From NCBI GenBank assembly GCA_964016885.1, contig OZ024742.1, positions 194,618,001-194,682,000 of the forward strand: 64,000 nt of DNA. The letters run 5' to 3'. Below are positions 1 through 64,000 of this stretch, in pieces. The stretch comes from Eledone cirrhosa. Taxonomy: Eukaryota. Under the pieces are notes generated by a model. It made no database searches. It was not told the DNA's origin and worked only from the letters and a program-made list of their open reading frames with translations. Made by a program: the position numbers and the translations under genes. Position 1 is the stretch's first letter. Each line of letters opens with the position of its first letter.

Positions 1-2334
1 ATTTCTTGGTGAGAGAAGCCACGCTGCTCGTCACATCGTCCCAGTTTTTGTCCGTCTGGAGGTCCGGACCGAACCAGACCCCGAGCAATTTAACCGGTCC
101 GTCCGTCCAGCGGCCGACGACGCTGTTGGACGGCATAGACCTGCCTCTCCTGGTGCCGAGCTGCAGGCCCACTGACTTTTCCTGGTTGATCATTGCTCCT
201 GTCACCGCTTCGTATTCTCTTAGTTTTGTGCCGATCGCCTCGATGTGTTTGGCGTTCGACACCACTACGGTGATATTGTCTGCAAAAGCTGACACTGATC
301 TTCATCATCCTAGTTCGCGCGTGACCCCCCTCAACGTCTCCAGTTTGTGCAGTAATGGCTCGAGAGTCAATACGTACAAGAGGGACCTGAGGGAACATCC
401 TTGGCGGACCGAACGCATGATGTTGAACGGTTCTGAAAGGTGACCGTTCACTCTCACCACAGAGCAGATGTCGCTGTGCATGGCAGACATCCAGCCCCTG
501 AAGACGGGCCCAAAGCCAGCCGCCCTCAGGACTGCCGCTAGGTAACGATGGTCGACTCTATCGAAAGCTTTCGACTGATCTAAATTGATCAAGGACCCAC
601 CCGTGCCAGGTTCCCTAGCTACCCTCTCTACGATGTATCGCATGAGGTGCAGATTGTCGTGGATGGATCTGTCGGGAATGGCGAATATCTGCGACTCTCC
701 CACCAGACCACCAACGACAAGCACCAACCTCTTTGCTAGCACCTTGGCCAAAATCTTGAACTCTGTGTTTAGCAGAGTTATGGGCCTAAAATCATCTATG
801 TTATCCCCTTTGTTCGGATCCTTTCTCAGCAGCCCCACATCTCCTCGGCTCACAGAGCTGGGAATTATCCCGTTCTGTTGCCAGTTGCAATAGACGTCCG
901 CCATGAGGCCTCCAAACAAGTCTGGCATCTGTACGTAAAGTTCATAGGGCAGACCTACCAAACCAGGCGATTTACCTCGTGTGCAGCCAGTCATTGCCTC
1001 CCGTACTTCAGCGGCAGTTATCGGCTTTTCGCAACACTCTGCCTCAGTGGCCGAGAGCCGCGGCAGCCGTCGAGTTAGACACTAAAGTCCATCCCTCGAT
1101 CCGGCCCGCCGCTGCCCCCGAAGAGCTGTGCGAAGTGTCGCTGAAAAGCTTCACACATTTGCCCGGGATCGAATATCATGCGCCTCTCGTGGTCCACCAA
1201 AGGCCGGATCGTGGCTTTGTTGCCATGAAGCGCCTCCGCCACTCGGGCCCATTGAACGGCTTTCGTCCCCTCGTGTCTGAGAGCACGCACCCTAGCTCTG
1301 ACAAGGCAGACTTCGTGCTTTGCATTGAAGAATTGGTCAAGGGCCAATTTCGCCGCAAGTACGTCGGTCGCGATGCCTTTGCTAAGCGCGTCGTCTAATT
1401 TTCTAACTAATTCTCCCTCTGCTCTGTTTTTCTCTAATGCTAAAGCCTTATAAACCTAATGTACTCTATTCTAATTGCTCTTTTCAGAGCAAACCACCAC
1501 TTGTTGTTGACGATGGCCCCCGTCAACGCCCGCTTAACTAGTTCGCTAATCCGATCTATGTAGTCCTTGCGCGCATGTAAGGACGCGTTTAACTTCCAGT
1601 AGCCGGGTCCTCGTCTATGAAGCCTATCTAAGTCAAGCACACAGATCACGAATTTGTGGTCCATGTAGCTGACTATCTTGAATTATGAACAGCCTATGCT
1701 AGACCTATCTATTTCCCTACAAAATACTCTATCTAGATATGATATGGATGACTCTATGCGATTTGTCCAAGTCCTCATTGGCACATTCGGGAAATCCAAT
1801 CGGTACCTGTCAGACAGTTCAAAACGCCTGAGCAGGTTGGTGAGGCTTTGCACCCTCCTCCCCTATTCGCTAATCCCACACAGTCCCAGCGTGCATCTAA
1901 GATCCCGTTCCAGTCGCCCACTAACACTAAAGAGTAGGACGTTCCAAGAAAGGCCTCCAGACCCCGGAAGTAATCAGGCCGCCCTGTCCTGTCGGGGCAT
2001 AGACGGCCACTAGCCTGAAAGCTTGCCCGTCTCCGCTGGTCACGTCCAGCACCACCAACTTACCTTCTAGGTCCAGGAAGATGGCCCGTATGGCGAGATC
2101 CAAACCTCTCCGAAAAAGCACAGCAACACCTACCCCTTATCCAGGACGGCTGGGAGATGTGTACACATCGTAGCCGCCGAAGATCGGTGCGAAGGTCCGT
2201 GCTTCGGAGATTCTGGTCTCGCTGATGGCCACTACATCTATGTTTAGTGACCTGAGGTCGTTAAGCAGGTGGATCTGCTTCCATGACAACCCCAAGCCAC
2301 GCGCATTTATGCTGCCTAGTCTGAGTGAGGTCAT
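1..2334 (-). mobile_element. L1/Tx1-clade non-LTR retrotransposon ORF2 (APE endonuclease + RT), frameshifted, runs off window start
   Basis: ORF pieces: LGSINARGL...ISET and LVAVYAP (APE), DHK...GPGYWKLN, KSPGLVGLPYELY, FRPITLLNTEFKILAK, LDQSKAFDRVDH, SVRQGCSL (RT); split over several frames. Confidence 0.92.
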
Positions 2335-3548
2335 GTTGAAATGGAGTGGAAAAGATGGGAAAGACCACTTACCTTACTTGTCGTAGAGGGAGGACGATTT
2401 CTCCATCCTTTTCACTGCTTGTGGCCTCCTCCGGAAGGATGTTCTTATAAATCCTCCTGGAGAGTGCTTGTCGGAAGTCTCCGATGTCTTTGGGGAATTT
2501 TTGTTTTAGTGTCATGTACGTTTTCTGTGTGATGCGAGTGATTTGTATGTGTGGAGGTGGTGTGAAATTTTGGGTTTTTGTGTATTCTGTGATGCTGGTG
2601 TTGTGTTGGATGTAGTGTAATAATTGGTTGTTGTTCAAATTTATTGCTGTGTAGTGTGTATCGTTTTGGTTGTTTTGTTTTGTTTGCGTTTCTTGTGGGT
2701 TTGTTTCTGTTTGGCTTTTTGGTGACTTTTGTGGTGTTGGTGATGGTGGTGGTGTTGGGGTTAATGATGGTGATGGTGATGGTGTTGGTGTTTGTGGTGG
2801 TGGGGTTGGTGATGTTGGTATTGATGGTGGCATAGCTGTCCTAACCTTTTTGTTTGATAGTTTATTTGTTTCCCTCTGTATTTTCTTTTTGGAGGGGGGA
2901 GGAAGAGATTTTTTTTCTTTTTTGGTTTCTTTTTCTTTTTTTCTTTTTTCCTTATACCGTTTCTCACTCTACGTTGTCACAATCTGTCTCCAGTTGCGAT
3001 AGGTCGGGGAGTGGAATATCTTCCACAGGCGTTGGTTTTGGTTGTGGCGTGGTGGATGGTGCTGGTGCTAGTTCTGGTGCGTTGGGTGGTGGTGGGTTAA
3101 TTTTGCTACTGTTGCTGGGTTTGTTGCTGTTACAGTTGCTTCTGTTGTTGCTCCTACAGTTGTTGCTGCCATTTCTGCTGCTGGTGGTGTTGATGGTTGA
3201 GTCACTGGGTGGGTAAGAGAGGTGGCCTCAACGTTTTATCCTGAGGGCAGAAAGCCCTTAGGTGGGTTCCTTCACCACAAATAACACACCTAGTTTGTGA
3301 GGAAGGCTCTCAGCTGCGAGTCGGCCATGATTTTTCAAAGAAAAATTTTTTTTTTTGCTTGGTAATTATAAAAGTTTAAATTTGGGGCTCAAGGCCTCAA
3401 TCTTTTTGAGTGTCTTTTTCCGAAAGCAAATTTTGTGACTTTATAAATAGTTAACATGAAACATTTTACATAAATGGCAATTTTAAACAAACGAAAACAA
3501 CAAATCTTTGCGGAGCTCACGATGATACGATTTCCTACGTAGGTCGCC
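2335..3548 (-). mobile_element. Probable 5' part (low-complexity ORF1-like region and 5' UTR) of the Tx1 element, abutting (AAT)n
   Basis: Contiguous upstream of ORF2; Pro/Thr/Gln/Lys-rich minus-strand ORFs (2369-2833); ends at (AAT)n at 3549. Confidence 0.45.
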
Positions 3549-3570
3549 AATAATAATAATAATAATAATA

Positions 3571-3759
3571 ATTGTTTCTACTTTTGGCACAAGGCCAGCA
3601 ATTACCCAGTGCATTACTGGTACTTTATTTTATCGACCCCGTAAGGATGAATGGCAAATTTAACCTCGGCGGGATTTGAACTCAGAGTGGCAATGGCCGT
3701 AACTCTACGTGTCAAAGCATGACGTCCGACCCTCTACCGATACTGCCAAAGCCCCGCCC
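3571..3759 (-). mobile_element. tRNA-derived SINE (Octopus-type)
   Basis: Minus strand has A-box-like TGGCAGTATCGGTAG and B-box GAGTTCAAATCCC, then core TCATCCTTACGGGGTCGATAAAATAAAGTACCAG and an (ATT)n tail; many copies in window. Confidence 0.85.
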
Positions 3760-3778
3760 TAATATTAATAATAATAAT

Positions 3779-3955
3779 AATTGATTCTACTTTAGGCACA
3801 AGTCCAGCAATTATCCCAGTGCATTACTGGTGCTTATTGTATCGACCCCGTAAGGATGAAAGGCAAAATTATACTCGGTGAGATTTGAACTTAGATCATA
3901 AAGGACCGTTAGTCTAAGCTACAAAACATGGCGTCCGACGTTGTACCGATACTGG
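3779..3955 (-). mobile_element. Second tandem copy of the same SINE (a more decayed third copy follows at ~3985-4120)
   Basis: Homologous to 3571-3759. Confidence 0.8.
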
Positions 3956-4914
3956 GGTCAAATTCGGGTACAACCATCTCAATACATTATTTAATCTATC
4001 GCGAAATGATAAAGACAATGCTGACATCGGTGGTATTCGAACTTAGAATATAAAGGGCTGTAACTAAATGCCACAATGCATTCTGTCCGTTACTCTAATG
4101 ATTCTTAAAATCCAACTCCCCGATTGCTTGATAGAAATGAAGTGAGACCCGAGAGATATCTGTGGTTTAGATGGCAGCATGGCCCTCCCAAAATGAGTAA
4201 AGTCGCGCGTGACATTTACTAAAAATAATGTACCATTCTATCAATGCAATTTAGTTGTGCAATTATTTGTGATGGTTATGATGTTTGACTTATGAACTCA
4301 ATGTCTCAATTGTCAGACAGGGCAGTGCGCCGTCTTCTTGATTAAGACATTTCATTTCACGTTTTTTCTGTTTGTTTGTTTTTTTGTTTGTCGTTTTTTT
4401 TCTTCTTTTTTGTTTGGCTTTTAACTCAGGTCTGGTAAATAGGTACCAGGCCAGCAATAGATAGAGCTGAAGTGGATTGGAGCCCCGTCCGGGTTTGTCT
4501 TTTATTTTATATGCTTAATGCCAATGAAATCGGGATACTTTCCGCGTGGATGAGCCTCAACGCTGACGGCAGACTTTCATTTACACTGAAGTGCACCTGA
4601 AAAGTAATGGACTGAGGCACATCACATCCGTGTAATAACTGAAATCAATAGCATTTATTTTTCGGCAAACGATAGCACTGTTTACAATCAATAACCAATT
4701 GATTCTGTTTGTTTTTGTCTTGTATTCTTTGTTTTTTTTTACTAGTTTTTTTACTAGTTTTTTTACTAGTATTGTACGTTAAGCGGCTTTCATTGATTAC
4801 ATGGACACAGTACACATATTTTGATGTCTGATATTTATTTCATCGGTCTCTGAGGTACGAGGTATAATCGCAGATACAAACACAAACACCCCATAACCCC
4901 CAACACACACACAG

Positions 4915-4996
<82 letters not shown>

Positions 4997-5161
4997 GAAC
5001 TCTTGTATACACACATAGATGCGCAGGTTTACTGTATTTTAGTCCACAACAAAACATAATTCCTTAAAATAAGGACCGTGGTAATTACTGGAATCAGTAT
5101 AATAGTCAGAAAATCTTGAGATTTGATAATTTGCGCTTGTAAAGGTATAGAAGAAAGAACA

Positions 5162-5218
<57 letters not shown>

Positions 5219-5420
5219 GGATATATGTATCGTAAGAGACGAGGAGGAGAGAGAGATGTATATATAGAGAGATATCGAAAGGTGCGATACAGTTTACTAA
5301 AGGCCGATAGGCAAATCGAGGTGGGCTCAGTGTTAAATATTAAAGAGGGGCTAATATTTAGTATAGTGTTCAAGCAGAGCAGGTATAAGCAAAATCAATA
5401 AATGTAGGAGTCGCAAGTCG

Positions 5421-5510
5421 TTATAACAAGATATTTTTATATTTCTTACATGATGTTTCACCTACGTCAACAAGTAATATAAGATCTTCAGAGAAGATGT
5501 ATTTGTTAGT
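5421..5510 (-). ncRNA. Type I hammerhead ribozyme motif
   Basis: Minus: TTCT-CTGAAGA-TCTTAT..GTAGGT-GAAA-CATCATG-TA-AGAA; stem I TTCT/AGAA extended by TAACAA/TTGTTA; lies between TA tracts. Confidence 0.6.
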
Positions 5511-6231
5511 ACAATTGTCATATATATATATTGTGTTCCGAAGAGATTGTTTTTGAAAAAATAGGAGCAAGCAGGAGAAATCTCGCAACATTCGTCGTTT
5601 GTAGTTACGATGGTGATTAGTATAAAAATAACAACAATAAAAATAAAAATATTAGATCAATCGGTTAAAATCTGAAACTATAATAAAGTAAGGAAAGCGG
5701 GACTGCGTCCAGAATATATTTGTTCTATCCCTTTTGTAAAATAAGTTGGATTACATTGGCTAAATAATAAATGAATATTACATAATTTATCTACTAAAAT
5801 TCGTAATTCTTGATTAAATATAAATTAATTTGTCACTTATTTTAAGATACACTTCGTTAAAATTTTCAAATGTCAACACTTCCAGTTAGTGATCGCTTAA
5901 ATATGCACTCATATATTTCCGTCACTAGTTTCCTCCTAATGCAGTGTATATATAATATCGTCTTTTTTTAATGTACCGTCGATTACGTTACTGATTACAG
6001 TGTAACACAGTCTTCGTTCAATTTCTTTGGACAGAAATATATATACATATATATATATATATATTAAGAACAAATGGAGGTTTTATGTTAAGGGTTTTAT
6101 TGATTGTACAGATACGAACGTTTCACATATGAGTGGTTCAAGACCTTTGGAAACGCGTAAGTGCTCTAAACCCAACTCCAGCCTGATCTGCCCTTCATAT
6201 ATATATATATTATACATATAACCCAACCTCG

Positions 6232-6361
<130 letters not shown>

Positions 6362-6544
6362 TTAATATAACAAGGACGATTTGTTAAGCCTTCATTGCGT
6401 TTATTGATTGGTGACGCGCGTTTCGCTATTCATCAGCTCAAGGTTCGATCTGCATCGATATGGCGTGATCTGGAATCAAAAGCTCGTCGGACCTCCGACG
6501 TTGTAATGACAGGACATATATATGTATATATATGTATATATATG

Positions 6545-6631
<87 letters not shown>

Positions 6632-7165
6632 TTCATACAAGCTTTAAATTTGTTACACAATATATATCACAGAATATGCAAAAATCGATCTTTCATATAC
6701 TTTATTATATAGAATATTGTCGTCAGTTAACTATTACGATATAGAACCCTGTGATTCATGAAATAGTCCAAAATGCAATCACATTATTAACTAGGATAAA
6801 ATAAACAAGATGTACTGGAATAATATTCTTTTAAAAACTAAATATTTGTACTTTTATATATTACGGCATCACACCTATATTATTATTTTATATTGAAAAT
6901 ATCAAAGTTAGTCGACTTTATGGCATACTATATATTATGGAATTATGCGAAATAGAAAACAGTATAAACCAGTCTAAACTAGTATTTACCAGCCAAAAAT
7001 ACACAATAATATAAGTTGTTAGTATTGTATATTCAGTTACATTGTTTAGTAAATTAGTAATTATAGGGAAGCCTCAGATCGGTTCGAGAATAAGAAATGT
7101 TATTTGGATTAATAAGCAGTATGATAATAAAATCTCTATATATTGGTATAAATCTCACACACACA
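6632..7165. repeat. ~530-bp unit, direct-repeated at 8410-8945, each copy followed by (TA)n
   Basis: Near-identical sequence from ATACAAGCTTTAAATTTG to ATAAATCTCACAC in both copies. Confidence 0.9.
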
Positions 7166-7166
7166 C

Positions 7167-7208
<42 letters not shown>

Positions 7209-7209
7209 A

Positions 7210-7321
<112 letters not shown>

Positions 7322-7344
7322 TATGTATGTATGTAAGTATATTT

Positions 7345-8409
7345 TTGTGTAGGGGTATAAGTATGTGTGTGTTACGTTATATTGTTAGGTGATGCTATTG
7401 AGGTTCTTGGTTATGCTGGCAGGATGGTTAGAATGCTTATTTATGTAATTAAGCGTATCATTCGGCTTTCTATACGGGTAGTTCAAGACATTCGACAAAT
7501 TGAGGGTAACGTCGAAGTAATTAACGACCGAGTGGTTGGTCTCAACTTGTATGGAGAGGTTGAAGCCTTTAATGAAGGCTGTGAGTTCTTTTCTGAACCT
7601 GTCGCAAGCGCGTGGACCGCACTTTGTCATGGTCAAACCACCGCCCACATCACGGTACAAACCACTGCCCACATTGGGGAATTCTTCCTTGATAGAGAAA
7701 ATAAGGTAAAGTCCGATAAGATCAGTAACCTCCACGGAATCACTGGCGCCCATACTCACGTCGAATGTGGTACTATTAGATTTTTTAATCCAAATAGAGT
7801 CGTCGAAATTAATCACCGATGTACGGGCATTGCGGATGACATCGAGTTCGAAATCCTTAACCACCGTGAGTGTTTTAGCGAAGTTGATAGCTCTAAGAAG
7901 AAGTGGGAAAGGGATGGAGGAGTAGTAATATTTGATGTCGAATTGGATAAAACGGCAATGTTCCTTGTTGCATATGCCATTGAACCAATCAATCACCGCG
8001 AAAGAATTGTTCCACAGTGCACGAGCGGTGATGCTTCTAATTTCAGGTATAATTCTATCTAAAATCCTTTTACTAAGTCTACCTAAATCGGACTTCGTAC
8101 GGTTAATAAGCCGAATAGAGGGGTTGTTGGCGGAATTGGGTTTGTGATCCTTCAGGGTAAAGTGTGGATAAAAAGGGTCCAGAGTTTCAGTCCTGTCCTG
8201 GATGTTGAGTTCAGGGGTAATTTTAAACCCAGCATCGTTGATGCCATTGATTACACTCCGATTAGTTATCAGTTAATCCTTAGTTACAGCATTATATAGC
8301 AGTTGATGGTAAGTACTGCGCTCCGCTTGATATATATTGCCAGATTTGTCGGAGTGGACGTGCACGGCATTCGAATCCTTAATAGAACTAATTCTATTCT
8401 TTAGGTCCC
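7345..8409 (-). mobile_element. Penelope-like element RT fragment (same family as 36090-37890)
   Basis: FIQFDIKYYYSSI, TFDVSMGASDSVEVTDLIGL, GLYRD, PYRKPNDTLNYINKHSNHP; high nucleotide identity to the 36.1-37.1 kb element. Confidence 0.9.
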
Positions 8410-8945
8410 CATACAAGCTTTAAATTTGTTACACAATATATATCACAGAATATGCAAAAATCGATCTTTCATATACTTTATTATATAGAATATTGTCGTT
8501 AGTTAACTATTACCATATAGAACCCTGTGATTCATGAAATAATCCAAAATGCAATCACATTATTAACTAGGATAAAATAAACAAGATGTATTTGAATAAT
8601 ATTCTTTTAAAAACTAAATATTTGTACTTTTATATATTACGGCATCACACCTATATTATTATTTTATATTGAAAATATCAAATTTAGTCGACTTTATTGC
8701 ATAGTATATTTTTATGGAATTATACGAAATAGAAAACAGTATAAACCAGTCTAAACTAGTATTTACTAGCCAAAAATACACAATAATATAAGTTGTTAGT
8801 ATTGTATATTCAGTTACGTTGTGTAGTAAATTAGTAATTATAGGGAAGCCTCAGATCGGTTCGAGAATAAGAAATGTTATTTGGATTAATAAGCAGTAAG
8901 AGAGTAAAATCTCTATATATTTGTATAAATCTCACACAGACGTAT
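8410..8945. repeat. Second copy of the 530-bp unit
   Basis: Direct repeat of 6632-7165. Confidence 0.9.
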
Positions 8946-8960
8946 ATATATATATTTATA

Positions 8961-9280
<320 letters not shown>

Positions 9281-9354
9281 TCATATTGTTAAGTGATACT
9301 ATTGAGCTGGACATTGCCTAGCCAATACTGGTCAAAATTTATCAACGTTGTCAG

Positions 9355-9509
<155 letters not shown>

Positions 9510-9521
9510 CATATATGTATA

Positions 9522-10360
9522 TATAAAGAATTAGTATACCAACATATATATACGGAAGTATACCTATGCAAGTAAATATATAGGTTTTGTCTTAGTAACT
9601 TTGTGGTCAATGCATGGGGATGCAGAACAATTATATGAAAGACGTAAAATAAGAAAATTATTGAAATTAACTTACTTACTAAAATTTCACTCCAACTAAT
9701 TAGTTTCTGAAAGGGAATAAACATGGTTTCCAAATAGAAAACATGGAGCAGCCATTTCCTCATCAGGAAGTCGTTCTCAGCTAAGATCCCTGGAGATGCG
9801 CGGACACAGGGAACTTATACAAAAATGATTCAGTGGATGGAAAAAAGCAAGCGTGGACTAAATTTCAAGACATTGAAAAAATCACTGCCTACCTGGTTGG
9901 TGGCAGATTCAAAAGAATCAATCACGTGACATCGAGGTTAATCAGTGAGAAGTGGGGTGTTAAAAAGACAGTAGCCAAGCTGTTACTATGAACTATAGAA
10001 GTAATTTTGCCAAATTTTGGCTCAACAAAATAATTTGGAGATAATTATAAAGAATTAGTATATCTACCAACATATATATACAGAAGTATACCTATGCAAG
10101 CAAATATATTGGTTTTGTCTTAGTAACTTTGTGGTTCAACGCATGGGGATGCAGAACAATTATATGAAAGACGTAAAATAAGAAAATTATAAAAATTAAC
10201 TTACTTACTAAAATTTCACTCCAACTAATTAGTTTCTGAAAGGGAATAAACATGGTTTCAAAATAGAAAACAATGAGAAGCCATTTCGTCATCAGGAAGT
10301 CGTTCTCAGCTAAGATCCCTGGCGATGCGTGGACACAGGGAACTTATACAAAAATAATTC
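9522..10360. repeat. Partial tandem duplication (9522-9830 repeated at 10045-10360), period ~525 bp
   Basis: TATAAAGAATTAGTATA...GAACTTATACAAAAAT present twice. Confidence 0.85.
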
Positions 10361-10533
10361 ATACTTTTATTTAAGTAACAGCCGTACTAAGAGTGAGAAA
10401 TGAAATCTCGTTTCATTTTTTCCGTGTATCGTTTTCGGTACCCCCGGCCAATTAACTCACTGGATATGCAAATTAGGCTGCTCAGCCGTTAATATGCATA
10501 AGGAAAGTATATACTTTCAGACGTTCAACCATC

Positions 10534-10600
10534 TGGCAGAAAGGTATTCGTTGCTGACGATAGCTAATAAGCTTGAAACTAGTACAGCGTTCCTTTGTCA
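10534..10600 (+). ncRNA. Minimal type I hammerhead ribozyme
   Basis: CGTTG-CTGACGA-T-AGCT-AATA-AGCT-T-GAAA-CTAG-TA-CAGCG; stem I extended by TGGCAGAAAGG/CCTTTGTCA; palindromic stem III ACTAGT, GUA cleavage triplet. Confidence 0.82.
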
Positions 10601-10795
10601 GTGTTGAACAAAAGAGCAACGATGGTTGCTAGACACTGTACGGCTTAATTCGGGATGTTTGTTTACAGACACACCGAGCATTATAATAAATGTTCGGTGA
10701 ATCCATACGTACATATATATATGTGTGCATGTATGTATATATATATATACATACTACTGTACGTCTGTATACATATATGTATGTACGTATACATA

Positions 10796-10876
<81 letters not shown>

Positions 10877-11114
10877 GTATGTATGTAAAAGGTAAACAGA
10901 AATTACAACACAATCAGTATATGGAAGGTATATATTAGGTTAACGCTTGATATAGCAGGAAGAGGGTCTTATCATTTCGGACGCTACTCCTTCATTATAT
11001 GAAAGACTGAGAAATAAAATAGATTGAGGGGACAGGCGGGATGGAATTGGAAAATATATCTTTAGATAAAAATAACAGGTCCATTCATGTTGACATCTCA
11101 TATATATACACACA

Positions 11115-11243
<129 letters not shown>

Positions 11244-13435
11244 ATAAATACCTCTTCGATCCAGAATGCCCATGGGACTTGCACCTAGAAATCTCTCCTC
11301 CGAAGCGAAATCCGTGCACGGTTGTTTGAGGAAGACTAGCAGTCGCCCAAAACATACCAGCCTCCCCTCTCTCCGCTACAGAAGTTTTCCAATGAAACGT
11401 CAATGGTCGATACAACAAGAAACTCATTTCTACAGCTCAGTAAACTGGAACAACGTGGAATGCCTTGCTGAAGGACACAAAGCATCACTCGGTCTAAACA
11501 AATTTATTCGCTACGTGATGAAGAATATCATTTACAATACTACCATAATACTGATAGTATATTTTTTAAATGTCTAGAAGTTTTGGTAATTGTATAACAA
11601 AGGATAGAGTTTTCGTGTGTGTTTGCATCTGGAATATCTTTCTCGGGTGTTCTCGTCTAAAGCTCAGACGTTCTTTACACATTTCCATTGTTTTAGCGAT
11701 CGTTTTAAAATAATTTTTTGTGATTTAATTTCGGATTAATATCATGTCTTCAATATTCCTAGTTAACTTATATATTTTGATATACACGGTTGTATAAAGA
11801 CGATCGCTTTATATCTATGTGGGTTTTCTTCTGCTACGATTTCACAGCGCCTGTCTTGTCATAGAGTTTCGTGTTTGGTTAAAAAAGTGTAGATCAAATT
11901 AATTTGATAGAAACTGTGAGAAAACCTATCGGAGGGATTATTCTTCGTGGCTTGTATTTTTAATCCTTCGCCGAGGTTTACACTATCACATCTTCACTCT
12001 AGTTTCCTTTAACAGATCTCACACGTATGCATGCAGAGCAGTCATTTAGGTTGAGTATAATACCTATTTTTATATTCCTTGAACGGGTCTCTGAGGTCAT
12101 TGAAAAGTTCATAATCTACACTTGGCAATTATATAACTAGATTTCGTGTTAAGTGAGGAAAATCAATGTTGAACATAGAGACAATAACAAAGGTTTTTAA
12201 ATCACACAGAAAAACATTTTAAACTATGCAAAGATAGACAATAAACATAAAATAAAATATTTATTGATTGCATGATTTATTTTTCTTTATTTGACATTCA
12301 GTGGAGATATAATAGGAGAAAATAATGGGTTTTGCTCTAAGTTCAAAGAGTAAAGAAAGTACAGACACTTTTATCGTTGCTACTGCTCGAGAACGTACTA
12401 TTAATGATAAGTAACCTCGTTAAAATATATTTGAAATACTGAGAGAATCTAGCATGATAGTAAGTGATAAATGTGAAGCAAAGTTCTGGACTAAACTATA
12501 TATTGTGAGTGATGATAGAGACACATTTAAAACATTGTATAAATGCAGATAGAGCAGGGAGAATGGAGAAACAAAATCATATATTAATAATTTTATACTC
12601 AATACAAAGTTATTAATTTTCGCAAATGCAAATTCATTTCAAATTTTCAAACTTATACAGTTTCTTCGTAAACTTATCATTTTACATACTTTCGAGTCCC
12701 ACCTAATTAAATGGGGCTGGAATAATTGAGGGAGATCGGTTATTTTTCTAGGTTCTCCGCGTTGATGCTTTTAAAAAAACAAAATTAGTTTAGTTTACAT
12801 ATTGAGACTCAACCTCATCTTATTTATTTTATAATGTATGGGATTTCTTGTAATGTTCTTTTTTTTTTTCATGTATAATGATTTTTTTTAATGGAATGCT
12901 ACCACTTAAAATAAAATTTCTCCGGATATAGATTAGAAAAACTTAATAAGCAGAGAGATTCTGAAAAAATAAGCGAGGAGGGGACAATATTCGAGACACG
13001 AAAGTACATATACACACCGCCCATACACGCATATAATATATACACACATATGTGTGTATGTGTGTGAGTGTGTGTGTGTGCGCGTGTGTATGTTTGTGAG
13101 TGTGTTGTGCGCGCGTGTGTATATATATACACACATGTGTGTATATATATATATTGTATTAACGCGTGTGGACTAATTTCAGATTGGTAAAACATTATTC
13201 ATTCAGTTTTAATACCACGAAAATGCATACTAACAGAATAAATCGTAAAATCACACAATTGCCAAAACGTTACGTAAAGGTTAATGAAACAGACGGGCAA
13301 CTTTCCCTGGTACTTTTAAATCCCAATCTATTATGTCGGATCAGGCATTTGAAAATTATAAATAATCAGTGTAAAGACTGTGAAATCGTTCACCTAGTGT
13401 TTAGATCTGTAAAACATACACAAACATGCCACGTT

Positions 13436-13489
<54 letters not shown>

Positions 13490-13513
13490 ACACACACACA
13501 CACACGCACACAT

Positions 13514-13576
<63 letters not shown>

Positions 13577-13581
<5 letters not shown>

Positions 13582-14498
13582 TAATAAAATAATGAATAAA
13601 CAAAGAAACAGTTCCTTATATTAAAAAAATTCATCATTTTACGATCGTTTCTAGGATATATATGTGTGTTAGAATTAGTATGCATATTCTATAGATCTAT
13701 GTACGATATTTATACAAACTATCAGAGGGAATATACATACCTACACATATATATGCTGTCTTCAGAAATAATGATATTTGTTTATTGGAAAAACAAAGAT
13801 TCAATACAATAGGTCTGTTTGGGAACAGGTTTTGAATTGACCAATAGAGAGATAGTGAGGGTCAAGATAGTAATATAGTAGTAGAAGAACCTTAAATTAT
13901 GGGTAGAGGAAGGTAGATTTCAGTTTCGGATGGAAAAGAATATTAAGAATGAAGGATTATTTTACGGAAGAAATAGGTCTTATCCTGACCTCAGAAATAA
14001 TTTTATTTGTTCATTGAATAAAACCAACCAAGATCTAATATATTCTGTCTGTTTGGTAAGAGGTTTAGAATTAACCAATAGAAAGTTAATAATTGGCCAA
14101 ATGGTAAAATAGTAGTAATTGAAGCTTGTTTTAGGGGTGAAAATAGGTCAGGTGGTCAGTAAAAGGTATACAAGCAGTTGCTGTTATAAAATAGTAATTC
14201 CAATACAAATATCTAAGGTGACTAAAGTTTTAAGATAAGAATGTTAGTGCAAAAGATACATCTATGAAAAGAATATAAATTAATTTAATTGATGGGTATA
14301 TTTATATTGATAAAATTATATTAATACATATCGATATGATAAATAAGAGTTAGATGCAGTTGAAAAGTGCTGTTAAAGATGAGGGGAAATTAAAAGAATA
14401 TAAAAATAATATATATATATATACTTATATATATATATATATACACATATATACACATACACACACACATATACACACATATATATATATATATATAT

Positions 14499-14551
<53 letters not shown>

Positions 14552-14815
14552 CATGCATATATACATACATACACATATATATACACACACATACACACTT
14601 ACATATACATATAATTATTGGGGGGGGGGATTAAATTTATTAGTGAGAAATAATAAATGTATATAGTTTTCAAGGAACATAGAGTCACAACCTGAAGTTA
14701 AAGCATTATATATGTTTACTTAATGGTATCAGTTTTAGGAAATGATATTTGTAAGAAGGAAAGCAAAATTATGTAGTTCATCAGTAGTAGAATATTAATT
14801 ATAGGTTAACTAAAT
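13577..14815 (-). repeat. 3' pseudo-LTR
   Basis: Direct repeat of 17581-18775 with scattered substitutions and a different internal microsatellite length. Confidence 0.9.
13632..13773 (-). ncRNA. Type I hammerhead ribozyme with long stem II (3' pLTR)
   Basis: Minus: CATTATTT-CTGAAGA-[~105 nt incl. ATATATATGTGT/ACACATATATAT and GGTATGTATATTC/GAATATGCATACT helices]-GAAA-CGATCG-TA-AAATGATG. Confidence 0.8.
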
Positions 14816-14851
14816 TAAAAATAGTTTATATATTAATTTCTAAAGTGTATA

Positions 14852-17326
14852 TTAATTTGGTTTATAATATTTAAAGGTTTTTCTCAGTTTATGATTACAC
14901 GATATTATTAATTCCTGTCGCTTATTTAATAGGATATCCTTAGATTTCATTATTTCAAAAAGTTCTTGGGAACATAATCTACATTCATATCTACTATTTT
15001 GATAAGGGGTGGCCCTTTTGAGCACACTCCAGGTCAGGTCATAATCTATATTCCTCTTTCTATAACTATTAATTATTTCAGCTAGAGATGTTGTATTAGC
15101 TATTGCGGCATTTTTAAAACTATGTTTGTGGGTATTAAATCTTACCTTAAATGTGTTAGAGGCAGCTCCTATATATGAATAAATTGAGTCCTTAGTGTTA
15201 ACTTTACATTTATATACTATGTTATTAACAAGGCAATTTCCTTTTAATGGACAGTTTGCCTTGTTTCTACAGTTACAACTTTTCGTGAATCCTGTATCTG
15301 AGGAGATATTATGGTTAGTTTGATGTACTGGTGGTATACTCATGGTTTGTTTACATTTATATGCATTATAGGAACTTATATTTTGTTTTATGTTTTTGGT
15401 TGTTGAGTAGGAGAATTTAACCGTTGATCTATTTAAGATTTGATGGTATTTATGGTTTGGCGTGAAGTTTTTCTCTAGGATATTAAAGAATTTTTTAGGT
15501 ATATTATCCTTAATTTGTAAATTAAATGGAGCATTATACCAAGTAACTCGTCTATTACGGTTTCGATGTTGTTTATTGTTTTTATAGGATGCATCTTGAT
15601 GTTTATTAAGAGAATTATTGTTAATGACCTCACCACACACATTTTTAGTTAGATTTATTGATTTAGGTGTTTTAGCTTGTTTATTAGGAGTTTTATTATT
15701 AACATTTATTAGAGTTGTAGGATGAGTAGTTTTTTTAGAGTTACTATACGGTATATTAGAAGAGTTAGAGAAATTTGGTTTTATGTTGGTTTTTTGGGGT
15801 ATAGTGTGATTGGCATTTAGGTGTGTATTTTTCATTTGGTGTTTGTTGGTAATATTAGGTTGTATGTTTGTAGTGTTATTGGTAGAAGGTATATATACTA
15901 ATCTATTTTTGTAGCCACTTCTAGCTAGAGCTTCGTTATGAAAGGTCGCATTTTTATCAAATACATCTTGGTTAGACGAAAGGTTAGAAATTCTAAGTGA
16001 TATATTATATGCAAGGTTTTTAAGGATAGATTTAGGGTGATTAGATTGTGAGTGTATGTAGTGTAAATTTTGGTTGGGTTTATGGTAAGGTTGGTAGATA
16101 CACGTAGATAAGTCTAATGTTATATCTAGGAAATTAACTACTTTACTTGTGTTTTCAAATGTAATATCTAGACTATAATAGTCTTTAAAGAAAGTTCTAA
16201 TAAGCTTTTTATTTTTTTCTATCTCTGAGATGCTAAGGTTATTGGAAAGAAGAAGACAGTCGTCACGATATAAACCACCTTTAAGGTGGGGAAAGGAAGC
16301 ATTTATGTTAAAAAGAAGAAAGAGGCCCACAAGATCAGTAATTTGGGCAGAATCGCTTGAGCCCATAGTAATATCGAATAGATTACTATATGTGTTTCTG
16401 GTCCAGTATTCATTCTGAAATTCCAATAGTGTTAGTCTAGCATGTGTAACAATATTAATGTCATCCAAAGTTAAGTTAGATCTATTTTTAGCAAATATCA
16501 AGGCTTTGTTCAGGAGTAAAGGTGATATAGAAGAAGAATAATTATCTATATCAAATTGTAGAAATGAAGCAGAGGATTTATTTCTAATATTATTAAACCG
16601 GTTAATTACCTGGGATGTGTTTTCCCAGAGTGGTAAATTAACATGTTTTCTTAATTGTGGGATGACTCTATCTAAAAATTTTTTACTAATTATTCCAATA
16701 TCATATTTGGAAGGGCATATAAGCCTTATAGAAGGATTAGAGTTAAAGTTAGATTTATGATCTTTCAGGTTGAAGTGTGGTCTTTTCAATGCCAAAGGTT
16801 CAGTTCTATCTTCAATATTAAGTCTATTCACTATGCTGTGTGTTTTGTTGTTGATGTTGGTAAGTGACGCATTGTTTGTTTTTCTATAATTTTTCCTGAG
16901 TTCTTTATATATGAACTCATTGTAATTTTCAATATCCATGTGATATAGATTTCCAGTTTTGTCCGAATGGACATGGATTTTTTTAGATTTTTTTAGGTCC
17001 AATAGGGTAGAATCAAGGTCCTTTTGAAAATTAGATTTATACCTCTTAAATTTGAGGTGTTTGATTAAATTAAAAAGGTCTTTCTCAAAGTTTTCAAGTA
17101 AGGAGTTGTGTGGTGGATTTTTATCTGTAGTGAAATCATACAAATATTTCCTATCAGTACATTTTGTTTTTTTATCGAAGTGGTAGGCCCTCCATCTGAC
17201 TCTTCTGATAAATTGGTTGGTTTTTTGTATCATAAGAAGTAAGAAATCATCCTTAGAAGGTAATGGTATATTCTTTAAAGAAGTTTCCAAGTATTGTTTT
17301 TCGATTGTGATATGGATAATGGACAA
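14852..17326 (-). CDS. PLE polyprotein: reverse transcriptase + CxC linker + C-terminal GIY-YIG endonuclease (824 codons, uninterrupted)
   Basis: SDKTGNLY, FLQFDIDNY, FDITMGSSDSAQITDLVG, GLYRDD, VNFLDITLDL, YIHSQSNHP; CNCRNKANCPLKGNCL; IVYKC...YIGAASNTFKVRFNTHKHSF; CRLC...E...LLNKRQEL; annotated start is TTG. Confidence 0.93.
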   Translation of the reverse strand: MSIIHITIEKQYLETSLKNIPLPSKDDFLLLMIQKTNQFIRRVRWRAYHFDKKTKCTDRKYLYDFTTDKNPPHNSLLENFEKDLFNLIKHLKFKRYKSNFQKDLDSTLLDLKKSKKIHVHSDKTGNLYHMDIENYNEFIYKELRKNYRKTNNASLTNINNKTHSIVNRLNIEDRTEPLALKRPHFNLKDHKSNFNSNPSIRLICPSKYDIGIISKKFLDRVIPQLRKHVNLPLWENTSQVINRFNNIRNKSSASFLQFDIDNYSSSISPLLLNKALIFAKNRSNLTLDDINIVTHARLTLLEFQNEYWTRNTYSNLFDITMGSSDSAQITDLVGLFLLFNINASFPHLKGGLYRDDCLLLSNNLSISEIEKNKKLIRTFFKDYYSLDITFENTSKVVNFLDITLDLSTCIYQPYHKPNQNLHYIHSQSNHPKSILKNLAYNISLRISNLSSNQDVFDKNATFHNEALARSGYKNRLVYIPSTNNTTNIQPNITNKHQMKNTHLNANHTIPQKTNIKPNFSNSSNIPYSNSKKTTHPTTLINVNNKTPNKQAKTPKSINLTKNVCGEVINNNSLNKHQDASYKNNKQHRNRNRRVTWYNAPFNLQIKDNIPKKFFNILEKNFTPNHKYHQILNRSTVKFSYSTTKNIKQNISSYNAYKCKQTMSIPPVHQTNHNISSDTGFTKSCNCRNKANCPLKGNCLVNNIVYKCKVNTKDSIYSYIGAASNTFKVRFNTHKHSFKNAAIANTTSLAEIINSYRKRNIDYDLTWSVLKRATPYQNSRYECRLCSQELFEIMKSKDILLNKRQELIISCNHKLRKTFKYYKPN

Positions 17327-17580
17327 GAAAAAGAGCTCAACTATTTATATATGGAGTTATAAAGTTATACATGTATATATATATAAATATATATACACAT
17401 ACAATATAAAAATAAGAATATCCCCATGAAAATAGGAGCAAAGTATGTAGATAAATCTACCAAAAGTTTACGGTAGTGTCCAATCCGTATGAAGAACTCA
17501 ATGTAATCCGGATATCATGAAAAGAGAAGATGCATTCAAAAACTACTTTCGGTGAAAAATAAACGGAAAACAGAGTCAAG

Positions 17581-18479
17581 ATAAATTAATAAAATAATGA
17601 ATAAACAAAGAAATAGTTCCTTATATTAAAAAATTCATCATTTTACGATCGTTTCTAGGATATATATGTGTGTTAGAGTTGGTATGCATATTCTATAGAT
17701 CTAGGTACAATATTTATACAAACTATCAGAGGGAATATACATACCTACACATATATATGCTGTCTTCAGAAATAATGATATTTGTTTATTGAAAAAAACA
17801 AAGATTCAATACAATAGGTCTGTTTGGGAACAGGTTTTGAATTGACCAATAGAGAGATAGTGAGGGTCAAGATAGTAATATAGTAGTAGAAGAACCTTAA
17901 ATTATGGGTAGAGGAAGGTAGATTTCAGTTTTGGATGGAAAAGAATATTATGAATGAAGGATTATTTTAGGGAAGAAATAGGTCTTATGCTGACCTCAGA
18001 AATAATTTTATTTTTTCATTGAATAAAACCAACCAAGATCTAATATATTCTGTCTGTTTGGTAAGAGGTTTAGAATTAACCAATAGAAAGTTAATAATTG
18101 GCCAAATGGTAAAATAGTAGTAATTGAAGCTTATTTTAGGGGTGAAAATAGGTCAGATGGTCAGTAAAAGGTATACAAGCAGTTGCTGTTATAAAATAGT
18201 AATTCCAATACAAATATCTAAGGTGACTAAAGTTTTAAGATAAGAATGTTAGTGCAAAAAATACATCTATGAAAAGAATATAAATTAATTTAATTGATGG
18301 GTATATTTATATTGATAAAATTATACTAATACATATAGATATGATAAATAAGAGTTAGATGCAGTTGAAAAGGGCTGTTAAAGATGAGGGGAAATTAAAA
18401 GAATATAAAAATAATATATATATATATACTTATATATATATATACACATATATACACATACACACACACATATACACAC

Positions 18480-18516
<37 letters not shown>

Positions 18517-18775
18517 CATACATGCATATATACATACATACACATATATATACACACACATACACACTTACATATACATATAATTATTGTGGGGAGGATT
18601 AAATTTATTAGTGAGAAATAATAAATGTATATACTTTTCAAGGAACATAGAGTCATTACCTGGAGTTAAAGCATTATATATGTTTACTTAATGGTATCAG
18701 CTTTAGGAAATGATATTTGTAAGAAGGAAAGCAAAATTATGTAGTTCATCAGTAGTAGAATATTAATTATAGGTA
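17581..18775 (-). repeat. 5' pseudo-LTR
   Basis: Direct repeat of 13577-14815. Confidence 0.9.
17636..17777 (-). ncRNA. Type I hammerhead ribozyme with long stem II (5' pLTR)
   Basis: Same motif as 13632-13773, core intact. Confidence 0.8.
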
Positions 18776-18918
18776 AGTAGTTTTTGAATGCATCTTCTCT
18801 TTTCATGATATCCGGATTACAGTTTTTGAATGCATCTTCTCTTTTCATGATATCCGGATTACATTCAGTTCTTCATACGGATTGGACAATACCGTATACT
18901 TTTGGTAGATTTATCTAC

Positions 18919-18966
<48 letters not shown>

Positions 18967-19119
18967 CTCTCTGTTTTTCTTTACATACATTTCTTCTTTT
19001 TCTACGTCTTTCTTTTTAACTGTGCTTAACACTAAATATTTATAAGCATCTCACTACCAAACCAGCTCCTACATAACGGTTGCTCAATATTTATGGTACG
19101 TCAAAATTATTTATAAAAC

Positions 19120-19213
19120 TGTTTATATATTGTATTTTATCTGAAGAAGGCATGCCATATTTTTAATATGGTATCCCGAAATATGTATAATGAAATAAAT
19201 ATGGTTTTATAAA
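19120..19213 (+). ncRNA. Type I hammerhead ribozyme in a ~360-bp unit between (TA)n tracts
   Basis: TATTTTAT-CTGAAGA-AGGC-ATGCCATAT-TTTTA-ATATGGTAT-CCC-GAAA-TATGTA-TA-ATGAAATA; outer stem TTTATAAAAC/GTTTTATAAA. Confidence 0.75.
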
Positions 19214-19329
19214 TATAGTTTCCATTTGTTTAATATCGTATATCTACTCCAAAACGTGTCGAGTGCTTTATATCAGTTATAAAATATTTACTTGTTGTAA
19301 CCCAACAATTTTAAATAAAACTTTTGCAT

Positions 19330-19458
<129 letters not shown>

Positions 19459-19790
19459 AAAAGACGACACAAAATACTGAACTTTCAATTGGTACCCCGG
19501 CAGATTCTTAGCATTTACTGTTTAGGTTTATTCTAACGGAACTCATGCATATTGATATGCTGTCGATTTGCGAAACAAATTTTATTTCCAAATATACCAA
19601 GATAAGCATATGTCCATTTTGATAGAATTTCTAACTAGCATCTATACAATTTCAGAATGTAACTCATCTGTGCTTTTTTTTATTAATTCAGTATATTATC
19701 CCCTTCAAGAAGAAAAACAATCTAAAAGAACACAGTTCTGAATAAAATGTGCGTGAGTGTACGTATTCTTGTATATATATATATATATGC

Positions 19791-19908
<118 letters not shown>

Positions 19909-20109
19909 ATACGCACATACATACTTGTTTGTGCATACATCTATATGTGAGTTTATGTGTGTACGTGCGGGTGAAAGAGGATGTATGCGTGTCTGAATAC
20001 ATATGTTTGTGTATCTGTGTTGCGAGAAGAGTAGAGTTTGAGTTTTTCCTGTAATTGATATTTGGGATGGTTCATTTTTCATAATAATTTCTTTCGTGTG
20101 AAGATATTA

Positions 20110-20540
20110 AAGTGGACAACAATATTCAAGGTACAACCTGGCACATTTAGAGAAGAGAAGGATAATGGTGTGAATACTTCTAGACCGAAATGTTCCACGT
20201 ACCCAGCAACATGTCTTATGGGCCATCTCAACTGTGTTGTTTATGTGGATACTCAAAGGTCCCAGGTAATGTTGGATGCCACGTAGATTTCACATGAGTT
20301 TTGGGAGTGTTGTAGCTTAAGTGCATTCACTTTTCCAAAGTGGATTACCTCACATTTATCCACGTTTAGTAGCATATTGTTTTCTTTTCTTCGTCCTTTG
20401 GATAACAACAGGCTGATCAGATTATCGGCTTGTCCGGTCTCCCATTAGGTTGATGATCTTCTGGAGATAGTAATTATCTGCAAAGACTCTTCTTATTTTA
20501 CTGTGTTGAAGACGTCAATATTGTCATTGATGTGAAGTGA
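20110..20540 (-). mobile_element. Highly decayed CR1/L2-group LINE RT fragment
   Basis: Manual minus-strand translation gives NMLLNVDKCEVIHFGK and LEYCCPL. Confidence 0.65.
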
Positions 20541-21079
20541 CTCCACGTTTAGAAAACAAGATTAAGTGCAGAATCCAGTGAAATTATTTTTAATCCAGAA
20601 GGAAAAAAATCAACAAAACAATTCAAGCAACTACAATAATATGCACATCAAACAATCCATTCGACTGCTATTGCAATGCTCTAATCAAATAAACATGATC
20701 TTCAAAATTGCATGATCACTATCATCAATATCTACTTGTGATGATGATCATCATACAGTTTTATAGGTAATGTGCGTTTGTTAGTTTATGTTTTATTCAA
20801 GTAGTGCAATAGCAGTCGAAAGGGTAGTAGTGTTGCTTGCACTAATTTAAATTGGTTAATTTCTTTTCTTAATGCTTCATGTTTTACTAATAATAGTGTT
20901 TCTATTTCTATGGACTTTGCACTGATTGTTCACATATATTGATAGGATATATTTTGCATATAGATTTGTAACAGTGTCTACATACATTTCCAAAGATGTT
21001 TTGATGTTGGTGAAAAGTGTTTGTGGGAAAGACCAATCTACGTGTGATATATGATATGTAAATGCCTCCGAATTTGCAG

Positions 21080-22260
<1,181 letters not shown>

Positions 22261-22647
22261 GAGTTGCGACCGATAGATAGTATAATCAATTGGAAAGACC
22301 AATGGAAACATTGTTACCTCGGTCCGATTCGAGGAAATTCGATCGACTCTCGATATATATATATAATTATTGAGTTCAGTTACGCCGCCGCCACTGGGTG
22401 AACAAGTTGGTCCTCAGGGCTAACAAAACTTACTTGCCTGGTATGGTTACATTGTAGTAACTGGTGTTAATAATTATATTTAAATTCACCCGAGAGACTT
22501 TAGTGGTTCTATACTTTTACCTACCTATTAATTTTACCTATTTTTACATATTACAACACACACACACACACACACACACAAACACGCACAAACACACACA
22601 CTCACACACACGCGCTCTCTCTCTCTCTATGTATATATATATATATG

Positions 22648-22727
<80 letters not shown>

Positions 22728-22728
<1 letters not shown>

Positions 22729-22945
22729 AAGGCGGGTAAAATTCCCGAGATCCATGGACGAGTTCTCTCCAGCGGTCTCTGTCCCTCATTATCGCTGCCA
22801 TATCCTGCATCTCCAACAGACCAGTGTCTGTCCTTAGGGCATCAACATATGTTAACCTTGGTCTTCCTCTTCTAGTGTGTCCATGTAGGGGCTCCCAAAG
22901 GAGCACTGAGTGCAATGTCAACTCTGGATGTCGGTGAGCATGTCC
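22728..22945 (-). mobile_element. RTE-clade LINE 3' end
   Basis: LLWEPLHGHTRRGRPRLTYVDAL...[11 protein letters not shown], typical RTE C-terminus. Confidence 0.75.
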
Positions 22946-22952
22946 ATGTATG

Positions 22953-23021
<69 letters not shown>

Positions 23022-23026
<5 letters not shown>

Positions 23027-25801
23027 AGTATAGACATAGAATATTCGAAAATATTCTGTATGTTTATAATAAACATTTTGAAGACCTAATCGCTATAGAA
23101 TAGAATACGTCACGTATTACAATTAGATTCTCGATAAAAGCAAGGGAAGTAATCTACGCGTTTCATTCTTGTTAGAATTCATCAGGACTACATATCCAGT
23201 GCTTTTATCGAGAATGACACAGCTAGAGACTTATAGAATACTTAGCTGTGTACTGGAACTGGTTTGAAAGAGCGGTTGCCGGTCCGGCAGAAATTAGAAA
23301 TTGGAATAAATGCTCTGAAATAGCGATATATATGTGAGTATAGACATAGAATATTCGAAAATATTCTGTATGTTTATAATAAACATTTTGAAGACCTAAT
23401 CGCTATAGAATAGAATACGTCACGTATTACAATTAGATTCTCGATAAAAGCAAGGGAAGTAATCTACGCGTTTCATTCTTGTTAGAATTCATCAGGACTA
23501 CATATCCAGTGCTTTTATCGAGAATGACACAGCTAGAGACTTATAGAATACTTAGCTGTGTACTGGAACTGGTTTGAAAGAGCGGTTGCCGGTCCGGCAG
23601 AAATTAGAAATTGGAATAAATGCTCTGAAATAGCGATATATATGTGAGTATAGACATAGAATATTCGAAAATATTCTGTATGTTTATAATAAACATTTTG
23701 AAGACCTAATCGCTATAGAATAGAATACGTCACGTATTACAATTAGATTCTCGATAAAAGCAAGGGAAGTAATCTACGCGTTTCATTCTTGTTAGAATTC
23801 ATCAGGACTACATATCCAGTGCTTTTATCGAGAATGACACAGCTAGAGACTTATAGAATACTTAGCTGTGTACTGGAACTGGTTTGAAAGAGCGGTTGCC
23901 GGTCCGGCAGAAATTAGAAATTGGAATAAATGCTCTGAAATAGCGATATATATGTGAGTATAGACATAGAATATTCGAAAATATTCTGTATGTTTATAAT
24001 AAACATTTTGAAGACCTAATCGCTATAGAATAGAATACGTCACGTATTACAATTAGATTCTCGATAAAAGCAAGGGAAGTAATCTACGCGTTTCATTCTT
24101 GTTAGAATTCATCAGGACTACATATCCAGTGCTTTTATCGAGAATGACACAGCTAGAGACTTATAGAATACTTAGCTGTGTACTGGAACTGGTTTGAAAG
24201 AGCGGTTGCCGGTCCGGCAGAAATTAGAAATTGGAATAAATGCTCTGAAATAGCGATATATATGTGAGTATAGACATAGAATATTCGAAAATATTCTGTA
24301 TGTTTATAATAAACATTTTGAAGACCTAATCGCTATAGAATAGAATACGTCACGTATTACAATTAGATTCTCGATAAAAGCAAGGGAAGTAATCTACGCG
24401 TTTCATTCTTGTTAGAATTCATCAGGACTACATATCCAGTGCTTTTATCGAGAATGACACAGCTAGAGACTTATAGAATACTTAGCTGTGTACTGGAACT
24501 GGTTTGAAAGAGCGGTTGCCGGTCCGGCAGAAATTAGAAATTGGAATAAATGCTCTGAAATAGCGATATATATGTGAGTATAGACCGGCAACCGCTCTTT
24601 CAAACCAGTTCCAGTACACAGCTAAGTATTCTATAAGTCTCTAGCTGTGTCATTCTCGATAAAAGCACTGGATATGTAGTCCTGATGAATTCTAACAAGA
24701 ATGAAACGCGTAGATTACTTCCCTTGCTTTTATCGAGAATCTAATTGTAATACGTGACGTATTCTATTCTATAGCGATTAGGTCTTCAAAATGTTTATTA
24801 TAAACATACAGAATATTTTCGAATATTCTATGTCTATACTCACATATATATCGCTATTTCAGAGCATTTATTCCAATTTCTAATTTCTGCCGGACCGGCA
24901 ACCGCTCTTTCAAACCAGTTCCAGTACACAGCTAAGTATTCTATAAGTCTCTAGCTGTGTCATTCTCGATAAAAGCACTGGATATGTAGTCCTGATGAAT
25001 TCTAACAAGAATGAAACGCGTAGATTACTTCCCTTGCTTTTATCGAGAATCTAATTGTAATACGTGACGTATTCTATTCTATAGCGATTAGGTCTTCAAA
25101 ATGTTTATTATAAACATACAGAATATTTTCGAATATTCTATGTCTATACTCACATATATATCGCTATTTCAGAGCATTTATTCCAATTTCTAATTTCTGC
25201 CGGACCGGCAACCGCTCTTTCAAACCAGTTCCAGTACACAGCTAAGTATTCTATAAGTCTCTAGCTGTGTCATTCTCGATAAAAGCACTGGATATGTAGT
25301 CCTGATGAATTCTAACAAGAATGAAACGCGTAGATTACTTCCCTTGCTTTTATCGAGAATCTAATTGTAATACGTGACGTATTCTATTCTATAGCGATTA
25401 GGTCTTCAAAATGTTTATTATAAACATACAGAATATTTTCGAATATTCTATGTCTATACTCACATATATATCGCTATTTCAGAGCATTTATTCCAATTTC
25501 TAATTTCTGCCGGACCGGCAACCGCTCTTTCAAACCAGTTCCAGTACACAGCTAAGTATTCTATAAGTCTCTAGCTGTGTCATTCTCGATAAAAGCACTG
25601 GATATGTAGTCCTGATGAATTCTAACAAGAATGAAACGCGTAGATTACTTCCCTTGCTTTTATCGAGAATCTAATTGTAATACGTGACGTATTCTATTCT
25701 ATAGCGATTAGGTCTTCAAAATGTTTATTATAAACATACAGAATATTTTCGAATATTCTATGTCTATACTCACATATATATCGCTATTTCAGAGCATTTA
25801 T

Positions 25802-25806
<5 letters not shown>
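23022..25806. mobile_element. Retrozyme-like array 2: 310-bp HHR monomer, 5 minus copies head-to-head with ~4 plus copies
   Basis: Exact 310-bp period; inversion at ~24584; HHRs at 23149, 23459, 23769, 24079, 24389 (-) and 24676, 24986, 25296, 25606 (+), each 43 nt: GTAGTC-CTGATGA-ATTCT-AACA-AGAAT-GAAA-CGCG-TA-GATTAC. Confidence 0.92.
24676..24718 (+). ncRNA. Minimal type I hammerhead ribozyme (representative copy of array 2)
   Basis: Complete CUGAUGA/GAAA/UH core, 5-bp stem II, palindromic ACGCGT stem III, 6-bp stem I closed by the 16-bp outer helix ATTCTCGATAAAAGCA/TGCTTTTATCGAGAAT. Confidence 0.9.
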
Positions 25807-25866
<60 letters not shown>

Positions 25867-25873
<7 letters not shown>

Positions 25874-27486
25874 ATATAAAATCAAAAGATGGTTAAATGA
25901 GTTCTATGTATTTTATTATGCGCATTTCAAAAACAAATATCACCATGGGATGATATTTGCGTTCATCAAATAAAATAGGGAGACGTGATATGAAGCTTAA
26001 AAAACACTTGCGAGCAGTGAAGTGTTAAATCAACATATGAAAAATAAAATAAGAGGGATATATAAGATTGGAAAAAAGGAAAGGAAGGGGGAAGGAAAAG
26101 GTAAGGAAGAGGAAGAAAAAATATAGAAAGAAGAAAAAAATATATAATAATAAGGAAAGGATGGCGGAGGAGGAGTATAAGAAGGAAGGATGAGAGAGGA
26201 GGAGAAAATGAGTGAGAGAGAGAGAGATAACCTTTAATACTGAGAAACACTGTCTCACAGAGAAAAGTAAAAAAATAAACGTTGTAAGATAATACATAAT
26301 TTTAAAAAATTAAGAAATTAAAAGTTAATAAGGTTTATGAATGGTGATGCTTATGTTTAAAGAAAGAGGAATTAAGAATACTATTTATTTAAGGTTTATA
26401 TATTGAAGGGTTTAATAAGATGTGCGAAAACGAGTTTATTAAAATGTATTATTAACATAAAATATATTAAGAAGATAAGGTGAATGAAGATAAGGTTAAA
26501 TGAATTATGAACTTAGAGGAATTAATTAGGGTCCACGTTTGTTACTATATATTGTAATAGGAAAAAGTAAATAATAGATTTAATACGAGCATGGAAGGAG
26601 AGAAGAAAGAAAAAATTAAAGGAAGAAAAAATATATAACGTCAAAAAAATATGTTTACAAAATTTCTCTAATGGTAATAAAAAAAAATGTATTTTTAATA
26701 TATACTAATATTACCATTAGAGAAATTTTGTAAACATATTTTTTTGACGTTATATATTTTTTCTTCCTTGAATTTTTTCTTTCTTCTCTCACTCCTTCCA
26801 TGCTCGTATTAAATCAATTATTTACTTTTTCCTATTACAATATATAGAAACAAACTTGGACCCTAATTAATTCCTCTAAGTTCATAATTCATTTAACCTT
26901 ATCTTCATTCACCTTATCTTCTTAATATGTTTTATGTTAATAATACATTTTAATAAACTCGTTTCCGCACATCTTATTAAACCCTTCAATATATAAACCT
27001 TGAATAAATAGTATTCTTAATTCCTTTTTCTTTAAACATAAGCATCACCATTCATAAACCTCATTAACTTTTAATTTCAAAGTTTTTGTTAAATTATGTA
27101 TTATCTTACAGCGGTTTTTTTTTCTCTGTGAGACAGTGTTTCTCGGTATTAAAGGTTATCTCTCTCTCTCACTCATTTTCTCCTCCTCTCTCACCCTTCC
27201 TTCTTATACTCCTCCCCCGTCATCATTTCCTTATTATTATTTTTTTTTTCTTCTATCAATATTTTTCTTCCTCTTCCTTATCTTTTCTTTCCTTTTTTCC
27301 AATCTCATATATCCCTCTTATTTTATTTTTCATATGTCGTAAGTGTTTTTTAAGCTTTATATCATGTCTCCCTATTTTATCTGATGAGAACGCAAATATC
27401 ATACCATGATGATATTTATTTTTGAAATGCGCATAATACAATACATGTAACTCTTTTAACCATCTTTTGATTTTATATTATTTATA
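25867..27486. repeat. 1.6-kb imperfect palindrome (arms ~25867-26679 and 26709-27486) with an HHR near each outer end
   Basis: Arms are reverse complements around a ~29-bp spacer; left end abuts (TA)n. Confidence 0.9.
27373..27443 (+). ncRNA. Type I hammerhead ribozyme (mirror copy at 25909-25977, minus, has TTGATGA core)
   Basis: TATTTTAT-CTGATGA-GAACGC-AAATATCAT..ATGATATTT-ATTTTT-GAAA-TGCGCA-TA-ATACAATA. Confidence 0.75.
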
Positions 27487-27679
27487 CTCCATTCCTACAA
27501 CTGTTGAGTGCTACGTATCCAATATTTGCATTGCTTTATTGTGCTACAATAAAACTACTTGCTGCATTAATGTACTCCTATTAATAATGATTTCATACAT
27601 GTTACCTCTAGGCGGGGAAAAGACAGAGTTCGTAGACTGGGGCTAATCAACAACACATGGTTTCGTCTTTGCACATATA

Positions 27680-27790
<111 letters not shown>

Positions 27791-27844
27791 AAAGTGTGCA
27801 GTGCAAAGATTGGGAATCATATATAAATATATACTAGATTGTCA

Positions 27845-27875
<31 letters not shown>

Positions 27876-28744
27876 TCTATATTAAACCCAACAAGCCATC
27901 CCAAAATATGAGTAATCGAAGACCATATAATGGATATCTATTTTTTTCTGTAAATTCAATTGCAGATTAATGTCTGTAAAGAAATCCGATATAATATCTA
28001 TCTGGATTTAATAAGCTTTTGACATGGTCTTGCTTGTTTTATTTATTGTTATTTTCATATTTTGTTTTATATATATAAATAAATAAATAATTAGCAAATC
28101 AATCATTTCCCGTCAATTGACTTCACATAAATATTGTATGTTCGGCTCCTCCCGTCCTACTCCCAATTCAATGAAACACTCAAATCAAAATATATTCACA
28201 CTGTGTATGTATGTGGAACTAACAGGCAAAGCAATTTCGTATTTTATTTTATATTTTTTCCTAGTTTAGAACGAGATTTCGATATTTGATAAAATAAAAT
28301 GATATTAATATAATAAGAAGAAGAATCAAATTAATAATAATAAAATTAATAATAATAGTAACAGATTTTTCAAATATTAGAAAGAATATGGATATTTGAA
28401 ATTTAAGTGAGAAATGAAAGGAATTAATGAATTATTTCAGAAATAATTTTGTTTTTAAGCAAAGGAAATATATATTTATTTTTAGGTAATTCTGCACGGA
28501 ATCTTATTTTGGAGATCAATATTTTTTGTTAGTAATTAAATAAATATACACATATACGCGAAATACTCGCATATGTGTATGTGTGGGATGTATGTATACG
28601 GGCACGCTGAAACACACGAAGATACACTCACAAATCCTGCGATGTAACGACTATATTTTTTTCTTCCGAAAATAAAACATTGTTTATAACGTTTATAACT
28701 TTGATAGGATTCGGCCAATATTGGCGCAGGCCATGTCTAACTTA

Positions 28745-29060
28745 ACAGCACCACCTGGCCCACTCAAATAGAGAGTTATTGTGACGGAGACATATCGGGG
28801 TATAGGAGGTTTATCCGGAATTTATTGGAGGAATTTCTCCAAGGCCTTTTTGAATTTTATGGGATCTATTTCTGCTTGTATGTCTTTGGTGTTAATGTAA
28901 TGTTAATAAGAGCCGGATGAGCTGAGGTGAAATAATTGTGCATTAGTGTTGTTATGCGATGCTAGTTTGATTTTTGCTGTAGGATTATAGCATGGCGCCC
29001 AAGCCTTAGGTGTGTTTTAAAGATGATGCCAACATCATCTGTGCAATGTTGATGGAATAT
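28745..29060 (-). mobile_element. Decayed CR1-group LINE 3' end
   Basis: Manual translation FKKALEKFLQ*IPDKPP...NNSLFEWA. Confidence 0.55.
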
Positions 29061-29249
29061 TTTCCAAATCATGCAGTTAATGTAGTACTCATGGTGGCGG
29101 TAGAGAGAGTAGAGTTTGTGCTTTTTATGTCGACACCAATAGTCAAGTACCTTTCTCTAAATTCATGTACACAAGGCACCCACTATATATGTGTGTGTGT
29201 GTGTGAGAGAGAGGGAGAGAGAGTGTGTGTGTGTTAGTATGTGTGTGTG

Positions 29250-29456
29250 TGACGCATGGCTTAGAGCGTTGGGATTTCAATAAAGAGATTGTGAGTTCGA
29301 TTCTCGGACTGCGTGATGTGTTGCTCCAGTTCACTCAGCTGTAGAAATGAGTTGCGACGTCAGTGGTGCCAAGCTATATTGGTCTTTTCCTTTGGACAAC
29401 ATCGGTAACGTGGGGATGGGAAACTGGCATGCATGGGAGACTGCTGGTCTTCCACA
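29250..29456 (+). mobile_element. tRNA-derived SINE (second family)
   Basis: GAGTTCGATTC B box, GTTGCTCCAGTTCACTCAGCTGTAGAAATGAGTTGCGAC core shared with the 22148 copy. Confidence 0.7.
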
Positions 29457-29461
29457 ATATA

Positions 29462-29499
<38 letters not shown>

Positions 29500-29504
<5 letters not shown>

Positions 29505-29720
29505 AATTAATAAAAATAATGAATAAAAACAAACAAACAGTTCCTTATATTAAAAAATTCATTATTTTACGATCGTTTCTAGGATATATATATGTGTGTG
29601 TTGGTATGTATACCATATATATCTATGTAAAATATTTACAAACTATCAGAGGGAATATACATACCTACACATATATATGCTGTCGTCAGACAGCATATAT
29701 ATGTGTAGGTATATATTCCC
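29500..29720 (-). mobile_element. Truncated pLTR end of the 13.6-kb PLE family, ending in a fold-back
   Basis: Matches 13577-13766; 29651-29720 is a hairpin centred on the HHR core. Confidence 0.8.
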
Positions 29721-30362
29721 TATATATATATATATATATATAATACACTTAGAAAACAAAACACGCAGGGGATAAGATCATCAAATGCCAAACTCTGAAC
29801 TAATAAATTCGAACTAATAAAATAGCCAATTATAAAATATATATATCTATACGAAATCTATGACATCATCCATATTTCCTACACCAGACTTCATACATAT
29901 TAAGAATGAGATATCTTATTTTCAATTTAACATATTTTTTTTATTTTATTCGTAATCATGCATAACACGGGTTTGGCAAATGACCAGCTCGTCGATTCCA
30001 ATCAGTTTCATATCCCGGCTACATTTACTCATTGGGTACCATAAAGATGAGAATCGGAATAGGTTCATCTCTGATTCTGATCTTCAGTGCTTCATCTTAG
30101 AGCAAATCGATCCCAGATTTCAGTCTGATTGGAAGCGATAAAGGCTACGAGATTTTTATTCACGAAGCATGAGTTACTTACCAGCATGATATATATATAC
30201 ACAAATACACATGCACCACCCCACCCTCACATATGTATGTATATATGTATATATATATATGTATGTATGTATTTATGTATTTAAAAATGTAGGTATGTAT
30301 ATATGTATGTATTATATACATATATATATATATAATTATATATACATATATAATATATATAC

Positions 30363-30394
<32 letters not shown>

Positions 30395-30402
30395 ATATAT
30401 AT

Positions 30403-30479
<77 letters not shown>

Positions 30480-30485
<6 letters not shown>

Positions 30486-31620
30486 TAATAAAAATAATGA
30501 ACAGGTTCCTTATATTAAAAAATTCATCATTTTACGATTGTTTCTAGGATATATATGTGTGTTGGTATGTATATCATATAGATCTATGTAAAATTATTAC
30601 AAACTATCAGAGGAAATATACATACCTTCACAAATATATGATGTCTTCAGAAATGATGAGATTTGTTTATTGAAAACAACCAACAAAGATTTAATATAAT
30701 AGGTCCGTTTGGGAACAGGTTTTGAATTGACAAATAGAAAAGTAGTAAGAGGTCAAGTTGATAGAATAGTAGTAGTAGAAATTTAATTTAGGGGTAGAGG
30801 AGTGCAGACTTATGTTTTGAATGGAAAGAATACTTTGAATGAAAAGAATACTTTCGGGATGAAAAGAGGTCAAACCGGTGAAGGGTACACGAAAATTTGA
30901 TGTTATTAAAGAATAATGTTAAAAACGAAGGAAAGTAAAATTTTAGGGTAAGGGGTATTAGTGAGAAATACCAATCTTATTTAAAACACAAGGAATCTAG
31001 ATCTATAACAAGAAATTAAATTAATTGATAGGTAGACTTATAGGAATAAATTTATATTAATTCATATGGATGTGATAAATAAGAATTAGATGTTATTAAA
31101 GAATGTTGTTAAAAACGAAGGAAAATAAAATGTTGGGATAAGGATAGTAGTGAGAAATACCAACTTATATAGACTACAAGGAATCTAAATTCATAACAGG
31201 AAATAAAATTAATTTATATGTATACTTTTAGGTATTAATTTTAGGAAAAGAGAGCTGTAAGATGGAAATAAAATATATAAGATATCCTTAGATTTCATTA
31301 TTTAAAAAATGTTACTGGGAGCATAATTTACACTCATATATGTTATTTTGATAAGGGGTGGCCCTTTTGAGCACACTCCAGGTCAGGTTGTAATCGATAT
31401 TCTTTTTTCTATAATTATTAATTGTTTCAGCCAAGGATGTTGTATTAGCTAATGCGGCATTTTTAAAACTATGTTTTACTTTAAATTGGTTAGACGTAGC
31501 GCCTATATATGAATAAGTGGAGTCCTTTACATTTATAGACTATGTTATTAATAAGACAATTTCACTTTAATGGGCAATTTCTTTCGGTTTTACAGTTACA
31601 ACCATTCGTGAATATTATAT
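30480..31620 (-). mobile_element. 5'-truncated PLE (GIY-YIG remnant + pLTR) related to the 13.6-kb element; HHR at 30525-30658
   Basis: 31275-31620 matches 14930-15300; 30480-30870 matches the pLTR; CATCATTT-CTGAAGA...GAAA-CAATCG-TA-AAATGATG. Confidence 0.82.
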
Positions 31621-31833
31621 CAGGGGAGTTAGTCAAATTTTTTGAAAATGAATATACAAACGAATGGCACAGAAATTTGGCGGTTTCGACGCCTACTAAC
31701 AGTACTGCTACACCACTCGGGGCCACATATCAGTAAAAAGGTATGTTGCTTTTATAGCACCAAAGAAGGAAGGAAAAATAAAAGGAATGAAAACTATCCT
31801 GTTAAAATATATAAGCCAATGAAATTAGTAGGG

Positions 31834-31905
<72 letters not shown>

Positions 31906-33479
31906 TTACATGAATCAAAGTTCTGTTCATACCATTTATTCGCTTACAATTGTTTCTTCCAAACTGAGGTTTGAAGTCTTAGGAGCAATTTTTCGATGAT
32001 TGTTTACAAACATGACCTCCTTTCTAACACAAGAGAGATACAGAAACATATGTATATATTGCTGCACAGTGGGTTGACATCCATTATAATATTTTAGCAT
32101 GGCAATTTACATTCAAAGATAAAGTCATATTAAAAGAAAACAAAATTAAAGTTAAAATACAACATTGGCAGTATACGAAGATAATGCAAGAGGATAGTTA
32201 GAAGTAGTTAGTGTATGCAATAGTTACACGTGGGGCATGCACGTGTGTCTTATTTATATAAGGTTATAGTGCGGCAGGGTGTTATATGTAATACAAGCAC
32301 TTTAAGCGGGCAATCAAGAGTATTATGGGGGTTGTATTGGTAAAGTATTTTTTTATATGTATGATATAGAAGCTTGTGTGCAGAGAAATATTAACAATAT
32401 TAAAAATGAGAAGCAAAACAATGTTATTGTTTTCGTATACACCACCATTTTCACAATCCAGGAAACGTAATATATAGATTATATGTCCTTCACATAATCT
32501 ACGATGATTCAATATTGGATGCTTGATGAATTATGTTAGAATATTACAGCTTGTTGTTCTTCAATCCAATTTTATAGAGCAGGTTGTTTTTGTTGCAAGA
32601 ATTAACATCGTATTATTTTCCGGAAGTGTGTGTGTGATTAAGGGGAGTTAATTCGTGAGGGGATGTAACTAGCTGATTTCTATAACTAAATTTATTATCC
32701 TAATGTACATTAAATGGTGTATCATATAAGGTTATAAACAGTTTCTAAATTTAAGTATCCTATCTATAGATTACAGTGTAGTCTATCAAGAAGTACTAAA
32801 GGTGTTCATATTAGGATGATTACCCTCTATCATAGAGTGCCACAACTGAACATTCTACATGATGAGTCAGATCCCCAAATGAATGATCTTTGTAAGTATA
32901 GTCTACCCGCAGAACCTGGCAGGGTTTTATTAGAATCACTTCTATATATAACTCCTGGTAAGCTCTGGGTCAGTGCATGTCTGATTGCATGGCAAAGTAA
33001 AATATCACTAGCGTAGACCAGAGATCAATTCTCACTTACAATGTCACTAATCCGACCATCAAGTCATACATGTATGTATAACTCATACATCACTTGTACA
33101 TAATTCATTGCACTCAGCATATAGGTTATATAGCTCTTTTATGTTAATAAATTAATTAATCTTCCATTTATTCAATGATGGCACTCCATACACAGAACCA
33201 CATTAGCACAACCAATTCAGTGTTTAAAGTTTACATTAATTATATAGTGGTGTAATGTAATTGAAGGCAATTATGCCAAAAGTAGATGTACATGGGGATA
33301 TCTCTAGGGTAAAAGGTTCTAGAAGGATGTCACTATTTGTGTTAAAGTGGATCAATGTGTGTGGAGATGTGGTGTAAGGTGTGCCCTTGAGGTTTGTTGC
33401 TAGAGGTGGTGACGGGTTCAAGTCTGACATTGTTATATATTGGGTTTAAAGTTTTGGAAGGAGTTCGGAAGCGGTGCTG

Positions 33480-34780
33480 GCAAGACGCGAACACTCTGAT
33501 TTTTTATTAAGGAGGTTATGGTTTGAGAAGATAATAGTATGGGTCTCTAGTAAACAGAGGTTACAAAATTTATTAGATGGTTTGTACGATGTCGCGTTAC
33601 CTATCACTTCCCATTTAAGTGTATAAGATTTATTTTTAGTTTTTAGATAGTGTGTGTAGCTAGATAGTGTTTTTTGAAAGAGTGGAGGTGCGAATTGTAT
33701 CTGGTTTTGAAGCAGTTTGAAGTAGAGCCTATATAGGTTTCAGAAGAGTTGCTAGTTGTGACGGTGCATGAGTATATGATATCCTTGATTAAGCATTTTT
33801 TATCTAAAGGGTAGGTTCTATTTGATCTACAGTTACAATTATTCTGGGTGTTAGTCTGCCGGTTATTATGTTGTGTAGAAGTCTGGATGGTAGCTATAGG
33901 ATTATGGTTATGGGGGTTGTCGTTCCCAGCGTTATTGCTTACACTAGTGCTATTACTATTGTTACTATTGTTATTAGGGTTAGTTGATATAATGTTATTT
34001 TGAAGGTTTATCGTCTGTTGTGATTTAGTTTGTTGGAAGTAAGAATTAATTTTCCTTTTATTGCAACTAGCTATGTGGTATGCTATGTTAGGCGTAGTAG
34101 AGTAGGAGATTTTAATAGTGTTTTTGTTTAAAAGGCTATGGTACTTGTGGTCAGATGGGAAGTTTTTATCTAGTAGTGAGAAGAAAGCCCTAGGTAGGTT
34201 GGTAGAGACGTTTAGATTGAAAGGAGGGTTGAAAAATGTATTATTTCTTCTTCTATTTTTGTTTTTTATGTCTGGTGAGTTGTTTCCTTTTATGGTACTA
34301 TGGTAATTTCTGTGGTGTGGGTTACTTTTGTTGGTATCCTCCGTATTAGTGTGTGTGTGGTTGCTATTCTTATTACTAAATTTCCTCATGGACATATTGT
34401 GCGAAATAATGTTGTAGCTATGTGTTTTTGTAGGTAGGAACTCGATCTCTATATTATGGCCTGATCTACCCAATGCCTGATTATAATATTGCGAGTTTTT
34501 GCTAAATATCTAACGTCATAGGATAGATTAGAGATTCTATTGGATACTCCCTTAGAGATAGAGTTTAATATTGATCTAGGGTGGTTAGACTTGGTATCTA
34601 CGTAAATGAGTTTTTCGTTAGGTTTATAGAAAGGTGTATATATCTTTGAGTCTAGGTAGAGGGTAGCGGCCAGGAAGTTAACGTTTTTAGTGTTTTTGTC
34701 CATGGTGATACTAAGGTTATAGTTTGTGAATGTCTTGTGCAATAGTTTTCTAGTTCTTTCTATATTGATTTTTTTATAAA
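33480..34780 (-). mobile_element. Frameshifted PLE fragment (RT thumb, Asn-rich linker, GIY-YIG), third subfamily
   Basis: YVDTKSNHP, FFNPPFN, IKISYSTTPN, CNCRSNRTYPLDKKCL, IIYSC...YIGSTSNCFKTRYNSH. Confidence 0.88.
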
Positions 34781-34865
34781 CTGTCTTTCACTACTTAGGG
34801 TGTAAAATATATATAACTATTAAAGGTTTTAGTATATACATAACCATAAATAGTATCCTTAATAC

Positions 34866-34902
<37 letters not shown>

Positions 34903-35018
34903 GAAAAAGATGAAATCGAAAATTTAACTGGAGTCTTTTTAAGAATATTTATTTGGTTATTTTACCGGTTTCATAGTTCTTATGCTTTTCAAAAGTAGTA
35001 TTGAGATGGAGTGTTTGT

Positions 35019-35062
<44 letters not shown>

Positions 35063-35077
<15 letters not shown>

Positions 35078-35591
35078 ATAATAATAAATTTGAAGACTAA
35101 ATTCCAAAGAGGGCTCCATAAGGATAAATATATATCAAATATATAAGAACAGTAGTGCAAATATTTATTAAAATAACAGATTAAAGTTTAAGCAGAGAAT
35201 CTTGTCTTAGCGTGTAATTGTTCTCAATGGTCCACATAATGACGTATTATCTTCGTTTTTTCCGTTCATTGCCAGAGAACGTCTCCACGAACCACCTAAT
35301 AGAATATTAGTTTACGACTTCGTAAATACCATAAACGTGGTTTTCTCTTTGCGTGTAATTGTTTTCACCGCTCCAAATTATGATGTATTATCTTTGTCTT
35401 TATCCGTTCTTTGCCAGGGAACGTTTCAACGATACCAAAGTATCGTCTTCCTGTCTTCCTTCGGTTGCAACATTTTTTGAAATATTTACTTCTGCGTTCA
35501 CAGATTGATTTTTTTTAGTTTAAGAAGATCCCGTTAAGGGTGAAAGCAGCGATTCTTTGCTTAAACTTTAATCTGTTATTTTAATAAATAT
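35063..35591. repeat. Solo pLTR-derived unit with inverted ends, between (TA)n
   Basis: 35161-35201 is the reverse complement of 35551-35591; interior matches 38400-38695. Confidence 0.75.
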
Positions 35592-35741
35592 ATATATATA
35601 TATATATATACTAGTAGAGAACTGGTAGGTTATATCCGTAGTAGTAGAGTACGAGGGGCGAGTTTGGTGGAAGTAGTTCCAAAACAGTTAGTTCACCATT
35701 ACCGAGAACAAATGCATAGTGAACTAACTGTCGTGGATCTA

Positions 35742-35791
<50 letters not shown>

Positions 35792-35794
35792 TAT

Positions 35795-38695
35795 AATAAA
35801 TTTGAAGACTAAAATCCAAAGAGGGCTCGATAAGGATAAATATATATCAAATATATAAGAACCGTAGAGCAAATATTTATTAAAATAACAGATTTAAGTT
35901 TAAGCAAAGAATCGCTGCTTTCACACTTAACGGGATCTTCTGAAACTAACAAAGTCAATCTGTGAACGCAGAAGTGAATATTTAAAAAAACGTTGCAACC
36001 GGAGGAAGACAGGAAGACGATACTTTGGTTCGTGGAAACGTTCCCTGGCAAAGAACGGGAAAAAACGAATATAATACGTCATTATTTGGAGCGGGATCCT
36101 AATGCCGTGCACGTCCATTCCGACAAAACTGGCAACCTATATCAAGTGGAGCGCAGTACTTAGCATCAACTACTACATAATGCTGTAACTAACGATTACC
36201 GTAAAACTAATCGGTGCGTCATTAATGAAATCAACGATGCTGGGTTTTAAATTACCTCTGATCTCAACATCCTGGACCGGACCGAACCTCTGGACGCTAT
36301 TTCTCCCCACTTTACCCTGAAGGATCACAAATTCAATTTTCCGAACAATCCATCTATTCGGCTTATTAACCCTACAAAGTCCGATTTAGGTAGACTTAGT
36401 AAAAGGATTCTTGATTGAATTATACCTGAAATTAGAAGTTTGCCCCCTCTTACACTGTGGAACAATTCTTTTGCGGTGATTGATTGGTTCAACGGCATAT
36501 GCAACAAGGAACATTGCCGTTTTATACGATTCGACATCAATAATTACTACTCCTCCATCACTTTACCACTTCTCCTTAAATTTCGCTAAAACACTCACAG
36601 TGGTTAAAAATTTCGAAGTTGATGTCATCCTCAATGCCCGTAAGTCGGTGATTAATTTCGACGACTCTATTTGGATTAAACAATCTAATAGTACCCCATT
36701 CGACGTTAGTATGGGCGCCAACGATTATGCGGAGGTTACTGATCTTGTCGGCCTTTTCCTTCTTTTCTCTATCAAGGACGAATTCCACAACGAGGGCGGT
36801 GATTTGTACCGTGATGATGGTCTTTTGACCATGACTAAGTGCGGTCTACGTGCTTGCGACAGGTTCAGAAAAGAACTCACAGCCTTCTTTAAAGGCTTCA
36901 ACCTCTTTATACAGGTTGAGGCCAACCTCTCGGTCGTTAATTACCTTGACGTTACCCTCAAGTTATCGAATGGCTCGTATTACCCGTATAGAAAGCCGAA
37001 TGATACGCTTAATTACATAAGTAAGCATTCTAACCATCCTGCCAGCATAACCAAGAACCTGGTAAGAAAAGTTTCTTTGAGGCTTTCCCGTCTATCTACT
37101 AATGAGCATATTTTCAACGACCATTCCACATATTACAATGAAGCTCTTGCTCGGAGTGGTTTTATCGATAAGGTAGCATATACAGAGTACGAGAATATAC
37201 CTACAAGAAATAGATCCCGAAGCATTATATGGTATAACCCACCATATAATATGGAGGTGGCCACACCATTAGCTAAGATCTTTCTATACCTTATTACGAA
37301 GCATTTTCCCCTTACACATAAATATAGTAACATTTTTAATAGAAATACTATTAAAATTTCTTACTCTACGACTCCTAACCTTGCACATAACATCACAGCT
37401 TCAAATTGAGCTAAACTACCTAGCCGTAGGAACAAGTGCAACCCAGTAGTTAGTACTAACTGTAATTGTAGGAATCGGGTTGATTGCCCCCTATCCGCGA
37501 AATGCCTTTCTAGTAACATTGTCTACAAATGTTAGGTTGAAACACCCACGTCCCGTAGGGCCTACATAGGGTTAACCGCCAATAGATTCAAGCAGCGTCT
37601 TTACATGCATACCCATTCTTTTCGTTACCCTCTAAGAAGGAATATGACGCCACTTTCAGATTATATCTGGAGTCTAAAAGACAACCACACCCAATATAAG
37701 TTACACTGGGGGGTCCTAGCTAGGGCTAGACGTATAACGGAAATAAAAGACCATGTGACCTCTGCGCCACTGAGGCCATGGAAATACTCTACGCCACAGA
37801 CCACATTTTAAACAAAAAATCTGAGGCAATTTCGGTTTGTAAACATAAATTGCACAAAACTTTCCTGTATTACAGCCCCACATTATACCCTAACGGATAG
37901 TACGAACTATACGCGGATATTTTACGTCTGGATGTGGTAGCTAAATATATGTTTAGGTAAGTATATATTAGCTGTATGTATATTTGATTGTATATGATAT
38001 GGCGTATATTTTATATATTCTGGTACATATGCTTTTGGTTATGTGTATACGTGTGTTTTGCGTCTGTGTGAGTATGCGGGTTCGTACGTATGTAGGGTGT
38101 GTGTATATGTGTACTTCGTGTTTTGGTTGACGAACGTCTCCGAACATATGTGTATTTACATTTAGGTATGTGTGTGCGCTTGTTATATATGTATTATTTA
38201 TATACGTTTATTTAACTATTTGTATACAAGCACTCACACACACATATTTATATGTGCGTGTATTTGTATACCTATGGCGAGTGTTTGCATATGCGTGTGT
38301 ATGTACGTATATGGATACGTGTATGTATTTATTTAATTTCAATTACCACTGTATTTTATTTACTTTATTCTTAACTCTGAAGCCGAGAATCATTCGGTTT
38401 CCTAGTTAGAATTTTAGTCTACGATTTCAGTTATACCATTTACGTGGTTTTGTCTTTGCGTGCAATTGTTCTCCACGCTCCACATATGACGTATTATATT
38501 CGTTTTTTTTCCGTTCTTTGCCAGCCAACGTTTCCACGAACCAAAGTCTCGTCTTCCTGTCTTCCTCTGGTTGCAACGTTTTTTGAAATATCCACTTCTG
38601 TGTTGACAGATTGGCTTTGTTAGTTTCAGAAGATCCTGTTAAAGGTGAAAGCAGCGATTCTTTGACTAAACTTTAATCTGTTATTTTAATAAATA
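35795..38695 (+). mobile_element. Decayed PLE (RT + GIY-YIG at ~36090-37890) with inverted 5' pLTR segment
   Basis: GDLYRDDGL, VNYLDVTL, WYNPPY, CNCRNRVDCPL, AYIG; 35870-36090 is the reverse complement of ~38480-38695; (TA)n flanks. Confidence 0.9.
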
Positions 38696-38708
38696 TATAT
38701 ATGTGTAT

Positions 38709-38903
38709 ATAGGAACGAGTAGGACCCCGACGGCGCAGCTCAAGCCGTTTCGACGGCTAATTCTGGACTGAATTAGCCGTCGAAACGGCTTGAGCTCAGC
38801 CCTCGGGGTTCTACTCGTTCCTATTACCCACTCTACTACCCTAAGTATTGAGTACTTTGGTGCGTTATGGTCCACCTGGTTCCTTACTATATTTCCTTCG
38901 TTA
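38709..38903 (-). repeat. Fold-back copy of the TAACGAAGG repeat
   Basis: 38709-38762 pairs with 38771-38824 around a short spacer. Confidence 0.8.
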
Positions 38904-38993
38904 TATATATATATATATATAGTAATAATAATAAATTTGAAGACTAAAATCCAAAGCAGCGATTCTTTGCTTAAACTTTAATTTGTTATTTTA

Positions 38994-39074
<81 letters not shown>

Positions 39075-39663
39075 CATATAGATATACACATTATATAATT
39101 ATATGTATAGATGTGTGTGTGTGTGCGTGTGTGAATGTGTGTGTGTGTGAATGATACCACTAAATATTTAACTATAGTTCACAATATTGTTTTTCAAACA
39201 TAAAGATGGCCTGGTCCATGTATGTTTGTTAATATGACTCATCAATATTTATGAGCAGTCGATTTTTTATGTTTAAGTATAGTATCGTTCACGTGTCTTA
39301 AACTAAATTTCCATTGGAGATTATTTACATTTACAATTAAACAGCCTGAAAAGATTCTTCCATGGTATCTTATTGCTTTAAATACTATATTTAAATGAGA
39401 TGGATGTAAATGAAGCGAATGTCAAATTTAGTAGACACGCCAACATAATTAATAGTGTCTTAGTTATCTTATTGTCGTGTCCGATTCTCAAATATCTAAA
39501 AATGTTATATATGTATAACACATTGGATATACTCATTTATCAGTAAACAAATAACAAAGACTTTAAGACTTTGACAATGTATTTAAGAACATTGCGTGCT
39601 CAGAACTGAAATGAAAAAAACCAGGTGAGAACAAACAAACAAAAAATTAGACACTCGCAAGGG

Positions 39664-39708
<45 letters not shown>

Positions 39709-39825
39709 GGGGGGGGTTTATAAATATATATGTGTGTGTGTGTGTGTGTGTATTTACGCACATATATACATACATATACATGTATATAGATATATAGATA
39801 TATATATAGAGAGAGAGATTTATAG

Positions 39826-39857
<32 letters not shown>

Positions 39858-39859
<2 letters not shown>

Positions 39860-39988
39860 TGTTTCTACTTTTGGCACAAGGCCAGCAATTACCCAGTGCA
39901 TTACTGGTACTTTATTTTATCGACCCCGTAAGGATGAAAGGCAAAGTTAACCTCGGCGGGATTTGAACACAGACCGTAAAGGGACGTA
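39858..39988 (-). mobile_element. 5'-truncated tRNA-SINE (family of 3571)
   Basis: Sequence match; (AAT)n both sides. Confidence 0.8.
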
Positions 39989-39999
39989 ATAATAATAAT

Positions 40000-40347
40000 A
40001 ATGATTGTGGATGTGGACTGCCCATTCGACACGAGAGTACAAGAGAAGGAGAGGGAGAAAATTAACCGATACCAGAACTTAAAGTGGGAGGTAAAAAGGA
40101 TTTGGAACTGCCATGAAGTCAAAGTGATCCCGATTGTCATAGGCGCACTAGGGTCTATCTCAAAATGTTTCCAGGGATGGTTAAAAAATTGGCCCCTTCA
40201 CGCTTTTTGGAACGCTTCAAAAGGCATGCTTGCTGGGAACTGCAAGAACGCTCCGATAGGTCCTGAATAACAGAGGCTGCAGGTAGTGGCTTGATATTCA
40301 TTTCAACAAACTTTCCAGTTAACTCACATCAATGACTGAGACTCAAA
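40000..40347 (+). mobile_element. R4/Dong LINE 3' fragment (REL endonuclease end)
   Basis: IVDVDCPFD...EKINRYQNLKWE...VIPIVIGALG; (TAA)n both sides. Confidence 0.85.
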
Positions 40348-40366
40348 TAATAATAATAATAATAAT

Positions 40367-41370
40367 GATTTCATTTATTAGCCACAAGGGCCGACATGTA
40401 GGGGACAATACAAAGACAGGGACAGTGGGGGTTTACAATAAGGTCGAGTAAAAGTGCACAATGGCAAGACTAATTTAACAATGAAAATATAAAAATATAA
40501 AATAAACTATGCAAAATATAACAAAATAAATTCCCCGATAGGGGGTGGACAACCCTGGGGTGATTCGGGTACCCCACCAATCCTGAACCACCCTGCGCTT
40601 CTAGGGCACCCAGGAGAGCACCACTCTCCTCAAGTTAGCCAGCCTATAGGCGCATGGTCAGAGTAGGCCCATTCACACGAGCCATTCTCGCCACATTCAC
40701 CCACCTTTTAGCAAATGTACTGGGGGGCAGCACTTCTCTCTCCACCCTCACCCTCCTTTCCAGGTGAAACTTGAAGAAGTTGATGAGGGATTGGCCGAAG
40801 AGAAAAGTGTCTGTCTTTAGTCCTTTCAACCTGGTCCACCATATAATCTCTTTCGCAACTGCCACCAGACAGAGGAAAATGTCCTGCTCTTCCTGACCTA
40901 AGGAAGGTGGCGGTTCGATCTTCACTATGGACTCGGCCGATAACCGGATTCGTTCCACACGCGACAGTAGCTGTTCGACATAACTCCACAAGTCAGTAAT
41001 GCACGGATATTAGACAAGTGCGTGCAGAACGGTTTCGTCGTTCTGTGCGCATCTTGGGCAGGTCCGTCTGACAGCACTTCCGTGCCTGTAGAGTTTATCC
41101 CGAACCGGCAGTGCCCCCCGGTAGCAATGCCAAGCGAGGGATTTCTGGAAATTGTCCATCGTCCCCGGCTCGAAAGTCCTCCGGTACAGAATGGTCAGTT
41201 CGACTTCGTCGAGGCCCAAAGCTTCTCCGAGTGCGTCATCGCACTTGCCCACCACTAATCCTCTATAGAACTCGAGAGTGGAAGTTCCACTGATCGCATT
41301 GCCCGCTTGGTAGAGGGCACTGAGTGCTTGGCAACATTCCAGGTGCCAGTCACCCAGTCTCGGTCTCTTC

Positions 41371-41372
<2 letters not shown>
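40367..41372 (-). mobile_element. L1/Tx1 LINE 3' end
   Basis: LPVRDKL...CPRCAQNDETVLHALV zinc knuckle, IWWTR; 3' UTR; (AAT)n both sides. Confidence 0.85.
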
Positions 41373-41417
<45 letters not shown>

Positions 41418-41419
<2 letters not shown>

Positions 41420-41782
41420 TTTCTTTATTAACCACAAGAGTTTACATAAAGTAGACATTAAGGACAGTGCAGGACAATACAGGACGGTACAAATGGGCCT
41501 TTCTGCGTGTAAAAAACAAAAACAGAATGTGACAAAAAAAAACAATGAAAAATTCCCCAATAGGGGGGAGATTTTGGGGGGACATTTGTGGAGAAAGCCC
41601 AGTAAAAGGCCACAGTGACCCTGACCACCAGGGCAAGTGCCCTACCCAGTTTTCCACCTTTAATTTACAGATACATACTCAGAGTAGGCCCATTCACTCG
41701 GGCCATTCTTGCTTCTCTCACCCATTTTTCAACAAAATTCTGGGAAGAGAGCACTTCCCTCTCTACTCTCATTTTCCTTTTC

Positions 41783-41783
<1 letters not shown>
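41418..41783 (-). mobile_element. Second Tx1 3' fragment
   Basis: RVEREVLS...WVREARMARVNGPTL paralogous to the 40644 ORF; (AAT)n both sides. Confidence 0.75.
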
Positions 41784-41842
<59 letters not shown>

Positions 41843-41859
41843 TTAATAATAATAATATC

Positions 41860-44800
41860 AACCAAATACTGCTGGAGTCGGAGGAAGAAGAAGAAGGAAA
41901 GGGACCAGAACCAACTGGACGAAAGAATTGAATAGAACTGTTATGCAATGTTGCCTGAAGAGTAACCCCAAGGAGAAAGGCTATAGGAAACGGATGCATA
42001 ACATTTGGAACGAGATTCGTCTATTTAAATTAGATGAAGAAAAATGGCCGGGCAGGCTCGGGTAATAAGAACTAAAGTGTGGATAAGCGAGCTGGAACTG
42101 GAGGAACTGGGCAGAGAGATTAGGTTGGAAATGGAAAGTGGAGTATGCCAGACAAACGAGCCAATGGGAAATAAAGGTGGAGAGGTTGTGAGAACGGAGG
42201 AACCATCCGAAGCAGACAATGATCTAAATGCTGAAATGAATAATACCTGGAACAAAGATACGGCCATTGAGGAGATGAATGCTGACGGACTAGGACAAGA
42301 TTTGGTCGGTATCCTAAACTTAGTGGTAGATGAACTGAACAATGACAGTGGGAAACCTATGAACCTAAGATTTGTAGACAGGAAAAAGTTAAAAGAAACA
42401 ACAGCTAAGGTAAACAAAGTCATCCCATACCTTGAGGCGAGGAGCCTTCACCAGTGCAACAGTATCCTCAAAGCAACAGCAAATGCGTTGAGGAAATTAC
42501 TTGTCATAAAAGCGAGAGGAAACAACAAACAAGAAAGATCAGAACCTTGGTGGAAGAAACGACTGAATAGTCAAATCAGGGAAATTAGAAATGACATTGG
42601 AAAGCTTGAGTCCCTACTGAATGGGACAATAAAAAACATAGACACTAAAAATAGACTGGAAATAAAGTACAAAACTAGGAGGAAAAAGCTAAATATTATC
42701 ATAGAGGAACTGAAGCAACGCATTGTAGCAAAGAGAGCAAAAATTAGGCGATACGAGAGCAGAGTCAGTCAGTATAGACAGAACCGCATGTTTGACAACA
42801 ACCAGAAGATGCTGTTTGGACAGCTTGAAGGAAAAGAAAGAGGCAACGAATTGATCCCTGAGGCGGAACAAACTAAGACATTCTGGAGAGGAATATGGGA
42901 GCAGGATGTTAAACAAAATGAGCAGGCAGTGTGGATTGAGCCAGTACAAAAGGAGATAAGTGAACAGGCACAGCAACAAACTGATTTGAGTATCACAGTT
43001 GAAACTCTTAAGGGGCAGGTCAAACAACTAACCAACTGGAAATCACCAGGCCCAGATGGTGTGCAGGGGTATTGGATTAAAAATGTAACATCCCTCCACG
43101 CGAAACTGACAACCATGTTCAATGACTGCTTGATGTAAGGTGAGGTACCAGAGTGGTTGACAAAAGGTACCACAGTTCTGGTAATGAAAGATCGAATCAA
43201 GGGTAATGATGTTACCAACTATAGACCTATCACATGTCTGTCCTTAATGTGGAAACTGTTGACTAGCATTGTGTCTGAGGAAATCTACCATCACCTCCAC
43301 ACAAACAACTTGTTACCGAACGAACAGAAAGGATGCCGAAAGAAGTCCTGTGGTACAAAGGACCAGTTACTTATTGATAAGATGGTAATGAGGAATTGCA
43401 AGAGGAGACACACTGGTCTTGCCATGGGATGGATAGACTACAAAAAGGCATTTGACATGGTGCCCCATTCTTGGATCACCAAAAGCCTAGAGATCCTCTA
43501 GGTGGCAGATAACATCAGACAGTTGTTGGGCAAAAGTATGAAGTCCTGGAAAACAGTTAACATCAGCTGGAGAATCCTTGGGAGGCGTGAAGATCAAGAG
43601 AGGTATCTTCAAGGGAGATAGTCTGTCCTCTCTGTTGTTTGTCCTTGCCCTGATGCCCCTGACCATTATACTGCTCAAAGGGAGAGCAGGATACAAGTTG
43701 GAAAAGGGACGATCTTTATGGACGATCTTCGGGAAGAGTGAGAAGGAGTTGGATGTGCTTGTTGACACTGTCCGTATTTTCAGCTATGATATATGTATGC
43801 AATTTGGTATCAGTAAGTGTGGAGTCCTTGTGATGAAGAGGGGTAAATTGAGCAGAAGCAACGGAATCCAGGTACCAACAGGTGAGATGATAAAGGAACT
43901 TGACACTGAAGAAGGATACAAGTATTTGGGTGTTCTGGAGTCTGATGACATCAAGAACAAAAGAATGAAGGAATTGATAAGATCTGAATACATTCGGAGA
44001 GTAAGGGGCGTATTAAAGTCACATCTGAACAGTAGGAATGCCATAAGTGCAGTAAATTCCCGAGCTGTGTCTATTATTAGGTACAGTGCGGGAATTCTGA
44101 GATGGAATGTTGCTGAAAAAAAAGAAATGGATAGGAAGACTAGGAAGCTATTGACTATCTACAACATGTTCCACAAGAGGAGTGATGTCGATAGACTCTG
44201 CTTAATGAGATCTGAAGTTGGAAGAGGTCTTATCAGCATAGAGGACTGTGTTCAGATGGAGAAAAACAACCTACACAAATACGTGACTGATAGTAGCGAG
44301 CCAATGCTCAAAATTATACTGAAGGAGAAAACAATAGACTAGGGGATGTCCAAGGAAGAAATAACAAGGAGGAAGACCAACCTTCATGAAAAATCCCTTC
44401 ATAGCACCTTCTTTAAGAAAACTGAATTTAGAGATCCACAGACATGGAACTGGTTAAAAAGAGGAGACCTTAAAAAGGCTACATAAGTAATGCTAATGGC
44501 TGCGCAAGAGTAGGCCTTCAGAACGAAGTGGGTGAAACACCATATTTACAAGGAGGAGGCTAGCCCACTGTGCAGGATCTGTGGAGAGAGAGGGGACTGT
44601 GGGTCACATTGTATCCGAGTGTAAACACCTAGCCCAGACTCACTATAAAGGCTAGAGACATGATGTGATGGGCAGGGTGATCCACTGGCACCTATGCAAA
44701 GTAAACAATTTACCGCATTCTGAGAAGTGGTATGAGCATAAGCCAGAGTCGGTGATAGAAAACGATCAGGTGAAGGTGCTGTGGGATTTTAGGATACAGA

Positions 44801-44968
44801 CGGACAAGAAGTTAGAACACAATAGGCTTGACCTCGTGATTCTGGACAAGGAAAAATGATTGTGCATGATTTTAGATGTAGCCTGCCCATTTGACACGAG
44901 AGTGCACGAAAAGGAGAGGGACTTAAAGAGGGAGGTAAAAAGGATATGGAACTGCCGTGAAGTCAATG
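41860..44968 (+). mobile_element. R4/Dong-clade LINE A (RT + CCHC + REL endonuclease), decayed
   Basis: [64 protein letters not shown]...LWDFRIQTD...NRLDLV; begins after (AAT)n. Confidence 0.92.
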
Positions 44969-47900
44969 TCGACCCGCTCCCATATCCGGAATACTCCTGC
45001 TGTTGGCCCTCCATGCTCACCACCAAGAAATCCAAAATAAAAGAGAGAAAAATGGTCAAAGGAAGACAATAAAAAGTTCTTGAGGCTTTCTACACTGTCA
45101 TGTACTACCCATCAAATAGATCGAATACAGAACAGACATATATCAACTGGAAAAAGAAACATCCCCAAAACAGAGGCTATATTGACAGTAACAAACTAGC
45201 CAATATACCAAGAAATATTGTTAAAAAAAAGTTACTAACTGATATAGAAATTTATCAGATCAAGCAATTAGCACAAAGTCAGCAAAGGGAAAATGAAATA
45301 TGTGTCAGTGAAAATGAGGTAAATGGTAACACTTCTAATCCCAGGGTTGGGGCGGAATCACTGACAGCAGCACAAATTAAAGAGAGGGTCGAATGGAGGG
45401 AGTGCATGCTCAAGATGAAACTGAAAATGAAAACAATGAGACCGTAAATGATAAAGAAATGAATGAGAATAAACTTGCCAACATGAAGGATGAAATTATG
45501 ATCGAATGGATGAAAATGAAAGAATCTGTAATGGGGGAACGAGACACTCTCCCTAAGATCCAGAACTCCAAACAGAACCAAAAGATAATACACAAGACTA
45601 ACGTAATACTCAAAACATTATCATCACAAACAAACTAAACATTACTGATCTAAATCATCTCTATTATGCATCGGCTGAAGTCACCACTCTCTTATGTGGA
45701 GTGAAAATGAAAAAAAAACAAAGGAATTCCCACAAGAAACCTACTTGGCAAGAGAACATCAATCGCCAAATAAACCTTCTCCGATCTGACATAGAAATGT
45801 TAACAAACTACAGAGTAGGTGAACATGTTAAACAAACTAAACTTAGAAAATTGAAAAGAAAATACAGTATAAAATCAACAAGTGACATAGAAATGATCTG
45901 CTGATAGAAATGATCAATCAAAAGGTGTCGGCCAAAGCTGCTCGTATAAGGCGCTTTGAAAAACGACCTAGATTCTATAAGGACAATAATATCTTCAAAA
46001 TCAACCAAAGAAATTCTACAGAAAAATTGGCAAGTCAACAATAACAGCTAAATTAATACGACCCTAGGAGGAAGTGCAAGAATCCTGGGAAAAGATTTGG
46101 GCCGAAGAAAGAGTTCATAATATACATGCACCATGGATAGACAGACAAATGAAAGAAACAGCTCACCTTGAGGAACAAACATGGGAAAATATAACAGTTG
46201 AACAGTTGCGTTTGGCTCTTAGAGAAACCAGCAAATGGAAATCCCCAGGAAAAGACAAAATACAAAATTTTTGGATAAATGCTTTCACAGAGCCCAACTT
46301 TACAATGAAATAGTTAGGGAGCCAGAAAAGCTACCATCATGGCTAGATAATGACATTGCATTCCTACTTCCGAAGAATGATGAGACAAACAATCCCCAAA
46401 ATTACAGACCGATAACATGCTTGACCACAATGTATAAAATGTTAACATCAGTCCTAACTGAATATACATATGACCATCTGATAACAATGATCTATTTCCC
46501 AATGAGCAGAAGGGGTGTAAACGAGGCTCATATGGCTGTAAAGATCAGCTTTTGGTCAACAAAATGATACTGAAAGATTGTCATAATAGACAAAAAATTC
46601 TATCAATTGCTTGGATAGATTATAAAAACCATTCGATAGTTTGCCACACAGTTGGATTGAAAAATGTTTAGAGATTTTCAAAATATCTCCCGTTGTCAGG
46701 AGGTTCCTATCATTCAGTATGAAGACATGGAAAATGACACTCCTTTTGAATAATGAAGAAAAATCACTGGAAGCTGGAGAAGTTAATATTAATTGTGGAA
46801 TGTTTCAGAGTGATACTTTATCACCGCTTTTATTCTGCTTCGCACTTATACCATTAAGTAAAATACTCAATGAAACAAAACATGGATATAAAGTCTATGA
46901 CAAAATCATTAATCGCTTGTTCTACATGGATGACCAGAAACTGTTTGCAAAAAATGATGAACAACTGCAAGGGCTATTATAAAATGTGATGCAGTTCAGT
47001 GATGAGATTAAAATGGTGTTAGGACTAGATAAATGCGCCAAAGCAACGTTCACCAGAGGAAAGCTGCTGAAAAGTTCAGCCACTAATCTTGATCGGGGGG
47101 AATGTGATAAGAGAACTTGATCAAGAGGAAACTTACAAATATCTAGGTGTTTGTGAAGGAGACGGAATCAAGCACTCGACAAGGATGGAAAGGATAAGGA
47201 AGGAATGGTACCACAGAGTAAGAGCAATCTTAAGAACGGAATTGAATGCAAGGAATCGGATCGATGCCATAAACACGCTTGCCATACCAGTAGTAGCCTA
47301 CAGTTACAATGTCATCAACTGGTCAAGCACAGAGATCCGTAGGCTCGATACAAAAATTAGAAAATTCTTAACCATGCACAGAATGCATTACTCTAAGCCA
47401 GATACAGATAGAATATATCTCCCTAGGAAAGAAGGAGGACGTGGGTTAATCCAGTTAGATATTGCGTTGAAAACTGCAACAATTAGATTATCTACATATC
47501 TCAGGGAATCACATGATTGGATGATCAAACTCGTTTTGAAACAGGAAAGCATCAAAAGATCATATTCCATTACAAAAGATACACAAAGATACAGTAATGA
47601 ACTACAAATTTCAGAAGTTCCATTTACTGCTGAAATGAAAAACACAGAAAGAGCAAAGCAGGTAAAAGTAACTGCAAAGAAAGAACTGCTACAGAAACTG
47701 GCTAAGAAATGGCAAGAAAAGCCTCTGTATGGAAAATACCCAGAAAGAGCTAACAATCCTGATGTTAACAAAAATTTAACCCATCAGTGGTTGGCATCCT
47801 CTGGACTGAAATCGGAGACTGAAGGACTAATTATATCAGCACAAGATCAGTGTCTGCCAAACAAAAATTACCAAGCCAACATAATAAAAATTGGATGCAA

Positions 47901-48625
47901 CTCATTATGCCGTGTATGTAAAAAAACAACCAGAGACCATTGATCATATAATTTCAATGTTCAGTCCTATAGCTCCAACCGAATACCTAAACAGCATGAC
48001 AGAGCTGCACAATACATACATTGGATAATGTGTAAGCATTTTGACCTGCCCCATGAAAAGAATTGGTGGGAGCATCAACCACCTCCCATACTTGAAAAGG
48101 ATCACATCTCAATCTTGGGGAACTTTAGCATCCAAACAGACCGAAAAATAGATGCAAATAGACCTGATATAATACTGAAGGGCGTTAAATAGACGATATG
48201 CCTGCTAATTGATATGTCCGTTCCAATAGACAAGAATGTATCTATAAAAACATTTTAAAAATTGAGCAAGTATAAGGACCTGGAGATAGAAATTGGAAAA
48301 ATGTGGAAATTGAGAACTAAAAGAATAGCTGTGGTTGTAGGCGCTCTAGGAATGATACCTAAGGGGCCTAATGATTGCATATCGCAAATCCCAGGAAACC
48401 CGCGTATAGTAGAAATACAAAAGATAATACTAAAGGGAACTGCCCATATACTAAGGAAGATTCTGTCAATATAAATACATCACAAATCTAAACATCTAAA
48501 GATGCATGTGTGTGTATGTATGTTCTTTCTTGAACATGGCGGACCTTGTTGTCTCTTGAGGTCACTGGTTGTGACTTGGTGATAACTCGTATGAACATAA
48601 AGCAAGATAAATGCAATTGTAAAAA
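44969..48625 (+). mobile_element. R4/Dong-clade LINE B, near full-length, decayed, (TAA)n tail
   Basis: PTWQENI, KWKSPGKDKI, YRPITCL, LFYMDDQKL, YKYLG, LKSETEGLIISAQDQ, CRVC, KYKDLEIEI...VVGALG. Confidence 0.92.
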
Positions 48626-48644
48626 TAATAATAATAATAATAAT

Positions 48645-49580
48645 AACCTGCACAAATATGTGAGTGGCAGTAGGGAGACAATGCTCAAAATTATACTGAA
48701 GGAGAAGACAATAGAGCAGAGGATGGCTAAGTAGGAAATAACAACAAGGAGGAAGACCAACCTTCATGAAAAATCCCTTCATAGCACCTTCTTTAAGAAA
48801 ACGGAATTTAGAGATCCACAGACATGTAACTGGTTAAAAAGAGGAGACCTTAAAAAAGCTACAGTAGGCGTGCTAATGGCTGCGCAAGATCAAGCGCTCA
48901 GAACGAAGTGGGTGAAACACCATATTGACAAGGAGGAGGCTAGCTCACTGTGTAGGATCTGTGGAGAGATAGAGGAGACTATGGTTCACATTGTATCCGA
49001 ATGAAAACACCTAGCCCAGACTCAATATAAAGGCTGGTGACATGATGTGAGAGGCAGGGTGATCCACTGGCATCTATGCAAAGTAAACAATTACCACATT
49101 CTGAGAAGTGGTATAAGCATAAGCCAGAGTCGGTGATAAAAAACGATCAGCTGAAGGTGCTATGGGATTTTAGGATACAGACGGACAAAAAGCACAAAGG
49201 CCTGACTTGGACAAGGAAAACAGATCGTGCATGATTGTAGATGTAGCCTGCCCATTTGACACGGTAGTGTAAGAGAAAGAGAGGGAGAAAATTAACCGAT
49301 ACAAGGATTTAAAGCGGGAGTTAACAAGAATTTGGAACTGCCATGAAATCAAGGTCGTCCGATTGTCATAGGCGCACTAGGTACTATCTCAAAGAGTTTC
49401 CAAGGATGGTTAAAGATGATTAGTCCAGCCCCGCTTTTTGGAACACCTCAAAAGGCATGCTTGCTGGGAACAGCAACAAGCCTCCGATACGTCCTGAATG
49501 TCTGAGGCTGCAGGTAGCGGCTTGATATTCATTTCAACAAACTTTCCAGTTAAATAAAATCAATGACTGAGACTCAAAGA
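48645..49580 (+). mobile_element. 3' fragment of Dong family A with complete 3' end
   Basis: Matches 44268-44965 and 40000-40347; (TAA)n both sides. Confidence 0.85.
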
Positions 49581-49582
49581 AC

Positions 49583-49631
<49 letters not shown>

Positions 49632-49727
49632 GTAATAATAATAATAACAGGTGAAGGTGCTATGGGATTTTAGGATACAGACGAACAAAGAACAATAACA
49701 ACAATCACAATTATTATTATTACTATT

Positions 49728-49890
49728 AGGTTGGTGGGTTGATAGTATCGGTAGAGCGACAGACACCAGGCTTTGCAGCATAGATGTATGGCCCTTTACG
49801 TTCTAAGTTCAAATCCCGCCGAGGTTAGATTTGCCTTTCATGCTTATGGGGTCGAGGGGTCGATAAAATAAAGTACCTGTAATACACTGG
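49728..49890 (+). mobile_element. tRNA-SINE (family of 3571)
   Basis: AGTATCGGTAGAGC, GTTCAAATCCCGCCGAGG, GGGGTCGATAAAATAAAGTACC. Confidence 0.75.
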
Positions 49891-50118
49891 CGTATATGCT
49901 GACCTAGTGCTAAAAGTAGAAATATTACTTTTTTGTCTTTTTTGTGTTTTTCCCCATCTTTCAGCATTGTTTCTGATATATGTCGAGTGTCTTCCTGACA
50001 CCTAGGGCAAGTAAATCCATTGTATACATTCGTAAGCCAGTTAACACGCCACATTGAATATAATTTACAGCTTATCATCCTTAGAGAGGGATATCATTCT
50101 TGCAGTGATAGTTCTCTA

Positions 50119-50165
<47 letters not shown>

Positions 50166-50239
50166 CCACACAAGGAGGAATATCATACTCACAGCGATAG
50201 TGCTCTTTTCAATAAGTGTGCAGTACCAGTCAAACAATA

Positions 50240-50505
50240 TTTTGCACCTCTTGCAGAGACGGTAAACCAGGAATAATTGGCAATTACTTTTCTGTTCCTT
50301 TCTTGATCATTCACAGTGCTCCCACAATCACTCATATTGTAACGGCCTTGAGGTCCCACGATTTCAATAAGCAGATCTTTATATTTTATCAGCTTGTCAA
50401 ATTCTTTCGTCGCAATATTGAGATCATAGGGTTTAGATCGATATCCAATGATGTCGAGCTCCTTGTTCACAATTTGCCTAGCAAATTCATTTGGAGCACA
50501 CGCGT
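50240..50505 (-). mobile_element. Decayed R4/Dong REL endonuclease fragment
   Basis: KEFDKLIKYKDLLIEI. Confidence 0.6.
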
Positions 50506-50540
50506 AGGATATACACACACATATATATATATCTGTGTGT

Positions 50541-50587
<47 letters not shown>

Positions 50588-53114
50588 TGTGTGTGAGTGT
50601 GCATGTATGAGTGTGTGTGTGGCATACCTACATGCATACACGCACACATAGATACATGCATGTATGCATACATACATACATGCATACATACATACATACA
50701 TACATACATACATACATACATACATACATACATACATACATACATGGTGGCTGCCAACTCGTTTTCGAGTACGGCCACTACTTTATATCCATGTAGGAGA
50801 ACCCCTACCGATGCGCTGAACGAGTGTGACTTTTTAGTCCAGCCAGCGACTTGAAAACTCTCGTACAAACACTACACTTGTGACAATTATTGACACATAG
50901 TGCTGGGCCCATGGTACCATGTGACGACAAGTGCAGAGAGATCTCCAGATATAAAGCAATGCCTGTGCCGTGAAGCTTTTATAGTGAGCAAAGGCACTGC
51001 ACAAAGCCAGTCCCACTCTCTTAACCAAGATGATATTTACCAAAAAGACGAACAAGTCAACATCATTGGATACCATCAGGGTTGCAGGTGTTATATCAGA
51101 GTTTTCCTTCTCCTAGAATACTGCCTTGACAAAGGCTAAGGGGTCATCTCTCCCATACATACATACATACATACATACATACATACATACATACATACAT
51201 ACATTATCAGAGTAATCAATGAAACTTTAAATGCACTGATAGAAATTCAAAATGGAAGGAAACGTGAAATTGTTTTTATCATGATATTGTTTAGTAACGA
51301 AAGTACCTAAGGCTTTACCGCTAATGAAACGTTTTTCTTCACGTAAAAATATCACTCAAAAGAGGTGTTAATTATGACTCTACTGAATATAGATTAGAAT
51401 AATATTTGAACATCAAGGGATACTAGAATGGACAAAAGCCAGCATGATACTGATTTGATTGATAGAGTCGGATATATATGTGTATATATAATATATATAT
51501 ATATATATACATACATATATGTATATATATATATTTATATACTGGATAACAGGTTATCTTTATAGGTAGTCCACTTACATTTAGTCCAGTTAGAGTACTC
51601 AGTGTTGTGGATGGTATTAACGTATGGCTTAGTTTGACTCAACAAGACGTTTTCAAAATGATGCTGCGAGTACGCGGTGATTTCTATTTAGTTTATACTT
51701 GGAGTAATAATAATTCAAGAAAGAGGAGTGACATGGTTGGCTATACAATAAGGGCTTTATTCACATTGCTGACAATTGTTTCTTTGTTCTGGTAGGTCTA
51801 GAGTTTGCTACATATCTTAAGGAACGATAAAATGCTACTCAACACAAAATAGAAATGTCAATTTTCTGCAGACATAGGATTGCTACTAAATTTACGAGAG
51901 TTAAACCACCGTGATTCGAACCAGCATCCCCTATGTTAATGGAATATCACTTAGTATTTAACGTATGAAATCTGCATTCTCACACAGCCCACTTCAGAAC
52001 CATAACCTTCTATAAACACCTTCTAGCCTCCCTACATCTATACCACTAGGATGGGGCAGTAACGCCTACAATTATCTTGTCAGCCCAAAAATTAATCCCA
52101 TCTTTTCAGTTGTTTATTCCTTCGGACCAAGCAATTATATCTACGTATCTCACATTAGCACTCATGATCTCTAACAGATGAACTTAATTCTAAGTACATT
52201 ATCTTATTACTCCTACACTCTTTGAAATCTTATTTTCTCCTTATTATTATTATTATGATCATCTCAATGTATCCCTAATTTTATTCATCATGTTCTCTCT
52301 ATTTACCATGCATATTTTATTATTCTATTACTTGTATTGTCTCTATTATTGTTGTTATTATTGTCTTATTTATACACTATTTGTTATTATTGTCTTATTT
52401 ATACACTATTTGTTATTAATGTTGTGAAAATTAAACCCCCATGATTTGAACTAACAATCCCAACATTTAGAATAGATCACCTAAATCCTTCACATACCGA
52501 ATCTACAAATTCACTTAATACCCCATAAAACCCATTTATCTCTATGCACCCACTCTATCATTCTCACTAAGTTGACACAACGAAAGTACTTATCTATCAA
52601 ACTATAAACCAATCTCCGGTTTATTGCTAGTGTACTTTTAGACCTACAGCACACGTATATACCTCATAATTACTCCTAAATCCTGACTCCAAGTACATTT
52701 TATCAGTTATTTCTTCACCACATTAATACTAAATCTAATGTACCATATAGCAGTTTTCCCATGTCAATTTTATACATCTGTATTATATCAGTCGTTTAAG
52801 ATGCTAGATTTATCATTATACTCTATTCCTACTTATATTGATGTTATTAGTCTAACTATTCAGTATCTAGTTATTTTATTATTGATATTATTGTTCTGGC
52901 TTAATACCACTCCTCTATAAAAGCCCTGCCTGGAGTATCTTCCACACTTTCGCACGCTCTGATGAAACGACTGGTTATAAACAAAGTATTGGAAATCGAT
53001 TGACGCAGCATCAAGCGAGTAACGAACTCTAAACCTACCAGATCAAAGAAACAATTGCCAGCAATGTGAATAAAGCCCTTATTGTATAGCTAACCATGTC
53101 ACTCCTCTTTCTTG

Positions 53115-53807
<693 letters not shown>

Positions 53808-54087
53808 GGAAGTTTATGTATAGTTATGCTTGTAAGTATATATATGATTTTAGTCTGCTCCAAGGACGAGGTTTGAAAGGAAAACTTACCTGTGGGGAAT
53901 GCGGACGTGTATGTATGGCTCGGTTACTAAGTGATCGCCGACGTCATACACACTGAAATATCATATTTGAGTATTCTATACACCTTCATTTTGCATGAGG
54001 CATCATCAACATAAGTGCGATACCAAATAGTAACGTTTTGAATGCGTCCCCTTGGAAGATAATTTTTTTAATTTCTAATTCTCCCAA

Positions 54088-54472
54088 CAGGGTTGGTGGA
54101 TTGGCAGTATCGGTAGAGCGTCGGACAACAAGATTCGTTACGGTCCTTTATGTTCTGAGTTCAAATTCCCTCATCCTTACAGGGTCGATAAAATAAAGTA
54201 CCAGTAATGCACTGGTGAATGTCTGGCCTTGTGCCAAAAGTAGAAACAATTATTATTATTTGAAGGGGGGTAAATTGGCAGTATCGGTAGAGGGTCGGAC
54301 GCCATGCGTTGCAACATATAGTTGCGGCCCTTTACGATCTGAGTTGAAATCCCACCGAGGTTAACTTTGCTTTTCATACTTACGGGGTCGATAACATTAA
54401 GAACTAGTCATGCACTGGGGTCAATTTAATCTGGGTAATTGCTGGCCTTGTGCCTAAAGTAGAAACAATTAT
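54088..54472 (+). mobile_element. Two tandem tRNA-SINE copies (family of 3571)
   Basis: TTGGCAGTATCGGTAGAG at ~54101 and ~54275, each ending AAGTAGAAACAATTATT. Confidence 0.82.
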
Positions 54473-54546
54473 TGTATACATATATGTATATATGTGCATA
54501 TATTTATATATATATATATATATATAAATATATATTATTGTATGCA

Positions 54547-54630
<84 letters not shown>

Positions 54631-57394
54631 TGAGTGTGTAATTATTGACTTATATATGTATATATGTATTTGTGTGTCTATCTGTTTATGTATGTACGTG
54701 TGTATGTGCGTGTGTACATGTTTCATTATGTGAACTGAAATGACAGCAAAAGTCATGAAATGTTAGGAAGTGTTTTAATAATTTCGACACAATGTCCTAC
54801 GTTTAGCCTGCATGAAATTTACCTTCGAATGTTCGACAACAACAATCAAATATCGATTTACAATGAAGGATAATCCTAGTTTAATGTGTTTATCAAATAA
54901 TATTAAAACCTATAACAATTTATATTTGTGTCAGTATATGTATTTCTTGTAAAATATTTACATTTTTAAAGAGTGTCGCATGAATGGTTTTAGCATTTAA
55001 ATATTCAATATATTTTTTTTTTACCAATAAACAATTTTTAATTTTTATTCTAGGTTTTGAAAGAACGTTACCTGGAAATTTTTCCATAATAATTTTCAAG
55101 GTAACATGTTTTTACAAAATGTGAAATAAAAAATAAAAATAAATAATTGGCAGAAAGAAAGTTGCTAAAATTTTATATGGTAAAGCCATTTATGTGCAAG
55201 CCTGTATCAGATCCATTTTGAAATGGTAATATATTCTAATAAGTCTTCAAGCTGGAACTATAGAGTTGTTATGCTTCAGGTATAATTTAGTTTGTATTTC
55301 TATTCCTTCTGTTACACGTTCTTGCTTTATAAATGAACATTTAATGTGTCAATATAATTGAATTATATACTGATTTACTCCGAATTAATGTCTGCTAATT
55401 ATGATAGTGAAGATGTGAGGCGTAATGTTTTGGATGTTGGTTTAATGAAAGTAAACTCATGATTTCGACTCTCGAATTCTGTACTTTATACGTCATTGAC
55501 CCAGGCCCTTAATTTCATGTTATTTCGTTTAACACGGCTGAAAATGAGATCCAGCATTAGCTGGTGCTAAACTGGCACCCTGAACTGACGAGAATTTTGT
55601 ATTTTTAGTTACTTATCTTCAATAAAACCAAGATAAGCTATGAACTCTTGATAACCCTCTGGGCATAGAACGACTTCTAACTTAATATGTTTACAGGTTA
55701 ATGCTATCTTACATTGACATAAATTCACATGATATTCATTGAAGTGGTGTTATCGAGGGAATCTTCCAGTATATTACTTATTATGAGGCGAAATAACAGA
55801 GTTAATAGAGCGCTGAACAAAATACAACGCGTTATGCGATCAGCCTCTCTGAGACCTTAGTTCAAATTCCACCGCTGTCAACTAATAAATTAAGTTCCAA
55901 TCCAGGATCATGTTTTGTTATAAATATAAATATCAGACGAGATGCCTTGTGATATCTGTTCTAGTATTCTGCGTTCTGATATCTTCAAAGGGAGTAGGTT
56001 TAAAACACGGCCCAGTTTAACACAACCTCATGATTCTTCAGTGCCCGAGCGATCATTATGTTGCAGTAATTGGAGTAAGGGCTACTGTTTAATGACAACG
56101 TATACATTTCATTTTCTCAGCGTCCCTGAACAGAAAAAGAGTCATGGATGCTGAAATCATTCTAATTAAGAAGCTTAAGAAGCTACAGCTAGAACAAACG
56201 TTGAAGAAAAAAATCTACACAATATTTTACATAGGCACAGGCAAGGCTGCGTGGTGCTGGGTTTTTATCATACTACTTAACTCCTCGGATAGGTTTCTTC
56301 TTCTATAGCCTTAAGTTGATCAATACCCTGTGAGTGAAATTCTATAAATGGAAAGAGTGAATAACTCCTTCATATAGATGTACGTGAGTGCGGGCGCGCG
56401 AGTCTGTATCACTGTTTGTGATTATTTTTTTTTGGGGGGGGGGGGGGCTCAGTAATGTAATGTTTCGACAAAACAAGAACAATGATATAAATAACATAAC
56501 CAGACTTGAATAAATATATACTTGGGGTCGATATGATTGATTAAAAAATTCTTTAAAACGTCGGGCTACATTATGTCCGGAGTCTAATGACAGAGTATAG
56601 TAACGGAATATAAGGATATAATCCAACATTCCTACATAATTTTAATTATTTACAAATATTTGATTTTTCCTATCATGTATGCGTAGGAATCTAGGATTCG
56701 ATATTTTCTTTTCTTTACATTTTTTTTATTCAAAACAAATTAAACATGTTTCCTTGTTTGGTTTCCAGGATGATTCCATTGGCGTCTCTCTATAGTAACA
56801 TTAAATCAACTGTGCTTATTTCATGATCTCGTAGAGTTTTATCATTACTTTACACTTTTTTTAATTTTTAACTTTATGATTTCATATTTTATATATTTCT
56901 ATATTTTTCAAATTTATAATTTTGTAATTTTGTAATGTTTAAAGTTTCATATTTTTCATATATTTTTTTAGTCTCAATAGCTTTTAGTATTATGGTATTT
57001 AGATCCATATTTTTTAAGTTTAAAAATCTTTTAAGTTTTATATATATATATTTTTTTGTTTTCGTTTTATAATATTTTAGGTTATCATCTTTTTAGTTTT
57101 AGAAATTATATAGTTTAATAAATTTGTTTAGTTTTATATTTCTTTTTTCGTTTAATAATCATCTAAATATATTAAGTATCGCACCTGAAGCTAAAGAAGA
57201 AATTTTATCTACAGCCTAAAAAAAATGAATCTTACCAAGTCCATGGGAATGATTATTCTGAGTTTCAATATCCTACCATACTTTTGAAAGCTGAATAAAA
57301 TATTAAATGTTACCTTGGATGTTATATATGCCGCATCTACAAAATATACTATATTGTCATAATTTGGCAAATAGGAATATCGAGAGATGTGTCG

Positions 57395-58076
57395 TCACAC
57401 AGCCACCTTGTCCGAGCTCATGCTACGAACTGCATAATTAAAACGTCGAGTAACCACGTGATGTGGTCTCTTACACCAAACAGCATCCCTAAGTAGTCGC
57501 AGAACTACTGAATAACACTTGTAATAACTGATAGTGCTTCTGGTGTTTATTTGATGTGCATAACGCTTCAGTATCTGAAGAAAACAGTCAGCACTACCTT
57601 GATTTTGCATCATAGCAGATGAGATTTTTTTGCGGGGAAGGCCTTGGTGGCGTGAGGTGCTTCCACTGTGATGAATGAAGTTTGGTTTCTGAGTTATATC
57701 CGTATATTCTCTTTCCAGCTCTAGTTAGCATGGTATTCAGGAACTCGGGATCCTTGATAGCAGTGTCTGGCAGAATGAACATTAGACGAGTAATACAGCA
57801 AGCTGCCTTACAGTGACTGACACATCAAGCGAGTGCATCAAAATTGCTGCATGAATGAATGTATGTGGTTCTATTCTGCCCATTTTATCTCCCTAACCTC
57901 AATAAATTTCACGAGAAAACAACGCATTTTTTTCAGTAAAATCCCATGTGACATGCTCTTGGTGGCAAGGCCAGAATGACAACAAATGAGAGTAGTACCC
58001 GATGCATGATAATATGCAGAGTAGGTATAATCTAGAGATTTAGTCACACCGAGGGTGCTGGAAAATTCCTGGCTTG
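57395..58076 (-). mobile_element. Mariner (Tc1/mariner) transposase remnant, possible TIR near 58049-58076
   Basis: IYGYNSETKLHSSQWK...PRP and YY...VLRLLRDAVWCKRP match mariner transposase motifs; CGAGGGTGCTGGAAAATTCC is TIR-like. Confidence 0.7.
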
Positions 58077-58970
58077 ATTGCGGCACCAGGCACCTGGCTG
58101 GAGACCTAATATTCGGAGTTCTTATTGCAGGGCTTTAAAACTTGAAAAGGTGATATGTTGCCTCCCAAAGTGCAATGGAATGAATAGTATTACCTTTTGC
58201 GCACTAAAACATTTCAAAATGTTGACTGATGAGAAGGGACTGTGCGTTTTCTTTGTTGTTAACTCTTGTCTTTGTCCTGCCTACCCCCACACAGTAGACA
58301 ACTGATGAAGGAAAATGTTCTCCCGTTCGTGCTTTCCTCTTATTTATAAGTACACCTTATCCAGCAACTACACAGCCCCTGTTTATATATATATATATAT
58401 ACTTAAACTTTGTGGTGCTGAGACCAGGTAAACCACAAATTAGGGTAGTACTCTGTGCGTGGGAAAGAGCAGAATGGATATAAACGAAGGTATATGCCTG
58501 ACAGAGATACCGGATAGTTTTAGCTTTTATTCAGCAATCCTTCTATGCTGGGGTATGAAGATTATTTCTGGAATTTATTTAGGAAGGAAGGGATTTGGAG
58601 GGAAAAGTGGGATTTTTTATTCTTTCACCTAGATTTTACCCTCCCTTTCTATCCCTTACCCATTTCTGCCCCACCCACACCCATATTTATTTCCTCTATC
58701 CACTCGATGCCGCTTCTCTCCTTTATCCCTCTCTATCTCTTGATCCTGCTCATCCCCTCCACTCATCCCCCTCCTCATTCCCTCTCTTAGTCCAGTGCTA
58801 TATTCGTTCACCAACTTTTGACCAACGATTGAACTAAGTCCACACATTCACCTAAATCGCTTCCTACATAAATTTGAGAAAGATTATTCATACCCGAGTA
58901 TACTCTTCTGAAGGTTTGCCGCACACAGAGACCTAGCCGCGATGTGTCGCGGTCAAGTATATAACTTTCT

Positions 58971-59045
<75 letters not shown>

Positions 59046-59561
59046 AACACAAACACTCACACATACATACGTACAGAACTAATTAGAAATCTGCACATAC
59101 TCCACAGTGAATATACCTTCAGATGTATACCCGTGATTATTGGGACATTGGGATAGGTCAGTAACTGCCTCAGTACAAATTCTGAGAAGCTGGGCTTCAC
59201 AGAAACAGAAAAAACACGTCTAGTTAGGAAATTACAAGTACAATCAATTAATGGAAAAGTAAAAAAGATTCGACATGTCATAACTGCATGTAAACATGAA
59301 CAGATACAAAACGTAAAGGCGTGCTCACATATAACTCAAAACATACACATCCACACATACAATAACATCCCTACCTGTACACACACGCATGCATGCAGAC
59401 ATGCATACATGTCTATCTAGTTGATGACGTTTAAATTCCAATGAGAGAGTCTTGTGTCTATCTTAGAAACTGACTCTCTCTCTCACTCTATTGGCAAAAT
59501 TCATAAAATTATAAAACAAGGACATACATACGTAAAAACATATATATGTGTATATATAATA

Positions 59562-59700
59562 TAATTGTTTCTACTTTTTGGCACAAGGACAGCAATTAGC
59601 CAGAGCATTACTGGTACTTTATTTTATCGACCCCGTAAGGATGAAAGGCAAAGTTAACCTCGGCGGGTTTCGAACTCAGAATGGCAAGGGCCGTAACTCT
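59562..59700 (-). mobile_element. tRNA-SINE (family of 3571); another begins at ~63943
   Basis: Sequence match. Confidence 0.8.
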
Positions 59701-59740
59701 GTGAAAGAGAGTCAAACACAGATATATACATATATGCGTT

Positions 59741-60080
<340 letters not shown>

Positions 60081-60580
60081 ATATATATATATGGCGAAGT
60101 GTATTTTCCATTTTCTATTTTATTAGTAATAGTATCTCTCCTTATGCGTCACTCTTCAGACGAAATGTTGATGGAGACAGAAAAAAAGAGGAGATGTATG
60201 ATAGAGAATGAAAGAGAAAATAGTCAACGGTACATGGATATAGTTAAAGGAAATATACTTCGCAGTAAGATAACAAAGGTTACTCTCTTTTATGATCAGT
60301 GATAGTCGATAGAGACCATTTTAAAGGCTCTCTGAAAAATATCAATAGATATGATACTGCATTCGTTTAAAGCCAGACCTAATGCTGGCATAATGTCAAT
60401 TGAAGATAGAAGTAAAATCGAAATATCTTACTATGTGCACTAAACCAGAGCAATATCATAAATTAGACCATTTCTTTCTTTGCTGTTGAATTGTCTGTTA
60501 CAAATGCCGACGAAAAGTGCAAAAGTAATCATTTTCGTTGTTGTGGATGTTTCACAATTGATATACATATAGAAATATAT

Positions 60581-60656
<76 letters not shown>

Positions 60657-60683
60657 ATATCACCACTGATATCTGTATCTCTA

Positions 60684-60736
<53 letters not shown>

Positions 60737-60815
60737 CACTCTCTCTCCCTCTCTCTCCTTCTATCTCCCCCTCTCTCCCACTCTCTCCTTCTCTCTCCCT
60801 CTCTCTCCCTCTTTG

Positions 60816-60856
<41 letters not shown>

Positions 60857-60857
60857 T

Positions 60858-60913
<56 letters not shown>

Positions 60914-61015
60914 CAAGATGTATGGTAGGTCGTATGTGAATCGCGATGATCACGTCTGACTTACCAAATATGTGACGGTAGCTAGTTAAGCCCTATGCGT
61001 ATAAGCAGAGCAGAA

Positions 61016-61665
61016 ATATTAATGAAAAAGAACAAAGGAACTATTATGACATTATAACAAGTTTATTGCCGACAGCCGTTTCATGTGATTGTAAGTTCAT
61101 TATTTACATCAACGTATCACTTAAGACTAGCAGTTTGAAATTGTGGTATACATCAGCCGCTCCGCTTGTATATTTGGGGTCTATATTCTAAGAGGGCTCC
61201 TTTATATTAGTTGTCGGAATTGTAAAAGGGATGGGTTATGGGGAGTTAAGAGAATTTGAAAATGGCCTGCGAGTCAGGGATTGAAGGTTAAAAATTAGAT
61301 AATTTATAATTTACGCATTAAAAGTAAAAGACTTGGGATCTCGTAGAAGCACCTTAAAAAATCCCTCAATAAGTGCATAAAGCTTACAAGCCCCAATAAA
61401 CTTAACAAACTAGAAGAAATTAAGAGACTAATAAAATAAAATAAAATAAAATAAAAAAATATAGACCCCAAATATACAAGCGGAGCTGCTGATGTATACC
61501 ACAATTTCAAACTGCTAGTCTTAAGTGATACGTTGATGTAAATAATGAACTTACAATCACATGTTATATGCCTTGAAAAACCCGCCATGTGGTCGGACGA
61601 AACGGCTGTCGGCAATAAACTTGTTATAATGTCATAATAGTTCCTTTGTTCTTTTGCATTAATAT
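61016..61665. repeat. Inverted repeat (61016-61187 / 61458-61665) with degenerate HHR at 61569-61614 (+)
   Basis: Arms are reverse complements; TGCC-TTGAAAA-ACCCGCCATGTGGTCGGAC-GAAA-CGGCTG-TC-GGCA. Confidence 0.8.
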
Positions 61666-61720
61666 ATATATATATATATATATATTTAAAAGAATAATGG
61701 TGTAAGACACGAGTTATGAT

Positions 61721-62081
61721 ATATTGGTAAAAGGAAAAGAAAATGCTGACAAATTGTTCCCAGTGAAAAATAGTTTAATTAGGAATAAGTAAAAATTAGT
61801 AATAAGTATCGGTTAGTATTCAGTTTTGGTTTTAAGTTTTTATCGGTTGTGCATTTCTAATGCTTTTCAAAAATAATTTTGAGATAGAGCGCCCGTGATT
61901 AGAGCAAACATCACGGGCGCTCTATCTCAAAATTATTTTTGAAAAGCATTAGAAATGCACAACCGATAAAAACTTAAAACCAAAACTGAATACTAACCAA
62001 TACTTATTACTAATTTTAACTTATTCTTTATTAAACTATTTTTCACTGGAAACAATTTGTCAGCATTTTCTTTTCCTTTTA

Positions 62082-62088
<7 letters not shown>
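61721..62088. repeat. Near-perfect 368-bp palindrome (179-bp arms, 10-bp spacer) between (TA)n tracts
   Basis: ...GAGCGCCCGTGAT-TAGAGCAAAC-ATCACGGGCGCTC... Confidence 0.92.
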
Positions 62089-62136
<48 letters not shown>

Positions 62137-62824
62137 GTGTGTGTGCGCGTGTATGTTAATGTTTGCATGTGTGCATTCATATATGTATGCATCTGTGAGT
62201 CTGTGTATGTATGGAATAAAACATTTTGAAACGAGAGCTCGTTCTCTTTTACATGGTAATATATATTACTGTGATTTCTCTCTCTTGGTAGTCCTATTTT
62301 CTCAGATTACCACTGTGGAGAGTGTCGCTGGACATTGTCCACGGAAATGTCTTAACAGACTTGACCGCGGCCGCTGCCAGGACGCCACATCAACCTAGCC
62401 ATTGAGCCTGTAACCTTCATCTTTTCTCCCTTCTCTTTCTTCCGTGGCTTAATATTCCTTGCTCTTTCCCTCCTTTTCTCATTTATGACATTTATATATA
62501 TTTCCTTTACTTTCCTATACAGCCAGATCTGCCATTCTTCACACTACCCCCCCCCCCCCCTTTCATTGCTTTTATAATTACTTATGACGGCTCAATACAT
62601 AATTTAAATAAACACAAAATAATCAAAGAACTGGGAATGAATTTTACAGGAACAGCATATCTATGACGAATATAACTGCCGTGGGTACTATAACAATGTA
62701 TTAAATAGGGCTTACAGCTTTTCTTTGAATATTTATTTGTAGCAACTAGGTGTTAGTATATTTGGAAAAAGACATCAGTGTATTCATGTCGACAACTTCT
62801 AACTTGTTCGCCCACAGACAAAAC

Positions 62825-62841
62825 TACACACCAACATACAC

Positions 62842-62889
<48 letters not shown>

Positions 62890-63183
62890 TAAGACATGCA
62901 TATTTATACTTTCACATACATATATACATACTTACACACGCATATAAATACTTTCACATGCACATATACATACTTATATATGCATATTTATATACTAAGA
63001 CATGCATATATATACTTTCATATGCATATATACATACTTATATATACACACACATATATATATTTATATATATATATATATATATACTTTTACATGCATA
63101 TATAGATACTTATATATGCATATATAGATACTTACACGTTCATATACATAGTTTCACATTCATATATACATACATGTATATGC

Positions 63184-63267
<84 letters not shown>

Positions 63268-63450
63268 TAAGACATTAATATACATATATACATACTTACA
63301 TATGCATATATATATACTTACACATGGATATATATACTTCCACATGCATATATACATACTTATATATGCATATATATATACTTAGACATGCATATATATA
63401 CTTTCACATGCATATATACATACTTATATATACATATATATAGTTTCATA
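62825..63450. repeat. Degenerate TA/CA minisatellite
   Basis: Recurrent TATACTAAGACATGCATAT / ACTTTCACATGCATAT units. Confidence 0.7.
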
Positions 63451-64000
63451 ATATATAGTTACATAATCTAGAAATTAATTATAACATCATATGATAGGCA
63501 CTTACTTGAAACACCATTAATGTAATTTAGGATAATAAATTTAACTAAGAAAAATAGCTAGTTACCTCCCCTTACGCATTAACTCCGCTTGGTCACACAC
63601 ACACTTCCGGAATATAATATCATCACACAAAACTAAACAACATGACTTATTAATTAAGAATCGACATGATATGGTTTATAACTTGGTTATATGTTGAACC
63701 ATCGTGGATTATACGTGCATATGTTTTTATATGTCTCTTGTGTTGAAAAGGAGGTCAAGTATGTTATAGATCACTTAATAGTTGCTCCGAAGAATCTAAA
63801 CCTCGGTTTGGAGGAAACAATTGTAAGCAAATAAATGATTTAAACTGAACTTTGATTATTGTAATCTCTATATAACTGCTCTGTAAAACAACAGATTTTA
63901 CTACATTGAGCTATTTATCTTACTGGTAATAAGATAGTAATTAATTGTTTCTACTTCAGGCACAAGGCCAGCAAATTACCCAATGCATTACTGGTACTTT

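Follow-up and report, generated by a model that had tools for sequence, protein, structure and literature searches.

Hydra-clade Penelope-like elements (PLEs) have been reported in octopus before (Hydra-1_Obim, Octopus bimaculoides; PMC8557442). Members of this clade share a GIY-YIG endonuclease at the C-terminus, RW(K/R) and DKT motifs in the reverse transcriptase (RT), a CxCx5C linker, CxxC/CxH around the last E and N, absence of CCHH, a (TA)n target and a hammerhead close to the 3' end, and the element described here, found in a 64,000-nt stretch of Eledone cirrhosa DNA (contig OZ024742.1; the window), shares them too, with the hammerhead as a predicted and atypical one. By itself it is ordinary for its clade. 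It departs from the published description (PMC8557442) in its 4.0-kb unit (versus 'generally <3 kb', a descriptive rather than diagnostic property; the pLTR spacing is 4005 bp), in an Asn-rich insert of ~110 aa, in a 107-nt hammerhead stem II, and in a tail of 137 nt where 30-40 nt is given for PLEs. Judged by inspection of the N-terminus, Hydra-1_Obim and the window family appear to be different families.

Two systems from other clades are comparable in how they insert. The Poseidon element of Anolis carolinensis (PAc) has, in vitro, two internal RT start sites that bound its tail, cuts both strands and uses uncleaved RNA as template; an AT-rich target and predicted both-strand priming are further points in common with the scheme proposed below (PMC11167929). 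Unlike in Hydra elements, it is within the ORF that its start sites are found, where they occupy an AC-rich stem loop, and its binding motif has been delimited to 172 nt only, no conserved paired hairpin being described (PMC11167929). Penelope elements of Adineta vaga (PMC3846280) likewise have direct and inverted pLTRs, an optional tail at one end, junction palindromes and Asn-rich ORF inserts, whereas their fixed TSDs and 31-bp tail are unlike the window family. The way in which PLEs select their RNA, the reason for two internal start sites and the presence of a tail at one end only are regarded as open questions (PMC8557442 section 15, PMC11167929).

Results

The element and the neighbouring features are as follows.

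13520-13578, no strand: (TA)n target, left flank; the 'short' 3' end of the element (…TTAATTTA) meets (TA)n at ~13577
13576-14806, minus: 3' pLTR, i.e. a long 3' UTR with an internal microsatellite; 94.8% identical to 17581-18774
13628-13777, minus: predicted type I hammerhead, 107-nt stem II, palindromic stem III (ACGATCGT); cleavage is predicted to follow 13640
14852-17305, minus: family reading frame, 817 aa; first codon ATC here, ATG in siblings; W249R, Y469H and 20 more private or near-private changes
14891-15277, minus: CxCx5C linker, GIY-YIG endonuclease; CxxC and CxH lie distally, CCHH is absent
15560-15880, minus: Asn/Lys/Thr-rich insert (~110 aa) between thumb and linker, predicted to be disordered
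16259-17197, minus: RT with RWR, DKT, FDIDN, MGSSDS and YRDD (the last at 16270-16259)
17335-17439, minus: predicted hairpin 2, GCTCC … G-TT bulge-GAGC, with a long inner stem; z -4.65
17444-17580, minus: 137-nt 'tail', from the short-end to the long-end site
17496-17576, minus: predicted hairpin 1, ACTCT … A-TT bulge-GAGT; starts ~4 nt past the short-end site; z -1.94, weak alone
17581-18774, minus: 5' pLTR, a 5'-truncated tandem copy holding the second predicted hammerhead (17632-17781)
18775-18921, plus: inverted arm (tail piece only), a reverse copy of 17444-17548 plus a 42-bp duplication; terminates at the 'long' end (…ATCTACA) inside (TA)n
18919-18964, no strand: (TA)n target, right flank
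21175-22036, no strand: 312-nt retrozyme array, inverted, 0.8 + 2 units, 93% identical to the young unit; independent insertion
23016-25807, no strand: 310-nt retrozyme array, 5.1 units minus and 4.0 units plus, 100% identical; independent insertion

An earlier note on this DNA had described a frame with an RT plus a GIY-YIG domain at the C-terminal end, a cysteine linker with a distal CxxC, two pLTRs, a 5' piece in inverted orientation and flanks of (TA)n, and each of these was recovered. The frame, on the minus strand, is open over 14852-17344 (830 aa from stop to stop), the linker reads C690-x-C692-x5-C698-P-x4-C704, and IVY/YIG, CxxC (788/791) and CxH (816/818) were identified in it. The '824-codon uninterrupted' ORF of that note is right as to the open frame, but the count begins at TTG and the gene is not intact. 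The family start codon, ATG in 21 of 22 other loci, reads ATC in the window copy, and two residues that are the same in all 22 family loci and in 18/18 distant homologs are altered (W249 to R, Y469 to H). It is therefore likely, as judged from its sequence, that this is an inactive copy of a Hydra-type PLE. Against three siblings it differs in 34-41 nonsynonymous and 10-16 synonymous codons, compared with 77/99 and 70/93 in subfamily comparisons. Stop-free frames are common among its relatives (36 of 54 scored near full-length copies in the genome). The frame had no Pfam match at E 0.1 and a PDB sequence search using the alignment gave 0 matches, while the structural model of the RT found telomerase RTs as its top matches (TERT being the best).

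The hammerheads that the note had placed in both pLTRs stand in part. Each pLTR has a type I core (CTGAAGA at 13765/17769, GAAAC at 13651/17655) with stem I and the palindromic stem III, and the fold has a z of -3.1, with 0/200 shuffles equally good. Stem II is atypical in its length, and in 9 close copies its changes are one-sided only; cleavage is a prediction. Rfam returned 0 matches in the window at gathering score (hammerhead included). A search of 8 loci at E<=1 gave nothing beyond miRNA/snoRNA matches below threshold, which fell in two microsatellite-rich loci of this genome.

The resemblance to the Hydra clade rather than to Penelope/Poseidon, which the note had also proposed, is supported by the sequence motifs listed in section 11 of PMC8557442. 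The element has a single ORF with the RT followed by a C-terminal GIY-YIG domain, without an N-terminal CxC; RWR stands at aa 50-52 (RW[KR] in all 7 local families, R for K being a variant of the published RWK), and GxKF/Y is not conserved; DKG is replaced by DKT (aa 128-130); the CxCX5C linker lies at aa 690-704, with CxxC at 788-791 and CxH at 816-818; and the GIY-YIG domain has no internal Cys pair. A tree of 41 RTs, made of fetched sequences (with the named Hydra and Penelope/Poseidon references outside it, and the sole local Penelope/Nematis-like frame, L345, dropped out), parts 36 motif-defined Hydra-type RTs, the window element included, from 5 Neptune-type RTs with 100/100 support. The other clades do not fit. 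Neptune elements have a CX2-5CxxC linker, CCHH and DKG, and the identity to local Neptune-type proteins is 22-33% over short stretches; Penelope/Poseidon elements lack the linker finger and have CCHH and DKG; Naiad/Chlamys elements have an N-terminal endonuclease and a CxC domain, and the endonuclease of the window element is C-terminal.

A bias of family copies towards (TA)n, which the note had set as a check on itself, was borne out: all 28 classified ends from 30 loci (15 short, 13 long) lie within TA runs, in which TSDs are unreadable. The two ends are discrete, 137 nt apart, and each lies 4-5 nt before hairpin 1 or 2. The window copy is 96-98% identical to its nearest siblings, and a young subfamily exists with open frames and dispersed copies that are 99-99.6% alike. 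Palindromes of ~550 bp are common in the family. At least 6 more families of the Hydra clade, and several of the Neptune type, have the same target and geometry in this genome, where Hydra-family tails measure 68-175 nt.

What is new in this work is the end signal, a small predicted hairpin common to the clade at both insertion ends. The predicted form is GCTC(C/T)...2-nt bulge-GAGCAC; it occurs twice before the start codon, and Hydra 3' ends lie 0-10 nt before it. In the window copy, hairpin 2 starts ~5 nt past the 'long' end site and stops 30 nt ahead of the start codon position. Across 7 Hydra families of this genome, 13 of 14 ends are followed within 0-10 nt by RCTC, for which the background is 9% per position, the closing pair being A-U in three families and G-C in four. 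Of 54 Hydra ORFs from metagenomes, 51 have the motif upstream, 41 of them twice, versus 5/162 controls, and where metagenome ends run into simple repeats, 8 of 9 sit 0-6 nt before GCTC. Visual inspection of 6 published Hydra consensi also revealed it in 4. Inner pairs are Watson-Crick in 61/62, 41/56 and 24/32 cases (shuffle means 33, 16 and 9), counts which are not independent because the hairpins share ancestry; as the 5' arms came out misaligned in MAFFT, pairing was scored on anchored arms rather than with a covariance model. The variation at inner pair 1 is mostly a difference between hairpins 1 and 2, and pair 4 is not significant (p 0.11).

There are exceptions. At the long end of family F5, hairpin 2 is represented by its 3' half alone; 2 of 17 hairpins have a low local pairing probability; one metagenome end (L302) is 62 nt away from the GCTC; 6 of 7 metagenome ends outside simple repeats are not near GCTC; and one locus (L094) has two short ends. 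The paired hairpin was not found in Rfam or, going by title or abstract, among the papers listed by the literature searches, which did not extend to the notes in Repbase, figures in supplements or most journals under subscription. None of the listed papers containing the 9-mer deals with transposons. The main text of the Hydra paper (PMC8557442) does not mention it (no hairpin, stem-loop or gagcac).

Discussion

Following these results, the window probably holds an inactive Hydra-clade copy from a family whose insertions into (TA)n consist of two inverted arms. Each arm probably starts a few bases ahead of one member of the hairpin pair in the 5' leader. It is likely, going by the position of the ends, that the hairpin pair sets the two RT start sites that create the PLE 'tail'. 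The fuller reading, somewhat bolder but still favoured, is that the doubled hairpin anchors two RT molecules throughout the clade and fixes both priming sites, so that the tail is the spacer between protein-binding hairpins and each insertion receives its two ends from one cut. In this scheme the protein of an intact sibling, probably dimeric as in the analogous Anolis Poseidon model, would attach to the two hairpins of a read-through RNA that is left uncleaved, and would cut the symmetric (TA)n target on both strands. One cDNA would then be primed at each hairpin and the two cDNAs would join head to head, so that every insertion would have a short end and a long end, with a tail length equal to the hairpin spacing. 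If the hairpins used for priming were those in the 5' leader of the RNA itself, the palindromes that are common in the family would also result. The absence of a strand bias of the Poseidon start sites in vitro (PMC11167929) counts against this mechanism.

The hairpins could instead serve translation or transcription, or be read on DNA by the endonuclease, with the ends adjoining them for another reason, e.g. nearby TA microhomology. The 3' arm of hairpin 2 lies mostly 22-46 nt ahead of the start codon (metagenome ORFs), a fixed distance that suits a role in translation; GCTC/GAGC is nearly invariant in sequence, G-U pairs are few, so that covariation does not fix the strand, and the Penelope endonuclease reportedly needs tail DNA (cited in PMC11167929). 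However, ends occur just before both hairpins, and not before the ATG-proximal one alone, across spacings of 55-175 nt, and they are discrete even though the leaders are AT-rich throughout, which makes this explanation unlikely. A short, conserved, covarying hairpin directly 3' of both start sites makes the questions of RNA choice, internal start and one-ended tails directly testable. It also bears on the RNA anchoring of telomerase-like RTs: if the anchoring reading is true, the doubled hairpin would be a defined RNA signal for the choice of template and start site in telomerase's sister group, as well as a portable handle of ~30 nt with which to prime internally. In addition, it provides a sequence rule by which Hydra ends can be annotated and non-coding parasites paired with their motors, and this rule counts against the motor that the earlier note had assigned to the neighbouring retrozymes.

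A link between PLEs and retrozymes has been proposed in print (PMC7229834; bioRxiv 10.64898/2026.07.22.740005), and the neighbouring 310-nt units resemble the animal non-LTR retrozymes of those papers, being tandem, with a minimal type I hammerhead and a proposed PLE motor. Unlike the published ones, the arrays examined here show the PLE insertion signature directly: 20 of 22 arrays are inverted, and 19 of those 20 have one short and one long end. Together with the (TA)n target and with no poly-A or TAA tail seen in the arrays, this supports the note's view that a PLE, not a LINE, moved them. The shared target and geometry through which the note tied them to the window element are real but not specific, since the other Hydra and Neptune-type families have them as well. 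Some PLE appears to have moved the retrozymes; the window family probably did not, and the window copy almost surely did not.

The note's proposal of the window element as motor is not supported, and for the element or its family together the role is very improbable. PLEs are the proposed motors (PMC7229834; bioRxiv 10.64898/2026.07.22.740005), target and inverted short/long geometry agree, and the young subfamily could have supplied protein from its open frames. An autonomous partner should, however, share terminal sequence or an end signal with its parasite, and the two have no homology beyond AT-rich words, tails of 26-35 versus 137 nt, and no Hydra hairpin in common (a candidate hairpin in the retrozyme failed two shuffle tests, p 0.19-0.81 and p 0.38-0.71). 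It should also have been intact and active at the retrozyme burst, which does not apply to a copy that has lost its ATG, though it is possible for the young sibling subfamily; the window copy is 96-98% identical to its nearest siblings, whereas retrozyme units are 100% identical across chromosomes. Copies of family F4, at 99.5-99.95%, fit this burst better. Many Xenopus retrozyme families have a parent pLTR; for the neighbouring units none was found by BLAST against the F1-F7 loci, 50 GIY-YIG loci, 30 R2 loci or contig loose ends, all matches being separate retrozyme insertions.

That another Hydra family (F4, F5, F6 or F7) moves them via a degenerate hairpin has close to an even chance. These four families are young, the features of the retrozyme run in the same order as those of a Hydra leader, from the hammerhead through the short end, GCT…AGAGCA(C) and the long end to GCTCT…, and among 113 distinct hammerhead-like cores from fetched loci the non-retrozyme stem II closest to that of the older unit is from F5. 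On the other side, motif scores in the retrozyme are not above shuffles, GCTCT lies 26-30 nt past the long end instead of 0-10 nt, Hydra tails in this genome are longer than those of the retrozymes, and no fetched ORF carries a retrozyme-like pLTR. A Neptune-type or other non-Hydra PLE is a more tentative candidate: the GIY-YIG loci show no homology apart from separate retrozyme insertions, Neptune-type tails bear a different motif (ACTCGTGT), and the fetched frames are mostly broken and 90-98% alike in protein (in a search unselective for young copies). Yet these families likewise end in (TA)n with two ends, the hammerhead core of the R2 retrozyme is closest, weakly (score 5 of 14), to Neptune-type cores, and one family has an internal TA run at its short end followed by a tail of ~30 nt, as in the retrozymes.

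Anatomy and classification of the element

The two pLTRs, the inverted 5' piece and the (TA)n flanks that an earlier note had described were all located on the minus-strand reading of the locus:

18921-18775: inverted 147-bp piece, preceded on this reading by (TA)n
18774-17581, minus: 5' pLTR
Between 5' pLTR and reading frame, minus: leader, 276 nt
17305-14852, minus: reading frame
14806-13576, minus: 3' pLTR, then (TA)n

The pLTRs are 94.8% identical at a spacing of 4005 bp. The frame is indeed uninterrupted, but it spans 830 codons from stop to stop, the 824 codons counted earlier starting at a TTG. The RT, C-terminal GIY-YIG domain, CxCx5C linker and distal CxxC read in it before are all present in its protein, which carries RWR, DKT, YRDD, CxCx5C, GIY-YIG without CCHH, and CxxC/CxH flanking the last E and N. 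A set of this kind (RW(K/R)-type, DKT, CxCx5C, no CCHH, CxxC/CxH) is listed for the Hydra clade in section 11 of PMC8557442. A tree built from 41 fetched RT cores, with rows classed by motif and named Hydra references outside the tree, splits 36 Hydra-type rows from 5 Neptune-type rows (a label following motifs named in PMC8557442) with support of 100/100, and groups the window copy with six further families of the same genome and one Argonauta protein in a subclade of 14 rows. By these motifs and fetched cores, the Hydra-clade call of the earlier note was right, and the element is one more member of that known clade, unusual in its dimensions; the supplement of PMC8557442 already holds an octopus Hydra family targeting (TA)n. 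The AlphaFold model of the protein (mean pLDDT 81, insert disordered) has telomerase RTs as its best predicted structural matches.

Both pLTRs carry a predicted type I hammerhead core (stem I of 9 bp, palindromic stem III, stem II of 107 nt), as had been claimed for each. Its fold has a z of -3.1, it gives no match at gathering score in an Rfam search of the window, and among 9 close copies the changes in the stem are one-sided only. A 19-mer from the hammerhead of this family (F1) occurs 9,532 times in the genome.

Ends of family insertions

A script classified 28 of the 30 best F1 pLTR loci: 15 end at a short site and 13 at a long site 137 nt further (one of the latter being labelled read-through by threshold, yet ending in TA). 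All 28 ends lie within TA runs, i.e. the family has the (TA)n bias whose absence the earlier note had taken as refutation. Inverted pairs of F1 combine one short and one long end each. The first 100 listed hammerhead matches include 16 close inverted pairs. In 12 of these, each arm stops within 8-48 nt of the core of its partner, at the 5' strand of stem I, and short repeated jumps are frequent. Such palindromic mini-insertions of F1, of ~550 bp (G000:C1:1122500-1123700 and 15 like loci, L353-L368), whose arms stop at stem I, are MITE-like in look, but are probably pairs of short cDNAs. The arms of F1 inverted pairs extend past the hammerhead cleavage site, and therefore the template RNA was uncleaved, which is how PMC11167929 describes the template of Poseidon; an RNA 5' end would lie at the stem I stop point.

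Putative start-site hairpins

When mapped onto the leaders, 13 of the 14 ends of seven Hydra families (F1 and six others, F2-F7) lie 0-10 nt before RCTC (background 9%), which pairs with a downstream GAGY beyond a 2-nt bulge; the lone exception is the long end of F5. The two F1 hairpins have enlarged inner stems and loops of 73 and 97 nt, and it is because these inner stems have grown that the F1 tail (between the two sites) is long.

A motif matrix trained on the 14 arms was used to scan 260 nt upstream of metagenome Hydra ORFs (78 loci fetched, some near duplicates, 54 with enough upstream DNA). The motif was found upstream of 51 of the 54, compared to 5 of 162 controls, doubled in 41 (near -30 and -90), and accompanied by a complementary 5' arm in 50. 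Where metagenome ends run into a simple repeat, 8 of 9 sit 0-6 nt before GCTC; outside simple repeats 6 of 7 are without a nearby hairpin, and 15 further rows are read-through or contig ends. Across 62 distinct hairpins, inner pairs 1-3 are Watson-Crick in 61/62, 41/56 and 24/32 (shuffle means 33, 16 and 9), counts that are inflated by descent among the hairpins, while the fourth does not differ significantly from shuffles. On visual inspection, four of six published Hydra consensi show the motif clearly (one coral, two sea cucumber, and one copepod with a GCCC/GGGC swap); in the octopus one it is diverged, and the sixth does not cover the region. The paired hairpin was not found in Rfam, in the main text of PMC8557442 or in the largely open-access literature searched, and the doubled putative start-site hairpin is the find worth following.

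The anatomy, the ends and the position and conservation of the hairpins are direct observations on Hydra elements. For Poseidon, PMC11167929 describes a protein that cuts and extends both strands, with two internal start sites and a tail between them. In Hydra elements, each hairpin probably anchors one RT; each RT would prime from one strand of a symmetric cut in (TA)n, and the resulting pair of cDNAs would be joined at their far ends. That the hairpins act in translation or on DNA instead seems rather unlikely to us.

In Neptune-type tails (L205, L206, L213, L333, L350) a common motif, ACTCGTGT, is followed by a small hairpin, possibly a clade-specific counterpart of the Hydra signal.

Mobilisation of the retrozymes

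The 310-nt retrozyme unit (window 23016-25807) has a minimal type I hammerhead; a 17-mer from it occurs 13,763 times in the genome, and the 150 matches listed are all 100% identical. Among 22 retrozyme arrays, of which 2 lie in the window and 20 come from the best hits (hence the youngest), 20 are inverted, and in 19 of these 20 one end lies +136-139 and the other +163-169 from the cleavage site. The TA-step fraction is at least 0.7 over 40 nt at 33 of 42 retrozyme 3' ends (background 5%), the other 9 beginning with a shorter TA run. Inverted arms with such an end pattern are a PLE signature (PMC8557442 section 6; passages of PMC3846280), and therefore a PLE motor is well supported, in line with the general claim of the earlier note and with what PMC7229834 and bioRxiv 10.64898/2026.07.22.740005 had already proposed.

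The more specific claim, that this very element is the motor, is not supported, as the shared target and geometry are common to other Hydra and Neptune-type families, and the signature does not single out F1. With other proteins as queries, six further Hydra families with open frames came to light. Each of them ends in (TA)n at two sites that are separated by 68-175 nt, and one has dispersed copies 99.5-99.95% alike. Retrozyme and element have only AT-rich words in common, and F1 as the motor is very improbable. Another Hydra family is the foremost candidate, at somewhat under an even chance; the retrozyme short end is followed by GCT…AGAGCA, and of the non-retrozyme stems II among 113 distinct hammerhead-like cores in the fetched loci, that of F5 is closest to the older retrozyme unit, although the retrozyme families scored for the Hydra hairpin motif did not rise above shuffles. 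A non-Hydra PLE is a serious though lesser candidate: Neptune-type families also end in (TA)n at two sites, one with a tail of ~30 nt after an internal TA run. A motor of some other kind is unlikely.

At window 24583-24892, contigs of run X4 (another sample, not on record as RNA) have A>G changes at 14 listed places and T>C changes at 3, most of them absent in X1/X2, a pattern compatible with A-to-I editing if the retrozyme RNA is double-stranded. A second retrozyme family (~320 nt, ~75% like that of the window, UUGAUAA core) has the same two ends (L225-L254; G000:C14:23498700-23509400).

State of the window copy and its family

Of 54 scored near full-length relatives in the genome, 36 are stop-free. 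Compared to 22 other loci, the window copy has 23 private or near-private changes, including an altered start codon (ATG in 21 of the 22) and changes of W249 and Y469, two residues that do not vary among 22 family loci and 18 distant homologs; its changed letters recur in contigs of unrecorded kind. Against three siblings it differs at 34-41 nonsynonymous and 10-16 synonymous codons, unlike comparisons between F1 subfamilies, where synonymous change dominates. Its nearest siblings are 96-98% identical, and a younger subfamily, 90.5-92% identical to it, has dispersed copies 99-99.6% alike. Judged from these sequences, the window copy is likely dead and a member of a recently active family.

In many siblings (L046, L047, L056, L059) the 3' UTR holds 1-4 tandem repeats of the last 110-170 nt of the ORF, which are absent from the window copy. 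Open young F1 copies also lie in each of four near-identical tandem units of 6.65 kb (G000:C6:49528822-49551256) and in a 12.1-kb duplication (C4:191715364-191729950).

Other elements

The window further contains:

29457-29739 and 30416-31631: older pieces of F1 (80-88%), of which one folds back at the hammerhead
7385-8272, 36094-37409 and 33643-34787: fragments of F2 and F3, both abundant, with open full-length relatives elsewhere
305-1455, 42038-44342 and 45073-47943: disrupted RT frames from further non-LTR elements

By eye, the F2 and F3 3' regions (L137, L150) appear to have degenerate hammerhead cores (CAGAAGA; TTGATGA with GAAAA). Another family with a minimal hammerhead, whose stem III reads ACTAGT, is present at window ~10547, L053 and L142.
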